The position numbers were made by a program, and so were the translations under genes. Source: Coriobacteriia bacterium (GTDB lineage Bacteria > Actinomycetota > Coriobacteriia > Anaerosomatales > JAENZW01). From it: 35,377 nt of DNA. The stretch's first letter is position 1; the number at the start of each line of letters is the position of its first letter. The notes beneath the pieces are model-generated. The model saw nothing but the letters and a program-made list of their open reading frames with translations. It ran no database searches and had not been told where the DNA came from. Location: the NCBI GenBank assembly GCA_029858605.1, contig JAOUET010000002.1, positions 1-35,377 of the forward strand, in the 5' to 3' direction. Below are positions 1 through 35,377 of this stretch, one piece after another.

Positions 1-1
1 A

Positions 2-2263
2 TACGAGACGGCACACGAGCACTTCGAGCCGGTACTTCCCGAGAAGTACATCGTGTTGGTCGCCTATCCGGAGTCTCGGCGAGCGGCGGTAGACGCGTCG
101 CTCTCGGGGATCGTCCAGTCCGCCGGAGGTGAGGAACTGCCTCAGGAGACGGCCGAACACGAGTGGGAGTTGCGGTTCGCCCCTATGCGCCTGAAGCGGA
201 TAGGCCCCTCTCTCGTGCCGACCGAGGTCGTGGTGCCACTCGCGGAACTCGCTTCCGTCCTTGAAGAGATAGACGCGAAGATAGACCAGCCGTTCGTTCT
301 GGAAGGCATGCACGCCAAAGGCGACCGCGTCGTGCTCCTCGGCTTCGTGCCTCATGACGAGCGGAGTCTCGCGTTCAACCTCGCCTTTGCACTGTCGCTC
401 TCGGTCATCAAGATAGCCAAGAAACATGGTGGCTCGGCGTACTCCACGGGTGTGTACTTCCGGCGCGAAGCTGATTCGGTGCTCGGCAAGGAGAAGGTCC
501 GGGCCTTGTCGGAGCACAAGGCGGCGGTCGATCCGGCAAGGCTGCTCAATCCGGGGAAGGTGCTCGGATCCGGCTTGATCGACGTGTTGATGGGCGGCGC
601 TGCGGCGTTCGAGCCGCTGGTGCGCCCGATCGCGAATGCCGCGAGGCCCCCAAGGCGCCGAGGAGATATTGCGAAAGAGAAGAACGGTGTTCCGGGTGAC
701 GTCGCCTTCATGGCATATGCCTGCGCTCGCTGCGGGTATTGCGTGCCGACGTGCGAACAGTACTCGGGCCGCGGCTGGGAATCGCACTCGCCGCGCGGCA
801 AGTACGCCTTCCTCCGCGAGGTCATCGAGGGTCGGGAGGAGTTCGACCGCAAACAGGTCGACACGTTCCTGGTCTGCACGACATGCGAGGTATGCAATAC
901 ACGCTGCCAACTGCAGCTTCCCGTCGAGCACAACTGGATGGCGATGCGCGGCAGGCTGGTGGACGAAGAGAAGCGCGGGACCTTCCCTCCATTTGAGATG
1001 ATGGCGGCGTCGCTGCGCGGCGAGAACGACATATGGGCAGGAAAACGCGAGAATCGCGCGGACTGGGTGCCCGAAGATGTTGCCGCCAGGATTCCTGAGC
1101 AGTCCGACATCGTGTACTTCGCGGGCTGCACGGCGAGCTACGTGGAAACGGACATCGCCGAGGCGAGCATCCGGCTCTTGCAGGACGCCGGGTACGATGT
1201 GGGCTACATGGGAACGGATGAGGCCTGCTGCGGCATCCCGATGAAGGTGGCCGGGAAATGGGACTTGTTCGAGGAGATCTACGAGCACAACACCGAAGAG
1301 GCACGGAAGCGTGGGGCCAAGACGATCGTCACGTCCTGTCCGGCGTGCGGACTCGTCTGGAAGGAGATCTACGCCAATCTCGCGGCACAGCGAGGCGAGG
1401 AGTACGAGTTCGAGGTCAAGCACTACTCGGAGCTAGTCTCGGAGGCGATAGCCGAAGGCAAGCTCCAGCTCGGCAGCAGCCCGTTCAATGGCAGTAGGGT
1501 GACTTTCCACGACTCGTGTCACGCGGGCAGAGCGCAGGGCCTCTACGAACCTCCGCGGGAGATGCTCAAGGCGATTCCCGGTGTGGACTACGTCGAGATG
1601 GAGCACAACCGCGAGGAGGGGCTGTGCTGCGGCTCCGTTCTCACGCTCGTGGGAGAGATGCCGGTAGCTCCCGTTCTCGGCAACGAGCGGCTTCAGGAGG
1701 CTGTTGACGTCGGAGCGGACACGGTCGTGGCATTGTGCCCGTGCTGTCAGGTACAGCTTCGCGACAGCAACATCAAGAATGAACTCGGCCTGAAGATCGA
1801 CGATCTGTCACGCGTAGTAGCAGAAGCCGCTGGCTACACGATTCCGGAAACATCGGACTTCTCGATGTACATGTGGGGCTACTTCGAGAAGTTCATCGTT
1901 CTCCTGCAACCGGAGAACATGGCTGAGTTCATGACCCGGATCTTCCCGCAGATGATGGACGCGATGCCCTTCGGCATGAAACCGATGATGAAGTCGATGA
2001 AGTACGTGCCCGGTGGTCTTGCGATGATGGGCAAGATGATGCCGGTGCTGTTCCCACTGCTCGCGCCCGGTGTGCTCAAGACGGTCATGCCCGACATGGT
2101 ACGCGAGGTCGAGGACTACATCGGCGAGATGCCCGACGACATGGCAGAGCTGATACCCGGACTTCTGCCGAAGACAATGGAGTCGCTCATGCCGACCTAC
2201 CTGCCTGAACTCATACCGCACCTGACACCGATGATGATCGAGTACATCCGAACCGAGATGTAG
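2..2263 (+). CDS. FAD-linked oxidase (C-terminal domain) fused to a GlpC/GlcF/HdrD-like Fe-S and CCG-domain oxidoreductase; 5' end cut by the window edge
   Basis: The frame is open from nt 2 with no stop before the first Met at 53, so the FAD-binding N-terminus lies upstream. Visible motifs: DPARLLNPGKVL (end of the FAD-oxidase C-terminal domain); two ferredoxin motifs, CARCGYCVPTC and CTTCEVCNTRC; two Cys-rich CCG-type domains (FAGCTASY...ACCG...SCPACG and FHDSCH...GLCCG...CPCC). It ends in a ~130-aa Met/Pro-rich tail. Confidence 0.8.
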   Translation, partial: YETAHEHFEPVLPEKYIVLVAYPESRRAAVDASLSGIVQSAGGEELPQETAEHEWELRFAPMRLKRIGPSLVPTEVVVPLAELASVLEEIDAKIDQPFVLEGMHAKGDRVVLLGFVPHDERSLAFNLAFALSLSVIKIAKKHGGSAYSTGVYFRREADSVLGKEKVRALSEHKAAVDPARLLNPGKVLGSGLIDVLMGGAAAFEPLVRPIANAARPPRRRGDIAKEKNGVPGDVAFMAYACARCGYCVPTCEQYSGRGWESHSPRGKYAFLREVIEGREEFDRKQVDTFLVCTTCEVCNTRCQLQLPVEHNWMAMRGRLVDEEKRGTFPPFEMMAASLRGENDIWAGKRENRADWVPEDVAARIPEQSDIVYFAGCTASYVETDIAEASIRLLQDAGYDVGYMGTDEACCGIPMKVAGKWDLFEEIYEHNTEEARKRGAKTIVTSCPACGLVWKEIYANLAAQRGEEYEFEVKHYSELVSEAIAEGKLQLGSSPFNGSRVTFHDSCHAGRAQGLYEPPREMLKAIPGVDYVEMEHNREEGLCCGSVLTLVGEMPVAPVLGNERLQEAVDVGADTVVALCPCCQVQLRDSNIKNELGLKIDDLSRVVAEAAGYTIPETSDFSMYMWGYFEKFIVLLQPENMAEFMTRIFPQMMDAMPFGMKPMMKSMKYVPGGLAMMGKMMPVLFPLLAPGVLKTVMPDMVREVEDYIGEMPDDMAELIPGLLPKTMESLMPTYLPELIPHLTPMMIEYIRTEM

Positions 2264-2288
2264 AGTCCGGCCGACACAGGCTCACCAA

Positions 2289-2322
2289 GCGGGGCGGCGG
2301 CCGAAGCGAGCCGCCGCTCCGC
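2289..2322 (+). terminator. GC-rich stem-loop downstream of the oxidoreductase gene (putative intrinsic terminator)
   Basis: 13-bp stem GCGGGGCGGCGGC (2289-2301) pairs with GCCGCCGCTCCGC (2310-2322), with one G-T wobble and an 8-nt loop. It is followed by GTATTCTG and lies 26 nt after the stop codon. Confidence 0.5.
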
Positions 2323-2396
2323 GTATTCTGAGCGATTCACCCAGCGAGACTTCCCTGCCACCCGCAGTGTGACGAGGTTGGCACGGAAGCTGTGAT

Positions 2397-3170
2397 TTGG
2401 CCGACCGTACTGTGACGACAGGCGATCAAGTGTGTGTCAAGTCACAAAGTGCAACGGCCGATAAACCAGTCATGAGAACTCATACTTCCAGAGAGCAGTC
2501 GGTCGCCAGACTGCGGGCTATCCCGATGTTCGCAGACCTCTCCGCCGAAGACATCGATACCTTCGCGGACATGGTGCAGTACCGCACGTATCCGAAGAAC
2601 TCGTTCATCGTCAACCAGAACGACATCGGTTCTACGATGTACCTGCTTGTCTCCGGTCGCGTGAAGGTCTCCCTTGCATCTCCGGACGGCAAGGAGCTCG
2701 CACTGAACTACCTGGAGGCGCCCGCTCACTTCGGCGAGATGAGTCTCGTAGACGCGGAGCCGCGCTCAGCGGACGTGATAGCCGTGACGGATGTCGAACT
2801 GTTCTCGCTCGACGCGAAGGATCTGTCTTCGGCAATCCAGCTCAACCCCAGGCTCGCACTCTCCCTGATCGCGACCCTGTCGCGTCGCCTGCGGCACACG
2901 ATCGCACGCCTCGAGGACATGGCGTTCCACGATGCGACGCACCGCGTGATGCGCGTGCTGCTGAATGTGGCGACAGCCAGCTACGAAACGCGCGGCGTTC
3001 CCGTAATCCAGGGGCTCACGCACTACGACATAGCAACGCTGGCCGGCACATCACGCGAGACGGCCAGCCGAATCATCTCGAATCTCGCAAAGGAAGGGGT
3101 AGTGGCCACGAAGGGCCGGAAGATCGTGGTCGACCTCATCAAGCTGCGGGAGCGTCTCGAGGGTCAGTAG
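2397..3170 (+). CDS. Crp/Fnr-family transcriptional regulator (cNMP-binding domain plus C-terminal HTH)
   Basis: IPMFADLS...FGEMSLVD...RSADV is typical of a cNMP-binding beta-barrel. SRETASRIISNLAKEGVV is the Crp-type HTH. There is no N-terminal Fnr Cys cluster. The TTG at 2397 is the longest start; the ATG at 2472 (MRTHTS...) is an equally plausible start. Confidence 0.85.
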   Translation: MADRTVTTGDQVCVKSQSATADKPVMRTHTSREQSVARLRAIPMFADLSAEDIDTFADMVQYRTYPKNSFIVNQNDIGSTMYLLVSGRVKVSLASPDGKELALNYLEAPAHFGEMSLVDAEPRSADVIAVTDVELFSLDAKDLSSAIQLNPRLALSLIATLSRRLRHTIARLEDMAFHDATHRVMRVLLNVATASYETRGVPVIQGLTHYDIATLAGTSRETASRIISNLAKEGVVATKGRKIVVDLIKLRERLEGQ

Positions 3171-3322
3171 CAGATCGCCCCGCCCGCCTTCGGCCATCGC
3201 GAAAGAGCAGCCAGGAAGGCACCGCCACGCGTGCAGCGCGCTCGCCTCATCACGTCGGTTACTGCGTTTGGCGGCCTGGGCACATATCGAATGACCCAAC
3301 GGCACGGGGGCTGGAGACGCTC

Positions 3323-3550
3323 ATGAAGGAATTCACCCTTGCGGAACTCGCGTCGTTCGACGGCACCGACGGCAAGCGCGCATACGTGGCGTACGAAGGA
3401 ACCGTCTACGACGTGACCGAGAGTGCCATGTGGGGTGACGGCGACCACGAGGGAATGCACCAGGCCGGGCAGGACCTGACCGAAGCACACGATGATGCAC
3501 CGCACGACGTGTACGTGACGGACTTCCCCGAGATAGGCAAGCTCGTCTAG
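3323..3550 (+). CDS. Small cytochrome b5-like heme/steroid-binding domain protein
   Basis: 75 aa. FTLAELASFDGTDGKRAYVAYEGTVYDVT...MW..G.H matches the bacterial cyt-b5-like family (COG4892-type). A GGAG lies about 8 nt upstream of the ATG. Confidence 0.7.
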   Translation: MKEFTLAELASFDGTDGKRAYVAYEGTVYDVTESAMWGDGDHEGMHQAGQDLTEAHDDAPHDVYVTDFPEIGKLV

Positions 3551-3597
3551 CCTAGGTTGGATGCGATCGCTTCGGACAGTTGGGGTGCGGCGCCGAG

Positions 3598-4896
3598 TCA
3601 GTCCCGCCTGAAGAGCGCGACGCACTCGACGTGGTAGGTCTGAGGGAACAAGTCGAGCGGTTGCACGGACTCGAGTTCGTATCCGTCGCCGGAGAGTGAA
3701 GCGGCGTCGCGCGCCAGGGTCGTTGGGTCGCAGGACACGTAGACCAGGCGCGACGGCGATGCGGATGCGATCGCTTCGAGCGTTCGTCCTTCGAGACCGG
3801 CTCTCGGCGGGTCGACGAGAACGACATCCGCCGAGCCTGCCTGGGCAACGACTATGGCCGCGTCTCCCGGGAGCACTTCCGCCGCCGTGTCGGAATCGTC
3901 GAGGTTTCTGCGCAGGTCGCTGAGCGCATAGCGTGACGACTCTATCGCAATGACGTCACCCGCTTCTCTAGCGAGTGGGACGGTGAACGTGCCCACGCCT
4001 GCGTAGACGTCGAAGACGCGATCTGAGGGCCGGAGTCCGGCTGTGGCCACGACCCGAGACACCAGTTCTTCTGCAGCTGTCGTATTCACCTGGAAGAACG
4101 ACGGGGCCGAAACGACGTGGCGCGTGCCCCGGAGGCGTTCGGACCACCAAGGAAGCCCGCCTAGAACCTCGACCTGGACTACTTGTCTGGCAGCTTCTTC
4201 GCCCTTGAACAACACGCGAACGACACTGTCGGCTCCGGTCGCGTCTGCAAGGGTCTTTGCCGCGGCTTTTCGCGGAAACGGCCCCGGCGTCGTCCAGAGG
4301 GCGATCTGCAGGCCTCGCGTGTGCGTCGCCACACGCAGGGACACGCGTCGTATTCCCAGATCCTGACTTCCGGAGACGTACTTCAGCGCTCCGCGCAGAG
4401 CACGCGGGATTGCGCGCGCGCGTTTGGGAAGGAGGAGGCAGTCGTCGATATCGACGAGATTCGACGAAGCGGCTTCGGCGAAACCCAGCTCGAGCGCACC
4501 CCGTTTGGAGGTGGTCAGGAACTCGGCTTTGTTCCTGTAGCCGTAGCTTTCGCTAGCGGCGGAGCATTCAGACACAGCGACACGGGGGATGCGGCCGATG
4601 CGCTGGAGCGCATCGGCGACGGCAGCCGTCTTTGCCGCGCGCTGAACGGTGGCGTCGATGTGCTGCCACTGGCATCCGCCGCACGTGCCGAAGTAGGGGC
4701 ATGGCGGCTCGACGCGGTCGGGAGACGGTTCTTGGAGACCCGTGATGCGCGCTCGAACGAAGCTCCCGTGATCCGATACGATGTCAGCCTCGACGACGTC
4801 GCCGGGACAGGTGGCGGAAACGAACGCGGTTCGCCCGTCTTCGAGTCGGGCGACACCGTCGCCGCCATATGCCATGCTAAGAATCTCGAGTCGCAT
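3598..4896 (-). CDS. rlmD: 23S rRNA (uracil-C5)-methyltransferase, RumA/RlmD family (TRAM domain, 4Fe-4S, SAM methyltransferase)
   Basis: N-terminal TRAM-like barrel (GDGVARLEDGRTAFVSATCPGDVV). Fe-S Cys cluster CPYFGTCGGCQWQH. SAM motif VFDVYAGVGTF. DPPRAG and the catalytic YVSCDP. Confidence 0.85.
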   Translation of the reverse strand: MRLEILSMAYGGDGVARLEDGRTAFVSATCPGDVVEADIVSDHGSFVRARITGLQEPSPDRVEPPCPYFGTCGGCQWQHIDATVQRAAKTAAVADALQRIGRIPRVAVSECSAASESYGYRNKAEFLTTSKRGALELGFAEAASSNLVDIDDCLLLPKRARAIPRALRGALKYVSGSQDLGIRRVSLRVATHTRGLQIALWTTPGPFPRKAAAKTLADATGADSVVRVLFKGEEAARQVVQVEVLGGLPWWSERLRGTRHVVSAPSFFQVNTTAAEELVSRVVATAGLRPSDRVFDVYAGVGTFTVPLAREAGDVIAIESSRYALSDLRRNLDDSDTAAEVLPGDAAIVVAQAGSADVVLVDPPRAGLEGRTLEAIASASPSRLVYVSCDPTTLARDAASLSGDGYELESVQPLDLFPQTYHVECVALFRRD

Positions 4897-5087
4897 CGCG
4901 TCTTCCGCTCATGTGATGCCGCCGGGTGGCGACAGCGCATATACTACCGTGTGGCGGGCGTACGGTGAGCATGTTGTCCTTGAGCAAGTCGCTTGCACTG
5001 CCGATACCTGCATTGTGCAGCGGTTTCGTCAGATGACGACACATGTCTCGATCAAGGTGACGAGGTCGAGCGAGGAGGGACCCGCTT

Positions 5088-6779
5088 GTGGCTGAGAAGA
5101 AGGTTCTTGTGGTCCACGAGGACGCGAGTCTGGTCGACCAGATCCGCGCGACTCTGGCGGAGTCCGGTGCCGACATCGAGGTCGTCAGTGCGCTGTCCGG
5201 TCCAAGGGCCATGGGCATGGTTGGAGCCCAGAAGCCCGATGTGATCGTGGTCGACGGCGAACTCGAGGGGATGGACGGCTATGCGCTCACTCAGCAGATC
5301 AAGGCTGACCCAGCCGCCGCCGAGGTCCCGATAGTGATCCTGTCGCTTGCGCCCAACGAGATGTCTGCGCTTCGAGCTCGCCAGGCGGGAGCCGCAGCGC
5401 ATCTTCCGGCAAGCGGTCCGATGGTGCAGATAGTCCAGAAGATACTCACACTTGCGCAGCTCGAGGCCAGTGTTCCGGTGCCGGCGACGGCCGACCCGGC
5501 AGAGCACGGCACACCGCAGGCGGTCCGACCCTCAGCCGGTGTGGCCGCTGCACCCGCGCCTCTCGACGACGCATCGTACGGTGTGCCCCAGGCTGCTCCT
5601 GCGACCGCGCCGCCCGCTGCCTCGCCTCCGACGGCGCCAACGGCGCCAACGGAGCCGGTGGGTCCGGTCTCGGGCGGGCGTCTCGGCGGAGAACCTCCGA
5701 AGTCGGGCGACATACCACACATCGACGATCTTCTGCGATTGATGCTCGAGCGCGGAGGTTCCGACCTGCATGTCACGGTGGGCAGCTCGCCAGGCATCCG
5801 TCAGCGAGGCGACATCGTTCCCGTGGAGAACATGCGGCCACTGATGCCTCGCGACACTCAGGAGATGATCCTGAACCTGCTGTCGGAGGAGCAGCGCAAG
5901 CGTTTCGAGACCGAACTAGAGCTGGATTTCGCGTACAGCATTCCGGGCGTTTCGCGATTCCGCGCGAATGTGTTTCAGCAGCGCAACTCGATGGGTGCCG
6001 TGTTCCGCGTCATTCCCATAGAGATACCGACCATCGAGCAATTGGGTTTGCCGAAGGTCTGCCGGTACTTGGCCGAGCGCCCCAGAGGTCTGGTACTCGT
6101 GACCGGTCCGACGGGGTCCGGTAAGTCGACCACGCTCGCGGCGATGATCGATCACATCAACGAGACGCGCTCGGTGCACATCATCACGCTGGAAGACCCG
6201 ATCGAGTTCATGCATAAGAACAAGAAGTCATACGTGAACCAGCGCGAGATCGGCGAGGATACTCACTCCTTCGCGGCGGCTCTGAAGCGAGTGCTGCGTC
6301 AGGACCCCGATGTCATCCTCGTCGGCGAGATGCGCGATCTCGAGACTATCTCGGCAGCGATCACGGCGGCCGAGACTGGCCACCTGGTTCTCGCCACCCT
6401 GCACACTACGGGCGGCCCCGCCACGGTCGACCGGGTCATCGACGTATTCCCCCCTCACCAGCAACAGCAGGTGCGTATGCAGCTGTCCACCACGCTGGAA
6501 GGCGTCTTGTCTCAGGTGCTGATGCGCAGTACGGACGGCCGGAGTCGGATTCTTGCGATGGAGATCATGCTCGGCATTCCGGCAATCCAGAACCTCATCC
6601 GTGAGGGCAAGACGCACCAGATGACGACGATCATACAGGGCGGCGCTTCCCTCGGCATGCAGACTCTGGACCAGCATCTGAAGGCGCTGCTGCAGGGCGG
6701 CAAGATCACCTTCGAAGAGGCCATCGGCAAAGCCATGAACCCGCGCGAGCTCGCTCAGATGGTCGGACGGAAACTCTGA
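5088..6779 (+). CDS. pilT: Response-regulator receiver domain fused through a Pro/Ala-rich linker to a PilT-type (type IV pilus retraction) hexameric ATPase
   Basis: REC: VLVVHED..., phospho-acceptor context DVIVVDGELEGMDG, then VPIVILS. Linker runs from about aa 125 to 205 (APAPLDD...PPTAPTAPTEP). PilT core: Walker A GPTGSGKST, Asp box ITLEDPIEF, Walker B DPDVILVGEMRD, His box TGHLVLATLHT, and the PilT signature AIQNLIREGK. GTG start with the GAGGAGGG SD upstream. Confidence 0.85.
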   Translation: MAEKKVLVVHEDASLVDQIRATLAESGADIEVVSALSGPRAMGMVGAQKPDVIVVDGELEGMDGYALTQQIKADPAAAEVPIVILSLAPNEMSALRARQAGAAAHLPASGPMVQIVQKILTLAQLEASVPVPATADPAEHGTPQAVRPSAGVAAAPAPLDDASYGVPQAAPATAPPAASPPTAPTAPTEPVGPVSGGRLGGEPPKSGDIPHIDDLLRLMLERGGSDLHVTVGSSPGIRQRGDIVPVENMRPLMPRDTQEMILNLLSEEQRKRFETELELDFAYSIPGVSRFRANVFQQRNSMGAVFRVIPIEIPTIEQLGLPKVCRYLAERPRGLVLVTGPTGSGKSTTLAAMIDHINETRSVHIITLEDPIEFMHKNKKSYVNQREIGEDTHSFAAALKRVLRQDPDVILVGEMRDLETISAAITAAETGHLVLATLHTTGGPATVDRVIDVFPPHQQQQVRMQLSTTLEGVLSQVLMRSTDGRSRILAMEIMLGIPAIQNLIREGKTHQMTTIIQGGASLGMQTLDQHLKALLQGGKITFEEAIGKAMNPRELAQMVGRKL

Positions 6780-6829
6780 GAGCGGGTAAGAACCCTGCTG
6801 TCAGGACATCCGACCGTCGGAGGAGCCGA

Positions 6830-7270
6830 ATGGACGATGTAAGGATCCGCTGGGCGGGCAAGCGTCAGTTCGTGGGCTGGGACCAAGCCGGACACGGCGT
6901 CGTCATGGATTCGACACTCACGCACGGGGGCGAGGGGTCCGGTGTGCGTCCGCTCGAGCTCGTCCTGTACGGACTGGCGGGCTGCACGGCGATGGACGTC
7001 ATCTCGATTCTCGAGAAGAAGCGGCAGAGCGTGTCCGCGCTGGAGATACACGTCCAGGCGGAGCAGCGCACGGACGACTACCCGAAGATCTACGAGCGCA
7101 TCAACATCCATTTCGTAGTGAGTGGGCGCGATGTCGCGGATACGGCGGTTGCGCGTTCGATCGAACTGTCGGAGGAGAAGTACTGTTCGGTTCGAGGCAT
7201 GCTTGGTCCGCAGGTCGACGTGACCACGTCCTTCGAGGTTCGAGAAGCGGCTCCTGAGAACGCAGACTAG
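6830..7270 (+). CDS. OsmC-family protein (putative thiol-dependent hydroperoxide reductase)
   Basis: 146 aa. The two conserved Cys contexts are present (LAGCTAMDV and EKYCSV), with RPLELVL upstream. A GGAGGAG SD lies before the ATG. Confidence 0.8.
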   Translation: MDDVRIRWAGKRQFVGWDQAGHGVVMDSTLTHGGEGSGVRPLELVLYGLAGCTAMDVISILEKKRQSVSALEIHVQAEQRTDDYPKIYERINIHFVVSGRDVADTAVARSIELSEEKYCSVRGMLGPQVDVTTSFEVREAAPENAD

Positions 7271-7290
7271 GCGTGTGACCGGGACGACTG

Positions 7291-7992
7291 ATGAGCGACG
7301 CCATCCTCATGCCCGTATACAACGAGTCTTCTACCGTGTCCGACGTTCTCGACACAGTTCGGGGATACCACGATGGCGAGATCCTCGTGGTCAACGATGG
7401 CTCCACGGACGATACGACTGCCGTTCTCGCGGCACGGGAAGATGTGACCGTGATCGCGCATCCCGCCAATCTCGGCTACGGTCGTGCCCTGGCGGAAGGC
7501 TTCGCGGTGGCGAGGTGCCGTGGAGTCGAGCGACTGGTGACGATGGACTGCGACGGCCAGCACGAGCCAGCTCACATACCGCAGTTCCTGGACGCCCTCG
7601 AGGAGGGGTGGGATGTGGTGTCGGGGAGCCGATACCTGCCTGAGAGCGAGGAGGTCGGAGAGGCGCCCGCCAGCCGTCGTGAGGTCAACGCGCGCATCAT
7701 GAGCGAAATCAACCGCATGACGGGCTGGAGTCTCACCGATGCGTTTTGCGGGTTCAAGGCGTACAGACTGCCGTCGCTCGACGGGATGCCGCTCACGGAG
7801 CCCGGCTACGCGATGCCGCTCCAGCTATGGGCGCACGCCTGGCACCGAGGACTGCGAGTGACCGAGATCCCGGTCGAGCGCATCTACTTCGACAACGATC
7901 GCTCCTTCGGCGAGGATCTCGACGATCCGGAATGGCGGTACGCTTACTACATGCGTGTCTGGCGAATGGCACTCGAGGAGGAGCAGTGGTAG
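7291..7992 (+). CDS. Soluble family-2 glycosyltransferase (GT-A fold, DPM1/polyprenol-phosphate-GT-like)
   Basis: MPVYNES, VVNDGSTDDT, NLGYGRALAEG and the DxD motif MDCDGQH. I saw no hydrophobic TM segment. Confidence 0.8.
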   Translation: MSDAILMPVYNESSTVSDVLDTVRGYHDGEILVVNDGSTDDTTAVLAAREDVTVIAHPANLGYGRALAEGFAVARCRGVERLVTMDCDGQHEPAHIPQFLDALEEGWDVVSGSRYLPESEEVGEAPASRREVNARIMSEINRMTGWSLTDAFCGFKAYRLPSLDGMPLTEPGYAMPLQLWAHAWHRGLRVTEIPVERIYFDNDRSFGEDLDDPEWRYAYYMRVWRMALEEEQW

Positions 7993-8666
7993 ATGTCGCT
8001 TGCGTCGGGGCTCACCCGGACGACGTCGAGATCGGCATGGGAGCGACGATCGCCGGTCTCGTGCGAAGGGGGCTGACTGTCGCGATCGTGGATCTCACGG
8101 ACGGCGAGCCGACTCCGCGGGGCACGCGGGAGACCCGCATGAGAGAAGCCGCACTCGCCGCGGAGATACTCGGCGCCGAGCGAGTGACGTTGAGTCAACC
8201 GAATCGGTATCTGTTCGACACCGCCGAAGCGCGCACGGAGTTGGCCGAAGTGCTGCGCGACTTGCGCCCCAGAACGCTGTTCGTGCCGTTCGCCGAAGAC
8301 GCACATCCCGATCACACCGCCGCGCACGCGATCGCCGTGGCCGCCAGATTCTACGCGAAGTTCACGAAGACCCAGATGCGCGGTGAGCCGCACTATCCCG
8401 AACGCGTGTACCAGTACATGGCCGTTCATCGCCGCCTGTTGCGCGAGCCCTCGTTCGTGATCGATGTGACCGAGGACTTGCCGAAGAAGCTCGAGGCGCT
8501 CGCAGCGTACGAGTCCCAGTTTCAGTCGAATCCAGCGAATGCGGACGTGGTCGGGATGCTGACCGAGTTCGCCCGGATGTGGGGCGCTCTCGTCCGCGTT
8601 GAAGCTGGGGAGCCCTTCTACGCCCTGGAGCCGATTGGCATCCGGGCAGTGGAAGACTTGGTGTGA
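7986..8666 (+). CDS. PIG-L/LmbE-family N-acetylglucosaminyl deacetylase, BshB1-like
   Basis: VGAHPDDVEIGMGATIA (PIG-L metal-binding motif), IVDLTDGE, EDAHPDH, FVIDVT, LEALAAYESQF. The GTG at 7986 overlaps the GT2 stop (GTGGTAG) and follows GAGGAGGAG. The longer ORF from 7746 lies inside the GT2 gene and is rejected. Confidence 0.8.
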   Translation: MVDVACVGAHPDDVEIGMGATIAGLVRRGLTVAIVDLTDGEPTPRGTRETRMREAALAAEILGAERVTLSQPNRYLFDTAEARTELAEVLRDLRPRTLFVPFAEDAHPDHTAAHAIAVAARFYAKFTKTQMRGEPHYPERVYQYMAVHRRLLREPSFVIDVTEDLPKKLEALAAYESQFQSNPANADVVGMLTEFARMWGALVRVEAGEPFYALEPIGIRAVEDLV

Positions 8667-8673
8667 ACGCACC

Positions 8674-10248
8674 ATGGTGAGGGCGCGACCGGTTCTACCG
8701 CACGGGCACGGGGAGCTCCTTACGGACCCACCCTTCGACGAGTGGGCGGCGATAGCCGATGAGAATGCCGCACGCAGCTCGGCCTGGGACTTCACCGTGG
8801 GCGGCGTGTCTGCAGCGGAACTCCGTCAGCAGGCCCGGCGCGAAGCTGTGACCGGAGCCGAGGAGTTCTCTGCCCGACTCGGCGTGCCTACTCGTTCGGT
8901 TCCGGCGGAACCCGGACGCGTAGTGCTCACCGGGCACCAACCACAGCTCTATCATCCCGGAGTCTGGATAAAGAACTTCCTGCTCCAGCGTTTTGCCGAC
9001 GAGACGGGTGCTGCCGGAATCGATCTGGTAGTCGATTCGGACGCCTTCGAGTCGGTCTCACTCACGATGCCGTGTCTTGCTCCTGAGGTTCGCAGGTGCA
9101 GCGAACCGCTGGCGACCGGGGGACCCAATCGGTGCTTCGCGTGCACGGACTCACAGGACCGGGCCGCCGTCGAACGCTTCTGCTCGGTCGTCGACGGTCT
9201 TCTCGCGGGGCTGCCCGCACCTGCGCTTCGTCGTCATTTTGGCGAGTTCGGCACCGCATTGCTTTCGGCTGTCGAGGACGCTCGGAATCTTGGCGAACTC
9301 GTGACGTTTGCACGTCGCAGGTACGAGCGGGTCGCGGGGACCGACTACGCCGAGTTGCCCGTCACTCGCCTGGGCCGAACGGAGGCCTTCGCACGGTTCG
9401 TCTCGGATATCGTCGTGCGCGCCGAGGAGTTTGCCGCCTGCTACAACTCGGAGTTAGGGAGGTACCGGCGAGCGAATCGCATCCGGACCGCGGCACAGCC
9501 GTTCCCGGACCTGTCCGTTGAGAGCGCAGAGACCGAACTGCCGTTCTGGGCTATGGGCGCTACGAGCCGAGGCGCGCTGAGCGTCGCGCGGCATGGCGAC
9601 ACGGTAGTGCTGCTTTCCGACGGCGCGCCTCTGTTCGAGGTCCCGGCGCAAGCTGATGCTGTTGCCGACGCGCTGCACGACGCGAATGTGATGCTGGCAC
9701 CCAAAGCGCTGACGCTCACGCTGTTCGCGAGGCTCTTCGTTGCCGACCTGTTCATCCACGGGGTGGGCGGAGGTCGCTACGACCGCGTTACGGATGGCGT
9801 GATGCGCGACTTCTACGGAATCGAGGCTCCCCGCTACGTCGTCGCGTCGATGACGATGTACCTCCCGCTGGGAGGACACATCGTGACCGATGAGGAACTC
9901 GCCGAGGCGCGGCGGCGACTCCAGCGGCTCGAACACAACCCAGATTCGCTTCTGGGAGAAGTGGACTTCGAGACCACGGAGGATAGACGAGAGGCGTTCG
10001 AGCTTGCCGAAGAGAAGACACAGCTCGTCGCCGAGATCGCGGAAGCTCAGGCGGACAAGAAGAGACTCGGATCGCGGATACGAGAGGTGAACAGGCAACT
10101 CGCAGACTTGCTCGGCCCGCTCGCCGATCAGTTGAGCACAGATCTCGCAACGCTCGAGGCACAGAGAGCCGCTACGGAGATCCTGACCGACCGCGAGTAC
10201 CCGTTCTGCCTCTGGAGCCCTCTCGAGGTTGCCGACAAGGCGCGCTAG
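8674..10248 (+). CDS. Uncharacterised 524-aa protein with BshC-like motifs and a C-terminal coiled coil (putative cysteine-adding/ligase-like enzyme)
   Basis: The ATG at 8674 is 7 nt after the deacetylase stop. VLTGHQPQLYHPGVWIKN resembles the BshC GGQQxGLxxGPLYxxxK motif. APKALTLTLFARLFVADLFIHGVGGGRYD resembles BshC's RPLMQE...LAFIAGPGEINYW. The last ~110 aa are heptad-rich (EEKTQLVAEIAEAQADKKRLGSRIREVNRQLADLL), like the BshC coiled-coil tail. That this is a coding gene is near certain; the functional call is tentative. Confidence 0.55.
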   Translation: MVRARPVLPHGHGELLTDPPFDEWAAIADENAARSSAWDFTVGGVSAAELRQQARREAVTGAEEFSARLGVPTRSVPAEPGRVVLTGHQPQLYHPGVWIKNFLLQRFADETGAAGIDLVVDSDAFESVSLTMPCLAPEVRRCSEPLATGGPNRCFACTDSQDRAAVERFCSVVDGLLAGLPAPALRRHFGEFGTALLSAVEDARNLGELVTFARRRYERVAGTDYAELPVTRLGRTEAFARFVSDIVVRAEEFAACYNSELGRYRRANRIRTAAQPFPDLSVESAETELPFWAMGATSRGALSVARHGDTVVLLSDGAPLFEVPAQADAVADALHDANVMLAPKALTLTLFARLFVADLFIHGVGGGRYDRVTDGVMRDFYGIEAPRYVVASMTMYLPLGGHIVTDEELAEARRRLQRLEHNPDSLLGEVDFETTEDRREAFELAEEKTQLVAEIAEAQADKKRLGSRIREVNRQLADLLGPLADQLSTDLATLEAQRAATEILTDREYPFCLWSPLEVADKAR

Positions 10249-10319
10249 GCGTTGCCGTGATATCATTTCGCCACGCTTTGCCAGCGAATGCGTGTCCGTA
10301 GCTACGAAAGGATCGTGAG

Positions 10320-10496
10320 ATGTCCGTTCCCGTTGTTGACACGAACCTGTGTACCGCGTGCGGTATCTGCGTGGACGAGTGTCCGCAGGAGTGCTACGAC
10401 CTCGCGGACGTCGCCGTGCTCGCTCGCCCGGACGATTGCACCGAGTGTGGTATCTGCGTGGACGAGTGCTCGAGCGAGGCCATCTCGATGGACTAG
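10320..10496 (+). CDS. Clostridial-type 2x[4Fe-4S] ferredoxin (58 aa), not present in the supplied ORF track
   Basis: My translation: MSVPVVDTNLCTACGICVDECPQECYDLADVAVLARPDDCTECGICVDECSSEAISMD*. It has two CxxCxxCxxxC motifs. AAAGGA lies 7-8 nt upstream of the ATG. The listed ORFs 10288..10512(+) and 10302..10508(-) are off-frame shadows of it. Confidence 0.85.
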   Translation: MSVPVVDTNLCTACGICVDECPQECYDLADVAVLARPDDCTECGICVDECSSEAISMD

Positions 10497-10517
10497 GCGT
10501 CGATACAAGTAATGCCA

Positions 10518-10545
10518 AGCGGGGTCGGTTCTTGCCGGCCCCGCT
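10518..10545. terminator. Stem-loop between convergent ferredoxin (+) and plsY (-) genes (putative bidirectional terminator)
   Basis: AAGCGGGGTCGG / loop TTCTTG / CCGGCCCCGCTT-like arms, 11 bp including one G-T wobble. It lies 22 nt after the ferredoxin stop. Confidence 0.45.
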
Positions 10546-10601
10546 CGCGTTCCGGGTGCGTGAGATCGTCCCGCGCTAGACCGCTCGCAGTCAGCCCGAT
10601 C

Positions 10602-11363
10602 TCACCCCATAGGCCCCATAGCGTCTTCCACGTACATGCGAGGCTCTTCACCGCGCAGGAGGCCTACGAATCTGCGGTGATGGCGTGCGTAGACGAGCGC
10701 AGCCATGAGGATGGTGAACAGCACGTCGCGCTGCCCCGTCGCGATTGCGAAGACGGGCAGAGCGACGACCGCCGCGACCTGACCCGCCATCATGTAGCGG
10801 GTAACGGCGATAACGCCAAGGCCGACCGCAAGTACCACGAAGAAGTAGATCCAGTTGTACGCGAGCAGGGCTCCCGCACCCGTGGCGAGACCCTTTCCGC
10901 CGATGACTCGTCTCTTTGCGAGACTGAGCCAGAGCGAGTAGTTGTGACCCAGGACGCAGCCCAGCAACACCGTGGCCGGTCCGAAGATGGCTACGCCGGC
11001 GAGCGGCGAGATCTGCGGCTCCTGCATCCAGATCACGGCATCTATCAAGGACGGGTCGATCAACATTGGCGGGACGAGGACTGCAGCGAGCGTTGGCAGG
11101 AATCCCTTGAGCCCGTCGGCGAGCATGGCGATTGTGAACCAGAACCACGAACCGGTCGTGCGTCGCACGTTCATCGCGCCTACGTTGCCGGTTCCTCGAT
11201 CGGTAAGATCCGCCCCGGTGACCGCACGGGCGATGATGTAGGAGAACGGTATCGACCCGATGAAGTACGCGGCGATGAACAGCAGCGCGCACGGCAAGAG
11301 CATCTGTCCGGTCGCGGCAGGTCCCACGTGGTCCAGGGCTTCGATGAGCGTGGAGTACATCAC
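10602..11363 (-). CDS. plsY: Acyl-phosphate:glycerol-3-phosphate acyltransferase PlsY
   Basis: YFIGSIPFSYIIAR and GTGNVGAMNVRR (the PlsY GSGNxGATN motif), DGLKGFLP, multiple TM helices, and C-terminal HHRRFVGLLRGEE. Somewhat longer than typical PlsY proteins. Confidence 0.8.
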   Translation of the reverse strand: MMYSTLIEALDHVGPAATGQMLLPCALLFIAAYFIGSIPFSYIIARAVTGADLTDRGTGNVGAMNVRRTTGSWFWFTIAMLADGLKGFLPTLAAVLVPPMLIDPSLIDAVIWMQEPQISPLAGVAIFGPATVLLGCVLGHNYSLWLSLAKRRVIGGKGLATGAGALLAYNWIYFFVVLAVGLGVIAVTRYMMAGQVAAVVALPVFAIATGQRDVLFTILMAALVYARHHRRFVGLLRGEEPRMYVEDAMGPMG

Positions 11364-12268
11364 TCGCCTCCGGGGACTACGACTTCGAGGGCCTTTGGCA
11401 GGACTTGCACGTCATAGTGTGAATCGAGCAGGACCTCCCCGTCTATTTGTCCTTCGACCGGCTTCTCGGACCACAGACGCACGCGAGCGTGTCGCGATGT
11501 GTGAACGGGTCGCATGTTCTCGTGTTTGCCGAGGACGAGGAAGGGGAGGCGCCACAGGGCGCCCGGTAGGCTCAAGCGATCGAGATAGCAGACATCGAGC
11601 AAGCCGTCATCGGATATGGCGCGCGGTGTGATGAAGAAGCCGCCCCCGTAGGTAGGTCCGTTGGTCATGGCGATGAGGAGCATATCGAGGTCGACGGCAG
11701 GCTCGTCGTCGAACTGGATGCGAACGGGGTGCGAGTAGAACTGCCTGAAGAGCACGAAGAACAGCGCTCGCAGATAGAGGGGGAGTCCAGACCAGCCGGT
11801 ACGCACCTTCGTCTCGACGGCTTTCGCCGTGACGCGCGCGTCGAGACCGATGCCCATCGAGTTCGCGAAGTAGGCGCCGTTCGCGACTCCGACATCGACC
11901 TGTTTGCGCACGCCGCTGGCTATCTGGCGCACAGCCGTGGGAAGATCCGGGGACACTCCTAGCGTTCGGCGGTAGTCGTTCCCTGACCCCGTCGGAATCA
12001 GCGCGAGAGCCGGCCGGTCGTCTGCAGGGCGAGCCATGAGGCCGTTGAGTATCTCATGCACGGTCCCGTCGCCGCCGACCGCGATGACGCTGTCGTACCC
12101 CGTCGACTCCCGCGCCAGGTCGAGAGCGTGTCGCGGCGCGTCGGAGACGACCAGGTCGTAGTCGACGACACCGTCTAGGAGTTCGCGTATCGCCGGCAGC
12201 ATGCGCCCGGTAACCCCGTGTCTTGCCGCAGGGTTCACGACTGCCAGACTCTTGCCGAGGGAGGACAC
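11360..12268 (-). CDS. Diacylglycerol-kinase-family lipid kinase (YegS/DagK/BmrU type)
   Basis: AVVNPAARHG, the GGDGTVHEILNGL catalytic motif, and IPTGSGNDY. The stop overlaps the plsY start (ATGA-type overlap at 11360-11363). I prefer the GTG at 12268, which is preceded by GGAGGTGAGC. The ORF stays open up to 12322. Confidence 0.8.
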   Translation of the reverse strand: MSSLGKSLAVVNPAARHGVTGRMLPAIRELLDGVVDYDLVVSDAPRHALDLARESTGYDSVIAVGGDGTVHEILNGLMARPADDRPALALIPTGSGNDYRRTLGVSPDLPTAVRQIASGVRKQVDVGVANGAYFANSMGIGLDARVTAKAVETKVRTGWSGLPLYLRALFFVLFRQFYSHPVRIQFDDEPAVDLDMLLIAMTNGPTYGGGFFITPRAISDDGLLDVCYLDRLSLPGALWRLPFLVLGKHENMRPVHTSRHARVRLWSEKPVEGQIDGEVLLDSHYDVQVLPKALEVVVPGGE

Positions 12269-12369
12269 GCTCACCTCCGCGGTCGGATAGTGAATAGAGC
12301 ATACCGGAATCGGGTCCCGCACATCCTTGGTCGGCGGGTATCGGTGTGGTAGAGTGCGCCTGTCATCGT

Positions 12370-12445
12370 GCCCTCTTAGCTCAGTGGATAGAGCGTCTGC
12401 CTCCGGAGCAGAAGGTCGCAGGTTCGAATCCTGCAGGGGGCGCCA
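12370..12445 (+). tRNA. tRNA-Arg (anticodon CCG)
   Basis: 76-nt cloverleaf folded by hand. Acceptor GCCCTCT/AGGGGGC, D arm GCTC-AGTGGATA-GAGC, anticodon stem TCTGC/GCAGA with loop CTCCGGA, variable AGGTC, T arm GCAGG-TTCGAAT-CCTGC, discriminator G, encoded CCA. Confidence 0.95.
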
Positions 12446-12486
12446 ATCGACATGGATACTCGGGGCAAGTACCCCGCGAAGCCGAC

Positions 12487-12512
12487 AAGGCCGACCCTTC
12501 GGGGTCGGCCTT
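12487..12512. terminator. Strong stem-loop between tRNA-Arg (+) and the EF-G paralog (-); putative bidirectional terminator
   Basis: Perfect 11-bp stem AAGGCCGACCC / GGGTCGGCCTT around a TTCG tetraloop. Confidence 0.6.
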
Positions 12513-12546
12513 GCTGATGTGTCTCAGATATCCCTTCGGCGGGACG

Positions 12547-14610
12547 CTAGTCCTTCTCCTCCTTGGCAGCTTCGATGATCTTCTTTGCCAGGTCGCCCGG
12601 GACCTGCTCGTAGCTCTCGATAGAAATCGAGTATGAGCCGGTGCCGCTCGTGATGGACCGCAGGTGCGGGGAGTAGTGGACGACCTCCGCGTACGGTGCC
12701 TGCGCCTTGACCACTTGGACGCCGGGCTTTGGCGCGCCCATGCCGAGGATGCGGCCTCGAATAGACGAGATGTCGCCCATCACTGCGCCCGCGTAGTCGT
12801 CCGGTACGGTGATCTCGAGGGTAGCTATCGGTTCGAGGAGAACCATGTCGGCCTTTTCGGAAGCCGCCTTGAACGCTATGCGTGCAGCCGTCTTGAACGC
12901 GATCTCGGAAGAGTCGACGGAGTGATAGGAACCGTCATAGACGGTGACCTTCACGTCCACCATCGGGTATCCCGCGAGCACGCCGTGGGTGATGGTCTCT
13001 CGGACGCCCTTGTCCACGGCGGGAATGAACTGCCGAGGAATCCTGCCACCGACGATCTTGTCGACGAACTCGTAGCCGCCGCCAGGGTTCGGCTCGACGC
13101 GGAGCCAGCAGTCGCCGAACTGACCCGATCCGCCGGTCTGTTTCTTGTGGCGGCCTTGAGCCTCGGCCTTTCGGCGGATGGTCTCACGATACGGAATGCG
13201 CAACTCCTGCAGCTCGGCCTCAACGTGGAAGCGTTCGCGCAAACGCGAAAGCACCACATCGATCGCCGTGTCCCCGAGTCCGGTCAGCACGGTCTGATGC
13301 GTCTCCTCGTCGCGGGTCAGCAGGAGCGTGGGATCTTCGTCGACGATGCTCTTGAGCGCCGTGCCGAGTTTGTCCTCGTCGGCCTTGGTCTTCGCGAGGA
13401 TTGCGACGGGGTAGAGCGGCTCGGGAAACGGCACCGGAGTCAGCGCAACCTTACTGGAGGCGCTCAGCGTGTCACCAGTGTGCGTGTCGGCGAGCTTCGG
13501 TAGCACCGCGAGGTCGCCTGCGGGCACGGAGTCCACGTCGGTCGTCTCCTTGCCAACGATCTCGAGCACGTGGCCCAGGCGCTCCTTCTTTCCGGTGCGG
13601 GAGTTGTACAACTCGGAGTTGGGCGTAAGGGTCCCGGAGACGACCTTCACGAAGTTCAGTCGTCCGACATACGGATCGGACATCGTCTTGAAGACAAATG
13701 CGACGGTCTCACCTGAAGGTGTCACTTCCATCTCGCCGCCGCCGGCGATCGCCAGTGGCTGACGAGATGTCGGCTGCGGAAAGAAGGAGACTATCTCGTC
13801 GAGCAGGTCTTCTACCCCCTGGAGCGTGATTGCCGAACACACGAACACGGGGACGAAGATTCCCTGGGCGATGGCCTTGTCGAGGAGCGTCTCGAGTTCC
13901 TCCTGCGTGAGCCTTTCCCCTTCAAGGAGGTACTTCTCCATGAGTGCATCGTCGGCTTCCGCGACGAGTTCGGTGAGCTTCTCGCGAGCGGCTTCGGCTG
14001 CTTGCTGGAAGTCCTCGGGGATATCGGTGACCTGCTCCTTGTCACCCTCGTGGTGATAGGCCTTCATTCGGATGACGTCTATCACGCCCCGGAAGTCGGC
14101 TTCGTTGCCGAGCGGGATCTGGACCGCGCCGACACGGTGGCCGAACTTGGCCTGAAGCGCCGAGATAGCCGAATCGAAGCTAGCGTGTTCTTTGTCCAAC
14201 CTGTTGATGACGACGGCGCGGGCGATGCCGATGTCCTCGGCGACCTTCCAGAGGCGCTCGGTCTGGACCTGAGGGCCGGAGACTGCATCGACGACGAAGA
14301 GTGCCATTTCTGCGGCTTCGAGGCCGGCGACGGCTTCACCGGTGAAGTCGGCGTAGCCCGGGGTGTCGATGATGTTGACCTTGTAGCCCTTGTGAGTGAG
14401 GGGGGCCAGCGACAGGCTGAGGGTCATCTGGCGTTGAATCTCCTCGGAGTCGTAGTCGAGGTTGCTGTGACCTTCGTCTACGCTGCCGAGGCGTTTCGTT
14501 GCGCCGGCCAGATGCAGCATCGCTTCCGCGAGCGAGGTCTTGCCCGCACCGCCGTGGCCGACGAGAACGACGTTGCGGATCTTCTCAGTGCTTGGGGCTC
14601 CCAAGTGCAT
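12547..14610 (-). CDS. Elongation factor G paralog (EF-G2-like translational GTPase)
   Basis: G1 VGHGGAGKTS, G3 DTPGYADF and G4 INRLD, followed by EF-G domains II-V (for example HKKQTGGSGQFGD in domain IV/III context and SYHSVDSSE). The ATG at 14610 is preceded by GAGGAGGAG. The 33 codons upstream to 14709 are rejected as extension. Confidence 0.85.
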   Translation of the reverse strand: MHLGAPSTEKIRNVVLVGHGGAGKTSLAEAMLHLAGATKRLGSVDEGHSNLDYDSEEIQRQMTLSLSLAPLTHKGYKVNIIDTPGYADFTGEAVAGLEAAEMALFVVDAVSGPQVQTERLWKVAEDIGIARAVVINRLDKEHASFDSAISALQAKFGHRVGAVQIPLGNEADFRGVIDVIRMKAYHHEGDKEQVTDIPEDFQQAAEAAREKLTELVAEADDALMEKYLLEGERLTQEELETLLDKAIAQGIFVPVFVCSAITLQGVEDLLDEIVSFFPQPTSRQPLAIAGGGEMEVTPSGETVAFVFKTMSDPYVGRLNFVKVVSGTLTPNSELYNSRTGKKERLGHVLEIVGKETTDVDSVPAGDLAVLPKLADTHTGDTLSASSKVALTPVPFPEPLYPVAILAKTKADEDKLGTALKSIVDEDPTLLLTRDEETHQTVLTGLGDTAIDVVLSRLRERFHVEAELQELRIPYRETIRRKAEAQGRHKKQTGGSGQFGDCWLRVEPNPGGGYEFVDKIVGGRIPRQFIPAVDKGVRETITHGVLAGYPMVDVKVTVYDGSYHSVDSSEIAFKTAARIAFKAASEKADMVLLEPIATLEITVPDDYAGAVMGDISSIRGRILGMGAPKPGVQVVKAQAPYAEVVHYSPHLRSITSGTGSYSISIESYEQVPGDLAKKIIEAAKEEKD

Positions 14611-14629
14611 CTCCTCCTCGAATCTTCCA

Positions 14630-14657
14630 AGCGGGCGCGACCTGGGTCGCGCCCGCT
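14630..14657 (-). promoter_or_regulatory. Perfect 12-bp GC-rich inverted repeat in the 5' leader of the EF-G paralog
   Basis: AGCGGGCGCGAC-CTGG-GTCGCGCCCGCT. On the minus-strand mRNA it ends 19 nt upstream of the start codon, immediately 5' of the SD. No upstream gene on that strand needs a terminator here. Confidence 0.4.
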
Positions 14658-14689
14658 GCGGCGTGCGGCGTACCCCAGTAGCATACTCC

Positions 14690-14718
14690 TTATCACTCGC
14701 CAACAGCACTGGTAGAAT
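14690..14718 (+). promoter_or_regulatory. Sigma-70-like promoter candidate for the cyclophilin gene
   Basis: -35 TTATCA (14690-14695), a 17-nt spacer, and an extended -10 TGgTAGAAT (14710-14718). It lies ~68 nt upstream of the ATG at 14786. Confidence 0.4.
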
Positions 14719-14785
14719 GACCTACGGTTCGAGGGCATTTTGCGCAGGCCGATAACCATGCGTTCACGAGAGGACCCGAACGCCG

Positions 14786-15508
14786 ATGTCGACATCGAGG
14801 CTCCGAATGTGGACCACGATTCTCGTCTGCGTAGTGCTTGGAGCCACCAGTGTCGCATCGGTCGGGTGTTCGGAGAGCGGTAGCCGAAACGCGGCACAAG
14901 AGAGGACGGACGAAACGTCCCAAGAGGAACCGAAGGGGGAAGCCGTCATTCCAGGACAGCAACCGTTGTACACCGCGACCTACGTACCCAGCGGCAAGGA
15001 AATCGCCGTGCTCAAGACGTCGAAGGGAACTGTGAAGCTGAGGTTCTTCTCGGACGACGCGCCCAACCATTCGGCTTGCTTCATAGAACTCGCGCAGAAG
15101 GGCTACTACGACGGTGTGAAGTTCCACCGCGTCATTCCCGACTTCGTCGCTCAGGGAGGCGACCCACAGACGAAGGAGTTCGCTTCCGAAGAGGTCGCCG
15201 ATATCGTCGCCCGACAGTCTGCCGGTCAGTACGAGCCGGGCGAGCCCATGCTGGGGACGGGGGGTCCCGGCTATCGCATCGCCGCGGAGTTCAACGCTCG
15301 CCAGCATCTCGAGGGCACGTTGGCGATGGCGCGTTCGAGCGACCCCGACTCCGGTGGCTCGCAGTTCTACATCTGTCTCGCCCCGCAGCCGGCGCTCGAC
15401 GGAGACTACACGGTCTTCGGCGAGGTCGTTGAAGGTATGGACGTGGTCAAGGCGCTAGTGATAGGTGACGAGATCGAATCCATCACTATCGAGAAGGCGA
15501 TCAACTAG
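14786..15508 (+). CDS. Secreted (possibly lipoprotein) cyclophilin-type peptidyl-prolyl cis-trans isomerase
   Basis: N-terminal signal peptide MWTTILVCVVLGATSVASVGC, an imperfect lipobox. Cyclophilin motifs FHRVIPDFVAQGGDP and GTLAMARSSDPDSGGSQFYI. Confidence 0.9.
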   Translation: MSTSRLRMWTTILVCVVLGATSVASVGCSESGSRNAAQERTDETSQEEPKGEAVIPGQQPLYTATYVPSGKEIAVLKTSKGTVKLRFFSDDAPNHSACFIELAQKGYYDGVKFHRVIPDFVAQGGDPQTKEFASEEVADIVARQSAGQYEPGEPMLGTGGPGYRIAAEFNARQHLEGTLAMARSSDPDSGGSQFYICLAPQPALDGDYTVFGEVVEGMDVVKALVIGDEIESITIEKAIN

Positions 15509-15525
15509 CGGCTAGCGGAGGTAGC

Positions 15526-16902
15526 GTGGACGACGCGCGTTTCCAGGAGGCAAAGCAGGCCTACGATGCGGGCGACTACCGCACGTCGGCAAAGAGCTTT
15601 CTCGCTGCGGCTGTTGGTGGGGCGGAGGGCAATGGCGCGGCGTACCATATGGCGGGCAACTCTCTCATGCGCCTGCGCAGGTACTCGGATGCAGTGACCG
15701 TCTACAGGCACGCGTTGCGCGACGAAGTCTACGATCGCCACGGATCGGTGCGAGCGAACCTGGCAGCCGCGTACAGCTCTCTTGGTGACTACGCCGACGC
15801 GGTGAAGGAGTACGGCGCGTCTCTGGAGGAACCCGACAACACCACGCCGCACAAAGCGATGCAGGGGATGGCGTCGGCTCTCGTCGAGATGGGGCGCTAC
15901 GAAGATGCGGCCGCTTCGTACCGGCAAGCGGCACTCGACGCTGGGAACCCTGATCCGGGCAAGGCGTTGAACAGCCTGGGCCTGTGCTTCATGGCGCTGC
16001 AGCGCCCTGAAGATGCCATCGAGTCCTACAAGGCCGCACTGGGATTCGACACCTACGCGGGCAAGGGAAGAGCCCTCGCGAACCTGGGGATCGCTTTCAG
16101 TTCGCTCGGTAGCCACGAGGAGGCCCTGAAGGCGTTCGAGAAAGCGACCCAACTGCACGGGCATACGCTGTCGCCGCAAGCCATCGAGGCGTTCAACCAG
16201 AGCCGGGACGCCACCATCCCGAAGCACGAGACCGTGGAGGGTTGGAGCACGGGAGAGATGCCGCCGGTACTGCCGGACTCTTCGGGGGAACCCGCAGGCT
16301 GGGACACCGGCGAGCTGAGTGCTCTCGGAGGTTCGTCGACAGAGTTCGAACTGGACGTATCGAAGGCACCCGCGGTGGACTCCTCAGGCGTCGAGTTCGG
16401 CGACGAGGAGGCGGTGTCATCGTTCTTCACTATGACCGATGAGCAGATGCGCGAGATCGACAAGGAGAGTAGACGGGCGGCGCGCGACGCTCGGCGAGAG
16501 GGCAGCAATCCGTGGATCGCCGTCGGGATCGCCGTGCTGTTCATTGTGGTCGTGGTAGGTGGATTGGCGGCGCTGTACACGATGGGCTTCGGGTATCCCA
16601 CCCAGTCGATGACCGTCGAAGGCATGCTGGACGCGCGCGCGGAAGGAGCCGAAGTGGACGACTACTGGGTCGCCACCGTGGCGCCGGACGACGTCGAGAA
16701 GGAAATGAGCAAGCTGCCACCCGCGAAGCAGTACGAGATAAAGACCGTCCAACGCGGGCGTGGCCAGTCGGTGGTCACTGCGGCCGTGACGCCCGAGGAC
16801 GGGTCGCCGCTGATCCTGGAGATCACTTTGGGGCGCGAGGGTGTCGGCTGGAAGGTGACCGGAATAGAGATCGTCTTCAACGATCGCAGCGGCGGCGTGT
16901 AG
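15526..16902 (+). CDS. TPR-repeat protein with an acidic/Ser-rich linker, a single TM helix and a ~100-aa C-terminal domain
   Basis: Repeated A..Y..AL....P motifs over aa 1-210. TM segment WIAVGIAVLFIVVVVGGLAALYTMGF. GTG start after GGAGG. Confidence 0.75.
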   Translation: MDDARFQEAKQAYDAGDYRTSAKSFLAAAVGGAEGNGAAYHMAGNSLMRLRRYSDAVTVYRHALRDEVYDRHGSVRANLAAAYSSLGDYADAVKEYGASLEEPDNTTPHKAMQGMASALVEMGRYEDAAASYRQAALDAGNPDPGKALNSLGLCFMALQRPEDAIESYKAALGFDTYAGKGRALANLGIAFSSLGSHEEALKAFEKATQLHGHTLSPQAIEAFNQSRDATIPKHETVEGWSTGEMPPVLPDSSGEPAGWDTGELSALGGSSTEFELDVSKAPAVDSSGVEFGDEEAVSSFFTMTDEQMREIDKESRRAARDARREGSNPWIAVGIAVLFIVVVVGGLAALYTMGFGYPTQSMTVEGMLDARAEGAEVDDYWVATVAPDDVEKEMSKLPPAKQYEIKTVQRGRGQSVVTAAVTPEDGSPLILEITLGREGVGWKVTGIEIVFNDRSGGV

Positions 16903-16939
16903 GATCACACGTGGTCTCGCAGGGAACGAAAGGAAACGA

Positions 16940-17344
16940 GTGGAGCAGAGAACGTTCGTCATGATCAAGCCCGATGCGGTCGCTCGTGGGCTCGTCGGGT
17001 GTATCGTCAAGCGCTTCGAGGACGTTGGCCTTGCCATCGAGCGCCTCGAGCACGGTGTAGTCACGGCGCGAGAGGCCGAGGAGAACTACAAGGAGCACGA
17101 GGGCAAGCCGTTCTATCCCGGACTCATGGAGTACATCACATCCGGGCCCGTCGTGAAGATGGTTCTCTCTGGACCGGAGGCCGTCGCCGTGTGCCGCAAA
17201 CTGATGGGTTCAACGGACCCATACGAGGCCGCACCAGGGACTATTAGAGGAGATTTCGGCCTCACTGTCGAAGCCAACGTCGTGCACGGATCAGACTCGC
17301 CACAGTCTGCCGAGCGCGAAATCGCAATCTTCTTCGGCGACTAG
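16940..17344 (+). CDS. ndk: Nucleoside-diphosphate kinase
   Basis: RTFVMIKPDAV, GPVV.MVL.G and the NVVHGSDS active-site His. GTG start. Confidence 0.95.
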   Translation: MEQRTFVMIKPDAVARGLVGCIVKRFEDVGLAIERLEHGVVTAREAEENYKEHEGKPFYPGLMEYITSGPVVKMVLSGPEAVAVCRKLMGSTDPYEAAPGTIRGDFGLTVEANVVHGSDSPQSAEREIAIFFGD

Positions 17345-17353
17345 AGCAAGGGG

Positions 17354-17379
17354 GCGCCAACGCCTGGACAAGTTGGCGC
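17354..17379 (+). terminator. Weak stem-loop after ndk
   Basis: 8-bp stem GCGCCAAC / GTTGGCGC with a 10-nt loop and no T-tract. Confidence 0.3.
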
Positions 17380-17430
17380 GTCCGCTCGAGGCCGTCTCTA
17401 CACTTACTCTGCCGGGAGCAAGGGGGAAGC

Positions 17431-18453
17431 ATGTTCTTTCGCGTCATGGACCAGTCGCGCCTGCCTGATCTGGTGCGCGGACTGGCCGAAGAGTTCGAGG
17501 TAGTCGGTCCCGTGGCCAAGGACGATCGCTACGTCTTCGGCCGAATCGAGGATCCTGCGGATCTGGAGCTTCACTACGACACGACTCTCCTTCCTCCCAA
17601 GAAGCTCTTCTTCCCGCCGGAAGAGCGGATGATGCGCTTCCGTGTCGCCGACAACGAAGTCGTCGACGACGAAGTGTATGCGGGTCCGCGAGTTCTGTTC
17701 GGTGTCCATCCGTGCGATATCAACGGGCTGCTACTGATGGACAACGTGTTCATGGGGGACTTCGAGGACCCGTACTACAAGGCACGGAGGGAGAACACCG
17801 TCATCGTCGGCGTGTCGTGCACGCCGACGGACACGTGCTTCTGCAACGCCTGGGGCACGGACGAAGTCCACTGGGGCTTCGACATCTTCTTGACCGACCT
17901 AGGCGACCGATACTTCGTCTCCGTCCGTTCCGTGCTTGGTGCCGAGTTGTTGGACAGGCACGTCGAGACGCGAGAGATCGGCGATGCGGACACCGAGGCC
18001 TTCCAGAGCGCAAGTCGGAAGTTCAAAGGGTCGTTCACCGAAGAACTCGATACATCGCAACTCCCCCTGCTCCTCGACGCGAAGTTCGACAGTCCGATGT
18101 GGGACGAGCTCGGCGACAGGTGTCTGTCGTGCGGTGCGTGTTCGACAGTGTGCCCCACGTGCTACTGCTTCGACGTCGTCGATCGGCTCGAACCGGATCA
18201 GAAGACGGGCATGCGAGAGCGCCGGTGGGACTCGTGCCAGTTCGTCGAGTTCGCAGCCGTTGCCCACGGCGAGAACTTTCGCGTTTCGCGGGCGAGCCGA
18301 GTGAAGTACCGCTACTACCACAAACAGTGGGGCTACCTCTCCAAGTTCGAACGCGTTCTTTGTGTCGGTTGCGGACGCTGTGAGCGAGCTTGTCTTGCGA
18401 AGATCAGCCCGAGAGAGGTCGTCAAGGCGCTGGAGACAGGGGGTGTCCAGTGA
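17431..18453 (+). CDS. Group 3b-type [NiFe]-hydrogenase beta subunit (HydB/AsrA-like Fe-S protein)
   Basis: CLSCGACSTVCPTCYCFDVVD and CVGCGRCERACLAKI Fe-S motifs in an AsrA/sulfhydrogenase-beta architecture. First gene of four with overlapping stop and start codons. Confidence 0.8.
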   Translation: MFFRVMDQSRLPDLVRGLAEEFEVVGPVAKDDRYVFGRIEDPADLELHYDTTLLPPKKLFFPPEERMMRFRVADNEVVDDEVYAGPRVLFGVHPCDINGLLLMDNVFMGDFEDPYYKARRENTVIVGVSCTPTDTCFCNAWGTDEVHWGFDIFLTDLGDRYFVSVRSVLGAELLDRHVETREIGDADTEAFQSASRKFKGSFTEELDTSQLPLLLDAKFDSPMWDELGDRCLSCGACSTVCPTCYCFDVVDRLEPDQKTGMRERRWDSCQFVEFAAVAHGENFRVSRASRVKYRYYHKQWGYLSKFERVLCVGCGRCERACLAKISPREVVKALETGGVQ

Positions 18454-19307
18454 TGACTGCTTCAAAGAACCAGCATTTGGCCGCGAATCCGTATCGTCCG
18501 TGGCCCACGAGGATCACGTCGATCGTCGACTTGACCGAAAACGAGAAGCTGTTCGAGTTGCGCATCATCGACGACGAGGTGCGCGACACCTTCCGATTCG
18601 ACTCCGGGCAGTTCGTGGAGATGTCCATCTTTGGAGTCGGCGAGGCGCCGATATCCATCTCCTCGGCACCCAGCAAACGAGGCTTCATCGAACTCTGTGT
18701 CCGCAAGGCGGGTGACGTCACGGGCGCCCTTCACTCGAAGCGTTGCGGTGACATCATTGGCATTCGTGGCCCGTTCGGTCGCGGCTTTCCGATCCAGGAG
18801 ATGAAGGGACACGATGTACTGCTAGTCGCCGGCGGCCTGGGTATCGCCCCCTTGAAGTCGCTGATCAACCAGATCCACGACGAGCGCCATGAGTTCGGCA
18901 AGGTGACGATCCTCTATGGCGCCAGGAATCCGAGCGAAGTCCTGTTCCGCTACCAGTTCGACATGTGGAAGCACCGCGACGATTTCGAGCTGATTCTCAC
19001 CGTCGACGAGGCCGACGACTCATGGGCGGACGAAGTAGGCGTGGTCACGAAGCTGTTCGACAAGATCGAGATCGATTCGGCGCGCACCTATTCGGCCATC
19101 TGCGGTCCACCCGTCATGTATCGCTTCGTCATCGACGAGATGCGCAAGAAGGGCATGGATGTCGACCGAATCTTCGTGTCGTTCGAACGCAGGATGAAGT
19201 GCGGGATAGGGAAGTGCGGCCACTGCGGGGTCGGTCACCAGTACACGTGCATCGACGGACCGGTCTTCAGCTACTGGGAAGCGATGAACCTGCAGGAGGC
19301 GATATAG
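18453..19307 (+). CDS. Group 3b-type hydrogenase gamma subunit (FAD/NAD(P)-binding, C-terminal [2Fe-2S]; HydG/AsrB-like)
   Basis: The ATG overlaps the beta stop (TGATG). FNR-like fold: RFDSGQF, LVAGGLGIAPLKSL, ICGPPVM. C-terminal cluster CGIGKCGHCGVG. Confidence 0.8.
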   Translation: MTASKNQHLAANPYRPWPTRITSIVDLTENEKLFELRIIDDEVRDTFRFDSGQFVEMSIFGVGEAPISISSAPSKRGFIELCVRKAGDVTGALHSKRCGDIIGIRGPFGRGFPIQEMKGHDVLLVAGGLGIAPLKSLINQIHDERHEFGKVTILYGARNPSEVLFRYQFDMWKHRDDFELILTVDEADDSWADEVGVVTKLFDKIEIDSARTYSAICGPPVMYRFVIDEMRKKGMDVDRIFVSFERRMKCGIGKCGHCGVGHQYTCIDGPVFSYWEAMNLQEAI

Positions 19308-20051
19308 ATGGGCGCCCGTGTTGTCGTCCTTGGCCTGGCAAGCGATTTCGGTTGCCAGGTGCAACTCACGAACATCGAAGACCACCTGCTCGACGTTCTT
19401 GGACTGATCGATCTCTCGTACTGGCAGCTCGCTTCGAGCGGGCACATGCCGGACGAATACGATGTCGCGCTCGTTGAGGGTGCGGTCACGACCGACGAAC
19501 ACGTCGAGCTGCTTCGCAAGGTGCGCGAAACGGCTGCGGTGGTGATAGCCATTGGCTCGTGCGCGGTGACCGGAGGGATTCCGGCACTTGCCGGAACGGG
19601 CGATCTCGAGGGTCGATACGAAGCGGTCTACGGAGAGGGTACAGACGTTGCACGCGGCCGGACGCGACCAGTTGCTGTCACGTCCGTGATCGAGGTGGAC
19701 TACATCGTTCCCGGATGCCCCATCGACACGGGGGAGTTCCTCAAGGTGCTCTCGCGCGTCCTGGGCGGTCTTTCGGACAAGCCTTCCGAGCAGCCCATGT
19801 GCTTCGCGTGCAAGACGAGGGAGAACGTGTGCTTCTTCGAGAAGGGTGAGATGTGCCTCGGAGTCGTGACTCGCTCGGGTTGTCATGCCCGCTGCATCTC
19901 GCTCGGGCGTCCGTGCACGGGCTGCCGAGGAATCGCGCCCGAAGCCAACCTGGGCGCCGCGCGCGACGTATTCGAGCAGCACGGCTTCGAGACCGCCCGC
20001 TCGCTTCACGCCATGAACCTCTACAACACCAACGAGGAGGTGGCCCTCTGA
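19308..20051 (+). CDS. [NiFe]-hydrogenase small (delta) subunit, group 3 type
   Basis: GCQVQL, VEGAV..., AIGSCAVTGGIP and VPGCP are the proximal-cluster Cys motifs. Further Cys clusters: CFACK...CF...CLG and GCHARC...PCTGC. Confidence 0.85.
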   Translation: MGARVVVLGLASDFGCQVQLTNIEDHLLDVLGLIDLSYWQLASSGHMPDEYDVALVEGAVTTDEHVELLRKVRETAAVVIAIGSCAVTGGIPALAGTGDLEGRYEAVYGEGTDVARGRTRPVAVTSVIEVDYIVPGCPIDTGEFLKVLSRVLGGLSDKPSEQPMCFACKTRENVCFFEKGEMCLGVVTRSGCHARCISLGRPCTGCRGIAPEANLGAARDVFEQHGFETARSLHAMNLYNTNEEVAL

Positions 20052-21313
20052 TGCCACTGCTTACCGTAGAGCACGTCGCACGTATCGAGGGCCACGGCAC
20101 GATCACGGTGGACGTGCATGACGGCGAAGTGCGTGACATATCGATGGACGTGGTCGAGCCGGCCCGCTTCTTCGAGTCGATTGTGGTCGGCCGAAGGTTC
20201 GACGAGGCACCGCTCATCACCTCGCGCATCTGCGGAATATGCTCCCCGAACCACGCGCTGACCTCGATAAAGGCGATGGAAGCAGCGCTTGGTGTGGACG
20301 TGAGCGAGAGAACGCGCGTGATGCGGAAGCTTCTCGTGTACGGAAGCTACCTGCAGAATCACGCGACCCATCTCTACTTGTTCGCGGCACCCGATTTTGT
20401 CGGGCTCCCCAGCGTATTCCCCCTTGTGGAAACGCATCCGGAGGTCGTCGAGCGCGCTCTGCGCATCAAGAAGCTCGGGAACGATCTCACCACGCTCGTG
20501 GGTGGGCGACCGGTCCATCCGATCACCGCCGTCGTCGGCGGGTTCACGAGCGAGCCGGATCCCCACGTCCTGGAGGGATTCGCCGAGACGTTGCGCGAGC
20601 TGGCCGAGGACCTTACGGAGACGGTGGGTCTCTTCTCGACCTTCGAGGTACCGGACTTCTCGACGTCCGGCGACATGCTGGCTCTGAGCAGCGAGGACGA
20701 CTACGCGATCTACGAAGGAGACGTTGTCGCGGTTGACGGGGGCTGGCGCAAGCCCGTGTCCGCGTACCGCGATTTCATTCGCGAGCAGGTGTTGACGCAC
20801 AGCAACGCCAAGCATTCGATGGTGGACGGAAGGACGTTCATGGTCGGTGCGCTTCCTCGAGTCAACGCCTCGTCCGACAGTCTGACTCAGCAGGCGAAGG
20901 ACGCGCTGCGGAATGCGGGCGTGTCCGCGGTGTCGAGAAACACGTTCCACAACAACATGTGTCAGGCAGTGGAACTCGTCGATGCGGCAGGCAGATGCGC
21001 GGGCTACATCGACCAGCTGCTCGAGATGGGGGGAAGTACTGCACCCGTCAGCGTAGCCGTACGAGCCGGGGAAGGAGCGGGGGCCACGGAGGCCCCGCGC
21101 GGAACCCTCTACCACAGCTACCGGGTGGACGATGACGGCATCATCACCGCGGGAGACGTCATCACGCCGACGGCGCAGAATCTCGCCAACCTCGAGGCGG
21201 ACATGCGGGTATTCGCCCCGACTGTCGTGGGTCTCCCTCGCGATGAGTTCCTTCTGTCCCTAGAACAACTCGTGCGAGCCTACGACCCCTGCCTTTCCTG
21301 CGCGGTTCACTAG
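20051..21313 (+). CDS. [NiFe]-hydrogenase large (alpha) subunit, group 3b-like
   Basis: The ATG overlaps the delta stop. N-terminal RIEGHG, L1 motif RICGICSPNH, C-terminal motif DPCLSCAVH followed immediately by TAG. Confidence 0.9.
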   Translation: MPLLTVEHVARIEGHGTITVDVHDGEVRDISMDVVEPARFFESIVVGRRFDEAPLITSRICGICSPNHALTSIKAMEAALGVDVSERTRVMRKLLVYGSYLQNHATHLYLFAAPDFVGLPSVFPLVETHPEVVERALRIKKLGNDLTTLVGGRPVHPITAVVGGFTSEPDPHVLEGFAETLRELAEDLTETVGLFSTFEVPDFSTSGDMLALSSEDDYAIYEGDVVAVDGGWRKPVSAYRDFIREQVLTHSNAKHSMVDGRTFMVGALPRVNASSDSLTQQAKDALRNAGVSAVSRNTFHNNMCQAVELVDAAGRCAGYIDQLLEMGGSTAPVSVAVRAGEGAGATEAPRGTLYHSYRVDDDGIITAGDVITPTAQNLANLEADMRVFAPTVVGLPRDEFLLSLEQLVRAYDPCLSCAVH

Positions 21314-21323
21314 CCGAAACGAC

Positions 21324-21356
21324 GACGTCGGAGGACGAAAGCAGGAATCCGACGTC
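21324..21356 (+). terminator. Stem-loop between the hydrogenase operon and rnfC (terminator or attenuator candidate)
   Basis: 9-bp stem GACGTCGGA / TCCGACGTC with a 15-nt loop and no T-tract. A TAGAAT -10-like hexamer follows at 21362-21367. Confidence 0.35.
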
Positions 21357-21409
21357 TGAGGTAGAATCGGTTGCCTAAACCGGCAAGTCTTACAAATGAA
21401 GGGATCCCG

Positions 21410-22711
21410 TTGTCAAAGGCCGGGTTCAGGGGTGGGGTACATCCTCCTTCCTTCAAGGAGGCCACCAGAGCGTCGCAGACCGTGACGGCTCCGCTTCCCG
21501 AGAGGCTCTTCATTCCGATGAGCCAGCACTTGGGAGCGCCGTGTGCCGCCAGCGTATCGGTTGGGGACCGAGTCGAACGCGGACAGGTCATCGGAGACGT
21601 GGACGCTATGGTAAGCGCTCCGATCCACTCGCCGGTGGCTGGCGAGGTCGCAGCGATCGGCACTCAGCTGACCCCAGGTGGCCAGAGGGTCCCAACCGTT
21701 GAGATCGTTCCCGACGAGGAACAGGATTTCGAGAGTTTCGTTCCGGTTCCTGAGGCGGACGACCCACGCGACATCGTCAGGGCCGCCGGAATCGTGGGCC
21801 TCGGCGGTGCCGCATTCCCTTCCCATGTGAAGCTGCGCCCGCCGCACGACATGCCCATCGACACGGTGATTCTGAACGGGTGCGAATGTGAGTCGTTCCT
21901 GACATGCGACGACCGGCTCATGCGCGAGCGTCCCGAGCGGGTCGTGGCCGGGGCGCGTCACATCAAGGACATCGTGGGCGCGTCGCGGGTCGTCATCGGT
22001 ATCGAGGACAACAAGCCCGAGGCCTATCAATCCGTGAGCGCAAGGGCAGGGGGCGACGTAGAAGTACTGTCTCTGCCGACCGCCTACCCTCAGGGCGCAG
22101 AGAAGCAGCTGATCTGGACCGTTCTCGGCAAGGAAGTCCCACGTGGCAAGCTGCCTGCTGCGACCGGTGCCCTCGTCCACAACGTGGCGACGGCCGTTGC
22201 CATCGCGGATGCGATCGAGCATCGTCGGCCGCTCATGGAGCGCATAGTCACGGTGACCGGGAGCGTGGAGCGGCCCGCCAACTATCTCGCGCTGTTCGGC
22301 ACTCCCGTCGAATTGTTGATCGAAACGTCCGGGGGACTGTCAGCAAACGTGGGTAGGGTGATCGCCGGCGGTCCCATGACGGGGGCCGCGCTGGCCGACC
22401 TATCGGTCCCGGTCGTGAAGGGTACATCAGGGGTTGTCGCGCTTGAGTCGGGTCAGACCGCCCCCGCCGTGTCCGACGACCAACCGTGCATCAGGTGTGC
22501 TAGATGCGCGGACGCATGCCCCATCTCCCTTGAGCCGTTCGCCATCGGAGTCTATGCGAATCGTGGCGACTGGGACGGCAGCGAAGTGTACCGCGCACTG
22601 GACTGCATAGAGTGCGGTTGCTGCAGCTACGTTTGCCCGACCAGGCGTCCTCTCGTACAGCTCATTCGTCGCGCGAAGCATGCGCTCATGCAGAGGGGGT
22701 CGAGGCCGTGA
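21410..22711 (+). CDS. rnfC: Rnf complex subunit C (ferredoxin:NAD+ oxidoreductase, NADH/FMN/Fe-S subunit)
   Basis: FRGGVHPP N-terminus, GLGGAAFPSHVKL, NGCECES, and two 4Fe-4S motifs (CIRCARCADACP and CIECGCCSYVCP). I prefer the TTG at 21410 (GAAGGGA SD, and an N-terminal length like known RnfC). The ORF is open from the TTG at 21371. Confidence 0.9.
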   Translation: MSKAGFRGGVHPPSFKEATRASQTVTAPLPERLFIPMSQHLGAPCAASVSVGDRVERGQVIGDVDAMVSAPIHSPVAGEVAAIGTQLTPGGQRVPTVEIVPDEEQDFESFVPVPEADDPRDIVRAAGIVGLGGAAFPSHVKLRPPHDMPIDTVILNGCECESFLTCDDRLMRERPERVVAGARHIKDIVGASRVVIGIEDNKPEAYQSVSARAGGDVEVLSLPTAYPQGAEKQLIWTVLGKEVPRGKLPAATGALVHNVATAVAIADAIEHRRPLMERIVTVTGSVERPANYLALFGTPVELLIETSGGLSANVGRVIAGGPMTGAALADLSVPVVKGTSGVVALESGQTAPAVSDDQPCIRCARCADACPISLEPFAIGVYANRGDWDGSEVYRALDCIECGCCSYVCPTRRPLVQLIRRAKHALMQRGSRP

Positions 22712-23733
22712 TGCAAGAAGCCGCGACCACCCCAAGGCCTCAGATTGCGTCGTGTCCCCATCTGGCGGCCAAAGAGAGCGCGCCGGACATAATGTTGTGG
22801 GTAGTTGGCGCACTGGCGCCGGCTGCCGTGTGGGCTGTCTGGAACATGGGTTCAACGGCGGGAACCGTGTTCATCGTCTCGATAGTGTCGTGCCTCGGTA
22901 CGGAAGCGCTGTGGAACTACCTGGCCAAGCGCCCGCAGACGTTGATGGACTGGAGTGCGCTCGTCACGGCGATACTGCTGGCCATGACCCTTCCGCCGAG
23001 AACGCCTTGGTGGATGGTGCTCGCAGGTGGCGTAGTGGCCATCGGGCTGGGCAAGATGCTGTTCGGCGGGCTGGGTTGGAACCTCTTCAACCCTGCGCTC
23101 GTCGGCAGGGCGATGATTACGATCTCCTGGGCAGGTGTTCTCGCCGTACAGAAGGTGCCCGGCGGGTGGTTCCAGGGAATCGACGTGGCTGAGACAGGCG
23201 GATTGGACGCCATCAACGGCGCTACTCGTCTAGCGATCGCGGCGGCGGATCGTGCGGCAGAAGGTGGCTACGGGTTCGATCTTGGGGCACAGTTCGAGCC
23301 GCTACTCTTCCGAAACCTCGAGGGATGCATTGGCGAGGTATCTGCGGCACTGCTCATACTCGGCGGCTTGGTCCTGATCTTGAAGGGCATCATCGACTGG
23401 CGGATTCCTGCGGGCTACATCGGCACCGTAGCCGTATTGTCGGGCCTCTGCGGCTCGCAAGGCTTCCTGGACGAGGCGATCTTCAACGTACTCGCGGGTG
23501 GCGTGTTGCTCGGGGCCTTCTTCATGGCCACCGACTACGTGACGTCGCCCATGACGAAGACCGGAAGGCTGGTATTCGCGTGCGGCTGCGGGCTCATCAA
23601 CTGTGTCGGACGCTTCTACGGTCCGATGCCGGAGTCGACGACTTTCGCGATCCTATTCATGAACGGTCTGGTACCGCTTATCGACCGTTCATTGCGGCCC
23701 AGGACCTACGGGTGGGTGAGCAAGCGTGAGTAG
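22711..23733 (+). CDS. rnfD: Rnf complex subunit D (membrane, covalent FMN)
   Basis: The ATG overlaps the rnfC stop (GTGATG). Polytopic membrane protein. Flavinylation motif DAINGATRL. FFMATDYVTSP. Confidence 0.9.
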   Translation: MQEAATTPRPQIASCPHLAAKESAPDIMLWVVGALAPAAVWAVWNMGSTAGTVFIVSIVSCLGTEALWNYLAKRPQTLMDWSALVTAILLAMTLPPRTPWWMVLAGGVVAIGLGKMLFGGLGWNLFNPALVGRAMITISWAGVLAVQKVPGGWFQGIDVAETGGLDAINGATRLAIAAADRAAEGGYGFDLGAQFEPLLFRNLEGCIGEVSAALLILGGLVLILKGIIDWRIPAGYIGTVAVLSGLCGSQGFLDEAIFNVLAGGVLLGAFFMATDYVTSPMTKTGRLVFACGCGLINCVGRFYGPMPESTTFAILFMNGLVPLIDRSLRPRTYGWVSKRE

Positions 23734-24313
23734 GATGGCCTCGACTCCAGCTCGCATGGTCCTTGCAGTCGTGGTGACATGCACCGCATCGGCTGCCGCC
23801 TTGACGTTCACCTACGAGGTGACGAAGGACCGCATCGCGGAGCAGGAGCGTCTGGCGCGCGAGAAGGCGCTGAACGAAGCCCTGCCTGAGGCAACCGAGT
23901 TCACGGAGATGGACGAGAACATGCTGGTCTCTGCGCGCGAATCAGCAGGAGAGACACGTGTGGATGCGATCTTCGATGCGGGTGGCGCGGGATGGGGTGT
24001 CCTGGTCGCGCCTCGTGGCTACGGCGGACCGATGCCGATGGTAGTCGGCGTGGATAGTGATGGGAAAGTCACGGGTGTCATGATCATCACGCAGAACGAG
24101 ACGCCCGGTCTCGGCACGAAGATCGTGACGGACGAGTCGTTCCTGCCACAGTTCCGTGGCTGGGACGCCTCGGACGTGGACACGGCGGTCAAGGCGTTCG
24201 ATGCGATCTCCGGAGCCACGAAGTCATCGGGCGGAGTTCGAAAAGGTGTGGTCGCGGCCGGGCACATCTATGAGGAAGTGCTTTCTCAGACCGAAGGGGG
24301 GAGCGTACCGTGA
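23726..24313 (+). CDS. rnfG: Rnf complex subunit G (FMN-binding, membrane-anchored)
   Basis: N-terminal TM anchor, ETPGLGTK, and flavinylation motif DAISGATKSS. The start is either the GTG at 23726 or the ATG at 23735. Confidence 0.9.
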   Translation: MSRMASTPARMVLAVVVTCTASAAALTFTYEVTKDRIAEQERLAREKALNEALPEATEFTEMDENMLVSARESAGETRVDAIFDAGGAGWGVLVAPRGYGGPMPMVVGVDSDGKVTGVMIITQNETPGLGTKIVTDESFLPQFRGWDASDVDTAVKAFDAISGATKSSGGVRKGVVAAGHIYEEVLSQTEGGSVP

Positions 24314-24969
24314 GCGAGTGGCTTGCCACGTTCAGGCGCGGACTCTCCATCGAGAATCCCTTGACGATCCTGATGATCGGACTTTGCGCGACCCTTGCCG
24401 TCTCGACCAAGTTCGAAGGCGCGTTCTTCATGGGACTTGCCGTGATCTTCGTGCTGACAATGTCGAGCGTGATCGTCTCGAGCCTGCGCAAGCTGATACC
24501 CGAGAAGGTCAGGATACCCGTCTTCATCGTGGTAATCGCATCTTTCGTGACCATCGTTGACCTGTCGATGCATGCGTTCATTCCAGGTGTCTACAACTTC
24601 CTGGGTGTGTGGATTCCGCTGATAGTGGTGAACTGCATCATCCTTGGCCGAGCCGAGGCCTTCGCCTATCACAATCCGGTGAGACTGGCGATCGCCGATG
24701 GGCTTGGGATGGGAATCGGCTTCTCAATGGTCATCATGTTGCTTGCGACTATCAGGGAGTTTGTCGGAAGTGGGGAGATCGTGTTTCTCGGGCAGAAGCT
24801 TGTGGCTCTGCCTTCGGCGTATCAGGGGCCGGGGATCATGCTCCTCTTCCCGGGTGCGTTCATACTCTTCGGCTTCATGATCGCCGGAGCGCGGTGGGTG
24901 ACTTGGCGCCGCGAGGGCAGGGTCGTTGAGACATCCCAGCACTGCACTATCGAGGAAGGGGCCTCGTGA
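24310..24969 (+). CDS. rnfE: Rnf complex subunit E
   Basis: NPLTILMIGLCATLAV, IPLIVVNCIILGRAEAF. The GTG overlaps the rnfG stop (GTGA). Confidence 0.9.
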   Translation: MSEWLATFRRGLSIENPLTILMIGLCATLAVSTKFEGAFFMGLAVIFVLTMSSVIVSSLRKLIPEKVRIPVFIVVIASFVTIVDLSMHAFIPGVYNFLGVWIPLIVVNCIILGRAEAFAYHNPVRLAIADGLGMGIGFSMVIMLLATIREFVGSGEIVFLGQKLVALPSAYQGPGIMLLFPGAFILFGFMIAGARWVTWRREGRVVETSQHCTIEEGAS

Positions 24970-25592
24970 TGGGCGAGACTCTTCGCAACCTGGCGTTGCT
25001 GTTCATCGGTGCTGCGCTGGTCAACAACATACTGCTTACCCGGTTCATCGGGCTGTGCCCATTCTTCGGTGTCTCGGGTGCCATGGAGACATCGGTCGGC
25101 ATGGCTGGCGCTGTCGTCTTTGTGATGACTCTCGCCTCGTCGGCAACGTGGGTGTTCTGGAACGCACTGCTTTCGCCGCTCGGCGTCGGAGACTTCCTCT
25201 ACATACCGGCGTTCATTCTTGTGATAGCGGCGCTGGTGCAGTTCGTCGAAATGTACTTGAGGAAGGCTATTCCGACACTGTATCGAGCGATGGGCATATA
25301 CCTGCCGCTCATCACGACGAACTGTGCCGTCCTGGCAACGGCCACGGAGGCCGTGAAGCCCGGTTTCTTCAAGATGAACATCGCCTACAGCTTCGGTTTC
25401 TTCGAGATGCTCGTGTATACGGTTGGCGTCGCCGTTGGATTTGGCTTCGCACTGATCACCTTCGCGGCCCTGAGAGAGCGTCTCGAGGTTGCCCCGGTTC
25501 CGGGCATCCTCAAGGGATCGCCGATGGCGTTCGTCACTGCGGGTCTGCTCTCGCTCGGCTACGTTGGGCTTTCCGGCATGTTCGGTCTTTAG
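24966..25592 (+). CDS. rnfA: Rnf complex subunit A
   Basis: LVNNILLTRFIGLCPFFGVS, YLPLITTNCAVLA. The start is the GTG at 24966 or the ATG at 24969, overlapping the rnfE stop. Confidence 0.9.
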   Translation: MMGETLRNLALLFIGAALVNNILLTRFIGLCPFFGVSGAMETSVGMAGAVVFVMTLASSATWVFWNALLSPLGVGDFLYIPAFILVIAALVQFVEMYLRKAIPTLYRAMGIYLPLITTNCAVLATATEAVKPGFFKMNIAYSFGFFEMLVYTVGVAVGFGFALITFAALRERLEVAPVPGILKGSPMAFVTAGLLSLGYVGLSGMFGL

Positions 25593-25601
25593 GGGTATGG
25601 G

Positions 25602-26519
25602 ATGGAGTTCGAGCTCGTAATCAAGGCAATCGTCGCGCTCAGCGCGATCGGTCTCGTTGCTTCGGCGATGCTGGCAGCGGCTTCACGACGCTTCCATGTC
25701 GAGGTGGACCCGCGCGTGGAGAACGTCCTCTCAGCGCTACCGGGCGCAAACTGCGGAGCGTGCGGGAATCCCTCGTGTTTCGGCGCCGCAGAGGCGATCG
25801 TGGAAGAGAAGATCCCCATCACCTCTTGCACAGCGGGTGGCCAAACCGTCGCTGACGAGGTAGCGGGGATCATGGGCGTCGAACCTTGTGCCGTGGCGGC
25901 GATCGTGTCCATGCGTCATTGCGGCGGTGGCCGGGCGGCTTCGAAGGCGTACGACTACAGCGGACTCCTGTCATGCATCGCCGTCGCACGCCTCGCTGGC
26001 GGAGATCTCACATGCCCGTACGGGTGCTTCGGGTATGGCGACTGCGCGCGTGCATGTCCTTTCAGCGCGATCACCATGGACGACAGGAACCTGCCGGTCG
26101 TGGACCTGGAGAAATGCACCGGATGTGAGGTGTGCGTGGCCGAGTGTCCGCGCGGGCAGGCCGGTCTCCTCGCGATGGCTCCGGCAGAGGGTGCCGTGGC
26201 CGTGCGCTGCAACTCGCACGACAAGGCCAAAGCGCGCAAGGCGTATTGCCCGATGTGCTGCATCGCGTGCAAGAAGTGCGAGAAGGTCTGTCCGGCCGAT
26301 GCGATCCACGTGATTGACCTTCTCGCAATCGTGGACTACGAGAAGTGCACGGGGTGCGGGCAGTGTGTCGCCGTATGCCCGCCAGAATGCATCGATTTGG
26401 CCGGGCGCGACGCGATAGAGTCGGCGGTGCGCCTCGACGGTCGCGGCCCGAAGGTCGACGGATTCGTGCCTCGTGAGGTAGTCGCGGAGGAGAGTACCGA
26501 GGAGGCTCCTGCCGAGTGA
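25602..26519 (+). CDS. rnfB: Rnf complex subunit B (membrane-anchored polyferredoxin)
   Basis: N-terminal TM helix. CGACGNPSC...CTAGG 4Fe-4S (RnfB/B12-like) domain. Several CxxCxxCxxxCP motifs (CTGCEVCVAECP, CIACKKCEKVCP, CTGCGQCVAVCP). Confidence 0.9.
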   Translation: MEFELVIKAIVALSAIGLVASAMLAAASRRFHVEVDPRVENVLSALPGANCGACGNPSCFGAAEAIVEEKIPITSCTAGGQTVADEVAGIMGVEPCAVAAIVSMRHCGGGRAASKAYDYSGLLSCIAVARLAGGDLTCPYGCFGYGDCARACPFSAITMDDRNLPVVDLEKCTGCEVCVAECPRGQAGLLAMAPAEGAVAVRCNSHDKAKARKAYCPMCCIACKKCEKVCPADAIHVIDLLAIVDYEKCTGCGQCVAVCPPECIDLAGRDAIESAVRLDGRGPKVDGFVPREVVAEESTEEAPAE

Positions 26520-26881
26520 CCCGTGGCGATGGGATCGTACTCGCCTGCGTCTTGGCTGTTGCGCTGCTGAGCGTTCCCGCAGTCTTGGCCGTGGCCGATG
26601 CAGGGTCTGCGGCCGCACTCATCAGTGGCCCGGCTGGCCAGACCGAGACCACTCTGAGCGACAACGCTCGCTACACGGTTGAGGGCAGGGAGGGGACTGT
26701 TGTCTTCGAGGTTCGCGACGGGCATCTGCTTTGCACCTCGTCTTCATGTGCCGACCAGGTCTGCGTGCGCCAGCGGGAGGCGCTTCCCGGACGACCTGTC
26801 GTTTGCGCTCCGAACGGAGTTGTCGCGAGGGTGAGTGGTGCGGCGGCCAAGGAGGCGTCGCTCGATGCGGTCTCGCGGTAG
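26516..26881 (+). CDS. NusG-domain-II-containing (DUF1312-like) membrane-anchored protein
   Basis: The GTG overlaps the rnfB stop (GTGA). N-terminal TM/signal anchor, then a beta-rich domain with SCADQVCVRQ...RPVVCAPNGVVARV. This is the Cys pattern I associate with the NusG_II family. Confidence 0.65.
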   Translation: MTRGDGIVLACVLAVALLSVPAVLAVADAGSAAALISGPAGQTETTLSDNARYTVEGREGTVVFEVRDGHLLCTSSSCADQVCVRQREALPGRPVVCAPNGVVARVSGAAAKEASLDAVSR

Positions 26882-27401
26882 CCAGACCTCAGCCCGATCG
26901 GTGGCCCTGGCCTCGATGCTGCTCGCGTTCGGAGCCTGTCTCGGCTACGCGGAGTCCGTTCTCCTACCGCCGTTGCCTGTGCCGGGCGTGCGTTTGGGAC
27001 TCGCGAATCTCGCGGTCGTCGTGACGCTTGCCACCCTTGGCAGCACCTATGCCCTGGTAGTGTCCTTGGGTAGGGTGCTCATCGTCTCGTTTGCAGCAGG
27101 TTCGCTCGGCGGTCCGGCGTTCGCAATGTCGCTCGCTGGGGCTCTAGCCGCTTGGTCGGTGATGTCGCTGTTGGCCCGGAAGGAAGGCATCTTCTCACCC
27201 GTGGGATGGTCGGTCGCGGGATCTGCGGCTCACGTGATCGCACAGTTGCTTCTGGCGGCTTGGCTGGTGGGATCGCAAGCACCACTTGCCATGACACCCC
27301 TGTCCTTGCTGGCAAGTGTACCCACCGGACTGGTCATCGGATACTCTGCACGTCTCCTTGTCTCCCGAATACCCCAAACCACGCTGGCATTCGGACGATA
27401 G
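26865..27401 (+). CDS. Gx-transporter-family membrane protein (formerly heptaprenyl diphosphate synthase component I, PF07456-like)
   Basis: YAESVLLPPLPVPGVRLGLANLAVVVTL and SVAGSAAHVIAQLLLA match the family hallmarks (PG.KLGLANI and GA..HN.GQ). About 5 TM helices. The ATG at 26865 follows AAGGAGG and overlaps the previous gene by 17 nt. Confidence 0.7.
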   Translation: MRSRGSQTSARSVALASMLLAFGACLGYAESVLLPPLPVPGVRLGLANLAVVVTLATLGSTYALVVSLGRVLIVSFAAGSLGGPAFAMSLAGALAAWSVMSLLARKEGIFSPVGWSVAGSAAHVIAQLLLAAWLVGSQAPLAMTPLSLLASVPTGLVIGYSARLLVSRIPQTTLAFGR

Positions 27402-27414
27402 GGAGGTGGCGCTG

Positions 27415-28077
27415 GTGGCGCCACGGACTCTCGGGGCGCTGCTGCGCTCGAGGGAGTTGTTGCTGAGCGGTTGTCCTGAGTCCGTCTCGGACGCGGGACT
27501 GATCGCGGTACTCATAGGGGACACCAGCGACGAGCGCGGCAGGAGCATCCTCTCATCTCACGAAAGCCCTGCTGCACTCTGGCGAGTGTCGGCCGAGGAC
27601 CTGACGGCGGTTCCGGGCGTAGGGCCTGCTGGTGCCGCTCGGGTGCTTGCCGGTCTCGAGATAGGGCGGCGGGCGAGCGTCTGGCGGCTCGATGAGCGCC
27701 CATGCGTGAACACGCCGGAGGATGTCGTGGCTCTGTGTTGGCCGCAGCTGCGTGGATCCGACCGCGAGCACTTCTGGGCGCTCGCACTCAACACCAAGAA
27801 TCGCCTGCTGAAGACGGTCGAAGTGTCCGTTGGCAGCTTGAACGCGTCGATTGTCCATCCCAGGGAGTTGTTCAAGGAAGCGGTACGATTGTCGGCGGCA
27901 TCCGTGGTGGTTGTACACAATCACCCGAGTGGAGACTCGACACCGTCCGGGGCGGACATCCAGCTCACTCGTCGACTGGTAAAAGGGGGAGACGTTTTGG
28001 GCATAGACCTACTCGACCATGTCGTCATCGGTGACGGTGGCGAGCATTCAAGCATGCGGGAACTCGGTCTGATATAG
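27415..28077 (+). CDS. radC: RadC-family JAB/MPN-domain protein
   Basis: HhH-like N-terminus (VPGVGPAGAARVL). JAMM motif VVHNHPSGDSTPSGADIQLT. Sits at the conserved position upstream of mreB. GTG at 27415 after GGGAGG; the ORF is open from 27316. Confidence 0.85.
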   Translation: MAPRTLGALLRSRELLLSGCPESVSDAGLIAVLIGDTSDERGRSILSSHESPAALWRVSAEDLTAVPGVGPAGAARVLAGLEIGRRASVWRLDERPCVNTPEDVVALCWPQLRGSDREHFWALALNTKNRLLKTVEVSVGSLNASIVHPRELFKEAVRLSAASVVVVHNHPSGDSTPSGADIQLTRRLVKGGDVLGIDLLDHVVIGDGGEHSSMRELGLI

Positions 28078-28176
28078 GCGCCCGCGGGCACCGACGACCT
28101 TCCTACCAGCAGTATGTTGCCAGTTGGTGGGCGTGACAGCACCGTCGCTGTGCTACACTTGTCCGCGTTTGAGGGT

Positions 28177-28211
28177 ACGGCCGTTCGGCGGAAGCGCTGA
28201 CGGGCCGTTTT
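28177..28211 (+). terminator. Possible intrinsic terminator after radC
   Basis: ACGGCCGT (28177-28184) can pair with ACGGGCCGT (28200-28208) with a one-nt bulge. It is followed by TTTT. Confidence 0.3.
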
Positions 28212-28284
28212 GTCATGCTCTCAGCGTGCAACAGGGGGTTTGGATCTGCTGGTCTGGGCGCGCTGGGAAAGGAGAAGGCGACAC

Positions 28285-29325
28285 ATGTCGCTTGTCGATA
28301 TGTTCTTCAACTCTTGGGGCGGCGATATGGCCGTCGACCTCGGCACGGCGAACACGCTTGTATCTGTTCGCGGCAGGGGGATCGTCTTGATCGAGCCTTC
28401 GGTCGTTGCCGTAGAGAAGGATACGAAGCGGGTCTTGGCCGTTGGAATCGAGGCCAAGCGGATGCTGGGGCGCACGCCGGGCAGTATTGTGGCGATTCGG
28501 CCCTTGAAGGACGGCGTCATCGCCGACTTCGAGGTGACCGAGGCCATGCTCAGGTACTTCATAAACAAGACGCGGATCAAGCGCTTTCCGTGGCAGCCCA
28601 AACCGCGAGTCGTCGTGTGCGTCCCGAGTGGCGTCACGGAAGTCGAGAAAAGGGCGGTGTTCGAGGCGACGATGCAGGCCGGCGCCCGGCAGGCATACTT
28701 GATCGAGGAGCCCATGGCGGCTGCGATCGGGTGCGGTCTGCCGATTCAAGAGCCGACTGGGAACATGGTCGTCGATATCGGCGGGGGCACGACGGAGGTG
28801 GCCGTGATCTCGCTCGGCGGAATCGTCGAAGCCGAGTCCATCCGCATCGCCGGTGACGAGTGCGACGAGGCGATCGTGAGCCACGTCAAGCGTGCCCACA
28901 ACGTTCTGATCGGTGAGCGCACTGCCGAAGAGATCAAGTTCGAGATCGGTTCTGCGTGGCCTCTACTGGAGGAGGTCGACGCAGAGGTTCGCGGTCGCGA
29001 TCTCGTCACGGGCCTTCCGCGGACCGTTTCTCTCGAGTCCGAGGAGGTTCGAGATGCGCTCGAAGAACCCCTCCTGGCCATCATCGCCACCGTCAAGGCC
29101 ACACTGGAGCGCACGCCGCCTGAGCTGGCGAGCGATCTGATGGAGTACGGGATAGTACTCACAGGTGGTGGCTCGCTGCTCCGCGGCATGGACGAACGTT
29201 TGCGGCATGAGACAGGGATGCCCGTGCACGTCTCGGACAACGCGCTCACAAATGTCGTCGACGGGTCGGCGATGGCTCTCGAAGAGATTGACACGCTCAA
29301 GAAGGTCCTCACCGGCGGCCGCTAG
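28285..29325 (+). CDS. mreB: Rod-shape-determining actin homolog MreB
   Basis: [47 protein letters not shown]. The ATG at 28285 follows AAAGGAGAAGG. The upstream extension to 28210 is rejected. Confidence 0.95.
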
Positions 29326-29340
29326 GATGCGTGGCACTCC

Positions 29341-30198
29341 ATGAAGCTGCCCCAGTCCGACAGAACGGTCGGAAACGCTGGCGTACTGGCGATTCTGCTG
29401 GTTGCCGCGATCGTGCTGATGACTATGTCTGCACGCGAGGGCGAGCAAGGGATGTTGCATCGTACTCGCAAGGCACTCCAGGCTGCGACGGCTCCGATCG
29501 CCAGCGTGGGCACGTGGATCTCGACGCCGGTGCGTGCGGTCACAGACTGGGCCGGCGGCCTATCCGTCTCTAGAAGCGAGGTCGATGAGCTGCAGACGCA
29601 AAACGAGGAGTTGCGGCAGCGTGTCGCGGAGCTGGAGGAAGCCCGTCTCGAGAACGAGCGTCTGCGGACTTTGGTTGGCTTCACCGAAGCCCGGAAGCTC
29701 GAGGCGTTGGGCGCGCGCGTGATAGCTCGGCCAACCAGCTCGTGGGAGTCCGTCATCGTCATCGACAGAGGAACTGCGGATGGCGTTGAGCCCGGGATGC
29801 CGGTGCTGGCGCCGCAGGGCCTTCTCGGGCAGACCGTGGAGGTCACCGAACACAGCGCGAAGGTGCGTCTGATAGTCGATCAGAGGAGTGGCGTGGCCGG
29901 CATGGTGCAGTCTACCCGAGCCGAAGGGATCGTGCGCGGTTCGGTAGAAGGCGGTTTGGACATGGAGTACGTCTCCCGAGAAACGACGGTCGTTGCCGGC
30001 GACATCGTGCTCACTTCCGGAATGGGCGGTGTCTATCCGAAGGGACTCCTGATCGGCGAGGTGAGCAAGGTCGATCTTCCCGAGAACGCGCTCTTCTCGA
30101 TCATCGAAGTGCGCCCGTCGGCTCGCCTCCAGGGCGTGGAGGAAGTGATCGTGCTGGTCGGGGCCACTTCGACTGCGGATGTGGGAGACGGCGAATGA
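29341..30198 (+). CDS. mreC: Rod-shape-determining protein MreC
   Basis: N-terminal TM helix, coiled coil ELQTQNEELRQRVAELEEARLENERLRTLVGF, and beta-barrel domains with TSGMGGVYPKGLLIGEV. Confidence 0.9.
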   Translation: MKLPQSDRTVGNAGVLAILLVAAIVLMTMSAREGEQGMLHRTRKALQAATAPIASVGTWISTPVRAVTDWAGGLSVSRSEVDELQTQNEELRQRVAELEEARLENERLRTLVGFTEARKLEALGARVIARPTSSWESVIVIDRGTADGVEPGMPVLAPQGLLGQTVEVTEHSAKVRLIVDQRSGVAGMVQSTRAEGIVRGSVEGGLDMEYVSRETTVVAGDIVLTSGMGGVYPKGLLIGEVSKVDLPENALFSIIEVRPSARLQGVEEVIVLVGATSTADVGDGE

Positions 30199-30707
30199 GG
30201 CGCGCGCTTCCATCTATGGCGGCGATCCTTGCGGGGACTCTGCTTCAGGTGTCGATCGCCCCGCAGATAGCCATCGGGGGAACGGTCCCGAATCTGTTGC
30301 TGCTCGTCACCGTCACGGTGGCTCTCGTCGAGGGGTCTCGGGCCGGCGCGATCGGCGGGTTCGCTGCAGGACTCGTGTTCGATCTGCTTGGCACGGGGCC
30401 AGTCGGTGCCATGGCCTTCGTCTTGGCCCTGATCGGACATCTCGCAGGATCGCTGCAGGAGCAGATGTTTGCCGAGGGATGGCGTCTACCTGTGTCGGTC
30501 GTTGCGCTGGCGAGCCTACTGTCCGAGGTGGCGTACTGGCTGGTCCTGTGGGTGAACGGGGCGGCGCCACCGTTCCTTGCGACGCTTTCGCAGGTGATAG
30601 TGCCGAGTGCATTGTATAATGGCGCCTTGGCGCTGCTGGTCTATCCTTGGTTGGCGCGGCTGTTGCGCCGGGAGCGGCCCGTGAGGACCTTCAGCCGTCT
30701 CGCGTAG
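30195..30707 (+). CDS. mreD: Rod-shape-determining protein MreD
   Basis: ATGA overlap with mreC. 170-aa polytopic membrane protein with P(N/D)LLLLV and GL..D motifs typical of MreD. Confidence 0.75.
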   Translation: MRRALPSMAAILAGTLLQVSIAPQIAIGGTVPNLLLLVTVTVALVEGSRAGAIGGFAAGLVFDLLGTGPVGAMAFVLALIGHLAGSLQEQMFAEGWRLPVSVVALASLLSEVAYWLVLWVNGAAPPFLATLSQVIVPSALYNGALALLVYPWLARLLRRERPVRTFSRLA

Positions 30708-30782
30708 TGGGCGATCACGGTCGGCGGGGAACAACCGTGCAGCGACGGAGTATCCGGGCCCAGGCCCCGTGAGGTCGTGTAG

Positions 30783-32639
30783 ATGTCGCCTTTCCGTGAA
30801 CAACTCAGAGGCCGTTTCGCGGTTCTCGGCATTGTCGTTCTCGTAAGTCTTGGCGTGCTGCTGGTCCGGCTCTGGAGCATGCAGGTTCTCGCGGGAGCGG
30901 ACTACGTGGCACTTGCGAACGACAACCGCGTTCGCGAGATCACACTGGATGCGCCCCGAGGACGGATCCTTGACCGCGACGGCGAGGAGCTCGTTTCGAA
31001 CCGGGCTTCCCTCGCGGTGAGTGTCGCACCTTCGGCAAAAGACGACGAGGAGATGCTGTATCGCCTGTCGATCTTGCTGGACAGGCCGCTGGAGGAGATC
31101 AAGGAGCGGGTCGCGTCCACGCGCGAGGAAGCGTTGCGCCCCAGGATAGTCTCGCTGGACGTATCGCGGGACGTAGTGAGCTACCTTGCCGAACACGAGT
31201 CCGAGTACCCCGGGGTCGAGGTCCAGGTGGTCGCCGTGAGGGAGTACCCGCAAGGGAGCCTCGCCGCACACGTTCTCGGCTACACCGGAGAAATCTCCGA
31301 GGAGCAAATCGAACAGCCGGAGTTCTCGAGCTACGCACTTGGCGACATCGTCGGCAAGACTGGCGCGGAGCGGCAGTTCGAGTCCGTTCTGCAGGGCGAC
31401 AAGGGATATCGGCGCCTAGAGGTGGACGCGCGAGGGCGACAACGGCACATCATCGAAGAAGGGCAGGCGATACCCGGGCGAGACGTCGTACTGACGATCG
31501 ACTCCGAAGTCCAGGAGGTTGCCGAGAAGGCGCTCACGAATGCGATCAGAGATGCCCATCTTGACGAGTACCCGAAAGCGAAGGCTGGGGCGGCCGTCGC
31601 CCTCGATGTCAGGACCGGCGAAGTGCTCGCGATGGCGAGCCTGCCCACCTACGATCCGACACTCTTCCTCGGCGGCATCTCGGAGGAGAACTGGGAGCGT
31701 CTGAACGCCAAGGGAAGCGAGTACCCGCTCACCAACAGGGCGATCATGGCGCAGTACCCGCCAGCGTCGACGTTCAAAGGCATCACTGGGCTCGCCGGAC
31801 TTCGATACGGGGTGACCCGGGAATGGGCGATGTACTACTGCCCAGGCAAGTGGATCGAGATGGGCGAGCAGTGGCCCAAGTGGTGCTGGAACAGATCCGG
31901 GCATAGGGAGATCACGTTCCACAGTGGAATCGTCGAGAGCTGCGACACGGTCTTCTACGAGATCGGCTACGAGTTCTACAAGCAGGGCGACGAGAAGCTG
32001 CAGAAGTTCGCGAGGCAGTTCGGCTTCGGGAGTCCGCTCGGGATAGACCTCCCAGGTGAGGTTGACGGCCGCGTGCCCGACGCGGCGTGGAAGGCCGAAT
32101 TCAACAAGAACTACCCCGAGTACCAGCAGTGGTTGCCCGGAGACACGGTCAACATCGCCATCGGCCAAGGCGATTTGCTGGCCACTCCGCTCCAGATGGC
32201 TGCGGCATATGCCGGCATCGCCAACGACGGGAAGATCATGCGGCCGCACGTCTTGAAAGAGGTGCGTGACGAGAGCGGTCAGGCGGTTCTGGAGTACGAG
32301 GAGGATGTGGCGGCCGAACCCGATGTCACAACGCAGAGCCTCGCTGTGATGCGGCGTGGTCTGCGAGACGTGACGGAGGAGGGGACGGCCGAAGGCGCAT
32401 TCGCGGACTTCGGAGCGGCCGTCGCCGGCAAGACTGGAACGGCACAGGTGACCGGGAAGGACGACTACGCGTGGTTCGTGGGGTTCGCTCCGATCGAGGA
32501 CCCGCGGTACGCGGTAGCCATCGTTATCGAACAGGGTGGCCACGGGGGTTCGATCGCCGCTCCGGCCGCCAGAGAGATACTCGCTGCCCTCCTCGGCCTG
32601 CCGGTGGAACACGTTCGGGCAGTAGACGTTTCGAGGTGA
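30783..32639 (+). CDS. mrdA: Penicillin-binding protein 2 (elongasome class B transpeptidase)
   Basis: N-terminal TM helix and PBP dimerisation domain (RGRILDRDG). Transpeptidase motifs STFK, SCD (SxN position) and KTGTAQ. Confidence 0.9.
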   Translation: MSPFREQLRGRFAVLGIVVLVSLGVLLVRLWSMQVLAGADYVALANDNRVREITLDAPRGRILDRDGEELVSNRASLAVSVAPSAKDDEEMLYRLSILLDRPLEEIKERVASTREEALRPRIVSLDVSRDVVSYLAEHESEYPGVEVQVVAVREYPQGSLAAHVLGYTGEISEEQIEQPEFSSYALGDIVGKTGAERQFESVLQGDKGYRRLEVDARGRQRHIIEEGQAIPGRDVVLTIDSEVQEVAEKALTNAIRDAHLDEYPKAKAGAAVALDVRTGEVLAMASLPTYDPTLFLGGISEENWERLNAKGSEYPLTNRAIMAQYPPASTFKGITGLAGLRYGVTREWAMYYCPGKWIEMGEQWPKWCWNRSGHREITFHSGIVESCDTVFYEIGYEFYKQGDEKLQKFARQFGFGSPLGIDLPGEVDGRVPDAAWKAEFNKNYPEYQQWLPGDTVNIAIGQGDLLATPLQMAAAYAGIANDGKIMRPHVLKEVRDESGQAVLEYEEDVAAEPDVTTQSLAVMRRGLRDVTEEGTAEGAFADFGAAVAGKTGTAQVTGKDDYAWFVGFAPIEDPRYAVAIVIEQGGHGGSIAAPAAREILAALLGLPVEHVRAVDVSR

Positions 32640-32642
32640 GCA

Positions 32643-33758
32643 GTGGTTCGGACTGACGCCAACAGATTCAACCGGTGGGTGAACCTGCCCCTCCTCGTGA
32701 CTGCGGCATTGCTGGTTGTCTTCGGCAGCGTCGTGGTGCAGTCGGCGACGTCCGCGATGGCCGGCGGCGACGTGTTGTTCAGGCGTCATCTCTTCGGAAT
32801 CGGCCTCGGCCTGGTGATGATGGCGCTTGCATGGGCATTCGACTACACGTCGCTCAAGGCCTACCTAGGCCCGCTGATTATCCTGGACGCGTTTCTGGTC
32901 ATCAGTCCTCGCATTCCGGGACTGGGGGACACGGCCAGAGGCGCAACGTCGTGGTTGGAGATTGCGGGGTTCAGGCTGTTCCAGCCGTCAGAGCCCGCCA
33001 AGCTTGTGACGATCGCGATCATGGCGATCGTGATATCGCAGTACAAGGGGCGTATTGAGGAGAAGAAGGACGTGGCCCGCGTGATGGGCTACCTGATGAT
33101 CCCGCTCGCACTGATTCTCCTGCAGCCGGACCTCGGCACCGGAATGGTGTTCGTGGCGATCGCGATGGGCATGCTCCTCATCGGTGGCCTGAAGCCGCGG
33201 TGGTTCATCGCGTTTGCACTGGCGGGTGTCGTCATCGTCGCCGGGGTCCTGTACTTCAACGTGCTCGAGCAGTACCAGGAAGATCGGCTGGTGGTGTTTG
33301 TCGAACCGAGCCGCGATCCCTGGGGCGCAGGCTACAACTTGGCCCAGTCCAAGATCGCCATCGGATCCGGTGAGATCACGGGAAAGGGTCTCGGTTCGGG
33401 CACGCAGTCGAATCTGAACTTCCTCCCAGAGCGTCACACGGACTTCATCTTCTCGGTACTTGGGGAGGAACTTGGGTTCGTGGGCGCCGTCATGCTGCTC
33501 GGGCTGTATCTAGTTCTGCTGGTCGTCGCACTGGAGATCGCCGCGTCCTCCCGTGACCTCAGTGGCTCGCTGATCGTGGCGGGACTCATCAGCATGTGGA
33601 CCTTCCAGATTCTGGTCAACATGGGCATGACCATTGGCCTGATGCCGATTACCGGCATCCCTCTGCCGTTCATGAGCTTTGGAAGCTCGTCCATGGTCAC
33701 CAACCTGGTGGGAACGGGTATGCTTCTGTCCGTGTGGGCACGGCGGTATGGCGTCTAG
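32643..33758 (+). CDS. rodA: SEDS-family peptidoglycan glycosyltransferase RodA
   Basis: FQPSEPAKL, PERHTDFIFSVLGEELGF and TGIPLPFMSFGSS. Its position after mreBCD-mrdA argues for RodA rather than FtsW. Confidence 0.9.
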   Translation: MVRTDANRFNRWVNLPLLVTAALLVVFGSVVVQSATSAMAGGDVLFRRHLFGIGLGLVMMALAWAFDYTSLKAYLGPLIILDAFLVISPRIPGLGDTARGATSWLEIAGFRLFQPSEPAKLVTIAIMAIVISQYKGRIEEKKDVARVMGYLMIPLALILLQPDLGTGMVFVAIAMGMLLIGGLKPRWFIAFALAGVVIVAGVLYFNVLEQYQEDRLVVFVEPSRDPWGAGYNLAQSKIAIGSGEITGKGLGSGTQSNLNFLPERHTDFIFSVLGEELGFVGAVMLLGLYLVLLVVALEIAASSRDLSGSLIVAGLISMWTFQILVNMGMTIGLMPITGIPLPFMSFGSSSMVTNLVGTGMLLSVWARRYGV

Positions 33759-33778
33759 CCTTCGAGGAAGGACTCGTT

Positions 33779-34693
33779 GTGAGACTCCCCTTCGACGTAC
33801 GCGATGTCGTGAAGTCCGGATCGCAGATCAACAAGCTTCGCGAGGAGCCCGTCCGGCTCGCGGTCTTCGTTGAGGCCGATGCACCGGATTCGCTGGTGGA
33901 CGTCGTCCAGGCCAGTTTTCGACCTTATACGGCCAACGCGAGGCTGCAGGTCGAGGTGACCGAGCCGGGTGTGGAGTTCGTCGTCGACTCGGCGGTCGAT
34001 GCTGTCGTGGGCGTCGTCGGCAGTGGCCAGATGGGACTCGCAAGACAGCTCGAAGACCCGCGGGAACGCGCCATCCCGACGGCCGTGATCGCTCTCGGCG
34101 AGGAGTCGTCACCGATAGCCGAGATGCTCAGACATCCGTATCGCGACACGCTTGCACATGCCGATCCCACGGTCTTGGTCGAGGACGAACTCGGGGAATG
34201 GCTGGTCGAGCGCGTGCCCGACAAGCGGCTCGCCCTGGCGCACAACTACGCGTTCATGCGAAGGGCGGTCGCCCTGGAGGCAGTCAAGAACACGGCGTGG
34301 CAAAACGGTGCGATCGGCGTCGTCGCCTTCGTTCCGGGCACGGATATGCCGCTCATGACTGCGAACCAGATCAAGATGCTGTTCCAGATAGCTGCTGCCT
34401 ACGGGGAGCCGCTGGGAATGGAGCGTATGCGGGAACTTGTTGCGATTGTTGGAGGCGGATTCGTGTTTCGGACGATTGCCCGGCAGACCGCCGCGCTCAT
34501 TCCCGGCTTCGGGTGGGCGATAAAGGGCGGCATCGGCGCGAGCGGCACTCTGGCCGTCGGATATGCGGCAGTGAAGTACTTCGAGGGCGGCGCGGACCTG
34601 GGCAGACTGTCCGAGCAGTTCGATCGTATCAAGCACTCTCTCACCGAGCGCTTTGCGAGTGACGCGGAGGAGCGCGCGGCCGGTGACGACTAG
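33779..34693 (+). CDS. Hypothetical protein with a C-terminal DUF697-like membrane-associating domain
   Basis: The GTG at 33779 follows GAGGAAGGA. The ORF extension back to 33596 lies inside rodA and is rejected. The C-terminus, MLFQIAAAYG...GGGFVFRTIARQTAALIPGFGWAIKGGIGASGTLAVGYAAVKYF, resembles DUF697 (YcjF-like). The N-terminal ~170 aa has no recognisable P-loop. Confidence 0.6.
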   Translation: MRLPFDVRDVVKSGSQINKLREEPVRLAVFVEADAPDSLVDVVQASFRPYTANARLQVEVTEPGVEFVVDSAVDAVVGVVGSGQMGLARQLEDPRERAIPTAVIALGEESSPIAEMLRHPYRDTLAHADPTVLVEDELGEWLVERVPDKRLALAHNYAFMRRAVALEAVKNTAWQNGAIGVVAFVPGTDMPLMTANQIKMLFQIAAAYGEPLGMERMRELVAIVGGGFVFRTIARQTAALIPGFGWAIKGGIGASGTLAVGYAAVKYFEGGADLGRLSEQFDRIKHSLTERFASDAEERAAGDD

Positions 34694-35377
34694 CGCTTGG
34701 GACGAGGTCGAGCGACTGCTCGCCGGTGTCGAGCGTCCAGCCCGATACATCGATCATGAGTGGGGCGCCCTCACAGACGCCGAGGCGACGTATCGAGTCG
34801 TGCTCGTCTATCCCGACGCGTACGAGATCGGGATGGCCAATCAAGCGTTGAGCATCCTGTACGAACGCGTGAACTCGCATCCGAACTTGGTCGCCGAGCG
34901 TTGCTTCCTACCCTGGAAGGACATGGGGCAGGCCATGCGCGAGCGGGCCGTGCCGCTGTTCGGCCTTGAGTCCGGTGCGCCCTTGCGCGACGCGGATCTC
35001 ATAGGGATCACGCTGCCCTGCGAAACGACGTACACGAACGTACTGGAGGTCCTGGACCTCGCCGGGATTCCGTTGAGGGCTCAGGAGCGCGAAGCGGGGA
35101 TGCCGCTTGTGGTGGGAGGCGGGCCGTGCGTCTACAATCCCGAGCCGATGGCACCGTTCTTCGATGCGCTGCTGATCGGGGAGGGCGAGGACGCGATCCT
35201 GGAAATCGCGGAGGCTCACCGCGCGTCACGCGATGCGGGTGCGGACCGCATGGAGACCCTGTCCTCTTTGGCACGCGTACGAGGCGTGTACGTTCCCGCA
35301 TTCTACGAACCGTCATGCGATTCCACGGGAAGCCTCTTGAGGATGGACGCGCGAGACGGTGTTGAGCCGGTCGTCCG
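34683..35377 (+). CDS. N-terminal part of a TIGR03960-like (B12-binding-like domain) radical SAM protein; 3' end beyond the window
   Basis: Not in the ORF track because there is no stop in the window. My translation from the GTG at 34683: VTTSAWDEVERLLAGVERPARYIDHEWGAL...YRVVLVYPDAYEIGMANQALSILYERV...PLVVGGGPCVYNPEPMAPFFDALLIGEGEDAILE... This is the N-terminal architecture I associate with the radical SAM family found next to rodA/rng loci. The CxxxCxxC motif would lie downstream of the window. Confidence 0.6.
   Translation, partial: MTTSAWDEVERLLAGVERPARYIDHEWGALTDAEATYRVVLVYPDAYEIGMANQALSILYERVNSHPNLVAERCFLPWKDMGQAMRERAVPLFGLESGAPLRDADLIGITLPCETTYTNVLEVLDLAGIPLRAQEREAGMPLVVGGGPCVYNPEPMAPFFDALLIGEGEDAILEIAEAHRASRDAGADRMETLSSLARVRGVYVPAFYEPSCDSTGSLLRMDARDGVEPVV

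What the first reader, a model, noticed from the sequence alone, without database searches (positions are those of the whole stretch)
6830..10496. GT2 / BshB1-like deacetylase / BshC-like trio (flanked by OsmC and a ferredoxin): candidate non-canonical low-molecular-weight thiol pathway
Seen in sequence:
- Five co-directional genes are packed tightly: OsmC stop to GT2 start is 20 nt.
- The GT2 stop is overlapped by the deacetylase GTG (GTGGTAG).
- There are 7 nt to the next ATG and 71 nt to a 58-aa ferredoxin, followed by a terminator hairpin.
- The deacetylase carries PIG-L motifs in a BshB1-like context (AHPDDVEIGMG, AHPDH, AYESQF).
- The 524-aa protein has BshC-like motifs and a coiled-coil tail.

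Established knowledge:
- Bacillithiol is made by BshA (GT4, retaining), BshB (PIG-L deacetylase) and BshC.
- Mycothiol is made by MshA (GT4), MshB and MshC.

Inference:
- Here the sugar-transfer step would be done by a soluble inverting GT2 instead of a GT4.
- The Cys-adding candidate is highly divergent.
- The product could therefore be a structurally different GlcN-Cys-type thiol, in a lineage not known to make mycothiol.
- OsmC (a thiol peroxidase) and a ferredoxin are plausible redox partners.
Basis: partly seen in the sequence, partly recalled or inferred. Interest (0 to 1): 0.72.

Follow-up and report, generated by a model that had tools for sequence, protein, structure and literature searches.

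The report
GT2–BshB1–BshC-fold candidate thiol operon
An uncultured anaerobic actinobacterium carries a three-gene cassette, conserved across at least six bacterial phyla, that resembles the bacillithiol pathway with a different sugar-transferring enzyme and an unrecognised, very divergent last enzyme, so it may make an undescribed protective thiol.

Summary
The gene layout is exactly as described: OsmC, GT2, PIG-L deacetylase, a 524-aa protein and a 2x[4Fe-4S] ferredoxin, co-directional and tightly packed.

- **Deacetylase:** it passes NCBI's BshB1 equivalog model (191.6 bits, cutoff 182.5).
- **524-aa protein:** it matches no Pfam, NCBIfam or PDB sequence profile, BshC included. A confident AlphaFold model (pLDDT 92.5) has B. 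subtilis BshC as its full-length top PDB hit (Foldseek E 4e-12, TM 0.51-0.53).
- **Family size:** about 3,585 clusters at 50% identity, all unannotated. It occurs in Coriobacteriia-like Actinomycetota, Planctomycetota, Nitrospinota, Armatimonadota, Firmicutes and Atribacterota.
- **Neighbourhood:** in 70 of 80 genome loci the same short, TM-less GT2 lies directly upstream. In 33 of 80 a BshB1-type deacetylase sits between them.
- **Not core:** OsmC and the ferredoxin are linked only within the actinobacterial clade.
- **GT2:** its nearest relatives are polyprenyl-phosphate glycosyltransferases, but only over the catalytic core and far below family cutoffs.

Best reading: a non-canonical aminoacyl-GlcN-X pathway of the bacillithiol/mycothiol type, probably adding cysteine. 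The chemistry is untested. I rate it a new variant of a known kind, of high interest.

The parts
6830..7270 (+). OsmC-family protein (146 aa). It is the first gene of the co-directional block and is probably accessory.
   Evidence: PF02566 8e-17. NF008009 scores 124 bits, below its 138 cutoff. It is adjacent to the GT2 only in Coriobacteriia-like loci L001-L016.
7291..7992 (+). Short soluble GT2 glycosyltransferase (233 aa) with a DPM1/PpgS-like GT-A core (NDGS, DCDGQHEP) and a family-specific C-terminal region (R-x-F-G...LDD...R..YY). Proposed first step: sugar (GlcNAc) transfer to an unknown acceptor.
   Evidence: PF00535 3.5e-27. The best NCBIfam hit is PpgS at 103.5 bits (cutoff 370). Against PDB, DPMS 5mlz scores 2e-22 and ArnC 3e-20, covering only profile positions 2-186 of 237. 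Maximum KD19 is 0.67, so no TM helix. The GT2 lies upstream of the BshC-like gene in 70 of 80 loci at 42-73% identity. The alignment is A5.
7986..8666 (+). BshB1-type PIG-L/LmbE zinc deacetylase (226 aa, GTG start overlapping the GT2 stop). Proposed second step: N-deacetylation of the GlcNAc-X product.
   Evidence: TIGR04001 scores 191.6 bits against a 182.5 cutoff, E 1.5e-56. PDB matches: TT1542 5e-38, BcZBP 2ixd 1.4e-35, BshB 6p2t 2.3e-33. Partners from other phyla score 199-206 bits. It sits between the GT2 and the BshC-like gene in 33 of 80 loci.
8674..10248 (+). 524-aa BshC-fold protein with a Rossmann-type core and a C-terminal coiled coil, belonging to a large family that has no Pfam or NCBIfam model. 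Proposed third step: ligation of an amino acid (cysteine inferred) to the GlcN amine.
   Evidence: AF2 pLDDT 92.5, pTM 0.86. Foldseek top PDB hit is 4WBD BshC at E 4e-12, prob 1.0, TM 0.53/0.51 over 541 columns; the next hit is LysRS-I at 5.9e-5. There are no sequence-profile hits. A collinear hhalign path shows 14 residues conserved and identical in both families. The family has 3,585 clusters at 50% identity.
10320..10496 (+). 58-aa 2x[4Fe-4S] ferredoxin, last gene of the block. Linked to the trio only within the Coriobacteriia-like clade.
   Evidence: PF00037 1.1e-11, two stretches. It is conserved downstream at 67-89% identity in L001-L016 only.
10511..10551 (.). GC-rich hairpin between the ferredoxin gene and the convergent plsY gene. 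Possibly a U-tract-less or bidirectional terminator.
   Evidence: MFE -37.9 kcal/mol, z = -2.85. It has no T-run and was not called by the terminator scan.

Best explanation
Genes 7291-10248 encode a three-step cytoplasmic pathway built on the bacillithiol/mycothiol logic, with two non-orthologous or highly diverged parts.

1. A small, TM-less, inverting-type GT2 transfers a HexNAc, most likely GlcNAc from UDP-GlcNAc, to an unidentified acceptor X. This step is inferred.
2. A BshB1-type zinc deacetylase removes the N-acetyl group to expose the GlcN amine. The family assignment is shown; the substrate is inferred.
3. The 524-aa BshC-fold enzyme, probably a coiled-coil dimer like BshC, attaches an amino acid to that amine. 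The fold and conserved-motif correspondence are shown. Cysteine, and therefore a low-molecular-weight thiol product, is inferred by analogy.

Because a GT2 would invert the anomeric configuration, the product should differ from bacillithiol at least in the glycosidic linkage, and probably in the aglycone.

OsmC and the ferredoxin are co-transcribed passengers or lineage-specific accessories, not core parts.

The cassette is widespread. In Planctomycetota the GT2/BshC-like pair is often followed by an Eis-like GNAT acetyltransferase, which would fit an MshD-like final N-acetylation.
For: - Deacetylase: above the curated BshB1 cutoff here and in four other phyla. Its closest solved structures are BshB-type enzymes.
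- 524-aa protein: the high-confidence model has BshC as its only strong PDB match, full length, E 4e-12. Class I aaRS folds trail far behind.
- Shared residues: the low-stringency hhalign path is collinear over 461 columns. It superimposes 14 residues that are conserved and identical in both families: G87/G90, Q89/Q92, D121/D134, D123/D136, P343/P335, F360/F347, G363/G350, G365/G352, Y369/Y356, R507/R504 and others. The shifted-register null has mean 0.7 and maximum 4.
- Gene neighbourhood: the GT2 is directly upstream in 70 of 80 loci and BshB1 lies between them in 33 of 80, across Actinomycetota, Planctomycetota, Nitrospinota, Armatimonadota, Firmicutes and Atribacterota.
- Reciprocal check: 4 of 4 top BshB1-like hits examined sit in the same trio.
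- No membrane signal: the GT2 has no TM helix, and there is no conserved flippase, GT-C or other membrane partner nearby.
- Stress-related neighbours: OsmC here, Fe/Mn SOD and an Eis-like GNAT in Planctomycetota.
Against: - No sequence method links the 524-aa family to BshC. hmmsearch and hmmscan find nothing, and hhalign gives probability 1.75%, P 0.028. The conserved-residue count comes from an alignment optimised to match profiles, so it is biased upward.
- BshC's own cysteine-ligase activity has never been reconstituted in vitro (PMC4360819), so the analogy rests on genetics.
- The GT2's nearest characterised relatives all use polyprenyl phosphate acceptors, and PpgS-type enzymes also lack TM helices.
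- In Planctomycetota no PIG-L gene lies within 6 kb, and none appeared among the top 120 BshB1-like hits.
- No thiol-specific partner (bacilliredoxin, Bdr/YpdA, S-transferase) was found in the neighbourhood.
- Presence or absence of canonical bshA, bshC or mshA in the same genome is unknown.
Confidence: 0.5

Rival explanations
1. Lipid-linked aminosugar pathway. The GT2 makes polyprenyl-phosphate-HexNAc at the inner face of the membrane, as PpgS, DPM1 and ArnC do. The PIG-L enzyme deacetylates it, as eukaryotic PIG-L acts on GlcNAc-PI. The BshC-fold enzyme further acylates or aminoacylates the lipid-linked GlcN before it is flipped and used to decorate the envelope.
For: - The best NCBIfam hit for the GT2 in all five phyla tested is the polyprenyl-P-GalNAc synthase PpgS.
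- Its best PDB sequence relatives are DPMS and ArnC.
- PpgS-type and DPM1-type enzymes can lack TM helices (model length 226).
- 'GT2 plus deacetylase' is a known motif for lipid-linked aminosugars (my own knowledge).
Against: - Scores are far below family cutoffs (64-113 bits against 370).
- The similarity stops at the GT-A core. The C-terminal ~50 residues, which form the acceptor/membrane interface in DPMS and ArnC, do not align, and they carry an invariant acidic LDD motif.
- The deacetylase is a BshB1 equivalog acting on soluble GlcNAc-malate-type substrates.
- No flippase, GT-C transferase or small membrane partner is conserved next to the cassette in any phylum.
- Maximum KD19 of the GT2 is 0.67.
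Confidence: 0.15
2. A soluble GlcN-based metabolite that is not a thiol. The same three-step logic applies, but the BshC-fold enzyme attaches a different amino acid or carboxylate. The product would be, for example, a compatible solute, a metal chelator or a cofactor precursor.
For: - The family is as distant from BshC as sequence comparison can detect or beyond, so substrate specificity may have changed.
- No invariant Cys/His zinc site of the MshC/CysRS type appears among the family-wide invariant columns.
- In Armatimonadota-like MAGs the trio is embedded between heme biosynthesis and cytochrome c maturation genes, which could point to a different role.
- No thiol-dependent enzymes are nearby.
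Against: - The only characterised enzymes with this fold and this partner (BshB1) make a Cys-GlcN thiol.
- Stress-defence neighbours (OsmC, SOD) recur in separate phyla.
- A cytochrome c maturation context is itself thiol-redox related.
- The carrier phyla lack any known LMW thiol.
Confidence: 0.25
3. Authentic bacillithiol synthesis by non-orthologous displacement. The GT2 makes GlcNAc-malate and the 524-aa protein is simply a fast-evolving BshC.
For: The deacetylase passes the BshB1 equivalog cutoff, and public records already name it BshB1. BshC is the top fold match.
Against: - GT2 enzymes are inverting (established for the family). UDP-alpha-GlcNAc would therefore give a beta-glycoside, whereas bacillithiol has an alpha-linked GlcN-malate made by a retaining GT4.
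- The 524-aa family is a separate, deep and very large clade (3,585 clusters) with its own invariant motifs, not a fast-evolving offshoot.
Confidence: 0.07

Closest known systems
Bacillithiol biosynthesis (BshA GT4, BshB1 PIG-L deacetylase, BshC; B. subtilis, PDB 4WBD for BshC)
   Same: - Same three-step logic: glycosyltransferase, then deacetylase, then ligase.
- The deacetylase is a BshB1 by NCBI's equivalog model.
- The third protein has the BshC fold over its full length, including the C-terminal coiled coil.
- It shares a collinear set of invariant residues with BshC: G-x-Q, D-x-D, R-P, F-x-x-G-x-G-x-x-x-Y and a C-terminal R.
   Different: - The glycosyltransferase is a GT-A-fold GT2 (inverting family), not a GT-B-fold retaining GT4.
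- The third protein matches neither PF10079/PF24850 nor TIGR03998 and shares about 10% identity with BshC.
- All three genes form one operon here, whereas bshC is separate in Bacillus (PMC4360819).
- The acceptor and the product are unknown.
Mycothiol biosynthesis (MshA GT4, MshA2, MshB, MshC, MshD) of Actinomycetes
   Same: - Makes a GlcN-Cys conjugate in the same phylum.
- The deacetylase shares the PIG-L superfamily with MshB, though weakly (TIGR03445 at 49.6 bits against 224).
- The Eis-like GNAT following the BshC-like gene in Planctomycetota would parallel the MshD acetylation step.
   Different: - MshC is a CysRS paralogue with HIGH/KMSKS motifs and a zinc site. The 524-aa protein is not detectably related to it by sequence, and class I aaRS folds are only distant structural hits.
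- There is no GT4, and no inositol-phosphate enzymes lie nearby.
Polyprenyl-phosphate glycosyltransferases of GT2 (PpgS/Rv3631, DPM1/DPMS 5MLZ, ArnC, GtrB)
   Same: The GT-A catalytic core with NDGS and D-x-D-type motifs. These are the best sequence matches in NCBIfam and the PDB. The short, TM-less format resembles PpgS.
   Different: - Scores are three- to five-fold below family cutoffs.
- The C-terminal acceptor/interface region is not alignable and is acidic.
- The genomic partners are BshB1 and a BshC-fold enzyme rather than flippases or GT-C transferases.

Membership tests
BshB1 (TIGR04001, bacillithiol biosynthesis deacetylase) | Score above the curated equivalog cutoff, with PIG-L/LmbE fold motifs (AHPDD, HPDH) | tested here: met
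   191.6 bits against 182.5. PF02585 5.8e-25. The nearest PDB entries are BshB-type enzymes.
BshB1 (TIGR04001, bacillithiol biosynthesis deacetylase) | Deacetylates GlcNAc-malate, and the genome also encodes BshA (GT4) and BshC | not testable with these tools
   No GT4 or PF10079 gene lies in the 35-kb window. The rest of the genome is not available, and there is no enzymology.
BshC (PF10079 + PF24850 / TIGR03998) | Significant match to the family sequence models | tested here: not met
   No hit even at E <= 10. None in 68 relatives. Profile versus the 4WBD sequence finds nothing. hhalign probability is 1.75%. Reciprocal hmmsearch gives only noise.
BshC (PF10079 + PF24850 / TIGR03998) | Rossmann-type core with CP insertions plus a C-terminal dimerising coiled coil (the 4WBD architecture) | tested here: met
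   AF2 pLDDT 92.5. Foldseek top hit is 4WBD at E 4e-12, TM 0.53/0.51, 541 aligned columns. The architecture is as described in PMC4360819.
BshC (PF10079 + PF24850 / TIGR03998) | Conservation of BshC-invariant residues | tested here: inconclusive
   Fourteen conserved-identical positions against a null mean of 0.7. They were counted on an alignment that is itself not statistically significant and is optimised for such matches.
BshC (PF10079 + PF24850 / TIGR03998) | Required for adding cysteine to GlcN-malate in vivo | not testable with these tools
   Needs genetics and thiol analysis.
BshA/MshA (GT4, retaining, GT-B fold) | GT4 domains (Glycos_transf_1 / Glyco_transf_4) | tested here: not met
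   The glycosyltransferase is PF00535 (GT2, GT-A) only. Its PDB relatives are DPMS and ArnC.
Polyprenyl-phosphate GT2 (PpgS NF058614, ArnC NF007986, DPM-type) | Score above the family cutoff | tested here: not met
   PpgS 103.5 against 370, and ArnC 57 against 529. Scores are 64-113 bits in other phyla.
Polyprenyl-phosphate GT2 (PpgS NF058614, ArnC NF007986, DPM-type) | Membrane anchoring: TM helices, or a conserved small membrane partner and interface helices that bind the lipid phosphate | tested here: inconclusive
   There is no TM helix (maximum KD19 0.67), no conserved membrane neighbour, and the C-terminal region does not align to DPMS or ArnC. PpgS-type enzymes are also TM-less, so peripheral membrane binding cannot be excluded.
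MshC (CysRS-like cysteine ligase) | Class I aaRS catalytic domain detectable by sequence | tested here: not met
   No tRNA-synthetase Pfam or NCBIfam hit. Class I aaRS structures are only weak Foldseek hits, the best being LysRS-I at 5.9e-5 with TM 0.33.
OsmC/Ohr family | PF02566 domain | tested here: met
   8e-17, 61.9 bits against 27.5. It is below the NF008009 equivalog cutoff at 124 against 138.

The most novel reading that the evidence does not exclude
The cassette makes a previously undescribed low-molecular-weight thiol: a beta-linked Cys-GlcN-X, N-acetylated in Planctomycetota by the adjacent Eis-like GNAT. This would be the missing major redox buffer of Planctomycetota, Nitrospinota, Armatimonadota, Atribacterota and anaerobic Coriobacteriia-like Actinomycetota. 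The 524-aa family would then be an ancient sister of BshC, and comparing the two could finally reveal how BshC-type enzymes ligate cysteine.
Probability: 0.4. Interest if true: 0.9.

Novelty: new variant of a known kind. Interest (0 to 1): 0.75.

Why it matters
Several major bacterial phyla, Planctomycetes among them, have no documented or predicted low-molecular-weight thiol (PMC6282198). The catalytic mechanism of BshC itself is still unresolved (PMC4360819).

A very large, unannotated BshC-fold family that always travels with one particular GT2, and often with a BshB1-type deacetylase, gives a concrete gene set to test for the missing thiol. Relatives occur in MAGs assigned to cultivated genera (Gimesia and Planctomyces sp. 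SH-PL62; L075, L048), which would make the test practical.

It also bears on annotation. Public records already name the deacetylase 'bacillithiol biosynthesis BshB1' in these MAGs, while its partner is called 'hypothetical'. That can mislead pathway predictions in either direction.

Tried and rejected
- **Sequence routes to BshC all failed.** These were Pfam and NCBIfam at E <= 10, phmmer and hmmsearch against PDB sequences with profiles of 42 and 68 sequences, a Pfam scan of 68 relatives, hhalign against a single BshC and against a 26-sequence Bacillaceae BshC profile, and reciprocal hmmsearch with --max. hhalign -glob returned nothing. The BshC profile was limited to Bacillaceae because only the top 120 hits are listed.
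- **Genome scan.** A narrower alignment (A3) worked.
- **A fourth conserved gene.** I looked for one, or for a membrane partner, by clustering all ORFs of 81 loci. None was found beyond clade-specific synteny.
- **BshB1 in Planctomycetota.** A BshB1 profile search aimed at this question was inconclusive, because no Planctomycetota names appeared among the top 120 hits. The supplement of PMC6282198 held nothing on these phyla.
- **Literature.** Searches for a described BshC-like or GT2 thiol pathway found nothing.
- **OsmC and ferredoxin as core components.** Rejected, because they are linked only where the whole region is syntenic.
- **The hairpin as a canonical intrinsic terminator.** Rejected, because it has no T-run.
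- **GT2 structure.** Not modelled. No permitted alignment was available, and a GT-A model would not identify the acceptor.

Full report
**1. Observation**

The block lies on the + strand and consists of five genes:

| Gene | Coordinates |
|---|---|
| OsmC | 6830-7270 |
| GT2 | 7291-7992 |
| PIG-L deacetylase (GTG start) | 7986-8666 |
| 524-aa ORF | 8674-10248 |
| 58-aa ferredoxin | 10320-10496 |

- A GC-rich hairpin follows the ferredoxin stop (10511-10551, -37.9 kcal/mol, z = -2.85). It has no T-run and is not a canonical intrinsic terminator. It lies between the block and the convergent plsY/yegS genes.
- The rest of the window encodes EF-G, NDK, a NiFe hydrogenase, Rnf and MreBCD-PBP2-RodA. 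These are chromosomal genes of an anaerobe.
- The nearest relatives of the window's proteins come from uncultured Coriobacteriia/Actinomycetota MAGs.

**2. The three core proteins**

*Deacetylase.*
- It scores 191.6 bits on TIGR04001 (BshB1), above the curated cutoff of 182.5. It scores far lower on BshB2, MshB and Mca.
- Its closest solved relatives are TT1542 (5e-38), BcZBP/2IXD (1.4e-35) and BshB 6P2T (2.3e-33).

*GT2.*
- It is 233 aa with no hydrophobic segment (maximum KD19 0.67).
- Its best NCBIfam match is the polyprenyl-phospho-GalNAc synthase PpgS, at 103.5 bits against a cutoff of 370. Dolichyl-phosphate hexose transferases, AglJ and ArnC follow.
- A 15-sequence profile (A5) matches DPMS 5MLZ (2e-22) and ArnC (3e-20), but only over profile positions 2-186 of 237.
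- The C-terminal ~50 residues do not align to these enzymes. They carry family-invariant R204, F206, L210-D211-D, R216 and Y220.

*524-aa protein.*
- It has no Pfam or NCBIfam match other than coiled-coil noise, even at E <= 10. It has no PDB sequence match.
- Profiles built from 42 or 68 relatives find nothing either. None of the 68 relatives has a Pfam domain.

**3. Fold of the 524-aa protein**

- AlphaFold2 with a 42-sequence alignment gives a confident model (pLDDT 92.5, pTM 0.86). It shows alternating beta/alpha core domains and a long C-terminal helical hairpin (406-504).
- Foldseek against the PDB returns B. subtilis BshC (4WBD) as the top hit: E 4e-12, probability 1.0, TM 0.53/0.51, 541 aligned columns, 10% identity.
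- The next hit is class I LysRS (5.9e-5, TM 0.33), followed by weak TyrRS, TrpRS and GluRS hits.
- BshC is described as a Rossmann core with CP1/CP2 insertions and a dimerising coiled coil. Its ligase activity has never been reconstituted (PMC4360819).

**4. Sequence comparison with BshC**

- I verified the 4WBD sequence and collected BshC homologues. Only Bacillaceae were listed. I built a profile from them (A4).
- hhalign of the family (A2) against BshC (A4) is not significant: probability 1.75%, P 0.028. Reciprocal hmmsearch is noise.
- The low-stringency path is nonetheless collinear (1-528 against 8-537). It superimposes 14 positions that are conserved and identical in both families. In window/BshC numbering these are, besides the trivial M1/M1 start: R55/R53, G87/G90, Q89/Q92, D121/D134, D123/D136, P276/P273, P343/P335, F360/F347, G363/G350, G365/G352, Y369/Y356, T394/T381 and R507/R504.
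- The shifted-register null has mean 0.7 and maximum 4.
- This count is biased, because the alignment was optimised to match profile columns. I treat it as supportive only.
- Conclusion: the protein is a structural, and probably evolutionary, relative of BshC. It is not a member of the BshC family as defined by sequence models.

**5. Distribution and neighbourhood**

*Size and taxa.*
- The 524-aa family is large. It has 3,585 clusters at 50% identity with E <= 1e-3, and 1,740 with E <= 1e-30.
- A scan of one genome per GTDB species returned 80 loci. They come from Coriobacteriia-like Actinomycetota, many Planctomycetota (Planctomycetaceae, Pirellulaceae, Gemmataceae, Isosphaeraceae, Brocadiia), Nitrospinota, Armatimonadota, Firmicutes/Limnochordales and Atribacterota.

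*Adjacency.*
- tblastn with the window's proteins finds the GT2 upstream on the same strand in 70 of 80 loci. The BshB1-type deacetylase lies between the two in 33 of 80.
- Median identities to the window's proteins are GT2 50%, deacetylase 53% and BshC-like 32%.
- The partner deacetylases from Nitrospinota, Armatimonadota, Atribacterota and an unclassified MAG all pass the BshB1 cutoff (199-206 bits). The partner GT2s all hit PpgS best, at 64-113 bits.
- Starting from the deacetylase instead, 4 of 4 top BshB1-like hits examined sit in the same arrangement: GT2, then BshB1, then a Pfam-less protein (521-544 aa in three loci, cut at 284 aa by the contig end in L085).

*Accessory genes.*
- OsmC and the ferredoxin accompany the trio only in the Coriobacteriia-like clade. 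There the whole PilT-to-YegS region is syntenic, so their linkage carries little information.
- Clustering all ORFs of the loci found no universal fourth gene and no conserved membrane protein.
- In Planctomycetota an Eis-like GNAT (Acetyltransf_9 + SCP2_2) directly follows the BshC-like gene in 10 loci. An Fe/Mn superoxide dismutase lies divergently upstream in 7.
- In Armatimonadota-like MAGs the trio lies between heme biosynthesis genes and ccm genes.

**6. Interpretation**

*What is shown.*
- A conserved functional unit links a specific soluble GT2, a BshB1-type deacetylase and a BshC-fold enzyme.

*What is inferred.*
- The unit would run: glycosyl transfer of GlcNAc to an acceptor X, then N-deacetylation, then amino-acid (cysteine) ligation. 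This yields a bacillithiol/mycothiol-type conjugate.
- GT2 enzymes invert configuration (established for the family). The product should therefore differ from bacillithiol in anomeric linkage, and probably in aglycone.
- The GNAT in Planctomycetota would fit an MshD-like acetylation.

*Rivals.*
- The main rival is a lipid-linked aminosugar route, given the GT2's nearest relatives. Five points argue against it: the sub-threshold scores, the non-alignable acidic C-terminus, the absence of TM helices, the absence of flippase or GT-C neighbours, and the BshB1 (soluble-substrate) identity of the deacetylase.
- A non-thiol GlcN conjugate cannot be excluded. The amino-acid specificity is purely analogical, and BshC's own chemistry is unproven.

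**7. Novelty and literature**

- Full-text searches found no description of this family or of a GT2-based bacillithiol-like pathway.
- Public records already name the deacetylase 'BshB1' in such MAGs, while its partner is called 'hypothetical protein'.
- I classify the finding as a new variant of a known kind of system.

**8. Limits**

- The rest of this genome could not be checked for canonical bshA/bshC/mshA.
- I could not establish whether Planctomycetota carry a BshB1 elsewhere in their genomes.
- The BshC profile was taxonomically narrow.
- No residue-level structural superposition was available.
- No chemistry is known for any member of the family.

Noticed in passing
L082 950-12684, L083 2501-12684, L084 5309-12684; also L018, L019, L022, L025, L031, L033, L034: In Armatimonadota-like MAGs the trio (GT2, BshB1, BshC-like) sits directly upstream of System I cytochrome c maturation genes (ccmA, B, C, E, F). 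In L082 and L083 heme biosynthesis genes (hemA/C/D/B/L-type) lie directly upstream. In L084 the upstream genes are TGT, YajC and an HD protein instead. The arrangement may hint at a link between the product and heme or cytochrome c thiol chemistry.
   Followed up: partly
L035, L049, L050, L054, L059, L062, L074, L076, L080, L081 (gene directly downstream of the BshC-like gene): In Planctomycetota an Eis-like GNAT acetyltransferase of about 420-530 aa (Acetyltransf_9 + SCP2_2; weak NCBIfam Eis hit) follows the BshC-like gene on the same strand. It could be a counterpart of the MshD acetylation step of mycothiol synthesis.
   Followed up: partly
L043, L046, L047, L048, L071, L073, L075 (upstream, opposite strand): An Fe/Mn superoxide dismutase gene lies divergently upstream of the GT2/BshC-like pair in seven Planctomycetota loci.
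   Followed up: partly
window 5088-6779 (+): A PilT-family type IV pilus retraction ATPase carries an N-terminal response-regulator receiver domain and a Pro/Ala-rich linker of about 100 aa. This fusion is conserved upstream of OsmC in the related MAGs.
   Followed up: no
window 53-2263 (+): A 736-aa protein combines FAD-oxidase_C, a 4Fe-4S dicluster and two CCG cysteine-rich domains (a GlcF/HdrD-like oxidoreductase). A Crp-family regulator follows at 2397-3170.
   Followed up: no
window 17431-27400 (+): A long co-directional run encodes Fe-S and flavin oxidoreductase subunits, NiFe hydrogenase small and large subunits, and an Rnf complex (RnfC, D, G, E/A, B). This indicates a ferredoxin-based anaerobic energy metabolism.
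   Followed up: no
window 14693-15307 (-): A 204-aa ORF between EF-G and the TPR protein has no Pfam match at E <= 1e-5.
   Followed up: no
(public annotations): Public records name the trio's deacetylase 'bacillithiol biosynthesis deacetylase BshB1' or 'N-acetylglucosamine malate deacetylase 1' in Nitrospinota, Armatimonadota and Atribacteria MAGs. The adjacent protein of about 520 aa is 'hypothetical protein'. Automated pathway calls for bacillithiol in these phyla may therefore be misleading.
   Followed up: partly
L024, L036, L037, L039 (Scalindua/Brocadiia-like Planctomycetota): In anammox-related Planctomycetota the BshC-like gene follows mutS rather than the GT2, so the GT2 linkage is not universal.
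   Followed up: no
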